DNA from: Podarcis tiliguerta
Lineage: Eukaryota
DNA length: 64,000 nucleotides
Reading direction: 5' to 3' (one strand)
Assembly (NCBI GenBank): GCA_965153285.1
Contig: OZ229126.1
Shown here: positions 1 to 64,000 of the stretch, piece by piece
Layout of the letters: each line of letters opens with the position of its first letter
Position numbering within the stretch: the stretch's first letter is position 1
The notes under the pieces: model-generated
Databases searched by the model: none
What the model was told of the DNA's origin: nothing
Seen by the model: only the letters and a program-made list of their open reading frames with translations
Position numbers and translations under genes: made by a program

Positions 1-292
1 ACTTCTGTGATTTCGGTGTTTGGGAGCCAAAATGTTCCAAAACAGAGGCATTTGGGAATTTCAAAGGTCAGTCCAAGAAGGCAGCTTTTATTTTCATTTT
101 TTCATGAAAAACATGTCCCCTGATGCCCAGTGTGGTGCTCAACAGCCCCCCCCCCCAACTCAAGCCTTCTGGGAAAACATTACTCTTTACCCCAACGCAG
201 GCATTAATGGCAGGCACCCTCTGGTGAGCAAGTCAAGGAGAGGAGCAAGGGGTCGGAGCACCAAGGGGAGAGGAGGGGAAAGGCAAAGGCAC

Positions 293-397
293 CTGCTTCA
301 GATCCATGCTGGAGTTCGGATGATTCCTACGAAGCACAGACTTTGGGCCTCCGGGGGCATATGCTGAGTTGACCCAGGAGTGAGAGCGGTCAATCCC
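293..397 (-). CDS. DOCK6: DOCK6 exon 23 (105 nt, symmetric phase 0) [35 protein letters not shown]
   Basis: CCTAG| acceptor, CAG|GTGCCT donor; [17 protein letters not shown] matches mammalian DOCK6 as recalled. Confidence 0.9.
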
Positions 398-3300
398 CTA
401 GGTAGCGTGCAAGAGAAGAGCAGGAAAGGAAAAACAATCAGAACCAAGAAACCAAGGGTAAAGAACCACAACCATTGCTGCTGTGATCGCAGAGAAGGAG
501 GAGGAGGGGGAGGAGCCTTAGTTAAACCAGGGCCTGCAATTTCCATGCAAGTGACCAAAGGAATGCACACAAAGCATCATAATGCATTAGAAGCCCAGGT
601 TTTCCATTGCCACAAAGCCCATTGACTTGGGGAGTTGTGTGCCATATGGTTTAACGGTCACAGAGTGGGGCACCAATTTGTAGGAAAGACAGGGAAGAAG
701 GACAAATAATAGGAGAGGACATGGCATGAATCACCTGTAAGGGTCTATTCCCAGGGTTCCCAACGTGGGGCACACACCCCACAGGGGGGACATTTGATTT
801 TTAAGGGGGGGCAATTCGAAAATGAGTTATTAACAGTGGTTTTTTTTGCATTTCATATGGTTCTAGGGGCCTCAGAGACAGTATATAAATATATATTGTG
901 ACATACAGTGGTACCCCGCAAGACGAATGCCTCGCAAGACGAAAAACTCGCTAGATGAAAGAGTTTTCCGTTTTTTGAGTCGTTCCGCAAGACGAATTTC
1001 CCTATGGACTTGCTTCGCAAGACGAAACGTCTTGCAAGTTCTTGCAAGTTGTTTTTCCTTTTTCTTAAAGCCGCTAAGCCGTTAATAGCCGCTAAGCCGT
1101 TAATGGCAGTGATCACCCTCCAATGTTTCAAAACAGCGAAAGTATTATTTCAGGCAATTGTTCTTCAGAGCAAAGAATTAGGATTAGTGGCAGGGTGGTA
1201 CAAGTTGGTGCTGGGCCCAGGAGGGTGGCGCTTGGGCAGTCATGGCAAAGCTCCCTGTTGCAATGACTACTGGGGTCTTATTTATGTGATTATTAAAATG
1301 CCAGATGTATACAGATAGTTTTTGACCAGTGGGAAACCTCTGGCCCTGTTAGGATATAGTTCAATTCCACCTTAAAAGGGTCAGGAATGATTGTTGTGTA
1401 TCACATGCCTGTTTACTCCCAGCACTGTCTGCTGGGAACTTCTGTTTGTATATAGCTTTTGTATTCCAGCTGTTTTCCTGGACACGGAGGCAAGCAGCCA
1501 TGTTTTTCCTTTGTTCTGAACTACGTTGAATAAAGCTGTAAATATGCTCTGTCTGCATCTTTCGTTGTGGAGACTCTGTTGAAAGGGTGTGCACGGGTCT
1601 TGGAATGTCTCTGAGGCTCGTGTCGCTAACTGACTGATGCTGTTCCATGGGAGACTGGTGATCGTCCGGAGACAACTGGGGGCCTGCCTGATGCCTCCGT
1701 CTCCCAGGGAGTATCCCAACCGGGCCTCCCCACTTGGCCCATGAGGCTGTTTCAGTCAAACTGCCTTCACCTGCCCTACATCTCATGTCACCTCCACCTG
1801 AAGTCATAAATGACATCTGGCCTGAGGCAGAAAAAGATGGCGTTTGCAAGCACCCATAAAATCCTGCACCTGCAAACCACCTTTAATTACTGGGGCTTTC
1901 AATTAAATGTGTCTTTGCCTGCGTGGTTTGATTTCGAACCATGTAGGCAAAAAAAAAAAGGGGGGGGGTTACTTGACATCACTGTGCCATCTGGTGACTG
2001 ACACATAAGCTGTCCCGCTCCTCTATCAAACCTGGTCGATGGAGGGTGGGGGAGATAAGGCTCTGATCCAAGGGATGGATCCAGCTTCACATCTTTGTGG
2101 TATATTCACCCAGTGCTTTTCAAGCTGCTGCTTTTGACCTTTAAAGCCCTTCACGGCCTAGGACCCTCGTACCTACGGGACCGCCTCTCCTGGTATGCCC
2201 CACGGAGAGCCTCAAGGTCCATAAATAACAACACCCTAGTGGTCCCGGGCCCTGAGGAAGTTAGATTGGCTTCAACCAGAGCCAGGGCCTTTTCAACTCT
2301 GGCTCCGGCCTGGTGGAACGCTCTGCCTCATGAGACCAGGGCCCTGCAGGATCTGATTTCTTTCTGCAGGGCCTGTAAGACAGAGTTGTTCCGCCTGGCC
2401 TTTGGCTTGGAGCCAATTTGATTCCCTCGCTCCCTCTCTTTCTTTTTTCTTTTCCTTCTCCTCCTGCAATGAGGCTACATTTTAATATTTTAATGTTCCA
2501 TTATTTTAATGTTGTATTTTACTTTTGTTTTTAAGTTGTAATCATTCATCTTGTTTTTATTATTGCTTGTAAGCCGCTCTGAGCCCAGCCTTGGATGGGG
2601 AGGGTGGGGTATAAATAAAAAATTATTATTATTATTATTATTATTATTAGATGCTCGGACAACTTTGGGACTCCCTCCCTGGAGAAGCTAGACTGGCTTC
2701 CTCCTTGTCCTTCTGCCAACAGGTAAAGACTTTCTTATTCCAAGAGGCTTTTGGGAACTGACTGCTTTTGATGAAAGGGTGGTGCTGTCGTGTTTTTATT
2801 GCAACTCTTTGTATGATTTTTAACTGATCTTTTATACCTATATATAGTTTTAATTCTATCATTTTGGGGTTTTTTCTTCTTCTGTGTTTTTAGCTGTTCT
2901 TATTCTATCTGTAAGCCACCTTGAGCCCCCATCAGGGGGAAAGGTTAAGTATAAAGAAATTAACAACAAGAACCCTCAGCAGCGCTTACCTTGCTGCCAA
3001 CAATCTTCTGAACCTCTTCATCTGGGGAGTTTGGTGTGGTGGTCAGGTCAGGGTTGCTGTTGCTGATGCTTTTGGAGCGAGAGAGATTCAGGCTGACAGG
3101 GCGCCCAGTTGTGCGGGACAAGGTGGCATACTGGATGGGGCCACTGTGGGGTGGCATTCCAGCCTCTGTAAAACACAAACACACACAAACCACTAGGTTA
3201 AGTCAAAGGACAGACGGGCATACTGGGGTGGGAAGAATGCTATTGAGGGATGACACCTCCAGCAGTCACAAATAGGCCACCGCTTCCTATGGCCATGAGA

Positions 3301-6300
3301 AGACGATACGCTGCCACTGTGTCCCAATTTACCCTCCATTCTTTTATCCTTGGATGCCTCCTCCCTGCACCAGAATGGAGCATCTCAAGCAAACAGTCCT
3401 TCTGGCTCAGCCAGAGGGCGTGATCTGGCCGGGACAAACTTCTGTGCTCCAGAATTGCTTCCCCCATAGGATCTGGGATACCTTCTTTTCAATCCTTGTT
3501 TTTCCTCCATGTTCCGGTGGAATGGCCATGTTTCGTTGTTGGGTTTTATTAGTTGGTGCATCTTCCTAAGCTGTAGCACTTTCTGTCCTCAACTCCCTAA
3601 TATCCCTATGGAGGTTTAAGGCTCTACAAGTCCTGCCTTTCCTGGTGGGTACCGTCAGTTGCCCATAAATCAGGCATAGGGAAACTCCGGCCCTCCAGAT
3701 GTTTTGGGACTACAATTCCCATCATCCCTAGCTAACAGGACCAGTGGTCAGGGATGATGGGAATTGTAGTCTCAAAACATCTGGAGGACTGGGGTTTGCC
3801 AACACCTGCCATAAATGGATATCCTCCTCTCTCCAGCAGAGCAGAAGAAACCTTCACTGTCTTTTGGCAAGCCCTAATAATCTTTTCCACCCTTTTTGAG
3901 GGTAGACCATCACCCAAATTTCTGAGTCGCTTTCCTCAAAAACGAGGACGATCCTGCCTCTCTGCATACCAGAGACCACTGAAGAGCAAGTAGCTGTGTT
4001 TAGTCCACTCCTTTTTCTGTAAGGCCAATAGTCTGGTTTCCCATCCCCACTGCCTTGTTCCTGGCACAGAGCTGCCACTGAACGCCAAAGGCAGAATGTA
4101 AAAGAGTCACTGCTAGGATGAAAATGTGCAGGGAGTGTTTACACTGAGAAGAAAATCCAGGGGCCTGGTGAAGGAAGCTCAGAACATCGGTGGCTGCCCA
4201 GCTCCCTTGCTCTTTGGTGCCAGATCTAATCTGCGCTTTTAACTGCCAGGCATGGTGCCAAAAGAAGGGGGAAACAGAAATTCCCAACCCTTGCAGCTAG
4301 AAAAGTTAGAGGATGAGGAAGTCTTGAGATTTTTCTATTTTTGTCCCCCAAGAGACTTTTGATAGTACTGCAGTCCATGGAGGACAAACACCGAATGATC
4401 CCCCTTCCCCTGGCCCCTGGGAGTCTGGGTTTTCCAGTGCTGGGTGGAAGGAGCCAGCTCATAACTGGATGCTGTCTCCCTTCTGGGTGAGAAACATGCA
4501 CAAGGGAGAATCTCAGTCCTCTCCAATGATGACAGAATTGAGATTAAGGAGGATGTGTTCACCACCCGTCACAGTGTGTTGGCTGAACAGGAAGGGCTGC
4601 TAGCTGGGAAGAGGAACTGCCTTCAGTGCCCTGTGCAATGGCCTTCACATGTATGACCATGGATGTGGGGAAGGACCAAAGTCTCTCTTCCCCTCACCAG
4701 AGCAAGCCTGTTTCGAAGCAAGTGGACTTTCCTTCACCAATTTCAATATGTGCCACGTCTTTCCCACCATCTCCTGCAAACCGCAACCAATAATCTCCCC
4801 TTATGCATCTCACTAAGAGTGTTACTATGACGTCATTTCACTATCAGAACTTCTTGATGATGGCTGGGGATGGAAGGGAAGTGATTGGTCCTCTTTTTCC
4901 AAGGGGGGGGGGTGCTCTAAAAACCTCCTCCATCATATATATACATTCACTACCACCAATAAAGCTCATTCCTCTCACCCCACCCCTGTCAAGAATACAA
5001 AGAGAATGAAGATCTCGTGATACTGTTAATATTGGCTGAGAGTACCATATTTCACTGCATAATGGTCACATGATTAATGATGATTTTTCTTTTCAAAAAA
5101 GCAGGGTGCAACTATTATGCAGTGGCGACCATTACGCAGTGAAATGCGGTAAATGCATAGCTTAGCTTAGGTCTCTAACCCGGTCCTGCAGGCCCCACAC
5201 AGAGAAGCAGGAGGCCAGCTGCACAGGTGCTGTTGTGGGCATGCACCCTTCTGCCACTCAGGCAGTTACCAGGCGCTGGGCACATCCACAGGTCCCAGCT
5301 GCCCGCCTCCAGGCAGGACCTTGCTGCTGTTGCATTTCTCCTCCATCGCTGGCTCTCAAGCCAGGCCTCCCCGCTTGCCACCGCCTTTGCTCCCCGTGCA
5401 AAACTGCCTCAACCTCCACCGGCTGAGGGCTGACTTGGCCAACAGGCAAGTCCCGCAGACAAGCCTGGGCCCGCAGCGGAACAGAAAGAGGGTGGGAAAC
5501 AGCTGTGCCAAGAGCTATTCCATTTACAAAAGCAGGGAAATGCCGTTGAGCAAAACAAAACACTTCAGAGCAAAACAAAACGTCCCACTGACACCCCCTG
5601 TGACTATTATGCGGGGAATGCTCTGGAGACTTATTTTAGGGTCCGAAAAAAGGGGGTGCAACTATTACATGGAGGCGGGGAGAGAGCTGATATGCATTGA
5701 GACTAGTAGGGTTGGAGGTCAACAGTAAGTGGAGTCAATGATGGGTGAAGCCATCTAACTCCAAGTCTCCATCCTGCTCCCTATTGAGCTCTACAAAGGA
5801 GGCACTGAAACAAAGGAGGAAGAAGCTGAGAGCCAGCTGGTTGTAAGTTGGGGGTTGGCTGGGGGAAGAATTGAGGGTAGCACCCCATTTGCCCTAATGG
5901 ACTAACTTCCAATGTACTAAGCCAGGGGTTGGGAAACTATGGCTCCTGGGCCAGATCAGGCCCACCTGAGTCCGGCCCGCACCGCAAAGTGGGAACCTGC
6001 CGCGAAACCAAGACTCCCAGCAATGTCATCGAGAGGAAGAGGCCAACCGGTGGCGGCTCTGCCACTCAAACGCCGTGCCTGGTTTACCTCAGCGGCGTTT
6101 GGCAGAGACGTTCCCGCGCCGTGCTGAGGTAAACCAGGCGCTGTATTTGATTGGCAGAGCCGCCATCGCTCGGCCTCTTCCTCCCACCTTTGCCACCCAG
6201 GTGCTCCTATGGGCCAGAGAGCAGAGTGGACGAGCTTGCTCCGCCTATCCACAAGAAGCAGCAGCAGTGGTGGTGGTGGCAGCAGCTTCTGGGAAGGTAA

Positions 6301-9300
6301 ACACAGCGACTGGGGCGGGGGAGTGGGGAGGACTACTTGCCCCCCTCTCCTCTTCTTCCAGCCCCCCCCCCCCCGTGCTGCTTCTCCGGCCCACCACAAG
6401 GTCTGAGGGACAGTGGACCGGCCCACTACTAAAAAATTTGCCGACCCCTGCCCTCAGCACATCAGCCTGAACTTCCTGTGCTCCATTTTGGGCTATGCAC
6501 TCTGTCCCTAAAAGCTACTAGTCTACTGCTATGACTCATCCGCTTCAATTGGCCTTAAATTATTCAGAAGTCCCATCTGTCCCACGTATGACCTTTCCTG
6601 GGAGGAAACTCATGGAGCCAAGTTAGGCACCTCCCTGAACATGCCCATCTATCCCTTAGGCGCAGGCAACCTGCTGACTAATTTCATGGCGATAGAGGGA
6701 GGAGGAGAATAAGTGGAAGGAAAGAGATGGTAGACAGAGAAGGAAGGAGCACTGCTCATTTTTGCCTCTCGACTCCAAGACTGCAAACATCTCACAGTGT
6801 CAGCTGGGTGCCAATCAAATCAGGCCACTGTTTTCCTTGGGACAGAAACACACTGCTATCAGCACAAGGAGCTGGGCATCTGTCATAACTCTGGAGCGCC
6901 TGGGTTGCAGACCAGGGAAAATGGCACTCAAGGCAACATGAATGACAGCCAGGCACTTGCTCCTACCCCTCCTCCTTCACACACATGGAACTAAACACTC
7001 CGTGCTATACCTGGTAAGCCTGGCTCTGCCACAGGCAGACGGAAAACGTAGAAGATGTAAGAGGCCAGCAGATGGTTGTGGCCATGCTGGTCCTGGCTGC
7101 TGTCAAGGTTCTTGTGGATCTGGTTCACCATCACGGCAATGGCTTCAAAGGCAGCACGGCCCAGGTTCACTGAGAAAATGGGGAGATGTGTGGACTCGTG
7201 TTAATGACCAAAAAGTGGCTCAAAACACCAAACACTGGAACAGAAAGGGCAAGCAAAGGTTAGATGGTTTTCAGCAAACAAGAAGGATGAAAGGCTGCTT
7301 GATCTTGGGAATTCATAGTGTGTTAGGGCGTGCATAAATTTGGAAAAAAGGAGCAAATGCGGGCTTTTTTATTGCCCAGTTTGCAAGGTCTACCACTTGT
7401 GGTTCTTCCTCCCCATCTGTAGCTCCTCATTTCAAGGAGCTAACAAATGCACAGGCTGCTGAAAACTAAAAACCAAAAGAAAACACTTCCCTACGTTTAA
7501 CCTGGAAAGAAGGTTGACCTTGTGCCAAAAATGTAGTGAATGTGTTTCCAAAAAATTATGTTTTCCTTCAGAAATCCTTACATAGAAAGATGCAGCTGTA
7601 GCTAAAATTAGGCGCAGAAGAATACAGATACAAATGGGACTTTGGTCTTCTTTATTGCTGTGTGCTGTACTTTAGAAGAAGAAAGGCACATCGTAAATCT
7701 TTCTCACTCACTGCCTCCAACATCTGCTTGAAAGCATGATGTGGGGTGGGGTGGGAAACATCAGGAGGGCTTCTTGACCCTGAAAGAAAAGACCTCTCCC
7801 CTTCCCATGAGTTCTCAGTTTTTGGCAGTTTTTGGTGAGGGGAAAACAACAAAACACATTGTCCCTAGCAAAAGGCAGATCTTTCAGAGAAGTGAATTTA
7901 ATTGTGACAGCAACACTGGCAATCACGTAAATGGAAAAGTAATAAGCAACTGTCAGTACAGTCATACCTCGGGTTGAATGTGCTTCAGGTTGAGCACTTT
8001 CGGGTTGCGCTCCATGGCAACCCGGAAGTAATGGAGCACATTACTTCTGGGTTTCGCCGCTCGCGCATGCACAAACGCTCAAAACGCATGCGAGGAAGTG
8101 GCAAAACGCGACATGCGCATGCACAGACATGCCATCGCGTCTTACGTTCCATTCAGGATGCGAACGGGGCTCCAGAATGGATCCCGTTCACATCCCGAGG
8201 TACCACTGTAGATGAATGGTTAAAACAACTGTGATACTGAAATGCCCCAAACATAACAGCCCTCCACTTTTATATTAAGAAAGGAGTTTTGTTCAAAAGT
8301 CGTCTCTTTTTTCCTGGGGAACCCCACCCAAATTTAACCAAATGAATGGTGCGCTCTTATATTTATGACTTGTTTTATGTGTATTTCTTTTTCATTCGAC
8401 TCTTCCCAACCTGCGAGCTGACTCATTTTAACACACACCCTTCTACTTCCAGAGTTATGAAGCCGGGATTCTATCACAACGCATGTTTCCCTTACCCTAT
8501 CCTTGGAGTAAGTGATGCCAGTATGGAAAACCCTGTCTCTTACCATAAGACTGTGCAAAATGTGAGAATGCTTCAATTTCAGGTTTTGAAGACCCTTTGT
8601 GAAGCATCCCAGATGCTCAACCAAAGAACTCAATATGGCCCAGACAATGGTAACCATGGGACAGGGAGTGGAATAGGAGGAGAAGCACAGCACTCACCAA
8701 TCTGCCCTGCGATAACAGGTGGGTACACAATGAGTTGGATGAGCTTGTTGAGAATCTGGTGGCTAAAGACAACCAGGGACTCCAAGCTAGCCACCCGTAG
8801 GTTGCCCACACTGGATTTCAGCTCAGAATCCATGTTGTTTTCTGTGAGGATTACGTCTTTTAGGCGGAAGGGGAAAGTGTATTCTTCCAGCACATGGATC
8901 AAGGTGAAGAACTTGTCCAGAAATGGGTCCTGCCAGGATAAAGGATAAGAAAACTATGGTGTAACTTAGGGTTCAAAGCATCTCTTAAATGTGGAGTGTC
9001 CTTTATTCATTTCAGCATCAATGGAAGAACAGATATGTGCTATCTCAAGAATCCTTTGCATGTCTTTGATAATTTCTCTTGGAAAGATTAAGGATTGCCA
9101 AATTGAACCAAACTGATGTTCAGTCTAGCTCAGTATCCTAAACCCCAGAGAGGTAAATGGCTCAGATGTATGTTCTCCCAACATGCATTGCTTTGATGAA
9201 GTAACCAAGAAAACCCCATTTTTCTCTCTGAGATGCTCCTTGATTTTTCCAAACTGAAAAATAAGGCAACTGTTTTTGAGCTTTTAAAAAAACATTGCAA

Positions 9301-10746
9301 ACAGCTTTCCATAAGCATGATGCTAGAAAGTGAGCTAGCATCAGGCTTTAATTTAGTTCGAGGCTTGGAGACAGGACAGTTGATGCAGGAGCAAAAATCC
9401 CAGCTGGCATGCAAGAACATGGCTCAACTGAGTCTTGCTTCTACTTGGCTCTACATTCCTTTCCTTGCAACATGAAAACCTCACCACCTCCTCTCACCTG
9501 AGTATGGACAGAAGACACTGCCAGCACCTCCACATTGAAGACCCCCTTGTGGTTATCCACCCACTTCATGCCAGGCAGCTGTACCTACAAAGAAGCAATG
9601 GGGATAAAATATAATGCCACTAAAGGGTGTCTGCAAAGGACTGAGAGAAGAAGGAAAGCTGGAGATGAAGCAGCAAGGAAAAGAAGAAGAGAACATTCCC
9701 CACTTCAGCATAAGCAAGGAGAAGCCCTTCAAGGGACTCTCCTTTCCCCCAGGCTACTTACAACAGCCGCTACTTACATCAGGGGTGAGTACTGAGTAGC
9801 TGGGAGGAGGCTTGTCAACAGACACAGGCAGGCAAAATTGTCCTGTTCTCAGCCGGCCATGTTGCATGAGGGGGATCCACTGGAGAGAGAGAGAAAAGGC
9901 CTGAGTGAGTCCTAGCAGGATGACATGTCTTCCCTTGTCAGTCCTTCACCTGCCCCTCCCTGCCCACAGACTGCCTTTACTGAGCAGGGGACAGCAGCAA
10001 ATCAAATCTTGCCCGCTGAGAAGGAAGATTTGTTACTGTACCCCACCTTGTAAATCTTCAGTACTTAAGGTGGATGGAAGGACAGGAATCCCCCACAGGA
10101 GATGGAAGGGCACTCTCTGTGTCCAGGGCAGCTGTCTACCAGCTCCATCTGGTATGCAGGCTGAGACGCTACCTGCCCGCAGACTGTCTCGCATGCTCTG
10201 ATTATCTGCCACTTGGACTACTGTAATGCGCTCTATGTGGGGCTACCTTTGAAGATGACCCGGAAACTACAATTAATCCAGAATGCGGCAGCTAGGCTGG
10301 GGACTGGGAGTGGCCACCAAGACCACGTAACATCAGTCCTGAAAGACCTACATTGACTACCAGTGCGTTTCCGAGCACAATTCAAAGTGTTGGTGCTGAC
10401 CTTCAAAGCCCTAAAGAGCCTCAGCCCAGTATACCTGAAGGAGCGACTCCACCCCCATCGTTCAGCCTGGACACTGAGGTGAAGCTCCGAAGGCCTTCTG
10501 GCAGTTTCCTCACTGCAAGAAGCCAAGTTACAGGGCCTTCTTGGTAGTGATGCCTGCCCTGTGGAACGCCCTCCCATCAGATGTCCAGGAAATAAACAAC
10601 TATCTGACTTTCAGAAGACATCTGAAGGCAGCTCTGTTTAGGTAAGTTTTTAATGTCTGGTGTTTTATCATCTTTTTAATATTCTGTTGGGTGCCGCCCA
10701 GAGTGGCTGGGGAAACCCAGTCAGATGGGCAGTGTATAAATAATAA

Positions 10747-10781
<35 letters not shown>

Positions 10782-13700
10782 GGCCTTCCACAGTGTCAGG
10801 ATATGGGTTCATCAAAGTCTTAAAGTTACCAGAAATCTTTTGCCACCGGAGACATGGGTTTTGAACAGAGGAGCTTCTGCACATGAGCTCGGCTTCTGAG
10901 CTACAAAACGCCATGGGTTCTGAAAGCACTCACTGTGTAGCCAACTGGGGTCTCCAAAGGCGTATTTTGCTTCTGCTGACAGCTGATATGGTAAAAGGTA
11001 AAGAGCAGGTGGTGGTTGTCTGTCAGGTTGGCTGGGATCTTTAGCTTGAACTCCTCGTAAAACTCAGGGGACCTGCAGGATACAAGAGGGATGTCACAGT
11101 GGTCTACCAGGAGCCAGCACTGGCTAAGCCTCACCCACCCACAGGGGATCAACTGCTCTTGAATGCATCAGACAATTTCTAATTTCCCTGGGAAAGAAAA
11201 CTGCCAGGAAGAAGATTGCACAGGAGAACAATGCTTATTTTTATGAGGCAGTTAGTTTGGGAGACCGCTGGTTCCTTATCCAGGGAGCTGTGCATCCTGA
11301 TCAAAGCAGCAACTCTCCCCTCCCTGCCTCATTTGCAACAATTATCCCGTACTGCCGCCATAGTTACTTAGGACTCACTTGTTATGGTATACAACAGCTG
11401 TGTAAGCTTCTTTTGCAAAGTCACTGCAACTCGATTTCCCAAAGATGACCTGGGGTTGTTAGGAAAGGCAGAAATAGACTTAGTCAGAGACAGGGAGGCT
11501 GAAGTCCAGCAGACCACAGGGAGGGAGCCTGAGGACGCGACGGTCAAAGGGGCACCTGGAAAGGCTATGCAATTTTCAATGTTTGCTTACAAAAAAAATT
11601 ACCCGGTATGTCTCAACGCTTTTCCACATTGGCTAGAGACTCACCAATGCCACTGCCCTCTCCTTAATCCCCCTGAGAAACTAAAAGGGGTGGTGGCGAC
11701 AGCAGCATCTGCCACCTGAACCAGGGAGGCTACAGAAGGTGTTACTTCGGTCATTGGCTAGAATTCAGCATGGAAGGTCACCAGCTGCCCACCCTTAGCA
11801 TGAAAGCACCACCCCTGGAGGCTTAGATCTGCCACAGATGTGGCTACATTTTCCCACAGATGAGGACTAGGATCTTGACCCAAGAGGGCCTCACAAGAGT
11901 AGAAACTGTGAATCGGCTTAGCAAAACTGTTCCCCCAAAACTACCGTATTTTTCGCTCTATTGGACGCAGTTTTTCCCCTCCAAAAATTGAGGGGAAATG
12001 TGTGTGCGTCCTATGGAGCGAATGCAGGCTTGTGCCATAGCCACGCGCAACCCCTCCGGCAGGGAGAGGCTGCACGGGGCTATGGCTTCTTTAGCCCTGC
12101 GCAGCGTCTCCCGGCAAGGAGAGGCTGCACGGGGCTAAAGGGGAAGGCAAAACAGCGAGCGGGATGGATCCCACTCGCTGCCTTGCCTTCTTCCATAGTT
12201 GCGCGCAACCCCTCCGGCAAGGAGAGGCTGCACGGGGCTGAAGGGGAAGGCAAAACAGCGAGCGGGATGGATCCCACTCGCTGCCTTGCCTTCTTCCATA
12301 GCTGTGCGCAACCCCTCTGGCAAGGAGAGGCTGCACGGGGCTATGGCTTCTTTAGCCCCACGCAGCCTCTCCCGGGAGGGAGAGGCTGCACGGGGCTAAA
12401 GGGGAAGGCAAAACAGCGAGCAGGATCCATCCCGCTCGCTGCTTTGGCTTGTTCCATAGCTGCGCGCAACCCCTCTGGCAGGGAGAGGTTGTGTGCAGCC
12501 TGTACGCTGCTCTTTGGGGCTGGGGGGGGGGAATATTTTTTTCTTGATTTCCGCCCCCTCAAAACTGGGTGCGCCCTATGGTCCGGTGCGCTCAATGGTG
12601 CGAAAAATACGGTATGTATAATTAAGAGAAATGGGAGAGTTCAAAATACAGAGAGGGACTGGCTAGGAGACTAAACTTTTGGGCAAAATGGCATATTGGG
12701 CTCTATGTTTTCCTTTCTTATATTCAGATGCTCCCTTGCTCCCCCACAGCACAGCCTAGATCTTTGCTCCAGAAGACCAGTGGAGCTGCAAAAGTTGTAG
12801 GGAAGCCACAGGGAGTTTGCCTCACTCACTGGCATGGCTTGGCCAGGGTCCTCTCCAGCCATGAACTGGAGCTTCACCGCGATGTTCCTCACTGAACCTT
12901 GACGGCTGCTGAAGTTCAGGCTTTGGGGATAAACATACAGCAGGTTCCTGCAAGAGAACGCGAATCTTTACAGTTCGGAGGGAGAGCGGCAGCAAATGTG
13001 TACATGGCAGAGAGACCCATAACTGATGCGATTGCCAGAACACCTTTTCCTTATCTGCAAAAGAAATCCATGTACACCTGCTGGGAATCAGTTGCACTCA
13101 AAGATTAAGGAACCACTTAGTAGGGATTTTCACAGGCTCTGCAGATATCTTAAAATGTGTTGTGTTCAGTTTCAGCCCACCAACAGCTCCTACTCCATTT
13201 ACTGCCCCTCTGGTCTCCCATTCCCCGCCTGCAGTTGGTCAGAGTTCCATATGCACAGAGCATGCTCAGTCCACACCAAACTGTCTTGGATCCTTTCTCC
13301 TCCCCGCCTCCACCACTTAGTTTACTCCTAATTATTTTTGCATTTCTGCAACTTGTCTCATGTCTCCCTTTTGCGAACGAGCAGTGCCCTTTTGGCTACA
13401 GAATGATCCACATTCCGAGACTGAGTTTGCAATGAGAACATAGGATCCTGCGCAGCTCACCATCGTGCAGAGAGTAAGTGTTTGCATGGAGCGGGGGATG
13501 AGAACACAGAAATGGCAAGAGATGCAGCATAAAGGTAAAAGAGCAGGAGACCTTTGGAGCATCAAGTCTTTGCATCACGCCAGTCCTTCATGCCACCCTC
13601 TCCAAGAGGCAGCAGATTACATAATGTTGCTCCATCCCACAGCCCAGCCAGGATAAACATAGCCAGCATTTGGACAGACACGCCACCTTCCCCTCCCCGC

Positions 13701-16700
13701 AACCTCTTGCAACCCTTAAGAGGTGCCAGAATCCAAAGTTAGCCTTTAGGTGCCTCTACACCTCTGCAATAAGCTGCCATCTGCCAGCATTGTGCAACTC
13801 TGTTGCCCCAGGTCAGAAGTTCTGCGCCCATGCTAAATGTGGGATGAGAGCCCAGGATTAAAATACTGCTGGCTCATTAAATGCTGGAGTGGGTTGCTCA
13901 GTCCAGCTCAATCATCTCTTTCCCCATCGGACCCCTCCCTCGCTTCTGCATATAAAGCGGCAGGCTTACTTCCTTCGGTTTTTCCATTGGCTTGCAAGTC
14001 ACAGCCATGCTGACTTTCCTGTTCCTGAGTATCTTGCTGCCTTCTGCAGCCATGCTTGCCCCTATCCTCACAGGCCCGCAGCAGCCAGCAGCTCAGCAGG
14101 AGGTGAACATTCTTTTCTACGGGGTAATGCAGTTCGCCAGCACGCTGAGTGACCTCTACGAGTCCACGACGCAGAAGCTTGACAAGATCAGACGCAGCTC
14201 CGACTTCTACGAGCGGGGCTTGGAGGAGCTGCGTCGTCAGACCCAAAGAGCCCAGCAGAAGCAGGAAGAGATCAGAGAGATTGTTGAGGGGCTGGAGGTA
14301 ACTGTGTTTAAATTATAAGACCAGGGGAAGGAGGGAAGACAGTGCCAGCCCAGATTAAAAGGCATTACACTAGAGCAAACTGGTAGCCATATTTTGTTGG
14401 TGGGACAACAGGGCCTTGACCAGCTTTATGAAATGCTGCCCCCACCCCTTGCTGATTAGACAGGCAGCTATGATCCTTTGCTTCAGATGCCTGTTGAAAA
14501 CTTTTCCTTTTTAAAAAACCTCCCAGCTGAACTGTTGCTTTCAGTTTGCAGGATTTTTATTTTAAAATGAGGATTTTTATTGTGCACTGTAATTTTGCTT
14601 ACTGACTGGTTTTTATATTACCGTATTGGCCTGAATATAAGCCTCACCTTTCCCCCCAAATTCCGACTGTGAAAAGTTAAAGTGCGGCTTATATTCGTGA
14701 CCTGCAGCCAGGAGCACGGAGCAAACAGCGGCAGGAGTGTGGCAAAGCGGTGCCTGCCCCACATGTAGTCCCCCATCCTCTCCCCCAAGGCCTGGAAGGG
14801 AGACAGCGAGGAAGTGGAAAGGCTGCCAGCAAAACAATGCAGCTTCTCCCCCCCCCCCCCCCCAGTATGCAGCCAGGAGCAGCAAGAAATGGAGCAGCTT
14901 ATATTTGGGTATTTTTACATTTCCCCCTCTCCAATTTTAAAGGTGCAGCTTATATTCCGGGTGCGGCTTATATTCAGGCCAATGCGGTATATGCTCTTGT
15001 CCACAGTTTGGATATTCTGTGTTAAGCATTTTACAATTTAAAAACAAAAACAAATGAATAATGAAACCTAGGCAGGGGCTTACACCTATAGCTCCATATT
15101 CAATCTTGTAATCTTCCAACCATACAATGTTAGTTTCCCTACCTAGTCCACACCCCCAGGGTCCCATCTTCATCAGAGAGCCCCTTTGGTCAGTCTTCCT
15201 CATCCACCATTCCTGCTCTTTCTTTGATAGGATGAGAGCCTGGCAAGATGGCAGCAGGCTCACAGCAACAAGGAAACGTTGCAGAAGATGCTTGCGGGTC
15301 AGCAGGACCTAGTGCGACAAGTGAAGGCGCTCGAAGGGATGCTGGCTGTCATGGAAGAGCGAGGTTTCCAAAATAAGGGACGGGAATTTTCTGCTTTGAA
15401 GGTAATCCGCCACCTTCTCCTCTGTAAGGTGGCACCCTAAGTCACTTGTTCTGGCCCCCTTGCTCTCCAAAATCTCTAGGGGGCTTGAAGAAGTGCCTAG
15501 ACAAGTGAACTCTGAGCTAATCTGTACAGCATGAGAAGCCATCTCCATGTAGCCCCACTGATCACTACACTCAAACTTACAGATACGGTAATGAACCAAC
15601 TCATGCATAGGTCAATGGACATGCACTCATATAGACAATCTTGCCCCTCACCCCTCTAGCTCTTCCATTCATAGAGGGTGCAATCATTGAATGGGCCTTC
15701 TCCATAGGAGGAGGCATCCAATTGGTAGTGAAACCACAGCTCCACCAGAGGCTTCTAGCTAGTCAGCCAGCAGCCACAGGGAACTTGCCGAGGAGGATGG
15801 TTCAGCTTAGTCAAGCAGCCACAGGGAGAGCAAAGGGGAAAGATAAAGAGGCTGCACCCCTGAAAGAAACTGGCAGTGATGGGGACTGTCTTACTCCAAA
15901 TGTCCCAGTGGAGGTGGGGACTTCCTCACCACCATTTACGGATCCTAGGAGGTTGCAAGCCTCCACAATCCCGACTATGTGCAAACTCTTCGGCATGGAC
16001 AGAAGAAGCCACAGTGGCCACCACCTGGCATTGCACTGCTATCAAAGGCAGCCAGAGATCATGGAACCTTCTAAGCCTTTGACAGTGTTCCATGATCAGG
16101 AGAAGCCCTACTGGAACCTCTTTGTGCCATGCAAAGCTGTTATTTGCAGCTGAGCCAATGTAATTGTGATTTCTGCGTTGTAGAAGGCTGGATTAGATGA
16201 TCCTCAGGGTCCCTTCCAACTCTACAAGTCTATGATTCTGCAATAATAATTCCCATGGCCAGATGAAGTCCTGACAGAACCCCTGTGGGCTCCATGAAGC
16301 TGTCGTTTTGAGGGCTGGCTGGGTGAGAAGGAGTTAAGTTGGGAATTTGTGTTATTCAAAGCCAGATAAGAATTCGGGAGCCTTGTAACCCTTTCCTCCT
16401 CTTTGAGCCAAGCTTGATGGGGCCCCAAAGCTCACATCCAGGCCTGAGCTAGGAAAGCTTCACACCAAGCACAGCGTAACATTCCAGCTCTCTCAAAAGC
16501 AACACACAGATGCTCGAAAGCTCAGTGGCAGGATCTCATTGCTCTGAAATATCAAGCCAGATCCCAACCCGTTTTAAACTCATAAGCTTATTTTCAGCTT
16601 ATCCAAATCTCTTTTAAGGTACCGTCTGCTTTAACAGCATGAACAGCAGGGAGGGGTGTGCGTGGAGAGGCAGAGAGGGTAAGGATTAGGGCTGTCCGAG

Positions 16701-19700
16701 CGCAGTGCATAAATAAGACTAGGCAAGAGGGGAAGTACTGTTTTGGGGGGACAGGGGTCAGGCAGGTGTGGAGGACTCCCTGGTCCTTAATGGGGTAACT
16801 GTGCCCCTGAAGGACCAGGTGCGCAGCCTGGGAGTCATTTTGGACTCCCAGCTGTCCATGGAGGCGCAGGTCAATTCTGTGTCCAGGGCAGCTGTCTACC
16901 AGCTCCATCTGGTATGCAGGCTGAGACCCTATCTGCCCACAGACTGTCTCGCCAGAGTGGTGCATGCTCTAGTTATCTCCCGCTTGGACTACTAGTGTGC
17001 ACTCTATATGGGACTACCATTGAAGGTGACCTGGAAACTACAAGTAATCCAGAATGTGGCAGCTAGACTGGGGACTGGGAGTGGCCGCTGAGACCATATA
17101 ACACTGGTCCTGAAAGACCTACATTGGCTCCCAATATGTTTCCAAGCACAATTCAAAGTGGTGGTGCTGACCTTCAAAGCCCTAAACGGCCTCGGCCCAG
17201 TATACCTAAAGGAGTGTCTCCACCCCCATCGTTCAGCCCAGACACTGTGGTCTAGCTCTGAGGGCCTTCTGGCGGTTCCCTCACTGCGAGAAGTGAGGTT
17301 ATAGGGAACCAGGCAGAGGGCCTTCTTGGTCGTGATGCCTGCCCTGTGGAACGCCCTCCCATCAGATGTCAAGGAAATAAACAACTATCTGACTTTTAGA
17401 AGATATCTGAAGGCAGCCCTGTTTAGGGAAGTTTTTAATGTCTGATGTTTTATCGTGTTTTTAATATTCTGTTGGGAGCCGCCCAGAGTGACTGGGGAAA
17501 CACAGCCAGATGGGCACGGTATAAATAATAAATTATTGTTAAGTTATAGAGGGAAACCTGCATGTAAGCAGCAGCAGCAGCAGCAGTAGTACTTCTGTCT
17601 CCTCTTGGCTCTTGATATCAACTTGTCATAAGAGCACCACACTCCTCTCTCTATTAGCACTGCTAGTAAAGTGAGAATGTTACCCCTTGCAGAAAGCATT
17701 AGTAATGGCTGCAACAGCTCTCCAGGATTGACTTCTTGGGCCAAGGAGAGTACTAGGCTGAAACTGTGACTGTATTACAACCGGAAAACATCCCTATGGC
17801 ACAGTCCTGCTGAAGAGGGATCATATTCTGGCCTGGTTGTGAGGGGAAGGGGCAGAGAGAAGGCCTGGTAACTGTATGAATAGATGGCCCAGAATGGGAA
17901 GTGAATGAAGTCATGGTTTAGGAGTCCCCAGGGTTGAAAAATGAGATGAGGAATTCCCCAGGGTTGCAGACTGAGATTAAGGGGTCTAAAACATCAGAAA
18001 CTGCAAGCAATGGATAAAAGAACCCCCACCTCTCGGTTAACCGATATCATCTCCCCTCAGGCACACATGCAACAACAGAATCTCACCATCTGGTCCCTGC
18101 TGAGAGCTACCCAACAGCAGCAGCAGCAAATGGCTCGGCAGACAGAACAGCTGCTCTGGATCCAAAGACTAGCAAGGCAAGAGGTGCTTCTTGGGGACAT
18201 TTCATAAACAAAGATCAAGTTAGTGTGTTGCTGTGATATGGGCAGCTCCTGGCTCAAAGCTGCTGCCATTTGCTAGTTGTGGTAACCATCTTTCTGATGC
18301 AGGGCACTCATGCCAAGATCTCAGTACTGTAAAGTACCCTTACTATAGTAATGGGCGCTGTGGTCTAAACCACTGAGCCTCTTGGGCTTGCCAATCAGAA
18401 GGTCGACGGTTCAAATCCCCGCAACGGAGTGAGCTCCCGTTGCTCTGTCCCAGATCCTGCCAACCTAGCACACCAGTGCAAGCAGATAAATATGGACCGC
18501 TGTGGCAGAAAGGTAAACAGCGTTTCCATGTGCTCTGGTTTCCATCACGGTGTCCTGTTATGCCAGAAGCGGTTTAGTTGTGCTGGCCACATGACCCGGA
18601 AGCTGTCTGTGGACAAATGCCGGCTCCCTTGGTCTGAAAGTGAGATGAGCGCCGCAACCCCATCCTATAGTAATAATCATGGGAGGGTACGAGAGGAGGG
18701 AAGAAACAAGTCTGATCCACAAGACACAAAGTGCAACACACCTGCCTCTAACTTGCTAAGAAAGCAAAGACGAGGACATACGCTAAGAGCCCAGGCCTCT
18801 GGGGCCACAAATAAGGAAGTCCACTTGAGGGAATGTAGGTTTGATCTTTGAGATCCGCTTGCTTAATGCCGCCTTACTTGTCCTTGTTTCCAGATGAAGA
18901 ATCACAAAGTTGTGAAGCTGAACGTGGGGGACTTGGACAGAGACACCACGGCAACATTCATGCCAAAGAGGGGATCGTGATTTTTGGAGCAGAAAACCTT
19001 CTGCTCACAGCGGCTTGGTGGCAACTATTTGCACCTGTCCTGAAACATGGCTGATTGTGTCATAGCATCCACAGGGTGGCCAGGAGGAGATCAGCAGCAG
19101 GCTAGAAGAATCATCCAGCCTCATGACGAGAACTGTCTAACACCTGCCTGACCTAATCTAAATATGTAGATCCTCACCTTCTGAAGTGAGGAACTGCGAG
19201 TCCTCCAAAGGATCTTTAGAAAAGTCGCAGTATCAGCAAAACAAGCAACATTTCTGAAAGCTACATTGCCTTACCCAAGGCTACTGACTGCTGCATCAGA
19301 GATGGATCTCATTATGCAGAGCGCATTATGTGTACACACTGAACATCTGCTTTTCAGTGTGGATGGGCATTCTGTGCTGCAATAGTGCCTTGGCTGCCAG
19401 GGCTTACCAGGAATGAGAGTACAATATTATTAGTGCTTCACCAGATCAGACACTGGAAGGAAGCCGCAACAGTTGCTGCCAAAGGACTACAGTTTTATCT
19501 ACTGTGCGCCGAAAGAGATCTGGGTCATTATTCAGTATGATGACAGCGGCAGCTGAACACTTAAGGCCAGAATCTTGGTGCTGACCTCTTGACAACCCTG
19601 TGGTCATATTGCTACATAGCAACCTGCAGCCTGACAGGGGATGGGAGGAAGCTGGCAGCTTGTCACAGTTTACTTAAAATTAGTACTGAGAACTGCAAGA

Positions 19701-22700
19701 TCAACCAAGGAGAAACTCATCCCTTTGTTCCTGAGCACACAGTTTTAAGCAGTCAACACACATTATTCACAGAGGGCTAGGATAATGAGTGGAAGTCCTG
19801 AGTGGAGTTTCCTATAAAGGGAGGCAGCTTGTTGGCAACTGAGAAAAAACAGGTTACAGATGAACTGGTGGAGAAGGAGAGGGAAGGAAAGCTGCAACCA
19901 ATACCTTGTTCAACCAATATCAGTTTGCCATTGTAGCATTTGTTTCTGCCACTTCAGAATACAGAGGAATTCAGTACCACAAGGCTGAAAAGATCAGAGC
20001 TGAAAAGCATGGAATTTAAGCACCACAAAGCACACAAAACAGAGCTGCTTTTGCACCCGCTGGGCAGCAAAGCTGCTTTAAACCTACCTGTATATTGTGT
20101 GCGGTGTGTAGACTTCCTTGACTGGAAACTCCAGGATCTCCTTGGTGGGCCGGACTCGGAGGTCAGGATAGGGCAGCACATGCAGAAGTTCCGGCGACAG
20201 GCAGTAATGGGGGTTCTCCGGCACAGGAGAAATGTCGATCTTGAGCTGGGCTGTGAGGCAGAAACAACAGTGTGTGTGGGCGTGTAAGGAGAGTTTGCAT
20301 ACAGAAGCCAACATGACAAAACTGACAGACCTCTGAGACTGAGAATGTGTGGTAGAGGGCTGGAGAGTTCTAGGGTGCTTGCGTTTCCTGATCTCTATTA
20401 TATCACAAAGAAGAATGAGCACACACACAGATTGCACAAGGAATGGAAATGGCCAACAGAAACTATGGAGAGGCCTCCTTCACCTCAAACAGAGAACAAT
20501 GATGAAGGATGGTTTAAAAACTTTTAAAATAATAATAAACTATGCTGATTTGCTCTTGCTCTCATTTGACTGGATTCTGAAGCACCTACAGCTATTTCTT
20601 GTAATGACTGATCTTTCTGCCTCACTTTGGGAGGAAACTGAACACAAACCCAGACACAGACACACACACACACACACACACAGACTTTTTCTCCGCTTTC
20701 TGTTCTCAGGAACCATTTCCTGCTCTTGGCAAAAGTGGGATCTGGCCAAAGAGTTTTCTTGCTTTTGTCACAACAGACCACATGGCTACCACAATCAACA
20801 CCAGCTCCAGAATTTCCCACTCCACAGAGCTCTCAACAAGAGGCAGTGCCTTGTCACAGGCTGATTTACAGGCACCCACCTTACCTGTGACTGGTCGGAG
20901 CCTTCTTAGGACAGATGATGGCCGCCTCATGTCTGCCAGGAACTTGTATAGGTCCTCATCACTGAGGCGATCACCTTCCTAGAGGTGTTTTTTTTTGGGG
21001 GGGGAGAGGAAAAGAGAAGGGGAGAGTTGAACCAGAACAGGAGAATAACATCCACCAAGACAGAGGCATTAAGACCCCTGTGAGTTCCTCAGTGGATGTG
21101 GCACTGCTCTAGCAATACTTGTTCCAATTTACTCATTAACCCTATGTATAGACTGTCCATTGCATTGCACTGCTAGGACTATTTCCAATAAGTCTAAAAA
21201 CATAATACAAGGAAACACATCAAAGCATACATAGGATAAAATCCAATCTTAAACCATTACAAATGATTGTTTGAGCAGTAAAATACAAGATAAGATCTTG
21301 ACACCAGACTGAAATAAAGCAATTCACCTGATGCCCTGAACTGGATTTTAACCTACATCAGAAACTCATTAACAGAGAGGCAGTATAAGCCTCTAGGGAC
21401 AGGGAATTTCACGACTGGGGCACCACTACAGAGAAGGCGTTGCCAAACAAGTAGATGTGAGAGGCACCTGCGATATTCCTCAGGTTCATTTTAAGACTCT
21501 GCCAGAACGTATACTTCATTGTATACAACTTAACTTTCAAAGTCATAAATTGCAAGTCACTTGAAGGTTCTGTCAAGGATCTAAAGCTCTGTTAGAGCGT
21601 ACAAGTTCTGAACATGCACTGAAGACTCTTCTGGAAAGCAGTGGCGTAGCGTGGGGATGCAGGGGGGGCCGGCCGCACCGGGCGCAACATCTGGCGGGGC
21701 GTGCTCGCACTCGCAGCTCTCTGCCCCTACCTGGCTCACTCACTCACTCTCTCTCACTGCAGTGCTGACTGTGCGAATCCGATCCAAGCCGCCGGGTCGC
21801 CGCCCACTGTGGAGGGGAGGGTGCCAGGCATGCGGTGCGGTGCGGAGAGAGAGCGAGGGACTATCTGGGGGAGGGACAGTGCAGCGGGGGGGGGGCGCAA
21901 ATTACTTGCCTTGCCCCGGGTTAGGGGGCGCAAATTACTTGCCTTGCCCCGGGTGCTGACAACCCACGCTACGCCACTGGTGGAAAGTGCCTGAGAATCT
22001 TGCAGTTCTAAGAAAAGGAGGAATCCTGCAAATAAAGGCGCAGAATCCTGCTGGGCCCTGGGCTGTGACCATACCCCACCTTCAACCCATTTCCCATCAT
22101 TTTATGCTGAGTGGGGGAAACAATGAAAGAAGAATCACAGCTTCTTATGAGGAAAGAGAAAATTCTCTAGCACAAACAGGTATTTGCCTGCAAATCTCTG
22201 GTCCTGTTAGCTGCACTCCTACAGATGTGAAAACCAAAAGACAGGGATATTATGAATCGGTCCAGACAGCCCAGACTCCAAGCCTCCCACCTGCTTGAAG
22301 AAGTTGGTGACGGTGAGGGTAGCTGGGCGGAAGTTGCTGAAGCTGCACATCTCCTCCCCAACACTCATGCGCTCGTATGTTTTCCTCTTGCGCTCATTCC
22401 AGGTTCCCTTGCGGTCTAGAAGAGAGGAAGATATGTTCAATAGGTGAAGTGCACACATGCACAAATAAGGAGTCATATTTTGGCAATAGGCAATGGTGAG
22501 AAGAGAACCGGGCTCTGCTAGGAACTCATGCTTGGTATTAGGTGAGTGGCTATCACTGCCTCTCAGCATCATGTCCACAGCACTGGGGAGGGGGGTGTGG
22601 CCTACTCTGCAAGGTTGTTGTGAGGGCAAACCTAATGGAGACCACAACGCTGTACAACAGCGCAATGGTAGTGCTAATAGGCATTTTGCAGAAACTACCC

Positions 22701-25263
22701 ACAAGCTTCCTCAACAACTTAGAAGAGTTGTTTCTACAAAACCAATAGGTGTCCCACAATAACACTGGAAGCAGCTTTTCTAAAGTAGTGCAGTATTGTC
22801 CCTTGACAAATACAGTGGTGCCTCGCAAGACGAAAAGAATCCGTCCCGCGATTCTCTTCGTCTTGCGGTTTTTTTCGTCTTGCGAAGCAAGCCCATTAGC
22901 GGATTAGCGCTATTAGCGCTATTAGCGGTTTAGTGGCTATTAGCGGCTATTAAAGGCTTAAGGGATTAGCGGATTAGCTGCTAAAAGGCTATTAGCGGCT
23001 ATTAAAGGCTTACGGGATTAGCGGATTAGCTGCTAAAAGGCTATTAGCGGCTTAGATCAGCTGATAAGCGGCTTAGATCAGCTGTTAAGCGGCTTAGGGG
23101 CTTGGGGAAAAGGGGGGGAGGGGGGAGGGGAAAAACCCCCAGGAATCGCAAGACATTTTCGTCTTGCAAAGCAAGCCCATAGCAAATTCGTTTTGCGAAG
23201 CACCTCCAAAACGGAAAACCCTTTCGTCTAGCGGGTTTTCCGTCTTGCGAGGCATTCGTCTTGCGGGGCACCACTGTACCTTACAATTTGCAATGGAAGC
23301 GAACTTCAGAATCTCCAGCCCAACAAAGGGGAGCTGTATCACTCATGTCATGCAGGTTTACACTTAAGTGATAAATGATTGATCGTGGCCAAGAAAACTA
23401 AACCCTTAATCTGTCAAAGTCTGCTACAGAGGTGGTACTTTGCATTGTGCTCTATGGAGGCAGATGTACAGTACAGACACCGAGAGGCCCCTGCAGTGAG
23501 TCCACCAAATAAAAAAAAACCCTTTTGTGTATAATGTGTATAATGTGTAGCAAATTACACTTGAGGTCTGCCGTACAGAGCACTCGGAAGAAGTTCCTCA
23601 TCCCCAATTTTTCTCTGCTGATAGGTTGAAGGAGTCAGCATATTCTTGTTTGAAGAGAGGAGAGCAAAACGTAGAAACTGCCGCTTCCTTTGTCTCAATC
23701 TCTAGCTCATGAGCATAAACAAACTACCTCATTCTACATTTCTGTTTTGTGAGCTTTAGGGCTGCATGGACATGACTGCAAATTTGAGGCTTGATTTTAC
23801 TCTGTTTGTAATGCTAGCATGCGGTGAGTCAGCTTTAAACTACTCCTGTGATGCACAACTGCCAGTTACAAGTCATCCCATTTCTGATTATAAACATACG
23901 GTGCAATTTCTGGCATTTTCTTCTCTTCCTTGACCTACTCCACCTTGTACCATGATCCTCACCTACCAGGCAGCCTAGACACAGGGAGTTCCCATCCAAT
24001 AATGCCTTGTTGTTGTTGTTGTTACATTTGTATCCCACCTTTCCTCCAAGGAGCTCAAGGTGGCTTACAAAGTTCTCCTCCCCGTTTTATCCTCACAAGA
24101 ACCCTGTGAGGTAGATCAGGCTGAGAGTGTGTGACTGGCCCAAGGTCACCCAGTGAGCTTCATGACCATTTGGGAATTTGAACTTGGGTCCCAGTCTGAC
24201 AGTCTAACCCAGGCATAGGCAAACTTGGCCCTCCAGATGTTTTGGGACTACAACTCCCATCATCCCTAGCTAACAGGACCAGTTGTCAGGGATGATGGAA
24301 ACTGTAGTCCCAAATCATCTGGAGGGCCAAGTTTGCCTATGCATGCTCTAACCACTACATCACACTGCCTCAGTTCCCAAGGTTCCTTTGAACAAAAGCT
24401 CCATGTAACTGGGAAAAAGCAGCGTCAGCAGCCAACTCCCCACAGGACAGGAAGCATCCTTTTTCACAGAGCTTGGTCACGGCACTATACTCACCACTCT
24501 CCGAGTCAGAAGCATCCCTCTCAAGCATCCCAGTGCTGTTGATTATATTCACAAGGTGGATGGCAGTCCAGGCAAATGGCATGCGATACCTTCCCAGACG
24601 GGTGCAGAACTGCTCTCCTGCCACCCGCAGCTTCTCCAGCTTCTCTTTGTTCTGGAAGCACAAGGGGGGAGAAATCAGGATAGCAAACTTTTTATAAAAG
24701 AAGGGAAATGGTTTATTGAATATTTGCAAATAAACTGTAAACAGATAGGAACAATGGCAGGATTACTGTAATAACCTGCAGTTTTATAAGAGTATACATT
24801 TAAAACAGATGCATAAATGATTAAGTTAATTTGGAATATGCAGAAAATATTAAAAACATAAATTTAAGGAACCACAGAAAGAAGGGGAAGGAAGTCGATT
24901 TTCAAAATGTGAAAATGATTGCAAAATTAGTGAAATGTATAAAAATGAAAATCATAAATAAAAATTTAAAAAGGAAGCACAGGGGGGGAAAACTTCACCA
25001 TGACTGTGACCAAACTGTAAATGTTGAACCCCCTACCACATTCACCCATAAAATAAACCTGTAAAGCAGGCCATTTTCATTCCATTGAGAACATGCAAGA
25101 GGTCATCCCAGGGCATCCAGGGATTTAATGATACAGGTAGAATTGAAACCCGGGTCAAGCCTAGCATGCTAGCTAGCTAACTAAAACACACACAGAGAGA
25201 GAGAGAGAGGGAGGGAGAGAGAGAGAGAGAGAGAGCATGGCCAAGAACCCAACTGCTTCCTTA

Positions 25264-25295
<32 letters not shown>

Positions 25296-28200
25296 CAAGG
25301 CCAGGAACCCAACTGCTTCCTCATCTTGCTTCCATCTACCTACCTTCAGAGCATCGGTCTCCTTCATGACCATGTATGGCTCACAGCATTCACTGATGTC
25401 CCCTTGCTGCAGCACCTTCTCCAGCTGGGCAGGAAAAGGAAAAGCAAGTTATTGGTGATGAAGTCCAGCAGATGCCTTGGAAGTTCCCAAATATTAAACC
25501 AAGAGTGCTGTGAGCTCTACCTCAAGTTCTACAACTAGCCCTGACGAGAGAGGCCTGCAACCAGAGAGCCCTCTCAGCTGTCCATGAAGCTAAGGAAAGA
25601 TGAAAAGTCCTGCACGTAGAGCTGGGCTTACTCAGTGCTTGAAAAGAAAATATGGGGCAAGGAGAAAAAAATAGTGTTCTGCACTATGTAATTACTTTTC
25701 TTTTGCTTATGTTTCTTTTGCATTATTCATTCAGCTAACCAAAACCATAAGTAAAAGGAAAAAGAATGGGCCCTCCCAGACCTCACTCCAGTTTCAGAGA
25801 GTCTGCTAGACATTGCCCACACACATTCAAATCTCCCTCCAAACCCATGGGAACTCGAAACATGTTTTGTCTTGTTTTAAGGACAGCTGAGATTCTCAGG
25901 TTGTTAATTCTGAAGCCCAGCTCAAACAAGCTATTTTCCTGCACTCACAGAAGGAGGCAGAATATATGTGCTTCCACCGCAGGCACAGCGCTTGCAGACC
26001 TCACTCCAGAATGGCTGCAAAGGGGGATGTGCTCTGGAGGCATGACTGAAGATCAAACATCTCACCTTGATCACTAAGAATATATCTGGAGAAGGATGTG
26101 TGAGGGAGAAGATGGCCGAGCGAGCCAGCGTGGAGATAGCAGGGTGGGCACTGTGCGCTCGCAGAAGCCCCTTCATGTGCTCCGAATTCAGGTCAAAATA
26201 GAAGTTTTCAGAGATCTAGAAAAGTTGGGGGAAAGGCAAAGTTACCATGCACTCAAGATCCACTCCTAACCTGACACAGCAACAAAGCTGGGAGCACCAC
26301 AACAGTCAGAGCACTTTACATCTAGACAAGGCCTATCCACTGTGGTCTTGAAATCTGGCTTGCTGTTGCCACCACTACTGTAACAAGACCTGGGCCTTCT
26401 TTTTCCTGCAGCCAGAGAGCACCAGCCCTGTTTCCCACTGGCTTCTGCCAGATCTGCCTGGTTCCACACAGTAGTTTCCTGAGGCGCTTACTAAAGTCAA
26501 ACCTAGGAGACTGTGCAGTGGTAGAAGAGAGGGGCCTCAGCTACACTTGTCAATTACAGTGGTACCTTGGTTTAAGAACAACTTAGTTTATGAACAACTT
26601 GGATTAAGAACACTGCAAACCCGGAAGTAGGTGTTTTGGTTTCCGAACTTTGCCTTGGAAGCAGAACATGTTGAGTGTGTTCCATTTGTAAATTGAGTCC
26701 CCTGCAGCTATGGGAAAGCATGCCTTGGTTTAAGAACGCTTTGGTTTAAGAACAGACTTCTGGAACAGATTAAGTTCATAAACCAAGGTACTACTGTATA
26801 TCGGGTTATAACTGCGTTATAAACATGCGGCACCAGTTGGTGCTTTAGAGCAGCAATCCGTCACCAATGGGATTTTCCATTAAGAGCTTTTATAGCGTTT
26901 TTTAAAATCTGTACAGATCCAGCCAGAGAGAACTAAAGGCACAGAGACTAAAGGCAGCAGGGCATGCAGCTGGCTAGGCTTGTCACTGCAGCTGAAATCA
27001 CCCTGTGTCCTTGGGATGGGAGTGAGGGGTCAGGTAAAGCACAATCTGAAGGCGCCTGCATAGCTGCTGCCTGCGGAATGCTCTGATCCACCTTTCCCTC
27101 CTGGCTCAGCTGAGGCAGTTCATTCTCCTGCCTTTGAAACTCCTCTAACTAGAAGGAAGCGCTTGAGGCAGGAACCCACAAGAGTTTGCAGCACTAACTG
27201 AAGGCAGGGCAATAGCTAGGGGAGAAAATGCCCCCTTTCCTCCAAAATGTCTGGAGGCAGTTTCTACCTGTTCCAGAACAGGAAGAAACTGCAGACTGCT
27301 CTGATTCCAGGGGAACTAGTAAGAAGACACATCAAGTAGCCTTGTGTATGTGCTGCATGGACATAATCAAGAGCATCTCCAACCCAGCGCTTCCTATGTC
27401 TATCAAACTAGTCTTTCAAACATCTCAGCAATTTTAGGCAACTGACCAATTTGCATCCTACCTTGCTATGCTTTGCTCTCTGCCCATTTTAAAAAATGGT
27501 CCTGCTTCTAGCTGTAAAGACAAGTATTGCTCAGAATCACAGAGTAGTACCTTCTTCTTCTCCTTCACATCGTAAAGCGCTAGCGATCCAAAGATCGGTT
27601 CGATCTCAATCTCAAACCTGCTCCATGGAAGGGTATGAGAGAGAGAGAGAGGAGAAGAGAGATGGTTCAGTGAGAAAACAACCATACATCAACCATAGCC
27701 AGCAGTGCACCATGTGCTGTCCATGAACACGGGCATCTCCTGACAAAGCAACAAGGTGCCTTCTTCCCAAGGCAATTGCAGGTTGTTTGCAATTTAGCAT
27801 GGGGGCCTCTTGTATGGACTGAACCTAGTGCCAGTGCTGCTCTCCACCATGAGATGATTGGAAACAGAGGCATGCACACCCTCCGGTGAGAACAGTGCAT
27901 AAGAAATGGACCCCTGGATTCAGAATTTGGTTTTCCGCGGAGACAGCTTTGAAATCCTCCAGCAAAGTGTCATGAAATTCTACTCAATACTGATCCAGAG
28001 CAGAACTTGAATGTATAGTTAGCAGAGTAAAACTTAGACACGTTGCAAGATTCCCAAAAAGAGACCAGAGGCAATTAATATTTCACCCAGCAGAGCTTTG
28101 CTGCCACTGAAGGCAAATGAGCATAATGGTCACAAATCCAATACACTCAGGACTGGCACTGTCCATAAAAAATCCAGTTGTAGGAGACTTAACTTACACT

Positions 28201-31200
28201 TACAGTAACTTATAGTAAGTCTAAACCTTAACACGAAGCATACTATGTACAGAACACCACACCAGACAGAAAAGAGATAGAAAGAGAAACCCAGGCTCCT
28301 TCTGGCTTATTATTAAAGTCAGCAAGACCTTGACAGAAGAGATAACAGAACCAGTTTAAGCCAGCTGTACTCAGCTTCTCTGAAGGAATAACCCAAACAT
28401 CACAATCCTTCTGCTTGTTTCTTTCACACAGAGAAGCTTCCAGAACCCTCTTGAATTAATTAAATAGGAAAGAACTCTGCACATCTGATCAATACTTTCT
28501 GCACTAAGAAATGCAAACTGACACAAAGTTCAGCCAGGGCCTCACACCCTTTGCACAGCATCGCACCCTGAAGCATTTGTGAAAAGCAGTGCAATGGACC
28601 CAAACTTCCATGTATGTCCTACTTTGAGTTTGGTTTGGCAAATAAAAAGTGACTTACTTCAGAGACAAACACTTCACCAGGATCCTCTGACCAAAGTGCT
28701 CCTTGGGAACTTCTGGGATGCTGCAGCGTTCTACTGCCTCATCCTGAAAAGATAAAGGGAAGCACGTCATCTATACAACCATGTGCTTAGCGTTAGGAAA
28801 ACAGTATCGGAGCTTGCTAGAACAAAGGTGAGTCCAAACAGAGTGTCGTAGGGCAGGGAAGAGACTGGACAGTTCTGAGATCTCTGGAGGAGGAGGAAAG
28901 GAGGGGTGCCAGGCAAAATAATGATCCCTCCCACTCCTCTTTCTTGACAAAACCACTTAAAAAAGAATGACAAGACTGTGGTGGTTCTTCCTCCAACCTT
29001 TACCACTCAGCAAAGTCTGTAGCCGTCAAAGCATCCTCTGCACAACCTGGTATCTGCCCCCAAGAGGAAAACAGGCACCTTCTAATCCTCATCAGCCCAC
29101 ATCCAAACATACCTGCCATTTCATGGATGCTACAGGATCATGCAAAAGCTACTGGAATCTCAGGGCCTGCACTCACCTCATCTGGGGCTGGGTAAAGGGC
29201 CAGGATTTCACCGTGCCGGTTCTTCTTGCGCAGCTCCTCATTCGTGCGGTCAGTCTCTTCGATGGCAGTGCGCACCAAGAGAGAGCGCAACAAGAAGTCG
29301 GCCGCGGAGTTCTTCAAGTCAAAGATGCTGGAGGCCCAGCTGCCACGGGGTGTATCATCGAGGGAGGTGGAGCAGCGCTTCAGGTCATCCTGGAAGGGAC
29401 AAGGAATACCTGATGTACCATAGTAAAAGGCCTTGTTGTCCACGGCACTGCCTTGCCGAGAGCTGCATTGTCTTCCTGCTGACAACAGCAAACTTCACAG
29501 AGTATCTAGCAAATGCACAGCAGCCCAGAGCATTTCGCCAGGCTCAGAATACCGTATTTTTTCATGTATAACACGCCCCCGTGTATAAGACACCCCCCCA
29601 CACCATTTGGGGGGGGGCTCAAAATTAAGAAAATGGGGGGAAACTGCCCAGAGTTGTTGAGCTTTTTGGGGGGGACATGATGCAGAAGCATCCAGTCATA
29701 TTTCTGCTCGCCGTCAGCAGCTGCCAATCACCCGCCCAAATGCTGCAGCAGCGCCCGATCGACAGCAGCCATTGCCACAGCCACCAGTCACTCGCACTAG
29801 AACTAGCAGAGTAAAACTTAAACACGTTGCAGGATTCCCAAAAAATAGACCAGAGGCAATTAATATTCCATCCAGAAGAGCTTTACTGCTACTGAAGGCC
29901 AGTGAGCATAATTGTCACAAATCTAATACATTCAGGATTGGCATGGTCCATAAGAAATCCAGTTGCAGCAGACTTAACTTAAACTTACAATAACTTACAG
30001 TAAGACTAAACCTTAACACTAAGCATACTATGTACAGAACACCACACCAGAAGGAAAAGAGGTAGAAAGAGAGAATGAAACCCAGGCTCCTTCTGGCCTA
30101 TTATTATATTCCGCATGACCTTCACAGAAGAGATAACAAAACAAGTTTAAGCTGGAACTCAGCTTCTCTGAAAGAATAACCCAAACATCATGAACTTTCT
30201 GCTTGTTTCTTTCACACAGAGAAGCTTCCAGAACCCTTTTGAATTAAGTAGAATAGGAAAGATCTCTAAACATCTGAACAATACTTTCTGCAGTAAGAAA
30301 TGCAAAGTGACTCTCAGCAAAGGAAGGATGGATACAAAAACTTGTGGAATATGCAGAAATGGTGAAACTTACCATAAGAATAAGAAATCAAACTTGTTAC
30401 AAAAGAATAGAAATGGTGTATTGAATATTTACAGATAAATTGTAACCAGATAAGAACATTGGCAAGATTATTGCAATAACCCTCAGTTTTATAAGAGTAT
30501 ATATTTAAAGTAGATGAATAAATGAGCAAATTAAGTTAATTTCCATAAGCAATTAAGTTAATTTGGAACCGCAAAAAGAGGGGGAAGGAAGTCAAAGTTT
30601 GAAATGTTAAAATGATTGTAAAATTAGTGAAATGTATAAACCTGAAAAGCGTAAATAAAATTTTTAAAAAGAAAAGAAATGCAAACTGACAAAACTCCAC
30701 CCCCCCCCCCAAAGATGGTCGTTCATATTATATTGTGACTCTTTGCTCATGGATCCCATAGAGCAGTGTTTCCCAACCTTGGGCCGCCAGCTGTTTTTGA
30801 ACTACAATTCCCATCATCCCTGACCACTGGTCTTGCTAGCTAGGGATGATGGGAGTTGTAGTCCAAAAACAGCTGGAGGCCCAAGGTTGGGAAACACTGC
30901 CATAGAGGACACAGAAGAGCTACACCAACATGCTAGATTTTACAAGTCTGACTTGACTTACCGAATCCCCCTGACTGCTCCGCTCTTCAGCTACTTCATC
31001 AAGTTCAAAGACTTGCCTAGGCAGCCCCTTCTGCCTCTCCCTTTGCCTCTCGGCCGTAATAGCATTGTACATGGTGCTCAGCCTTTGGTACCTGAACCAG
31101 GGTAGAAGAAACTGTGATGGTAATGCCTGCTGGGAACCTTTGCAACTTAAAATGCAGAGACTTTAAAAGACAATCACATCAACCTCTACAAAGGTGCCAT

Positions 31201-34200
31201 TCACCTTGCTATGACTATTTCAGGTATGCAAAAAGGATTATAATTTAATCCCAGAGATCCCCAAAAAGGGGGTGGGCTTCTTCCCATTATACAATGTGCC
31301 CAATGTGTTTCAGCCAAAAATGCCTCTGCCAAGGGCTTCTCTAAAAAGATCATACAATATTCATTAAACAATTGTCCAGTCACAAAATAAAAATGGTTAA
31401 AAAACTGAGAATGTATTATATTAAAAATTCTAGCAAGTCAGATATACGATGAAAAACTTATGTTAAACTGGAAGCAGCCATAACAAATAAAAAAGAAAAA
31501 CCTAATACAAAAGACCAACTTTATTTCTTACCAAACCAAGCTCAAAGGTTTGTGTTGTTAAAAGAAACTGATAGGGCAAAAAAGCTTGTAGGAGGACAAC
31601 CTAAGGCTGTGCATTTAAATACTTTCTGCCAAACACAGATGTCTTAACTTCACTAACAAGGAGAGATTCATTTCTCTTTTTTTGTATGCAAACTTTGGCT
31701 GCTTCCTGATGTTTTGTATGAATACTTCTGGGCAACACAGTTTATTGTAGGGTGTCTCATTGGGGTTCCTCCATTGCCATAAAGCTAGAGGAACTTTCCA
31801 GCACAATTTGGTTGAGTGAGTGGGGGAGGGGAAGACAGCATGGCAGCACCAGAAAGGCAGGAAGAAGGAAAACCAAAAATTGGAAGGGAGGGAAATTGTG
31901 ATATTATCAAGATGGCCTGTATGTCATTTGTGGAACAGTCTAAATGAAAAAGCAAGCCGTTTTGGAACTGCTGCCCTAAAATGCTTTGAGAACTTTCTGA
32001 AAAATTATATGTGGATATTTTATAGCCGGAGGCTACCATTTGCGCAGAATGCTGCAGCACAATTGCTGACAGAAGTGAGGACTTGTCAGCATATAACTCA
32101 GAGCTCTGCACTGGTTGCCGATCAGCTACCAGGTCAAGTTCAAGGTGTTGCTCTTAGGCTAAAAGGTAAAGGTAAAGGGACCCCTGACCATTAGGTCCAG
32201 TCGTGGCTGACTGGGGTTGCGGCGCTCATCTCGCTTTATTGGCCAAGGGAGCTGGCGTACAGCTTCCGGCCGCTTCTGGCGAACCAGAGCAGCGCACAGA
32301 AATGCTGTTTACCTTCCCGCCGGAGTGGTACCTATTTATCTACTTGCACTTTGACGTGCTTTCGAACAGCTAAGTTGGCAGGAGCAGGGACTGAGCAATG
32401 GGAGCTCTCCCCGTCGCAGGGATTCAAACCGCTGACCTTCTGATCGGCAAGTCCTAGGCTTTGTGGTTTAATCCACAGTGCCACCTGCGTCCCTTGCTCT
32501 TAGGCTACAAAGTCCTTAATAACTTGGGACCAGTTTACCTATAAGATAACCTTACCCCAATGTGCCCTTTGACTGCTTTGACCAGTGGAACTGGCACTGC
32601 GACATGTGCCACCTGTTCTGCATTTGTTAGAATTTGATCATTTAGTGTCGCAGCACCTACACTTTGGGAACTCCCTGCCTGTTGATATCAAGCAGGCACC
32701 TTCACCAAATTCTTTTTGACACCTTCTAAAAACATTCTTGTTTAGACAATCCTACCCAGATGCTTAGAAAGGTTTGTGTGAATTTTAATCTGCTTTAGTA
32801 TTTAATATTTAGTTTTAGTATTTTAGTATTTTGTATCTACTCACTGGGTTTACCTGGTTAGGAAGGCAAGTCATCAATCACAGGCTGCAAGGCAGGGCAC
32901 TGAAATGCTTGTTATGCAAGAACCAAAAGGCACTATTACTTAACAGTGAACTCTATTTGAAAGGCTCCCAAAAACTGAGATTACAATCCACAACATATAC
33001 TATGGCTCATCTGAATGAAACAACTTTTCCACCACTACAGAATGACTGCCGAAGCAATAATTATGCAGCAATTGAAAGGACTTGGGCAACTAGGGCTCTG
33101 GCTATCAAATGGTCAATTATAAGCAGATACAATTATTACAGTGCAAGGATTCACTCCAATGCAATCTTAAGGAAGTTCCATAGAAAGTTAGGACTTTCCC
33201 TCCAACTTCTCTAGCCCTTCCATTGAGGGCTGGAGGATGGGTGAATAACAGCTTGTGGGAAGGTGAAAGTCAAGGCTAGACCAGCTGGAAGTAAGAGAAG
33301 TCTAATAGGCTCCTTTAGTTAGAAGAATGTTTGTTTAAAATCTTTTTTCAGTTTGAAATGTAGCACTCCCCTACCAAAGGTTCTTTCTGTTAGGTCCATA
33401 TTTAATCCACATCCAAAAAGATTAAGCACTGTCAGCAAATTTCGCCACCGCCACAATAACAAAGAATCAGTCTTTGCTATCCTTTCTCAAATAAGAGGTG
33501 CAACCTACTTTCTTTGGACCATGACCCAGTCTTCTGTGTAGACTTGTACAGCATCTCGTACACGAGCATCCTGCTTCCTGGAGAAGAATGAAAGAGGAAG
33601 AAAACCAGGCTAGTAAAAATGTTGACAGGTTAGTAACATCCAAAGACTTATCTGCAAGGAGAGATAAGTATCAAATTTCTCTCCACATGTTTTGCTTCCA
33701 CACCTTTATTAAACAACAGATAATACCTCCCGGATATTCTTTTTTCTCACATAGAAACAAATTTAAAATGTGGCCCTTGAAAACTACTAGCCTTAGTGCT
33801 TGGTAAACACTACAATAAGAGCCTCCTTGTGCTTTGAGCCTACAGGTGTTCCTGGGTTTTAGTAGCAGTCAAGAGTGGGTTTTCCCCCCTTGTATTTGAA
33901 AAGCTGGTCATTCCTTCCTATGAGCATGGTGAACTGGATAGTTTTTGTGATGATTTCTGCATCTTAGTGCCATGATGAATAGTGCACTGAAGTCTATTTT
34001 CCCTATTAATATATTATTTCTCTGTGGAATTACCAAAAAGGCAGAATTGTGAAAACCCTTCAGAATTTTTTCCCACACATCTTAGGGGAAAGACCTGTAA
34101 GCAGAACCCACCCGGGGTTTATCTTGTAAAATCCCAGATGACTTTCAAGAATGACCTACACCTCTTCACACTTAAGTCTCCTTTGGGAATTAAATGGATG

Positions 34201-37200
34201 CCTTCCCAAAAGCTTTGTGCAGATGTCAAAAGTCAGTTATATTGCCATTTAAATCAGTCTTCCAAAGCAGCATTCAGCCACGCTGAAATTGTTAATGTGA
34301 AGATTAAAAAATAGTCTTTGCCTACCACGTTTTCACTGGTCAATACTGCAGAACTAGCAAGTTCTAATGCAGAAAACTGCCAGCAAATTGCCAAGTACTT
34401 TTTCCTTGGCAACTCTTACATACGACTGTCCTGAGGTGAAGGGGGCTCTGCAGTGAAAGGCTGCAGGAGTAAATGGAAGCAGAGGTGCTTATCACAAGTA
34501 TCAGAATAACCACAATCCACAATTAATAATCCCACCACTTACTCATCTTCAGGGATGCCAGGTTCCAGTGTTCGACAGTCCCGCGTTTGGTGGATCACCT
34601 CCAGGTCATCCGTGGGAAACTCAACCAGATCACGAAGTGGACCGGGCTCAGCATCTGGCACGTGGCTGTCAAGGTACTCCTCAAAGTCTACGGGCTCCAC
34701 CACTTCTGTCAGAGGCACCTTAGAGAAGAAGGTCAAGGAGTGGGGTAAGGAAGAGGAACCTACAAGTCAGAAAGTCTTTAGCGCTCAATCAGAACAAATG
34801 GCCATTTGGGGTTTCTCCAGATTGATGTTTGCTCTGATTTAGAACCAAACAGAGAGTTTTCCCTATCCAAGAGATATGCCTCCTCCTCTTTTTGGCTACA
34901 GGCCTGACTGGGCATGAAATTAAGTACAAATAAGCAGCTACAGCAATATTTTTTTAAAAAAACAAACGAACACAATTGTATAAGTTGTGTCTTTGTTTTC
35001 AATTTGTATTGTGTTGTTTTATGCACTGTGACTTGCTTTTTATTGATTACAGTTCAGAATAGTGTTTCCCAAAGTGGGTAGATCACCATTTGCTTTGATT
35101 GTTCACTAAACAGCAGTTTTTCCCTCGAAAGCAAGAGTCAAGCAGAAAACTGCTCCGGGTCCCTTCTTTCTAGGCACGGGACAAGCAGGAGTGTGGACAA
35201 GCTTTCACTTGCTGAAGTTGTCTGGTGTGCCTGAATCACTCCTAGCTGTAGCACATCGTAACAAGGATGATAAGGATTTGTCCCAAGGCCTGAGTCTGGT
35301 ATTCTTCATTTTATAGACTGGGAAATGGATGAACACCTCCCCATGAATCCATGATTCCAACATGTTTCAGGTAAATGCCCACCATTACCACCAAGTTAGA
35401 CTATGAGAGCTAAGAAAAAAGTGTGTGAATTTCCCACCTCTTCCCCTCAGTCCAACAGAGGAGTCAGAGAAATACAGAGGTTTGGGGGCATTTCTTGGTC
35501 CTTCACAGAAGCTTCTGACGGAGGCGCCTCCCTTCATCTTGAAGGACAACAACAGGCCTGAGGGAGTTGCAGTCCTTCCAAGATGAGAATGCAGAAACCA
35601 AGGTGAGGAAGACTGCAGGAGCTCATCTTTAAGACTAGTAAATGTATTCCAGTTCCCACCACAATGCCCAACTAACCAGCACAAAAGTCATCTGAGCCGC
35701 CACAACACATAGCTCTGCTCTTAAATTATTACAATTACAACATAGTCTAAGTGACTTTATTGAGCACTATTGTTCAGAGAGGAGCAAGAAGAAACCGGTG
35801 CTGTGGGGAGGAGAAGAAAGACCCCTTCGTTTCCTCAAGGCACAATTAACACTGCATGTCACAGGCCACTTGGAAACTGTCCAAATGCAAGCATTTGTTC
35901 TTATGACAAATGGCAAAAGCTAAATTTTCTCTCCCTCCCATCTCCACCAACTGTCTTGCTGTAGCTGAGCAAGGGAGAGAGGCTACTAAGAGGCTAGACT
36001 CTCTTCTTCTGACAGCTTCTCAGGCACAATGAAACCAGGGAGGAATCCCCTGAAAAAGCCAGAGGCTAAATGACAGACATGCAAGAAGGGAAGAATGGGG
36101 AGAGGACACAAGCACAGAGGTCTGGGAGACTAAAACTATTTTCAAAGACACCCAGCCAAACCCCACCCAAAAGTTTCCAATTTCAAACTCCTTCACACCT
36201 GGGAAATTGAAATCCACCTTGTCCTCACCCAATAAGTGCTTTAGGAAATACTACATAAGGGAAGCCCAGGAGTTTTTAGAAGGCCACAGATGTTTGTTTG
36301 TTTGTTTTAATGCTGAAACTCCAGAAAATAAAGCATAGTTTCTGCAGCTGTTCTGGTCCTTATGCCACCCAGGAAGAACAAATAAAATGCAGCCGATATC
36401 AGAGATTGGGACTCTACTATTTGGATTGCGACTGGAGGAATAAGGAAACCAATTCATATGTAACCATTGTTCCCCAATATGCTTCTTGCAGAAATGAAAG
36501 GAGATATTAGTGGTTCTTATGCTTCTTCCAATTTTCCAACTCCGAAGAGGCCTCAGGTAGGTCCACAGTGACAGTAAGCCAAAAGGAAATCCTGTCTCCC
36601 ATGAGCAAATAGTGGAAGTCAGCAACCCACTGGCAAAGGGTAGCAATTGGCTAAGAAAGGGAAAGATTTAGGACAGAAATGCAGCACATAGTCAAACTAT
36701 GGAACACTCCCTGAGAAGGCAGAGGTCGCCACCAACTTGATGGCTTTAAAAGATTAGAGAATTTAATTAGGAATGTTTAAATATAGATATCATTTAATTC
36801 AGTTGTTGTTATTTTTCTAAAAAAAACAACCCCAGTTCTAACTAAGAGTACTTCCTAAAGCACGAGCAAAATGGTTGTCCCTGCTATATGTTGGATTACT
36901 AGCAATTTCTAAAATGCCCTGGAAATGGGCAGTTTCCAAATTATGGTTGTCTGATACTGCCTATTTTCTTCGGGTGAACAGATTTTCTTCCCTGCCTTAT
37001 TAGCCAGAAGCTGCAGTGTTTTCTGCCAGATCTCCACCCCAGACCATGACATACTACTGAATAACTCACCGACTGTGGGGGGCCACCCCGCTTCTTGGAA
37101 AGCTGAGGGGAGTTGCCATATTCTCGGGACACCTGCTTCCTTACTTCAGCTGCCACCGTCCTGTAGGGGAGGAAGAAAACAATAAAACATCCACTTTTCT

Positions 37201-40200
37201 GGGTCTCAAAAAGCTGTCCTGAGAGGTATGCCCCACTGCGTCCCTGGAGAGAGTCTGGCAAAAACGAGAGCAGAATTTCTGCCCACCCACATTAGACTTC
37301 CCTAAGAAAGCTGTCGAGCACAAGCAGCTTTTACTGTTATTGTCTGAAAACCAACTTTTAAGAACACCCCAGGTGCAATTACTATACAGAAGAGTCTAAC
37401 ACAAATATAATGTAATAATAATCAACCTCAGCAACTCATGAAGCGCAATCCCTGCAGCAAGAAAATTAGTGTCATTTCACCAGCTCCTTCCAGGTCTTCT
37501 CTGCCACTGGCAGGAATCTTTACCACCACAAATACATAACATAACAACTTCCTGAACTATCAGGCAGAGGCCAGAAAGGCGGTGAGCAGGGGAAGGCTTG
37601 GTTTTGAAAAACCAAAAGCATTTAATCTGAAAGGGCAGGGGGAGTTACGTTGTAACTTGCAACGTAAGAAATTCTTAAGATAGCCATCAAGCAGAAAACA
37701 TTTCTCATAAGGAATACTAAAAGAAAATGGGGAGCAAGTTTTATGAGCATGAACCAAGAAGTCTTGAAAGTCCTGTTTGATCCACAGCCAAACCATTGGT
37801 TATGTTAATCACGTGGTTTGCCCTTAAGTGCACAATGTTTATTTCACAAATAGAAGGTGCAGAGACCTGATCAGGATGGCGACGATGGTGTGGAGATAGG
37901 ACTTTTCCCTCCCACCGCAACCTGACTATTAGCCTGGGAGGGGGAAGCTCCCACCGAAACTATATTTTTCCCATATTGCTGAGGAAGACCCACTGATTTA
38001 TTGTGTTTACTCTTACAAATCACTTTGTGTATCCATGAACAGAAAAGCAGGGTAAAAATAGTAATCAGGATGATCCAGCGACTCCAAGGCTTCATCAAGC
38101 AAACTCCTCTTGGACAAAGGCTGAAGTTTTATGCACACTCAATCTCAAAAAATAGTCCTATTAAAATCAGTGCACAGGACTGTGCAGGCCTGCATAGAGA
38201 CCACAAAAAAGCTACAGCTCTCCGGACTCAGCACCCGCTGGCCACCAAATTACACGCTGTCAAATACCTGTTAAGTATCTAAATCCAGCTGCAAATTCTA
38301 TATACTTTCATTTCTTATGTTCCAAAATGGAACTCAGGGTTGTAATGATTTATTTAATACAACTGATGAGACCAGCCAAGCTACAGAACTCCGACTCAGA
38401 GGCAGATTCAATTTGGCTTTGACGCAGCCCAGTGAAAAATCAGTGCTGGACCCTGTAGAAATCCACTGGAAACTACTGAAAGGGAACACTTTCAGTACCC
38501 TCTGGCTTCAGGGACAACACTAAAGGCAATAGATAACTGGGAGGTATCATGATGTGCCAGGCACAAACAGGCAGTACAAGCAAAATGGAAAAAGACAAGG
38601 GGACGCCTTTTCTCTGCCTTTCAAAGTAGTTCTACAATTATGAAACTGCCGTGCAAGATTGGTGGACGTTGTTCTTCCATGAGTTCAGAAAGCCAGCTGT
38701 AAGACAAGAGACAGAGAACTCTTAGAGTCCAAGTGCCTTGTTACTGGAGGGTTTCAGAAAGAAACTGACATCCCAGAGACGACCTCCGCAAGGATCAGCT
38801 CAGCTCACTAAATTACTCGGAAAGTGGGCAAATGCTGCACCTTTGGAAAAGCACCCAGTCTGCTAGCTTTACTGCATGTTCAAATTGCAGCTCGTCATTC
38901 AAAATTAATGAAAGTTAGAATGATGTTGGATTGAGGTTAAGGGGTTTTTAGCAATAATGCTATGGAAGAATATGCAAAAATGGAATATTAACAGGTGGAA
39001 AGTTAAAGCTATAATATATTAAGATCAAGATTAAGATAAAGGTAAAGAGGGAACGGATTTGCTGAATAAATAAATTGAATTGGAATACAAAGAGGGGAGG
39101 TGTGGGGAAGTCTAAGAAACAAGCAAATGCAAGATATGTCATGAAAGATGGAATTGTTTTTAAATGCTTTTTACTTTTGTACTTTTCTTTTTTCTTTTTG
39201 TGAAAAATTTAATAAAATATTATTACAAAAAAACAACAACAAAAAACAAATTGCAGCTCATCATTCAACCACCTGAACTACTTTGGGAGGGTCTCTGATC
39301 TGACCTCTGTGTCCTCCGACCCATCCCACCCTCTTAAAGGGGATCAGCTCATCACAGAGGCTGAGTCAGCGTGTGGAAGTACAGTCGTACCTTGGTTTTT
39401 GAACGCCTTGGTACTCGTATGTTTTGGCTCCCAAATGCCAAAAACCTGGAAGTAAGTGTTCCGGTTTGCAAACGTTTTTCAGAAGCTGAACATCTTCCGT
39501 TTGACTGCAGGAAGCCTTGGTTTTCAAATGGTTTCGGGAGTCAAACAGACTCCCGCAACGGATTAGGTTCAAGAACCAGGGTACAACTGTACAAAGAAAC
39601 CTATTCAGCATGTAGCAGCAGCTCTGTGTAAGAGGGAGGGAAAGAGAAGAGTACCTACCATCATTCCTGTCTTCTTTATTACTTTAGTCTTTTCTGGAGG
39701 CTCCTGCATAGCCCCATCTTATGTTGCACATGGCGTGAGAGCCCAGAAACCATGCCCAATAACCTTTTAGGCCCTGGTTCTCGCATTACCTCAGTGGTAC
39801 AGGATGAAGCCACAATATAGTAGCTCCCATACCACTTGTGTAACATAAGATAGAGCCACAGGTGCACCATTAAGGGTTTGATAGGAGGCTGGAGCAATCT
39901 CAACCTAAGACTTTAAATTGCTCACTCTGCTGGATAAAATTGTGGGAACCCAGCTCCACACCAACAAGCCAGGCTTCTTAACCAATTGAAGTCTGAAATC
40001 AAAACAAATCTCGGCACCATTTGAAGGCAGGGCATTCTTTCCTTTATCAAGACAAATTTATCAGGGCAGAATTTACAAAGACTGAGGTCAAATATAGGCA
40101 ACAGACTTGATTGCCTAATTATTATTTTTTATTAAGCCATGACATTTGTTGGATCCTTAACACAACAAAGTTTATCTCTCCTCCTTTAATGGCCTAATAA

Positions 40201-43200
40201 TAATCCAGCCCCATGTTCTGCCCCAGTTCCAAGTGGTTCCAATTATTCTTACATGGCATAATACAAATTAAGAGGCAGACAAGCTAGTAATCGTGAGCAA
40301 ATCATGGGCTTTCTGTGCCATCTGTGAGGGCCTGGACTGGGAGAAAAGCTAGTGACCACATATAATCTCAGCAGCTTGTTATGGCTAATTTTTTTTTTTT
40401 AAGGAATATTCCCTATGGTAAAGCTGCACAAGATGAAAATCCTGTGCACTGTCTGCATCTTCTCTCTCTCTCTCCTCCCCATTCAAAGGGCTTCCAGGGA
40501 TGGGACAGGTTGCTCTTGCCAGGGGTCTGAACCAATTGCTTACAGAGGGCTCCCATCCTCCTCCCTCCATTACTGCATCCCTTTTGGCTTTTTTGCCCAA
40601 TGCGCCTACCTTCTCTTCCTCTAGACTCCCCACGCCCAGGTAAAATTAAGCCAATGGCTACAATCTCAAAAGACTTGAGTTCCAGCTTCTGAAATCCACA
40701 CTTCAGATCCATGGCTTCCCGGATCCCTTTTTTTTTTTAATGCATCACACAAAATGCCTGCATGACAGTCTTAAGACCATCTGAGAATTAGGAAAGGGGT
40801 GGGATATACATTTGACAACAATTGGCATGGGATGGAATTTCAGTGAGTGAAATAATGGAACAGAGACAGTAAAGACTGTGCAAATTCAAACAAAACAAGG
40901 ACATCTGAAGAGCTTAACCGGTTTATTGTGGGATCTGTGTTTGTAAACAGAGTGAGAAAGAGCAGAGAATACATCCCATTCCATATTCTAGCAAGGCACG
41001 CCTTTGGAAACTTGTTCTTAGATCAACAGCAGGAACTGCTTCTCCTCTCCACCACACTCACCATCCCCAGTTAGCATATATTTGCCTCCAAGCAGGCTAC
41101 TTAAAAAACAGACAGATGTACCACTAAATCCCCTAACAAGATCAAAGGGCATTTGGAGAAGAAGGGAGAGGAAGCAGGAGGTTGTAAATAAACTGTAATT
41201 AAGCGAGAACCTTGCAGCCTGGAAGGAAACAGGCAAGGCCTTAGGTTCTTGGGGACTGGTCCAGGAAACTACCTCACCCTTTCCTTTAGATAAGGAAGTT
41301 GTTTTATCAGGGAATCCATGCAGAACAATGCACACAGTTTCCGAGCAGAACAAAAACACCGCAAAGTCACATCACAGACTGGGAATGGTCCGAAAAGCAA
41401 ACAAGTCTAACTGCCTGCTTCATGGAAAGACCCGCACAGTTCCACATCAAACCAGATCACACTGAGTGCCTGAAGTAATAACATCTCTGAATAATATCCT
41501 CTGTTTTTTTATCCCGCATATACTCCAAAGAGCTTGGAGTGGCACTTTAGCTTTGCAACAAACCTATGAGGCAGTTTAGCAATTGGGCACGCAAGTTCTC
41601 AGAGTGCTGTAAAATCTGAACACGGAACAATTGTTCTAAGTTTTATGAGTGTGCAGGCAACTCTGATGGTGCTAGGAGGGCTGTCCCTTTAACAGACCAA
41701 AGGATCTAGGGATCTGGGCGGCCAAAGCAACCCAGGGTTCATGAGCGAAGACGGAAGGTCACCGTGCACATGAAGATTTCATTAGAGATCTTTTCCCAAG
41801 ACCTCCCTGGCCCCCAAAGACATGTTTCTAACATTCATGACAACTACAGCTCGAAGCAAGCTCAAAGCAGAGACTAAGTAAACCTTCCAGTGGCAGCAGG
41901 TTCTCTCTCATCACTGCTTGGCACAACCCTTGAGCAGATTTCCCCCAATAATCCTCTCGCATTACCTGATCAGGAAGTTACGGCCAATTGGCACAATTTC
42001 CCCTAGAATCTTGAATTTATAGTTTCCAGTTGCAGGGCTGAGGATTCTTATTTTCCTTTTTCCTGTTCAGAACTGAATATGTGTTCAAAACAAAACAAGA
42101 ATCCTGGCCTGCAGGACCCAGAGATTAGCTCTCCAATGCTAAAGTGAAGGCATTATTACTATATGTTACAGGCATATATAACAAAACTCCGACAGCTGCT
42201 TCTATTAGGCGAAAGCACTATCAGGATGGGGTGATTTGGAACACAGAAGCATCTGCCGTTTCCCCCCATTCCCCCTGCAAGGTTCAAGATGAATGTTTAC
42301 CATCAAAGCCAACCATCTAGAATCTCATGGAAGCAGGGCTCAGGGCCAAACTAGATGAGATTTTTCAATTTAATGAGAATGGACTTTTTAAAAATGCATG
42401 TTGCATCAGCAAGGAGAGTGGAACAAACACTGAGAGGAAATTTTAACACCGTCCTTCCCTGCCACAGTCCTGAGGAAAAGCCTTCTTCTGAAGTTAATGT
42501 TTTCTTCCATTGAGAAATCCCCCAGCGGCACCTTCAGCAATCTCTTCAGGAACACATGGAGGAAATGTTTACATTCCTCCCATGCACCTGCTGTAATCCT
42601 GATAACTATATCTCACACACAGAGACGCATTAAAGCTGATAATATTTGCATTAAATAAATAAAAAAGCCTGCACTTAAAACACACAGAGTCATTTAACAT
42701 CATATAACTTCTAGTTTGACCCCCCAGGGAGAGTAACTGCACCGGGGGGGGAAACAGCAAGCAGGGAAAGGGTTAAGCACCACCCACTCACCATCACTTT
42801 TCCACTCCAAATACCCCTTTCCCAATACAGTACTGGTTTTTTTCCTAACTGCAGTTGCTGGCTGGGTTACCCAGGTTTGTAAGTAATATGTAGCTCTACC
42901 CTGAATCAGTTCCTGCTGATTTAACTGCGATGCTCCCCAGCCCAAATGGCCTAGAAGAAAAGATTAGAGGCCATAGGGGTCAAGGTCTGTTCAGCCCCCC
43001 CCCCCAATAAAATATTTGAGGGGGCTGGGCTCCCACAAAGTTGATGGGCATTGCCATTCAAATGGCATGCAAGCGCTGCATCTTGTGACTGATTATGTGG
43101 GGTGGGGCTTACCTGGGTCCCTCCAATATTTTATTCAAGTTGGTTCCCCTGCTGGGGCAGCAGCCTAACAGTTTGGGGGCTTGTTTTTGTTTTCTGAGGT

Positions 43201-46200
43201 GGGAGACTAACCAAAGCCACAAGCCATAAATTATTCTCTGCTTGTGCTGTGGCCTGCCAAGCTAAATAAAGCAAAACATTTTCCAAAGTGACACCTCCAC
43301 CATGCCTTTGTGTGCTCTAGAGCACTGAGCCAAACAGACTAATGCCTCGTTCATTTCTTCTGCACACACTGGCCTCCCAGAAGGAAAAGGGAACCATGCT
43401 CACTGCAAGTAACATTATCAAGAAGAACATTATCTGAAGGTTCTCCAGGATATTTTTTTATTTTTTTATGTATTATCAAGAACAGGGGGAGAATATAGAC
43501 TCCTCAGCCTTCTCCTTGAAACTATTATTGAGAAACTCCACCCACCTTCAGGAAAGGACTATCTAAGGATATAGATGATATAGCTAAAGGACAGGAAAGA
43601 AGCAAGCCAAAAGAACCTCTGGTTTTTAAAGTCTTGGTTTCCAAGTCCATTCCACACAAGAAGATATTTCAAAGTTCTCTCAACTTTGTCATACTTGAAT
43701 ATCATTCCTGAAAGCCAGGTTGCAGGGGCAGTTGAAGTTTCAACCAACTTCCACTGGATTCAAGGCTACCATTCTCAGATTCACATGTAACAATAGCCAC
43801 CCACGAATTCAGGTTTCAAACTAATGAGAGTCCCGCTATAGCAACAAGGACTTGCTCTAGCACAGCAGGGCTTTCCCCTGCTCCTTGCACCATTCGCCTC
43901 TGAAATTAGTCACGGTGGGGTCTGGAGAATCCCCAGAAACAGCATGAAGGGGAAGGGGGGTGTTGTTCCATCTGGCAAGCTAAAAAAGGTTTGCACTGAC
44001 ATTACAATTGCCATAGCACTAGGTTGAATTCCTCCCCATGTCCAGACTACCTACACTGATTTCATGACTCAACAAATTCTCCAAGTTGCCCAGAACACAA
44101 GCAACCAACCTTCCAACAGGCTGTCCCACAGCCTGACCTGGCCACTTTTCCTGCAGTGTTTCAGATACTATCTCAAGGTGGTGAGGATGTAAAAAGCCCC
44201 AATGTTTGTGGAGGGCATCTCTCTGTCTTCCTCTCCTGCCCCTTTGTCATTGCTATGCTCAATTAATCTAACCTCAGTAACAATAATAGTACTGAACAAA
44301 GACACAACTCTCTTGAGAACCTCACAGGCCAACCAATGAGGAACCTCATAGGTTTGTTGCAAGGCTAACGTAAAACTCCCACATTTTGGGAGAATGTGTA
44401 AGCTATTAACACAATGAATAATATTCAGAGACTGTTGTCTTGGGTGTAATCCTCAGATATTAAGAAGAAAGAATTCCAGGATTTCTAAGCAATACCTACT
44501 GCTGGCACTCTTGGGTTGAAGGTGAGTTCACATTTTTCTGTCTTTCTGAAATCATTCTCTGCTGTGATAAATGGCTCAGGGCAGACTGCCAGCCCTGAAC
44601 ACAAGAGCTTTATTGCTATATTTATGTAGCCGGAAAGGAAGGGAGTTTCTGTCATCAATGTTCACCTCATCCTATAAGCCTGTGTTTCTCAAACCTGTGT
44701 CCCCAGCTCTTGTTGGACAACTCCCATCATCCCTATAAAATAAAATAGTGCAGTGGAATCTCGGAAGTCGAACGTAATCCATTCAAGAAGGATATTCGAC
44801 TTCCAAAACGTTTGAATTCCGAGGGATGGCTTCTGATTGGTTGACAGCTAGGCTTTCTGCAGATTGGAAGCCGCATTGGACGTTCAGGTTCCAATGAACA
44901 TTCAAAAACCAGAAGACTTACTTCCAGGTTTTTGATGTTCGGGAGCCGAAACATTCGGGAATGGAGTGGTTCGAGAACCAAGGTTCCACTGTACAGTCAA
45001 ATACAACCTTATCTCCTCATCTATTCACAATTACCCTTGAATACAAAGTCTTGTAGTACCTCAAAGAGTTACAAATTTATTATGGCATAAGCTTTCATAG
45101 ACAAGTGTCTACACATCAGATGCATCCTAAACTGGCAGTATATTACACAGACACACTAGGAAAAAAGAGATCTAAATCTCCCTGTGGGGAATAAAGGTGT
45201 ACATTCCTCCATCTAAAGCAACTATTGAGGACCTGTTATTGCACCCATGTTCCTCTATAGGTCTATCGCTGCCTTGATAAAGAAAGAGAAAACCAAGAGC
45301 GGCCACAGAACCAGAGTACCAGAAATTATTCACCCTCAACTTCTGCCAGCACTGAAGTCACCCTGAGGCTCCCCACAGTGCCTTGTGCTTCACAAACAGG
45401 CAACCAGACGCATTTTAGTTATTTGTTGCCCGCTAGCATTTAAGGGAAGAAAGGGTGGAGTGGCAGGAAGAGAGAGAACATTTTGGTTTCAAAAACTGCT
45501 GCTCAAGTTTAAATGAGCTGCAACTGGAAGGGCTCACTCAAGAACCATTCAAGCAACAACAATAACCATTAGGCTGCATTCCAAAAACATTAGCTTGAAC
45601 TTTCCAGTGAGCGGTCAAAAAGGAGCAAAGGCAGGAAGCAAATGGGGGGGGGGGGAATACATGCAAGAAAAATCAGAGCACATCTGCCAAGGCTCCTCCC
45701 ATCAAAAGGAAGATACTGTTTCCTTCCTTTCCATAAAACACACTGCAAACAGGGACTGAGATTTAAGCATGCGCTGCTACTTATCCACTAAGGATCTGTT
45801 CCCACAAACATGTTTCCTCCCACGCTTGCAACATGAGAGCTTCCTGAGAAGTCTCAGGCTTATTCAGGCAGACACCCTCAAGAAAGAGATTAGCTTTGCT
45901 AATCTGAAAGCAAAATTCTCTCTCCTTGCTCTTCAGTATTAAAGTCCAGCTTAATATGCATTTGGGCTTCTTCTTGGCAAGCCTCCAGCTCCAGACCTCT
46001 AGCCCTTATAATTACAGAAACCATTCTTCTTTCTCAGAATCCCCAGGCAAAGGTGCGTCCCCACAAAAACTGAGACCTATTGTCAGCCTGTGCACAGTCT
46101 ATTTGTCCTCCACAGAGCTAGAAATGTGCTGCATTTCAGTATTCTCCAAAGACAGCTTCCGAATATCCAAGACAAAAAGTTCTGCCCTAATGTTAGACTT

Positions 46201-49200
46201 GCAAGATCCTGAAAATACCATATATACCTGTATTCCCTATTCTGGAGCCCTCCAGATGTTTTGGCAGAGCTGAAGGTCGTTGGACCCAAAAACATCTGCA
46301 GGGCGCCAGATTGGGAAAGGCTGGTCTGTAATGTGTAGCAATATAGCTGAATGCCGATCAACTACCAAATTCATTCCCAAATAGACACACACAAGATTGT
46401 ACTTCAAATCTTCCCATAAACAAAAGTGGCTCACATCCAACTAAAGCATCCTCACTTTCTTTCTTTTTCTTTTTTCTTTATTTACTGTATGCTGTGTGAA
46501 GCTAAGTCAGTGCAGGTAAGTAACGCAATGAGTATACAAAGGTAAATGATGCTACACTTATAACCCAACATCTATAAGCAGAATACAGTATAGCAATAGT
46601 AACAAACATTCCATCCGCTTAAAGGTTCGCCAGGATAGTTTGGGGGAGGGGTTATCACTGTTAAAATTATGAGACTTGAGAATCCAAACCATCAATTAGC
46701 ATTAACACTCATTTATGAGCTGCCTTAAAGCCACTGGTTCATCTAGCACTATGTCCAGTACTCAAAAGGTTTCCAACAGGGGTCTTTCCCACCCTTACCA
46801 GCAGATGCAAAGGAACAACCTGCTTGCAAATGAGGCTCTCTGTCATTGTGCTAGGGCCCCTCACATTTTGATAGCTGAAGTACACGTTTTTCTGAATTAT
46901 AATTGGAGGCACATTCCAAGTCTGCAGCTCAAAAAGTTTGTAAGAGTATACATTCTCATCTTTCTGCGTTTCCTAATAAGTCACTGATCTGAGTGTGTTT
47001 TCAGAATAGAAGGACAAGGCCAGAACAGTGTATCATGCAGAGACACAGCAGACAGATTCTCCTAGTAGACTCATGGGAGCTTCTACTCATATAATCACAG
47101 ACTCATAGAATTGTAGAGTTGGACGGAACCCTGAGGGTCATCTAGTCCAACTCCCTGCAATGCAGGAATATACAGATGGTCATATGGTGATCAAACCCAC
47201 AACATTGGCATTTTCAGCACCATGTTCTAACCAACTGAGCTACGAGTCATTCACTATGTTAGCAAAATGAGTGCTATCGCATGTGGGCACATTTGTAACC
47301 AAAAAAGGGGGGAGAACAGAGTGGGAAAAGGCTATCTATTGGGGGGGTTTAGGGTCCACATGATCACCCAATCGCCACCCCCACTGCAAGCCACAAAAGC
47401 TCACAGAGGCTGAGGACTAGTGACTTGTTTAAGGATGCTTAGTAAGTTTGTAGCAATAGGACTTCAAGCAGCTCTCTTAACCACAATCTTATACTAGCTC
47501 TCAAAATAGATAATAAAAATGACCATTACAATTAAACAACAGTATATTCTACTATCAACTATTTCACTGTTGAAACATAGCCTACAGATTCATATTGTTA
47601 AACATCTACCTATTTCACAGATCCACACACTGAAGTATATGAACAACCTTGATTTTGAAAAACACTTTATTCATTCATTCATTCATACATACATACATAC
47701 ATACATATTCAGGCTACCAGTATAGTATGGACATACACATTTTTAGTAGTCTGCAGAAAAACTTTCCCTACAAACAAATGTATGCATGTGCTTCGTTTGT
47801 TAAAAAGCTACTTGTCTAGCTTTTTAAAAACTTGAAGCTAATTATTAAAAGCTTAGCCTTGCCTTGACTTGCTAAGAAGCTCCCATTTGTTTATCAAAAA
47901 AAGAACCTTTTAAACTAAGTATGTAGAGCAGAGATGGAGTGAAAGAGAATACCATGTCTTCATCCCAAATTAACTCCAAGAAAAAGGAAAAAGTAAGATA
48001 CAAAGTGTACAATATATGCCATGCTATCAATCAGAATGAGTACAGCAGATTGACACTGAAGATCTATAATCTGATTCTGGTAGTCTTGCACTCTACCTCC
48101 CTGAAAGTTACCATATGTCTGTCTGTCTGTCTCTCTCCCTACTGCTCCTGTCATGTGAACTCAACCAATTCAAAGTAGCTTCACTTTATGAGGATGGGGA
48201 ATGTGGAAGATGATTACACATTCATCTATCACAAGAATGGGCAATCCGTTTTGCCTCCACCTCTATAATGGTGATAATCTGCTGTACCCTTGTTTGTAGG
48301 GCTGTTGTTCCACCATGAAGTATACTTCTTCTGAAAGGCAAATCAAGCCCTCCCTCTGTTCCACTACTTCTGGTGGAAAAATGGGAGTGTACAGATGAAG
48401 AAGAGACCATTAGAACAGCAACAAGAAAGGGAGTGCAGCAATGCATTTAACAGTTACATATACTGTCCCACTCATTTGTCGTTAAAATATATATTCAGCT
48501 TTGAAATGTACAGTGGTACCTCTGGTTATGTACTTAATTCGTTCCAGAGGTCTGTTCTTAACCTGAAACTGTTCTTAACCTGAAGCACCACTTTAGCTAA
48601 TGGGGCCTCCCGCTGCTGCCGCGCCACCGGAGCACGATTTCTGTTCTTAACCCGAGGTACTATTTCTGGGTTAGCGGACTCTGTAACCTGAAGCGTATGT
48701 AACCTGAAGCATATGTAACCCGAGGTACCACTGTATTGTTTAACCCTTGCTACCTCTGTGGCCTCACCCATATTAAAATGCTAACATGTAAACTGCTTGG
48801 GATAGAGACCTGGCCTTTTGTATTACTCTGTAAGCTGTGTTGTTATTGCTGCTGTTGTTTAGTCATGTCCAACTCTTCGTGACCCCATGGACCAGAGCAC
48901 GCCAGGCACTCCTATCTTCCACTGCCTCCCGCAGTTTGGTCAAACTCATGCTGGTAGCTTCGAGAACACTGTCCAACCATCTCATCCTCTGTCATCCCCT
49001 TCTTCTCGTGCCCTCCATCTTTCCCAACATCAGGGTCTTTTCCAGGGAGTCTTCTCTTCTCATGAGGTGGCCAAAGTATTGGAGCCTCAGCTTCAGGATC
49101 TGTCCTTCCAGTGAGCACTCAGGGCTGTTTCCTTAAGAATGAACAGGTTTGGTCTTCTTGCAGTCCATGGGACTTTCAAGAGTCTCCTCCAGCGCCTTAA

Positions 49201-49797
49201 TTCAAAAGCATCAATTCTTCGGGCAAGATACAGAATGAAGAAAACAGCAGCAGACACCCTGAATTTGAACAGGTGAGCACACAAGATCGCATCCTTGTGT
49301 TGCACATGAATTAACCTAGAGCAGCCATTAGCACCTGCCCACACACCCCTCCAGGACTGAACCCATACCGAAAGTGATAGTGTCTGGATGGATGGGCTCA
49401 CTGTTCTTATTCCTCTTTGACCTTACTTTTGTACATACAATTATTCCTGCATTGCAGGGGGTTGGACTAGATGATCCTCAGGGTCCCTTCCAACTTTACA
49501 ATTCTATGATTCTAACCCCAAGACTGGAGTAACTTAGTAACTAGAGCATCCATTCAGGTAGCCCGTGTAGTGGCACTCAGAGCAGAAACAAAAAAGGGCA
49601 AGATCAGGGATGGTCAATCTTTTGAACCACACTTACCTCCCCTACAACATACCAGCGAACCCCAAAAGTCTTAGCAGAAGCATGCATAGGCAAGGAACAA
49701 TTTCCTGAGGACTAGTTTCTATTCCTTTCCTCCCTCCCCCGCAACATACCAATGAACCGCAAGCAGCTTAGCGCTGGCATACATATAGGCAAGGGAG

Positions 49798-49834
<37 letters not shown>

Positions 49835-50329
49835 GTGGTTTCCCCAGCCACTTTTCGGAGGTCTAGCAGGTTTCATGGGCATTCCCAATGGGCTTTCGTT
49901 TGTTTCCGGGAGTGTGGAAGGAATAAAAGAAATGCAAAGGCAAGGGAACCTTTGGAATCATAGGCACTATATGGAAGGGTCGAGCTGGACGGGACCCAGA
50001 GGATCACTTGGTCCAGGCCCCCTGCAATGCAGGAATCTCAACCAGATCATCCCTGGAAACCTCCAAGGGAGGCGAGTCCGCCACTTCTCGTGGGAGCCTG
50101 TTCCGCTGTCAAACAGCTGAGCGACTGAGGGAGGGGTCGGGTTGGCCACTCTCACACCCCCCGCTCGCCAGCCGCTGAGCCCCGGGGTAGGAAGCCCCGC
50201 CATTCCCTCGACCCCGGTCGCTGCTGGTGCCCGAACCCGCCCGCCTTCCCCCTCGCTTGCCCTCCTCTCTCCCGTCGCCCCTCACCGGTTAATGCGGTGC
50301 GCGAAGGCCCTCCGCTCCGCAGCCGCCAT
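293..50329 (-). CDS. DOCK6: Dedicator of cytokinesis 6 (DOCK-C family Rac/Cdc42 GEF), 5' part: coding exons 1-23, 2835 nt / 945 codons; the gene continues past the left edge of the window
   Basis: 23 GT-AG exons splice into one open frame. The N-terminus [29 protein letters not shown] matches DOCK6 better than DOCK7 or DOCK8. The DHR-1 (C2) domain starts at YRNLLYVYP (exons 14/15). A nested ANGPTL8 and a neighbouring tetraspanin match mammalian DOCK6 synteny. Confidence 0.97.
906..1104. mobile_element. Truncated MITE, CGCAAGACGAA family
   Basis: Single TIR after TA. Confidence 0.75.
1347..1721 (+). mobile_element. Probable solo LTR
   Basis: Termini TGTTAGGATAT...GTATCCCAAC(C); flanks GGCCC/GGGCC; TATATA near 1449; AATAAA at 1529. 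Confidence 0.6.
2095..2648 (+). mobile_element. L2-clade LINE 3' end with (TTA)n tail
   Basis: [23 protein letters not shown]...RAFS..AP..WN.LP, typical L2 ORF2 C-terminus. Confidence 0.85.
2990..3165 (-). CDS. DOCK6: DOCK6 exon 22 (176 nt) ...[30 protein letters not shown]...[11 protein letters not shown]
   Basis: TTACAG| acceptor, |GTAAGC donor. Confidence 0.94.
3671..3808. mobile_element. Palindromic hAT MITE
   Basis: 8-bp TSD CCATAAAT; internal inverted repeat. Confidence 0.85.
5923..6450. mobile_element. hAT (Charlie-like) non-autonomous element
   Basis: CAGGGGT...ACCCCTG termini; subterminal sequence shared with 63133-63392. Confidence 0.7.
7011..7169 (-). CDS. DOCK6: DOCK6 exon 21 (159 nt) [45 protein letters not shown]...
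   Basis: TCTCAG| acceptor, CAG|GTATAG donor. Confidence 0.93.
7959..8208. mobile_element. Tigger/pogo-like MITE (related copy at 50907-51140)
   Basis: CAGTCATACCTCG...CGAGGTACCACTG, TA TSD. Confidence 0.82.
8698..8929 (-). CDS. DOCK6: DOCK6 exon 20 (232 nt) [25 protein letters not shown]...PPVIAGQI
   Basis: GGCAG| acceptor, |GTGAGT donor. Confidence 0.95.
9498..9584 (-). CDS. DOCK6: DOCK6 exon 19 (87 nt) [29 protein letters not shown]
   Basis: TTGTAG| acceptor, |GTGAG donor. Confidence 0.95.
9778..9879 (-). CDS. DOCK6: DOCK6 exon 18 (102 nt) [34 protein letters not shown]
   Basis: CTCCAG| acceptor, |GTAAGT donor. Confidence 0.95.
10115..10780 (+). mobile_element. L2 LINE 3' fragment
   Basis: LDYCNAL / [11 protein letters not shown]-like motifs, (TTA)n tail. 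Confidence 0.85.
10934..11072 (-). CDS. DOCK6: DOCK6 exon 17 (139 nt) [32 protein letters not shown]...VGYT
   Basis: CTGCAG| acceptor, |GTGAGT donor. Confidence 0.95.
11379..11449 (-). CDS. DOCK6: DOCK6 exon 16 (71 nt) [24 protein letters not shown]
   Basis: CCCCAG| acceptor, |GTGAGT donor. Confidence 0.95.
11944..12612. mobile_element. Tc2/pogo-like MITE with an internal GC-rich minisatellite
   Basis: TIR CCGTATTTTTCGC / GCGAAAAATACGG, TA TSD. Confidence 0.85.
12830..12947 (-). CDS. DOCK6: DOCK6 exon 15 (118 nt) [39 protein letters not shown] (DHR-1)
   Basis: TTGCAG| acceptor, |GTGAGT donor. Confidence 0.95.
13951..13956 (+). promoter_or_regulatory. TATA box of ANGPTL8
   Basis: TATAAA 56 nt upstream of the ATG; CAAT-like sequence near 13908. 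Confidence 0.7.
14007..14297 (+). CDS. ANGPTL8: ANGPTL8 coding exon 1 (97 codons)
   Basis: [19 protein letters not shown]...REIVEGLE; GAG|GTAACT donor, phase 0. Confidence 0.92.
14007..18207 (+). CDS. ANGPTL8: Angiopoietin-like protein 8 (betatrophin/lipasin), nested antisense in DOCK6 intron 14; join(14007..14297,15231..15401,18061..18207), 202 aa
   Basis: Kozak acagccATG, hydrophobic signal peptide, SE1-like [18 protein letters not shown], coiled coil, exon 2 ending REFSALK, exon 3 starting [13 protein letters not shown]. Exon structure and host intron match mammalian ANGPTL8; no fibrinogen domain. The 3' end is ambiguous. Confidence 0.9.
14621..14987. mobile_element. Tc2/pogo-like MITE in ANGPTL8 intron 1 (smaller relatives at 5045-5149 and 29552-29790)
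   Basis: 23-bp TIR CCGTATTGGCCTGAATATAAGCC, TA TSD. Confidence 0.85.
15231..15401 (+). CDS. ANGPTL8: ANGPTL8 exon 2 (57 codons) [11 protein letters not shown]...GREFSALK
   Basis: TCTTTCTTTGATAG| acceptor, AAG|GTAATC donor; heptad pattern; C-terminus resembles human REFEVLK. Confidence 0.88.
16183..16238 (+). mobile_element. CR1 LINE 3' tip (similar tips at 47095-47170 -, 49446-49513 +, 49957-50120 -)
   Basis: GGTCCCTTCCAACTCT...TATGATTCT terminal motif. Confidence 0.7.
16730..17540 (+). mobile_element. L2 LINE 3' fragment in ANGPTL8 intron 2
   Basis: [14 protein letters not shown]...[11 protein letters not shown]; same family as 10115-10780. Confidence 0.87.
18061..18207 (+). CDS. ANGPTL8: ANGPTL8 exon 3 [48 protein letters not shown] (could instead splice at 18176 or 18183)
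   Basis: CTCCCCTCAG| acceptor; resembles human AHADKQSHILWAL... Confidence 0.82.
   Translation, partial: AHMQQQNLTIWSLLRATQQQQQQMARQTEQLLWIQRLARQEVLLGDIS
18353..18664 (+). mobile_element. Sauria (Squam1-type) SINE downstream of ANGPTL8 exon 3
   Basis: tRNA-like head GGCGCTGTGG...GGTTCAAATCCC; TSD CTATAGTAAT. Confidence 0.85.
18894..18980 (+). CDS. ANGPTL8: Candidate ANGPTL8 exon 4 ([28 protein letters not shown] if phase 0)
   Basis: Strong acceptor CTTACTTGTCCTTGTTTCCAG| at 18893; no recognisable homology; mammalian ANGPTL8 has a short 4th exon. Confidence 0.35.
   Translation: MKNHKVVKLNVGDLDRDTTATFMPKRGS
20088..20250 (-). CDS. DOCK6: DOCK6 exon 14 (163 nt) [22 protein letters not shown]...YTPHTIYR
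   Basis: CACAG| acceptor, |GTAGG donor. Confidence 0.95.
20885..20978 (-). CDS. DOCK6: DOCK6 exon 13 (94 nt) [31 protein letters not shown]
   Basis: CTCTAG| acceptor, |GTAAG donor. Confidence 0.95.
21639..21979. mobile_element. hAT-like MITE (second copy 63845-64000, cut by the window edge)
   Basis: TIR CAGTGGCGTAGCGTGGG; TSD CTGGAAAG/GTGGAAAG. Confidence 0.85.
22291..22415 (-). CDS. DOCK6: DOCK6 exon 12 (125 nt) [11 protein letters not shown]...[14 protein letters not shown]
   Basis: TTCTAG| acceptor, CAG|GTGGGA donor. Confidence 0.94.
22813..23276. mobile_element. Tc1/mariner-pogo MITE (CGCAAGACGAA family) with internal TTAGCGG-type repeats
   Basis: TIR CAGTGGTGCC.CGCAAGACGAA, TA TSD. 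Confidence 0.88.
24210..24345. mobile_element. Palindromic hAT MITE
   Basis: TSD GTCTAACC/CTCTAACC. Confidence 0.83.
24495..24651 (-). CDS. DOCK6: DOCK6 exon 11 (157 nt) [33 protein letters not shown]...
   Basis: TTCCAG| acceptor, |GTGAGT donor. Confidence 0.95.
24674..24972 (+). mobile_element. L1/Tx1-like LINE 3' fragment at the DOCK6 exon 11 acceptor
   Basis: ORF-end-like [21 protein letters not shown]-rich tail, about 20-bp TSD (18/20 match). Confidence 0.65.
25187..25325. repeat. Compound (CA)n/(GA)n microsatellites separated by a duplicated ~27-bp unit
   Basis: GGCCA(A/G)GAACCCAACTGCTTCCT occurs twice. Confidence 0.85.
25344..25424 (-). CDS. DOCK6: DOCK6 exon 10 (81 nt) [27 protein letters not shown]
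   Basis: CCCAG| acceptor, |GTAGG donor. Confidence 0.95.
26066..26215 (-). CDS. DOCK6: DOCK6 exon 9 (150 nt) [19 protein letters not shown]...[10 protein letters not shown]
   Basis: TTCTAG| acceptor, |GTGAG donor. Confidence 0.95.
26557..26796. mobile_element. Tigger/pogo-like MITE
   Basis: CAGTGGTACCTTGGTTTA...TAAACCAAGGTACTACTG, TA TSD. Confidence 0.82.
27551..27617 (-). CDS. DOCK6: DOCK6 exon 8 (67 nt) [22 protein letters not shown]
   Basis: GCAG| acceptor, AAG|GTACTA donor. Confidence 0.94.
27968..28523 (-). mobile_element. Solo LTR
   Basis: TGTCA...TGACA termini with a perfect 5-bp TSD CAAAG; second copy at 29805-30691; strand inferred from TATA-like and poly(A)-like motifs. Confidence 0.8.
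28658..28743 (-). CDS. DOCK6: DOCK6 exon 7 (86 nt) [29 protein letters not shown]
   Basis: TTTCAG| acceptor, |GTAAGT donor. Confidence 0.95.
29177..29389 (-). CDS. DOCK6: DOCK6 exon 6 (213 nt) [28 protein letters not shown]...LYPAPDE
   Basis: TTCCAG| acceptor, |GTGAGT donor. Confidence 0.95.
29805..30691 (-). mobile_element. Second copy of the same LTR family, left-truncated, carrying an L1-like insertion
   Basis: Colinear similarity to 28022-28523 over about 500 bp. Confidence 0.75.
30312..30673 (+). mobile_element. L1/Tx1-like LINE 3' fragment inserted in the LTR
   Basis: A-rich tail; TSD AAGAAATGCAAA(G/C)TGAC; similar to 24674-24972. Confidence 0.65.
30764..30899. mobile_element. Palindromic hAT MITE
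   Basis: 8-bp TSD CCATAGAG. Confidence 0.85.
30962..31091 (-). CDS. DOCK6: DOCK6 exon 5 (130 nt) [32 protein letters not shown]...
   Basis: TTCAG| acceptor, |GTAAGT donor; [13 protein letters not shown] motif. Confidence 0.94.
32020..32830 (+). mobile_element. Old L2-like fragment interrupted by a Sauria SINE
   Basis: QNAAA.LL motif; similar to 52060-52820. Confidence 0.6.
32162..32493 (-). mobile_element. Sauria SINE
   Basis: 14-bp TSD TTGCTCTTAGGCTA; (ACCTTT)n tail. Confidence 0.9.
33509..33577 (-). CDS. DOCK6: DOCK6 exon 4 (69 nt) [23 protein letters not shown]
   Basis: CTCCAG| acceptor, |GTAGG donor. Confidence 0.93.
34543..34718 (-). CDS. DOCK6: DOCK6 exon 3 (176 nt) [16 protein letters not shown]...TLEPGIPED
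   Basis: TAAG| acceptor, |GTAAGT donor; conserved DOCK-C sequence. Confidence 0.95.
37070..37160 (-). CDS. DOCK6: DOCK6 exon 2 (91 nt) [30 protein letters not shown]
   Basis: CTACAG| acceptor, |GTGAGT donor, phase consistent. Confidence 0.95.
39382..39589. mobile_element. Tigger/pogo-like MITE (related copy at 44751-44991)
   Basis: CAGTCGTACC...GGTACAACTG, TA TSD. Confidence 0.75.
48511..48733. mobile_element. Tigger/pogo-like MITE
   Basis: CAGTGGTACCTC.GGTTA...TAACCCGAGGTACCACTG, TA TSD. Confidence 0.85.
48838..49222 (-). mobile_element. RTE-BovB LINE 3' fragment
   Basis: [20 protein letters not shown]; typical BovB 3' end with (CAA)-like tail. Confidence 0.88.
49799..49833. repeat. (AAT)n microsatellite; others are (CA)n 20652-20682, (GA)n 59095-59126 and (AAT)/(AAG) 59268-59313
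   Basis: Direct reading. Confidence 0.9.
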
Positions 50330-50800
50330 TCCGCCTTGGCGTCGCCCGCGCCCGGCGCGCCTTCGGCTCTGGGGTGGCTTCCCTCAGAAAAGGTGCCTGG
50401 GCGCCCCTCCGCTTCTCCGGCGCAGCCTCGCGCCAGGGAAGGAGCGGCCGGCCGAGGAGGAGGAGGAGGCGGGACCCCGGCCCCGAAGCCCCGCCTCGGA
50501 GGCCAGGGCCGCCCCTGGCGGCTGAGGAGGCCGAGGCAACCCCAGCCTCTCTCTTTCCCTCGCTCGCTTTCTCCCGTCGGCCTCGGGATCGTTGCCTGAG
50601 GGAGGGCGGGAACGGCGCGAGGCAGGATGGGGCGGCCTTCTTTCCTTCCCTCAGTCGGGATCCTGCCCGGCGGCAGGTGCCTCAGGTTGTCTCGGTGGCA
50701 GGGCCGGCCCGCCCTCGAGGCGAGCTGAGGTGGCTGCCTCAGGCGGCAGGGTTCGCAGGAGCAGGTGCGGACTCTGGTCATAGGGCACCATTCGCGAGGA
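50070..50800. promoter_or_regulatory. CpG island / DOCK6 promoter
   Basis: Very GC- and CpG-rich stretch spanning DOCK6 exon 1, with GC-box-like GGCGGG motifs. Confidence 0.88.
50286..50329 (-). CDS. DOCK6: DOCK6 coding exon 1 (44 nt) [15 protein letters not shown]
   Basis: ATG at 50329 in a CpG island; donor CG|GTGAG. Confidence 0.95.
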
Positions 50801-50906
50801 CAAGTTTCATATTCAAAATATTTTATATTTTGATTTTGTTCTGTGAACCATCCTGAGACTTCCAGGTATAGGGCGGGATATAAATGCTCTATATATTGAA
50901 TTTATA

Positions 50907-51140
50907 TAGTCATACCTCGAGTTGAAGTAGCTTCAGGTTAAGTATTTTTGAGTTGCGCTTTGCGGCGACCCGGAAGTAACGGAGCGCGTGCATTCCGCTC
51001 GTGCATGCGCAGGCGCTCAAAATGATGTCATGCGCATGCGCAGAAGCAGTGAATTGTGACACACAGTCGCAGGTTATGCTCTGCTCAGGATGCGAATGCG
51101 GCTCCGGAACGGATCCTGTTCACATCCAGAGGTACCACTG
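50907..51140. mobile_element. Tigger/pogo-like MITE adjacent to the DOCK6 promoter
   Basis: TIRs, TA TSD; same family as 7959-8208. Confidence 0.8.
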
Positions 51141-51178
51141 TATTGCCTTATACCCTATTACATACATACATGTATATA

Positions 51179-51423
51179 CAGTGGTGCCTCGCAAGACAAA
51201 ATTAATTCATTCTGCGAGTTTTTTCGTCTTGCGAAGCACCACTGCGTATTGATGGTTTCCCATAGGAATGCATTGGCGGTTTTAAAAAAAAGGCGCAAGA
51301 CGTTTCGTCTTGCGAAGCAAGCCCAAGGGAAATCCGTCTTGCGAAGCAACTCAGAAAACGAAAAACTCTTTCGTCTTGCGAGTTTTTCGTCTTCCGAGGC
51401 ATTCGTCTTGCGAGGTACCACTG
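51179..51423. mobile_element. MITE, CGCAAGACGAA family
   Basis: TIRs plus TA TSD. Confidence 0.88.
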
Positions 51424-51587
51424 TATAGATATATATACACACACATACACAGTGCTTTTTTTCTTTAAAAATGTTTAGGGGCACTCTCATTTTCCTACTC
51501 GTATTGAAATACTGCCCCTCAATGAGGCCAAACTTAGATTTTCAAAATGTTTAGGGGTATGTGTACCCTTTCGTCCCACCAGGAAAA

Positions 51588-51774
51588 NNNNNNNNNNNNN
51601 NNNNNNNNNNNNNNNNNNNNNNNNNNNNNNNNNNNNNNNNNNNNNNNNNNNNNNNNNNNNNNNNNNNNNNNNNNNNNNNNNNNNNNNNNNNNNNNNNNNN
51701 NNNNNNNNNNNNNNNNNNNNNNNNNNNNNNNNNNNNNNNNNNNNNNNNNNNNNNNNNNNNNNNNNNNNNNNNNN
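51588..51774. other. Assembly gap (187 N)
   Basis: Run of N. Confidence 1.
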
Positions 51775-54239
51775 GGTGTGCACATGGTTCTCATTTCATC
51801 CTCACAACAACCCTGTGAGGTAGGTTGGGCTGAAAAGATGGCTGGCCTAAGGTCCCCAAGGGAGCTTCATGGCTGAGTGGAGATTCGAACCCCGCTCTCC
51901 CAGGTCATATGTTCCAACACATTGTGCCACACTGGCTCTTATTCCCCCCCCCCCCATATTTCTTATTTGCACACAAAAAAACCCTTTTAAAATTTATTAT
52001 TCCTTTGCGCCCGCTCGGCTCAGCATCCTGGGATCACTCTTGACCCCAGAAGCTGTAGTTTGGCACAGAATGCTGCAGCGCGACTGTGGATAGGCTTTGT
52101 CAGCATGTAACAGCCTGGTTGCTGATTTGCTACCGTGCCAAGTTACTGTTAGCATGTAAACCACATAAGAACCTGGAGCCGGTTTACCTACAAGATCGCC
52201 TTACCCCACATAACATCCATTCGACTGCTTTGATTGGTGGAATTGGCGCTACTACAGGTGCCACGTAATAACCGTTCTGCATTTGTAAGAACAAGATGAT
52301 TTAGTGTGGCAGCACTTGGGAACTCCCTGTCTATTAGAGCTCAAGCAGGTCTCTAACATCAGGACACAATGAAAGTATCACATTCTATCTGTCTGACTTT
52401 AACCTGGAAGTAACTGCAAGGGTGGCTGAGTTTTTGTCAATAGTATCTCTTACAGTGGTATCTCTGAGTATCTCTTAGAGAAACACCAATGAAAATCCTC
52501 GTTATTACATATTTTACAGGGCTGTTTATTTGTATATACTCTTTAAAATTGTATATATGGATGTTTTATGATGCCCTATATTTGTAATGCCTAATAAAGG
52601 TTTGGCAAAGTAAATGATCAAGGAGGCACCTTCATTGTACGTTTTTCGGCACCTGCTAAAAAACGCACTTGTTTAGAGAAAAATACCCAGATGCTTAGAA
52701 AGCCAGGATAATTTTAATCTGCTTTAGTATTTTAACTTTTGTGAGTTCTAAAAGTATGGTTGTGATGTTTTCTTGATTTTGTTGTTTTATCTTTGTGTAA
52801 ACCGCTTTGAGGTATCTTTTTACAATCATGTCTCCTAGTGGAGACTTATCAAGCAGACCCTGCCTTTGAGCACTCTTTCTCACTTTTATCTAATTATCCA
52901 AATTAAAGCTTCAGTTCTTGGCTTCAGAGCTGGGCCTAAGTTTTGATCGCTGGCATCTTTTAAACTTATTTTTCAAAAAATACCACAATTCTGTTTCTAT
53001 TTTCTTCTTAGGATTTGCCTCAAGTCAAATGTCTCCACTAGATGGAGACTTAACCATTAAAATGCTTTAAATTGTTCACATAGCAACAGTCAGTCAAATG
53101 TAAAACTTGTAGACTAGTCACAGAGGTAGATAAATAATTACATGGGATCCGAATCAAAGTTTGTTAATATGTTCAAGTTTAAATGCAAGTTGTTAAACTA
53201 AAAACATTTGAATTGTGAAAACTAAATTTCACACGTATGCAAGCTTCATGACAGCTCTTTTAAGCTTGTATCTAAAGTAAAATTGCATGTACTATTTTAC
53301 TAATAGTCTTAAATATGAGTTATAAAAATAATAATATATGTTAAACAACTTCCTAGACTAGAAGATATTTTGAGTTCAGTTGTCATATTTATTTTCATTT
53401 TTAAAAAATGGTTGAAAGGGTGGAGAAATCCCCAGCAGCAGTCATTCAGGTGTGTACTGAAACACCTGTGCATTTCTGATTCCCTTTCTAAATCCAGGTT
53501 GTCAGGTGTTTTACTTTTTATACCAGAAGCCTGTGTGTAAATCATTTTCCATCTCTATTCATAACAAAGCTTGGTTCTCATGCTCTCCTCCTCCTTACCT
53601 GGGATATTAGTTTGGTTATAGGGGATTCCATATGTATAAATGCCCAATTAGCATTTAGGATTCAAATTATGAGTTTCCTACACAACATCCTTTTTAAAAA
53701 TGGAGTGTTGGAAGTTTCTGCTGTTATAGGAATTCTAAGGTCTCATTCATATATATATATATAATGTTCATAAATTTACAAGGCAAACACATACATAAGT
53801 ATATAAACCATGTGTCTGAAATAGTACAGGAGAGCAGTCCTGAAACCATTTTGACTCTCCCAAACTGACCACAAATATTTCTCTGCAAGGAGGAAGGAAA
53901 TGGGAACGCCTCTCCATTGCCTTTTGCTTAGCTGTCTTAAGGGTGTATGTGTGTATGAATAGGGTGAGCCTGTGAGCTGGATTCAGGAATTAAAGCATTT
54001 AAAGCATTTACCATCACAATACCCATAAGGGAAAGGGAGCCGTTTTTTCTTATAACACTACCCTAAAAGGAACACCCTGTGTCATCATTACATTCGTGGT
54101 GATGCAGAGCACACGCCACAATGGCATCTACCACAGAGGCATGCAACAACAAACTGAAATGCATCAACCACATTCATTAACCACAACTTGTGTGTCACCT
54201 TTTTACTGTAACATTATATGGGTGTCAAGGTGCCTCTTG

Positions 54240-54481
54240 TATAGGGACTGACTCTATAGGGCCCTGGGCCCTTCACCCAAATAAAATGTTTAGAGGGGGC
54301 ATACACCACAATCTTTTCTGCAAGTTGGCAACTTCCTCCCTCACAACCGCGGGCAGCCACCTCCCCACTAGCCGGAAGCTGCCCTCTTTTCCTGGCTTGG
54401 CTCCCCACAGCGGAAGGTGGTGTGGGGAGAGAAGAACAGCAGGGGGAGAGGCCCCATATTTTGTTCAAGTTGGTGCCTATG
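54240..54481. mobile_element. 8-bp-TSD DNA transposon remnant (relatives near 42970-43152, 56837-56925, 60080-60232, 60966-61155)
   Basis: TSD GCCTCTTG; (C/T)ATAGG...CCTATG termini. Confidence 0.65.
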
Positions 54482-54622
54482 GCCTCTTGTGCTCAATATT
54501 TACAAAGCACCTTTCACATTGCCTATAGCTGTAATGTGAGCAATAACAGTCAGAATTTCCAAAGTCTGATAAGATATTTGGGTGCAGCTCTTCTGGGGAT
54601 AGCCAAGCCACTTGGGTGCAAA

Positions 54623-54918
54623 TATAAACCAGCAGTCACTTTGGTTCTTTGGGTTTTGGAAATAAAGGGTTAAGGAACTGTCTCATCTCCCGGGACTGCT
54701 ATGCAATCGCCTCCCTCTTTCCAGCCTGGGAGTTAAGGAGCAAAGAGGAGAAGAGACAAAACTGTCGCAGAGCCAGGTGCAGGGCAGGGAGAGAAAGTAC
54801 AGCTCTAGGCAGCAGGAATATGGGTGCCTGTTAAGTAGCTGGCCACACCCTGGAAACCAGAAGCACAGGTGGTGCTGGGGGCACGGCAGCACATTTCATA
54901 GCTGAAAACCATCTAAAG
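54623..54918 (+). promoter_or_regulatory. Candidate tetraspanin TATA box and non-coding first exon
   Basis: TATAAA at 54623; perfect donor AAG|GTAAGT at 54918/54919; the ATG exon has its own acceptor, so an upstream exon is required. Confidence 0.4.
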
Positions 54919-55281
54919 GTAAGTTGAGTAGAACAGCTGCTTCACCTGGATACGTTGAAATGAGTGCAAAGTGTTGAATTTCTACCGAAAGACGTGTTAG
55001 GCCAGATCTAGAGTGCCCGGACGCAAAGAAGGGCAGCGAAGCACCTCCATGTTTAAGAGCTGTATGATAAGACAAAAATCAGCAGGAGCTGCCGATGAAT
55101 TTTAGTGAAATAGCTTCATGGACACTGTGATTCAAGGCACAGTACCCAGTCTGCCCAATCCTACATCTAATCTGATCTCTGGTTGACATGGATTGTTATC
55201 ACATGGATAACTGCTTTCCTTTACCTAAGGATGGGGGTCCCATCAGAAGCTGGTTAATAAAGGCAAGGCTATCCCCCATCC

Positions 55282-55641
55282 GGACGCGGGTGGCGCTGTG
55301 GGTTAAAGCCTCAGTGCCTAGGGCTTGCCGATCGAAAGGTCGGCAGTTCGAATCCCCGCGGCGGGGTGCGCTCCCGTTGTTCGGTCCCAGCATCTGCCAA
55401 CCTAGCAGTTCGAAAGCATTCCCGGGTGCAAGTAGATAAATAGGGACCACTTACTAGCGGGAAGGTAAACGGCGTTTCCGTGTGCGGCTCTGGCTCGCCA
55501 GAGCAGCGTTGTCACGCTGGCCACGTGACCCAGAAGTGTCTTCGGACGGCGCTGGCCCCCGGCCTCTTGAGTGAGATGGGCGCACAACCCTAGAGTCTGT
55601 CAAGACTGGCCCGTACGGGCAGGGGTACCTTTACCTATACT
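55282..55641 (+). mobile_element. Sauria SINE (CpG-rich, young)
   Basis: 12-bp TSD TATCCCCCATCC; A/B boxes. Confidence 0.9.
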
Positions 55642-57938
55642 TATCCCCCATCCAGGTGGCAGCAAGGGAGAACTGTAAAACTGAACTGATATGTGGTATG
55701 TCAGTGTTTCTTGACACCAGTATCTGGCCTCCGGAGCAGTTTAAGGTGCTTGTGAGATTGCCAACTCTCAAGTAGAGTTACCAGCTTCCTTCCCAGCCCC
55801 TGTAGATGTGCCTTTAATAGTAGCTTTATCTGCAGATATTAACAGGTGATAATGTTCATCACATTGCTTTGTTAAGTTTGACCTGCTGGTTTCTGCAGCT
55901 CAAACAAGTAGAAGTGAGGGGTGCAAATCAAGCAGCCCTACTTTGAGGTTCTCAGGGTCCTTTCCTTTCTCAGAGTCCTGGTCTAACTTGGGGAATCAAT
56001 GCAGTAGTTGGGGTGCTTTAGGTTAAGCCTGGCTGGCTCAGGGGAGAGATTGAACTAGCAGTTTCACAGAGACGCACCCTCTCTTTCTTCAAATAGATGG
56101 GATCAGGCTTGAGGACTTACTATCCAGAATTATTCTTCAGTCAGAGTTTGGTTAATGTTTGCTTGCAGCATACTAAGACTTCAGTCAATGATTGTGTAGC
56201 CCAGTCAACCGTTGCAGCTTTAGACTTCTAGCTACAAAGCTAAAGTTGCTGATTAATCAGCATAAAAGTTCTAAACAGAACTCAGCAGGGACACTTCGTG
56301 AGGAACTGAGGTTTATATGCACCTGCACCCCAAAACGAGCTTTGTCCCCCTCATATCATATATCTTCATAACTGGCAGACTTTCCCCTTTGAGATCCACA
56401 ACCATTCTCAGCAATGAAAATAATTGGTTTTGCACACCTGGATGCACATGACATTTTACAAATAAGTAACTGGGAGTGTGCAAGCCAAACTAAGGTTTGG
56501 GCTGCTCCATATCGTACCCCTCCTACAGGAGAGAGTCCTCTACATGTGACAAAGAATTGTGCTTGGCCCAGTGCTTTGTTTAGTTACAACATACCATCAA
56601 GCACAGCATCTCATGTCTACTATAGCCTGACTGTGTATACATGGATAAGCAACTGGATTGTGCACCCCACAATAAGCTTTGGGCCAGAATTCTCTGGCTA
56701 TGGCAATATGCAATGGGCCAAAGCTTTAGTAGGGGTACAGTTCCTTTTTAAGTTTTCCAATGGAGCTGTACTCCAATCTCTTATACAGATAACAAACTAG
56801 GAACTGTAATCTTGTCCCATAGATTCTATTAGGTTCATAGGAGCCAACTTCTAGGGGCTAAGGGGGAGCCCCCCCCCCAAATATTTGAGGGTGCTGCTCC
56901 CCCAAAGTTGATGGGCATTGCTATTCACCAGCCACCACTGAAAAGCACCCAGTGGTCTAGCAGGGAAAGCTATGAATGATGGCATGGCTGCGATGGGCCA
57001 GTGAAGGACTCTTCTAAGCCACTGGGCCCTCAACTAGTGCCCAGTCTGGTCCTAACCGGTTTGCCTGCCTCATCACTGAGTCATCCCATATAGCCCCAAT
57101 ATTGCAAGGAGCAGATATGTAATTCTCTCAGTAGCAGTTTTAAGGGTTGACATTTGTGTGAGTTTAGTGAGGTGTTTTAGGAGTCCGTCAAGGGAATGCA
57201 AGTTAGGGGAATGTAAAGTCAGGGGAAGGGAAGGGAATATTTTTAGATGTTTATGGTGCCTCTAAATGCTCTTAAAACCTTTTAAAATATGTTTGAATTT
57301 TGTCTTTCGTTGCATTGCTTTTACCACTTCGCTGTTTGCTGCCCTGGGCTCCTTTGGCAGCGTGGGCGGATTAGAAATGTAATTAATAAAATGCTATAAA
57401 ATAATGCATAGTTCCACTCCAAGAGACCCTGCGAAAGGACGCTTCCTTTCTCAGGCCTCCAAGCCAGGCACCCGGTTGAGGCTTCTGCTTCCTGGTCTGC
57501 AGGATGCACCAAGTGTGCTCAGCAGCGAAGGCTCCTGGTGGAGATTCCTCTGAGAAACCAAAGCCAGGCACTTCCGAGAAAAGATCAGTTGCTGCTGTGC
57601 TGCTAAGCAACAGCTTCGGCTTGTCTTCAGCAACAAGGAAAACAAGGGCCCAAGCTGAACAACAAAAGGACGCTGGCAAAATGGCCCAGCAAAGCAGCAA
57701 ATGCTGTTGTTGCCAGCAGTCTGGTGGCAAGCTGTCCACACCCTCTTGGAGACCTCAATCCAGAACCAACACATTCCATGTCTGGATTTAGGTACAGCCA
57801 CTGCAGCCTTGACTGAGGGGGTCGTACAACCATTGAGAAATCTTCCGAGGAAGATATGAGGAGCTTGACACATGTGAGGGCTAGAACTTAGCTGTTTGCC
57901 TTGCTTTCAGAGTTGCTGTGCAATAAGCATGTAGGAGG

Positions 57939-58286
57939 GGACGCGGGTGGCGCTGTGGGTTAAACCACAGAGCCTAGGGCTTGCCGATCAGAAGGTCGGC
58001 GGTTCGAATCCCCGCGACTCGGTGAGCTCCCGTTGCTCGGTTCCAGCTCCTGCCAACCTAGCAATTCAAAAGCACGTCAAAGTGCAAGTAGATAAATAGG
58101 TACCGCTCCGGCGGGAAGGTAAACGGCGTTTCTTTGCACTGCTCTGGTTTGCCAGAAGCGGCTTAGTCATGCTGGCTACATGACCCGGAAGCTGTACGCC
58201 GGCTCCTCGGCCAATAAAGCGAGATGAGCGCCGCAACCCCAGAGTCGGTCAGGACTGGACCTAATGGTCAGGGGTCCCTTTACCTT
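57939..58286 (+). mobile_element. Sauria SINE
   Basis: 15-bp TSD TAAGCATGTAGGAGG. Confidence 0.9.
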
Positions 58287-58534
58287 TAAGCATGTAGGAG
58301 GTCAATATGTGATAACTAATCTGATGTGTGCAGACAGTTACACAGACACTTGGTATAACGTCCCTGGCTCTGAAATGGTTTGTAACAGGTTGGAAATCCC
58401 AGGGAAGGGATACCAACTGAATACAGGAGTGGCAAGACATGGTCAAAAGGAAAAGGGAGGCCCTGACAAACTTACTGGGGAGTAGCTATAGCAGTGATGT
58501 CACTTGACCAACTTTTCAGTGACAAAAAGTAAAC

Positions 58535-58906
58535 AAGGTAAAGGACCCCTGGACGGTTACATTTAGTCAAAGGCGACTATGGGGTTGCGGCACTCATCTC
58601 GCTTTCAGGCTGAGGGAGCCAGCGTTTGTCCACAGACAGCTTTGTGGGTCATGTGGTCAGCATGACTAAACCACTTCTGGTGCAACGGGACACTGTGACA
58701 GAAACCAGAGCGCACGGAAACACCATTTACCTTCCCATCACAGTGGTACCTATTTATCTGCTTGCACTGGTGTGCTTTCGAACTGCTAGGTTGGCAGGAG
58801 CTGGGACCGAGCAATGGGAGCTCACCCTGTTGCGGGGATTTGAAGCACCAACCTTCTGATCGGCAAGCCCAAGAGGCTCAGTGGTTTAGACCACAGCGCC
58901 ACCCTC
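58535..58906 (-). mobile_element. Sauria SINE
   Basis: Reverse complement of the family sequence seen in the other copies. Confidence 0.87.
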
Positions 58907-59092
58907 ATAGCCAACTTTCTTGTTCCCACCACAGAGTGGATGAAATCCTGTCTGATTGGTAACTGGGCACATCTGTCCTCTGTAATTTCTGCTACCAACT
59001 TTGCAGACGAAAACATAACTCATCAAGATTGGGTCAGCCCCACGTGCTATGTGTCTTAGTTGTAGTCACAACATTGTGATACTGGAGACTCA

Positions 59093-59128
<36 letters not shown>

Positions 59129-59283
59129 CCCAAACAGCATTGCTTGCTGGCGTGGAAGGTTTGTTCCCATGTTAATTCCCATCGAGGGCCTTTCCTGCCG
59201 CTTGTGTCTTTGCTCAGTGGATGATGTGGTTGCAACCCCTTTTGCTGAGTGATTCAGACATATTTCCTTAATAATAATAATAA

Positions 59284-59312
<29 letters not shown>

Positions 59313-59315
<3 letters not shown>

Positions 59316-60003
59316 TATTATTTATACCCCACCCATTTGGCTGGGTTTCCCCAGCTACTCTGGGCGGCTTTCAACATAATATTAAAATACAATAATCTAT
59401 TAAACATTAAAAGCTTCCCTAAAACAGGGCTGCCTTCAGATGTCTTCTAAAAGTCTGGTAGTTGTTTTTCTCTTTGACATCTGATGGGAGGGCATTCCAC
59501 AGGGCGGGTGCCACTACCGAGAAGGCCCTCTGCCTGGTTCCCTGTACAGTGGTGCCCCGCAAGACGAATGCCTCGCAAGACGGAAAACCCGCAAGACGAA
59601 AGGGTTTTCCGTCTGCAGAGGCGCTTCGCAAGACGAATTTCCCTATGGGCTTGCTTCGCAGGACGAAAAATGACGAAAAAAAATGAATTTTTTTTTTGCT
59701 CCAAAACCACTTATTTTGAATCGCTAAGCTGCTAAAAGCATTTTAGCAGCAAAACCGCTAATCTCCCAAGTGTTAAAAAGCCGTTTTTAGCCCTTTTTTA
59801 GCCAATAGCTCTAATAGCCTACTCCGTCAATGGGCTTGCTTCGCAAGACGAAAAAACCGCAAGGCGAAAAGACCCGCGGAACGGATTCTTTTCGTCTTGC
59901 GAGGCACCACTGTAACTTGGCTTCTCGGAGCGATGGAACCACCAGAAGGCTGTTGGGGCTGGACCTCAGTTTCCGGGCAGAACGATGGGGGTAGAGACAC
60001 TCC
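59313..60003 (-). mobile_element. L2 LINE 3' fragment interrupted by a MITE
   Basis: [17 protein letters not shown]; microsatellite tail. Confidence 0.8.
59547..59912. mobile_element. MITE, CGCAAGACGAA family, nested in L2
   Basis: TIRs plus TA TSD; L2 sequence resumes on both sides. Confidence 0.88.
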
Positions 60004-61359
60004 TCCTACTTCTAACTGCTAGCAATATTCAATGTTGCCACCACTAATACTTTTCTTTATCCTGCATCCGTCCTTCCCTGCAGGGGTGCCAACTTGAATA
60101 ATATATTGGGGGGGGCACATAATCGATTACACACCATTTGAATGGCAGTGCCCATCACCTGGGGGGGGGGTCCCCTCAAATATTTTATGGGGGTCCCAAA
60201 GACCCCCTCAGCCCCTAGGAGTCGGCCCGCATGCTTCCCCTTGAACTTGAGTGTCAATTTCAGATTTAATTATAATTTTCAAATTAGATTCAGAGAATTG
60301 CTTTGGAATACTGATTAGCGTTACAAATGCCAAGCTGCGGATCCCTCAAAATAAACTGCAGAGTCACAACTAGCGGGTGCTCAGCTAAGCAGCTGCCTCT
60401 GAAAACTCTTCATGAGCAGAACACCCCAGGGCTGGCTGATGCTTCACCCTGCTGGTTTTTAAATTTTATTTTAAGTAACCACATGGCAAATTAAAAGAAA
60501 CATTAAATGTTGGGTCCTCTCTTGGCCATCATGTCAATGGCAGGTATCAGGTGTGGTCTATGCAGCAGATTGGAACTCCGTTGCAATTTCAATATGAAGC
60601 AATTGCAGTGACGATCTCAGATCTAGTCAACGGCTAAGCATGGGGTTAGCTTCATCCCTTTCAGCATCCTGAAAGAATTGCCTTAGAAGGAACCTGCAAT
60701 TAACCCAGCAAGCACATGTATGGGCAGCTAGCCTAGTGGTGGGCAGCTTAGGGACTCAGCCTTTCCCCCACTGCACTCCTGGAGAAGAAAGGGTCAAAGT
60801 GAGCAGATAGGAAGGAAAACAAACGCTTAAGAAGAGGAAGCACCCACTCTCCCTAGTAAGTGCTGTTGTTTCTCACCTCACTCCAATTTTCATGCAGTAG
60901 GAGGGTGAAGATGGAGAATGGTTGCTTGATTTGCTAGCAAGCAATGGAAGATGTTGAGTTGGGGTCAGGGGTGCTAACCTGAATAAAATAGGGGGGCAGG
61001 TAAGCCCCACCCTGTACAATCAATCACATGTCACGGCTCATGCACACCATTTGAATGGCAATGCCACTTGAATGGCAATCAACTTTAGGGCCCCCCGGCT
61101 CAGTCAAATATTTTATGGGGGACGGGATCTCAGCTTCTAGAAGTTGGCTCCTATGGTGGGGGTGGGATGAGTAGTTAACCTTCCAAAACGTATTCCTGTC
61201 CAAAGCCAGTAGAAGTAGTTGCTGCTGACCTAGCCAAAGCCAGCATTACTTACCTGTGCAAATGTCAGCTCTTCTGTGGTCTCTTCACCTAGATGACAAA
61301 CTCAGGACTGGTCAATGGCTAAGCAATGGCTTCATCTCTGCTGCTACAGGTGCAGAAAG

Positions 61360-61416
61360 ATGGTTTGCTACTCCCTTCTGAAGGTGATGATGTTTGTATT
61401 CAACGGCATAATATTT
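61360..61416 (+). CDS. TSPAN16: Tetraspanin (TSPAN1-like, syntenic with TSPAN16) first coding exon MVCYSLLKVMMFVFNGIIF
   Basis: Acceptor CTACAG| at 61349, ATG at 61360, tetraspanin TM1 motif K..MF.FN.I.F, donor |GTGAGT. Confidence 0.8.
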
Positions 61417-61455
61417 GTGAGTATGCAAGGTGGATGGTGAGTATGCAAGGTGGAT

Positions 61456-61798
61456 GGGATGCGGGTGGCGCTGTGGGTTAAATCACAGAGCCTAGGACTT
61501 GCCGATCAGAAGGTCGGCGGTTCGAATCCCCGTGACGGGGTGAGCTCCCGTTGCTTGGTCCCTGCTCCTGCCAACCTAGCAGTTCGAAAGCACGTCAAAG
61601 TGCAAGTAGATAAATAGGTACCACTCCGGTGAGAAGGTGAATGGTGTTTCCGTGCACTGCTCTGGTTCGCCAGAAGCGGCTTCGTCATGCTGGCCACATG
61701 ACCCGGAAGCTGTACACCGGCTCCCTCGGCCAATAAAACGAGATGAGCGCCACAACCCCAGAGTTGGCCACCACTCGACCTAATGGTCAGGGGTCCCC
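61456..61798 (+). mobile_element. Sauria SINE
   Basis: Near full-length family match. Confidence 0.88.
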
Positions 61799-62275
61799 GA
61801 CTCTGGGGTTGCTGCTCTCATCTTGCTTTACTGGCCGAGGGAGCCGGCGTACAGCTTCCGGGTCATGTGGGCAGCATGACTAAGCCGCTTCTGGTGAACT
61901 AGAGCAGAGCATGGAAACGCCGTTTACCTTCCCGCCGGAGCGGTACCTATTTATCTACAGTGGTACCTCGCAAGAAGAATGCCTCGCAAGACGAAAAACT
62001 CGCAAGACGAAAGAGTTTTTTGTTTTTTGAGTTGCTTCGCAAGACGAATTTCCCTATGGGCTTGCTTTGCAAGACGAAAACGTCTTGCGCCTTTTTCTTA
62101 AAATCGTCAATGCATTCCTATGGGAAACCGTCAATGCATTTCCTATGGGAAACCGTGCTTCGCAAGACGAAAAATTCACAAGACGAAAAAACTCGCGGAA
62201 CGAATTAATTTCGTCTTGCGAGGCACCACTGTATTTGCACTTTGACATGCTTTTGAACTGCTAGGTTGGCAGGAA
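61799..62275 (-). mobile_element. Sauria SINE (partial), tail-to-tail with the previous copy and interrupted by a MITE
   Basis: Reverse-complement match on both sides of 61958-62231. Confidence 0.85.
61958..62231. mobile_element. MITE, CGCAAGACGAA family, nested in a Sauria SINE
   Basis: TIRs plus TA TSD inside SINE sequence TTTATCTA|TTTGCAC. Confidence 0.88.
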
Positions 62276-62459
62276 CATGTGATTAGAAACATGTTTTAAC
62301 ATGTTAACATCCTCAAAAGTGGATGTTAAGAGTTAAGGAAGCTGGAAACCTCTTTATATGTACAAAAGCTAGCGGAATGACAGAGTTCACTGCAGAATGA
62401 CAGCTTCCTAGATGAAAAATGGCACTTTCTTACCTCTGTTCTCTCCCTTGTCTGTCCAG

Positions 62460-62666
62460 CTGGGGGGCCTGGCTTTGCTGGGCATCGGCATCTGGGTGAA
62501 GGTGGACGGTGGTTCCTTTGCGAAGGTCCTGGGAGCCGCAGCTCCACAGTTAATGCAGCTGATCAATGTGGGCTACCTGCTAATTGCTGTTGGCACCTTC
62601 CTCCTTCTCATGGGCTTCATGGGATGCTGGGGGGCCATGAAGGAAAGCAAATGCCTTTTGCTTGTG
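62460..62666 (+). CDS. TSPAN16: Tetraspanin second coding exon (69 codons) LGGLALLGIGIWVKVDG...GFMGCWGAMKESKCLLLV; the gene continues past the right edge
   Basis: GTCCAG| acceptor, |GTAAGT donor; tetraspanin signature GFxGCxGAxxESKC. The symbol is assigned by synteny with DOCK6. Confidence 0.82.
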
Positions 62667-62730
62667 GTAAGTGCCCTAATTAAAATTGGGAAGGAAACTC
62701 TCCCTGGGCCAGGCTTGGGTGTCATGGAAC

Positions 62731-63040
62731 GAGAGCCAGTGTGGTGTAGTGGTTAAGAGCGGTAGTCTCGTAATCTGGAGAACCGGGTTCGCGTCTCCGC
62801 TCCTCCACATGCAGCTGCTGGGTGACCATGGGCCAGTCACACTTCTCTGAAGTCTCTCAGCCCCACTCACCTCACAGAGTGTTTGTCGTGGGGGAGGAAG
62901 GGAAAGGAGAATGTTAGCTGCTTTGAGACTCCTGAAGGGGAGTGAAAGGCGGGATATCAAATCCAAACTCCTCTTCTTCTTCTTCTTCTTCTTCTTCTTC
63001 TTCTTCTTCTTCTTCTTCTTTTTCTTCTTCTTCTTCTTCT
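62731..63040 (+). mobile_element. tRNA-derived CORE-type SINE (Squam3-like) with (TTC)n tail
   Basis: Box A GTGGTGTAGTGG, box B-like GGTTCGCGTCTCC, CORE-like GTGACC.TGGGCCAGTCAC; older relatives near 22490-22630, 24020-24200 and 51785-51930. Confidence 0.8.
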
Positions 63041-63132
63041 GCTCGGCTATGGGATTACACAAGGGCTTTTGCACATTCTGAGTGAAATTTGTGCATCTGG
63101 GTCGAGTCTCTGAGTGTTAGCAGCAGCTAGTA

Positions 63133-63392
63133 CACGGGTAGACAAACTAGGGCCCGGGGCCGGATCCGGCCCAATCACCTTCTAAATCCAGCCTGCAGAT
63201 GGTCTGGGAATCAGCGTGTTTTTACATGAGTAGAATGTGTGTTTTTATTTAAAATGCATCTCTGGGTTATTTGTGAGGCACAGGAATTCATTCATTTATT
63301 CCCTCCCCCCCCAAAACATAGTCTGCCCCCCCCCCCACAAGGTCTGAGGGACAGTGGATCGGCCCCCTACTGAAAACGTTTGCTGACCCCTG
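63133..63392. mobile_element. hAT (Charlie-like) non-autonomous element
   Basis: 8-bp TSD AGCTAGTA. Confidence 0.82.
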
Positions 63393-64000
63393 AGCTAGTA
63401 GCTCCAATATACTATCTTGCCTAGGGGCTCCTAAGGGGTTGATGCGTTTGAACAAGGTCCCTGAAAGTGCTTTATTTCTAGGACAAAATGGTGCTGGTAT
63501 GCACCAGGCAAGGAAGGGCTCTCGGCACTGGCGGATGAACGTGGAGGCGGGGGGAGTGCCGTTCCGAGGGGTTCCATCGTGGCCGCCCCCCCCCCTGTGA
63601 TGCGCACCACTTGCCGCGCACTCCTGTGACGGGAGCCACGCCCCCGCCTGTTCGCTGCTCTGGGTGCCAGAGATGTCGCTCTGCCACTGGCTCTTGGACC
63701 CTGCCAGAGCGTTGCGCTTCCCTCCTTAAGCAGGGCAAAAGCTTCCCGGGCTTTGTGAAAGAGGCAAGAGATGTCTGACAGGAGATCTTGCAGCCCTCCT
63801 GCCTCCTTTCCAAAGTTGGGCGGGCTTTGGGAAAGAGGTGTGAGCAGTGGCGTAGCGTGGGTTGTCAGCACCCGGGGCAAGGCAAGTAATTTGCGCCCCC
63901 TAACCCGTGGATTTGCGCCCCCTAACCCGTGGATTTGTGCCCCCTAACCCTAACCCCCAGATGGTGCGCCCGGTGCGGTCGGGCCCCCCTGCACCCCCCA

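What the first reader, a model, noticed from the sequence alone, without database searches (positions are those of the whole stretch)
13951..18207. Intact reptile ANGPTL8 hidden antisense in DOCK6 intron 14
Seen in sequence: a TATA box, Kozak ATG, signal peptide and three phase-0 GT-AG exons give a 202-aa secreted coiled-coil protein with no fibrinogen domain, lying wholly between DOCK6 exons 14 and 15. The ORF track shows only fragments and misses exon 2 in this frame. Established: mammalian ANGPTL8 sits in the same DOCK6 intron, its paralogue ANGPTL3 sits in DOCK7, and it partners ANGPTL3/4 to regulate lipoprotein lipase on feeding. As I recall, early descriptions treated it as mammal-restricted. 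Inference: a conserved squamate copy means the ANGPTL3-4-8 lipid-partitioning system dates at least to the amniote ancestor and may operate in an intermittently feeding ectotherm. It may already be auto-annotated in some reptile genomes; I cannot check.
Basis: partly seen in the sequence, partly recalled or inferred. Interest (0 to 1): 0.85.

Follow-up and report, generated by a model that had tools for sequence, protein, structure and literature searches.

The report
Lizard ANGPTL8 gene inside DOCK6
This is a real, intact lizard copy of ANGPTL8, a small secreted regulator of fat uptake, lying backwards inside an intron of DOCK6 as in humans; it is already auto-annotated in a related lizard and many other non-mammals, although papers up to 2026 still call the gene mammal-only.

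Summary
The gene model is confirmed base by base. It has a TATA box at 13952, an ATG at 14007 and three phase-0 GT-AG coding exons (14007-14297, 15231-15401, 18061-18207), giving 202 aa.

All three exons line up end to end with NCBI's 'angiopoietin-like protein 8 isoform X1' of Zootoca vivipara, also exactly 202 aa, at 88, 91 and 94% identity. They also match named ANGPTL8 of snakes, marsupials, amphibians, lungfish and ray-finned fish. No protein of ANGPTL3/4 length reached significance and no fibrinogen domain is present.

The gene lies antisense in a 7.1-kb intron of a DOCK-C/D gene, just upstream of its first DHR-1 (C2) exon. A tetraspanin exon lies beyond the DOCK 5' end, which fits the DOCK6 locus.

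One refinement: a conserved candidate fourth coding exon (18894-18980) suggests an alternative 223-aa isoform.

The gene is ordinary and already known to databases. The interest is that open-access papers from 2017, 2024 and 2026 still state that ANGPTL8 is absent outside mammals. The scan has one related note on this same window and none on other DNA.

The parts
13952..13957 (+). TATA box (TATAAA), 55 nt upstream of the start codon; the implied 5'UTR is about 25-30 nt
   Evidence: Read in the sequence. Function is inferred from position only.
14007..14297 (+). Coding exon 1 (97 codons): hydrophobic signal-like N-terminus and the first helix, which carries the family's conserved motif (EVN.L.YG..QF...L)
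   Evidence: Translation. phmmer gave 44 hits at E<1e-3, including opossum ANGPTL8 at 3.9e-10. 88% identity to Zootoca ANGPTL8 aa 1-97. Donor GAG|GTAACT.
14298..15230 (+). Intron 1 (phase 0, GT-AG)
   Evidence: A close relative's contig (P0001) reads through it. It differs at 7 of 50 read-through codons plus an indel, against 1 of 97 codons in exon 1 (Fisher p = 0.002).
15231..15401 (+). Coding exon 2 (57 codons), middle of the long helix
   Evidence: Translation. 91% identity to Zootoca ANGPTL8 aa 98-154. 59% to Rhineura isoform X3, E 2e-18. Collinear weak match to wombat ANGPTL8.
15402..18060 (+). Intron 2 (phase 0, GT-AG); contains a decayed retrotransposon fragment at about 16720-17540
18061..18207 (+). 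Coding exon 3 (48 codons plus TAA), C-terminal helix
   Evidence: Translation. 94% identity to Zootoca ANGPTL8 aa 155-202, including the same C-terminal tail. 91% to Rhineura X3. 36% to wombat ANGPTL8 aa 153-185, E 2e-4.
18894..18980 (+). Candidate alternative fourth coding exon (28 codons plus TGA). It would be reached from a weak phase-0 donor GAG|GTGCTT at 18183/18184 and would give a 223-aa isoform.
   Evidence: Strong acceptor ...TTGTTTCCAG|. 54% identity over 26 aa, E 8e-8, to the C-terminus (aa 192-217) of Rhineura isoform X3, which is 221 aa. No RNA evidence was obtained here.
20088..20253 (-). Host DOCK exon immediately upstream (in the DOCK reading direction) of the host intron
   Evidence: Stop-free DOCK-like segment with AG/GT boundaries read. 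Called DOCK-like by eye only; it gave no Pfam hit of its own.
12829..12947 (-). Host DOCK exon immediately downstream of the host intron: start of the DHR-1 (C2) domain
   Evidence: Pfam PF14429 DOCK-C2, profile positions 3-43, E 4e-8. Boundaries.
10931..11080 (-). Further DOCK DHR-1 (C2) exon
   Evidence: Pfam PF14429, profile positions 65-113, E 1.2e-17.
34542..34709 (-). DOCK N-terminal exon, which defines the DOCK-C/D subfamily
   Evidence: Pfam PF11878 DOCK_C-D_N, E 1.8e-17.
62412..62753 (+). Tetraspanin exon beyond the 5' end of the DOCK gene, in divergent orientation; probably the TSPAN16 orthologue. Used as a synteny marker for DOCK6.
   Evidence: Pfam PF00335, E 6e-11. Gene order KANK2-DOCK6-ANGPTL8-TSPAN16-RAB3D is given in PMC10475376.

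Best explanation
The locus is the orthologue of ANGPTL8 (lipasin/betatrophin) in a lacertid-like lizard.

Shown here:
- An intact three-exon gene on the + strand encodes a 202-aa protein with a hydrophobic leader followed by two long helices and no fibrinogen-like domain.
- It is nested antisense in the intron of a DOCK-C/D gene that precedes the first DHR-1 exon. This is the same arrangement as human ANGPTL8 in DOCK6 intron 14.

Inferred from the mammalian system (PMC8319833, PMC12773762):
- The protein is secreted, mainly from liver and fat, after feeding.
- It joins ANGPTL3 in a helical hetero-oligomer that inhibits and unfolds lipoprotein lipase in oxidative tissues. It also tempers ANGPTL4 in fat.
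- The net effect is to route dietary triglyceride to storage.

An alternative 3' exon may give a second isoform with a different C-terminal tail.
For: - Splice structure and reading frame were read directly.
- An exhaustive phmmer search with exon 1 returned 44 significant hits, almost all proteins of 100-300 aa (two are low-complexity repeat proteins). None has the length of ANGPTL3 or ANGPTL4.
- Where sources name these hits, they call them ANGPTL8. This holds for opossum, wombat, Tasmanian devil, Pleurodeles, Discoglossus, Protopterus, Latimeria, Amia, Polyodon, Astyanax, Pimephales, Liasis, Pituophis and Python (UniProt name).
- The RefSeq-named Zootoca vivipara ANGPTL8 isoform X1 is exactly 202 aa. 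It aligns with exons 1, 2 and 3 at aa 1-97, 98-154 and 155-202 with 88, 91 and 94% identity.
- All five near-invariant family positions (A28, L36, G39, Q42, L75) are kept.
- In a maximum-likelihood tree the window sits inside a squamate clade (99/91). Turtle is sister (91/86), mammals are monophyletic (96/93), and fishes lie outside. The tree follows the species tree.
- Constraint: against a close relative's contig, exon 1 differs at 1 of 97 codons and the read-through intron at 7 of 50 plus an indel (Fisher p = 0.002).
- The AlphaFold2 model of the Zootoca orthologue is all-helical with mean pLDDT 79.
- Host gene: Pfam DOCK-C2 and DOCK_C-D_N exons on the minus strand, and a tetraspanin neighbour as in the published DOCK6 locus order.
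- Human ANGPTL8 lies in DOCK6 intron 14 on the opposite strand (PMC5592946).
Against:
- No canonical AATAAA follows the stop on the + strand before 20534; only variant hexamers are present.
- The 3' end is ambiguous: read-through to TAA at 18205-18207, or splicing to the candidate exon 4.
- The motif in the first helix differs from the family consensus. The window has M for L and A for S. Lacertids have S where most species have Q, at what (from memory) is the third polar position of the ANGPTL4 motif.
- The host was shown to be DOCK-C/D by Pfam, and DOCK6 only through synteny and my unaided recollection of the human sequences.
- No ANGPTL3/4 sequences could be fetched, so the tree has no paralogue outgroup.
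- Binding to ANGPTL3/4 and inhibition of LPL are extrapolated from mammals.
Confidence: 0.9

Rival explanations
1. It is an ANGPTL8 orthologue, but the main product is the four-exon form of 223 aa. In this form exon 3 ends at 18183 and splices to 18894-18980. The 202-aa form would then be an intron-retaining minor isoform.
For: - The exon-4 ORF has a strong acceptor.
- It is 54% identical (E 8e-8) to the C-terminus of the 221-aa isoform X3 of Rhineura.
- From memory, human ANGPTL8 has four exons.
Against: - RefSeq's Zootoca isoform X1 is the 202-aa read-through form, with the same C-terminal tail as the window.
- The required donor GAG|GTGCTT is weak.
- The tails after the conserved LLWIQ differ among snakes, Rhineura and mammals, so this region is probably under little constraint.
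Confidence: 0.3
2. It is a true ANGPTL8 orthologue whose role in lizards differs from the mammalian one. For example, it might act alone or only with ANGPTL4, or not be regulated by feeding, so that no ANGPTL3/8 complex controls LPL in reptiles.
For:
- GPIHBP1, another LPL partner, is confined to mammals (PMC8319833), so the reptile LPL system is not identical to the mammalian one.
- Only about 30% identity remains to marsupial ANGPTL8.
Against: - The family-wide near-invariant positions lie in and just after the motif region, which mammalian work links to LPL inhibition. They are kept from ray-finned fish to mammals.
- The APOA5 residues that contact ANGPTL3/8 are conserved in birds and reptiles (PMC12773762).
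Confidence: 0.2
3. It is an unexpressed or decaying relic (pseudogene) that happens to keep an open frame.
For: There is no canonical polyadenylation hexamer close to the stop.
Against: - The frame is intact and all splice sites are canonical.
- It is 90% identical, without gaps, to a RefSeq model in another lacertid.
- Exon 1 is far better conserved than the adjacent intron.
- Orthologues are intact across squamates.
Confidence: 0.04
4. It is an N-terminal-only derivative of ANGPTL3 or ANGPTL4 rather than ANGPTL8.
For: ANGPTL8 shares ancestry with ANGPTL3/4 (PMC4172915). One frog homologue is auto-named 'angiopoietin-related protein 3-like'.
Against: - No hit of ANGPTL3/4 length reached E<1e-3 in the exhaustive search, while named ANGPTL8s did.
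- The ANGPTL3 host would be DOCK7. The tetraspanin neighbour here fits DOCK6.
- No FReD exons are present.
Confidence: 0.02

Closest known systems
Zootoca vivipara angiopoietin-like protein 8 isoform X1 (NCBI RefSeq model, P0065, 202 aa)
   Same: Same length and the same three coding segments, with boundaries at aa 97/98 and 154/155. The C-terminal tail is the same. Overall 182 of 202 residues are identical.
   Different: There are 20 substitutions, two of them inside the first-helix motif (L41M, S44A). The species is different, and the window's own protein was not found as an annotated entry in the collection searched.
Mammalian ANGPTL8 (human 198 aa, in DOCK6 intron 14, antisense; PMC5592946)
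   Same: Similar size, a signal-like leader, an all-helical fold without a fibrinogen domain, and antisense nesting in the DOCK intron before DHR-1. All three exons match marsupial ANGPTL8 collinearly.
   Different: Only about 30% identity. Non-mammals have YGVLQFS where, from memory, placentals have HGTLQLG. Here there are three coding exons, or four with the candidate exon. Expression, partners and regulation are untested in reptiles.
ANGPTL3 (nested in DOCK7) and ANGPTL4
   Same: A related N-terminal coiled coil carrying an LPL-inhibitory motif. ANGPTL3 is likewise nested in a DOCK-C gene (PMC4172915, PMC8319833).
   Different: Both carry a C-terminal fibrinogen-like domain and are 400-460 aa long. 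Nothing of that length reached significance with exon 1, and no FReD exon is present here.

Membership tests
ANGPTL8 | Significant sequence similarity to named ANGPTL8 that is closer than to ANGPTL3/4 | tested here: met
   Hits are named ANGPTL8 from lizard, snakes, marsupials, amphibians, lungfish and ray-finned fish. No hit has ANGPTL3/4 length. No joint tree with the paralogues could be built.
ANGPTL8 | Short (about 200 aa) helical protein lacking the fibrinogen-like domain | tested here: met
   202 aa. No Pfam fibrinogen hit. No FReD-like ORF in the host intron (by eye). AlphaFold2 model of the 90%-identical Zootoca orthologue has helices 30-140 and 147-201.
ANGPTL8 | N-terminal secretion signal | tested here: inconclusive
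   There is a hydrophobic stretch at residues 2-18 followed by small residues, and the orthologue model has low confidence over residues 1-29. No signal-peptide predictor was available.
ANGPTL8 | Conserved LPL-inhibitory-type motif in the first helix | tested here: met
   The family consensus EVN.L.YGVLQFS..L and the near-invariant positions A28, L36, G39, Q42 and L75 are all kept. The window differs at two motif positions (M41, A44). Activity was not tested.
ANGPTL8 | Nested antisense in the DOCK6 intron that precedes the DHR-1 domain (intron 14 in human) | tested here: met
   DOCK-C2 and DOCK_C-D_N exons lie on the minus strand. The host intron is 12948-20087. DOCK6, rather than DOCK7 or DOCK8, rests on the tetraspanin neighbour. 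The exon number is only estimated from about 10 recognised upstream exons.
ANGPTL8 | Vertical descent (orthology) shown by a gene tree that follows the species tree | tested here: met
   squamates 99/91, turtle sister 91/86, mammals 96/93, ray-finned fishes outside. Only exon 1 of the window was used.
ANGPTL8 | Feeding-induced expression in liver and adipose tissue | not testable with these tools
ANGPTL8 | Forms complexes with ANGPTL3 and ANGPTL4 and modulates LPL | not testable with these tools
ANGPTL3/ANGPTL4 | C-terminal fibrinogen-like domain | tested here: not met

The most novel reading that the evidence does not exclude
The whole ANGPTL3/8 switch for lipoprotein lipase, together with its APOA5 brake, is ancestral to bony vertebrates and still works in ectothermic reptiles that feed intermittently. 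It would not then be a mammalian invention. This would explain why the APOA5 residues that contact ANGPTL3/8 are conserved in birds and reptiles, a point the 2026 PNAS paper (PMC12773762) left as a puzzle on the assumption that ANGPTL8 is mammal-only.
Probability: 0.5. Interest if true: 0.65.

Novelty: already known. Interest (0 to 1): 0.4.

Why it matters
As a sequence feature this is an ordinary orthologue. NCBI already calls the same gene ANGPTL8 in Zootoca vivipara, and also in a snake, amphibians, lungfish and several ray-finned fishes.

What matters is the gap between databases and papers.
- PMC5237311 (2017) reports ANGPTL8 absent from Anolis and all non-mammals and proposes lineage-specific deletions.
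[quoted passage not shown] The locus shows that at least squamates keep an intact, constrained copy in the ancestral position. The dating of the ANGPTL3-4-8 system should therefore move back to bony vertebrates. The role of APOA5 and ANGPTL3 in reptiles can be tested with the true partner present.

My nine literature searches covered only open-access papers and bioRxiv. A subscription paper describing non-mammalian ANGPTL8 could exist.

Tried and rejected
No homologue DNA, no dN/dS and no direct look at other species' DOCK6 introns were possible.
The joined 202-aa protein was never built or sent. The tree used exon 1 only, and the structure was predicted for the Zootoca orthologue P0065.
- PDB by sequence, with exon 1 and with a family profile: only generic coiled coils. 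No ANGPTL coiled-coil chain was found.
- Pfam has no ANGPTL8 family. The named ANGPTL8s tested also gave only sub-threshold coiled-coil noise.
- A profile search meant to pull in ANGPTL3/4 as outgroups was swamped by candidates (8000 scored, 13 hits), so there is no paralogue outgroup.
- The ESM Atlas gave no usable hit for a DOCK exon. Naming the host DOCK6 rests on synteny. My recollection of the human DOCK6 and DOCK7 sequences favours DOCK6, but that is a lead and not a test.
- Polyadenylation signal: there is no AATAAA on the + strand between 18207 and 20534.
- ARAGORN and the repeat finder found nothing notable in 13000-20500.
- One literature search with loose terms returned nothing relevant.
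- No fold search was run, because long helices match any coiled coil.

Full report
**Observation**

- TATAAA sits at 13952-13957 and the ATG at 14007.
- Exon 1 ends at 14297 (GAG|GTAACT).
- Exon 2 is 15231-15401, with a pyrimidine-rich acceptor and donor AAG|GTAATC.
- Exon 3 is 18061-18207 and ends in TAA.
- All introns are phase 0 and the product is 97+57+48 = 202 aa.

**Homology**

The joined protein was not built or sent anywhere.

An exhaustive phmmer search of exon 1 against 1.8 billion representatives gave 44 hits at E<1e-3. Almost all are proteins of 100-300 aa; two are low-complexity repeat proteins. None has the length of ANGPTL3 or ANGPTL4.

Source names for these clusters include 'angiopoietin-like protein 8' for the following:
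- opossum (E 3.9e-10), wombat and Tasmanian devil;
- Pleurodeles and Discoglossus;
- Protopterus;
- Amia and Astyanax.

Latimeria, Polyodon and Pimephales carry the gene symbol ANGPTL8/angptl8.

Squamate entries are named unevenly.
- 'Uncharacterized protein' or 'hypothetical protein' in Anolis, Rhineura, Python, Lerista and Phrynosoma.
- 'Angiopoietin-like protein 8' in Liasis and Pituophis.
- A mistaken 'golgin' name in Ahaetulla.

The decisive hit came from searching with the Rhineura isoform X3. NCBI's 'angiopoietin-like protein 8 isoform X1 [Zootoca vivipara]' is exactly 202 aa. It aligns with exon 1 at aa 1-97 (88%), exon 2 at aa 98-154 (91%) and exon 3 at aa 155-202 (94%), down to the same C-terminal tail.

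Each exon also matches wombat ANGPTL8 collinearly.

**Family features**

Pfam has no ANGPTL8 model. Neither the exons nor the named ANGPTL8s tested give anything but sub-threshold coiled-coil noise, and no fibrinogen domain appears. No FReD-like ORF is visible on the + strand of the host intron (by eye).

The alignments show five near-invariant positions (A28, L36, G39, Q42, L75), four of them in the first-helix motif (EVN.L.YGVLQFS..L). The window keeps all five. It carries two private changes within the motif, M41 and A44. An earlier scan note on this window (s1-821526) flags the same motif as diverged.

An AlphaFold2 model of the Zootoca orthologue, built on the family alignment, has a low-confidence leader (residues 1-29) and two long helices, 30-140 and 147-201, with mean pLDDT 79.

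**Orthology and constraint**

I built a maximum-likelihood tree of 34 family members, using exon 1 for the window.
- The window falls in a squamate clade (99/91).
- Turtle is sister (91/86).
- Mammals are monophyletic (96/93).
- Amphibians, lungfish plus coelacanth, and ray-finned fishes lie further out.

The tree follows the species tree, which is what one orthologous gene inherited vertically would give.

A contig from a very close relative (P0001) reads through intron 1. Exon 1 differs at 1 of 97 codons. The following 50 intron 'codons' differ at 7 and are then broken by an indel (Fisher p = 0.002). This is a small but direct sign of purifying selection.

Several database models run on into intron-derived sequence just after the residues that end the window's exons 1 and 2. 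This fits conserved intron positions.

**Host gene**

The minus strand carries DOCK exons.
- Pfam DOCK_C-D_N at 34542-34709.
- Pfam DOCK-C2 at 12830-12955 (profile positions 3-43) and at 10931-11080 (positions 65-113).
- About ten further DOCK-like exons, recognised by eye, between 37.1 kb and 20.1 kb.

The host intron runs from 12948 to 20087. It lies between an exon at 20088-20253 and the first DHR-1 exon at 12829-12947.

Beyond the DOCK 5' end, a tetraspanin exon lies on the + strand at 62412-62753 (Pfam E 6e-11). This fits the order KANK2-DOCK6-ANGPTL8-TSPAN16-RAB3D printed in PMC10475376.

Human ANGPTL8 lies in DOCK6 intron 14 on the opposite strand (PMC5592946). Counting the recognised exons and allowing for a few short ones I could not see, 'intron 14' is plausible here but not proven.

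**Refinement**

Downstream of the TAA, a strong acceptor (…TTGTTTCCAG|) opens a 28-codon ORF at 18894-18980. It is 54% identical (E 8e-8) to the C-terminus of Rhineura isoform X3. Using the weak phase-0 donor GAG|GTGCTT at 18183/18184 would give a 223-aa isoform, against 221 aa in Rhineura.

The sequence after the conserved LLWIQ varies among taxa, so the tail is probably not critical. Only RNA data can say which form dominates.

No canonical AATAAA follows on the + strand before 20534.

**What could not be done**

- No ANGPTL3/4 sequences could be obtained, so there is no paralogue outgroup and no complex prediction.

**Mechanism**

What is shown is identity, architecture, position and constraint.

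What is inferred from mammalian work (PMC8319833; PMC12773762) is that the protein:
- is secreted on feeding;
- assembles with ANGPTL3 into a complex whose inhibitory motif unfolds LPL;
- is opposed by APOA5.

I put this at about 0.5-0.6 for lizards.

**Novelty**

At the level of databases this is already known. At the level of papers it is not.
- PMC5237311 (2017) reports the gene absent from Anolis and all non-mammals despite conserved synteny.
- PMC10475376 (2023) repeats this.
- PMC12773762 (January 2026) states that it is 'unique to mammals', while noting that the APOA5 residues that contact ANGPTL3/8 are conserved in birds and reptiles.

Seven literature searches aimed at non-mammalian ANGPTL8 found no paper describing one. 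The library holds only open-access papers and preprints.

**Verdict**

This is a correct and careful reading of an ordinary orthologue that annotation pipelines already recognise. Its modest interest comes from correcting a claim that persists in the literature.

Noticed in passing
window 62412-62753 (+): An exon encoding the first two transmembrane helices of a tetraspanin (Pfam PF00335, E 6e-11). It lies beyond the 5' end of the DOCK gene in divergent orientation and is probably the TSPAN16 orthologue.
   Followed up: partly
proteins P0045, P0005 (Anolis) and P0061 (Phrynosoma): The iguanian gene models lack the conserved C-terminal helix (the window's exon 3). Two of them (the older Anolis model P0005 and Phrynosoma P0061) end in a short shared tail beginning MKSHTG. 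This is either a shared annotation error or a real change in Iguania. It may be why the 2017 study missed the gene in Anolis.
   Followed up: no
one search hit list: No bird or crocodilian protein appears among the 44 significant hits, although a turtle (Caretta, unnamed, 193 aa) does. ANGPTL8 may be lost in archosaurs, or it may be missing from their assemblies.
   Followed up: no
database names: Orthologues carry misleading automatic names: 'golgin subfamily A member 6-like protein 6' (Ahaetulla), 'putative uncharacterized protein DDB_G0268364' (Python isoform X1) and 'angiopoietin-related protein 3-like' (Pelobates, 178 aa).
   Followed up: no
proteins P0002 and P0056 (Rhineura isoforms X2 and X1): In these isoforms the C-terminal half is the frame-shifted reading of exons 3 and 4. 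The same alternative frame is open in the window at 18018-18233. They look like products of an alternative acceptor and are probably non-functional.
   Followed up: partly
window about 16720-17540 (+) and 10236-10610 (-): Decayed copies of a retrotransposon 3' ORF with internal stops. One lies in ANGPTL8 intron 2 and one in a DOCK intron.
   Followed up: no
window 18343-18670 (+); similar at about 32340, 55260, 58610 and 61440: Copies of what looks like a tRNA-derived SINE, identified from memory of squamate SINEs. One lies between exon 3 and the candidate exon 4. ARAGORN finds no intact tRNA in 13000-20500.
   Followed up: partly
window 50150-50900 (-) and 37130-37162 (-): A GC-rich stretch that probably holds the DOCK promoter and first exon. 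The second DOCK exon (motif [11 protein letters not shown]) lies at about 37.1 kb, which implies a first intron of about 13 kb.
   Followed up: no
window 51588-51774: A run of 187 N (assembly gap or masked).
   Followed up: no
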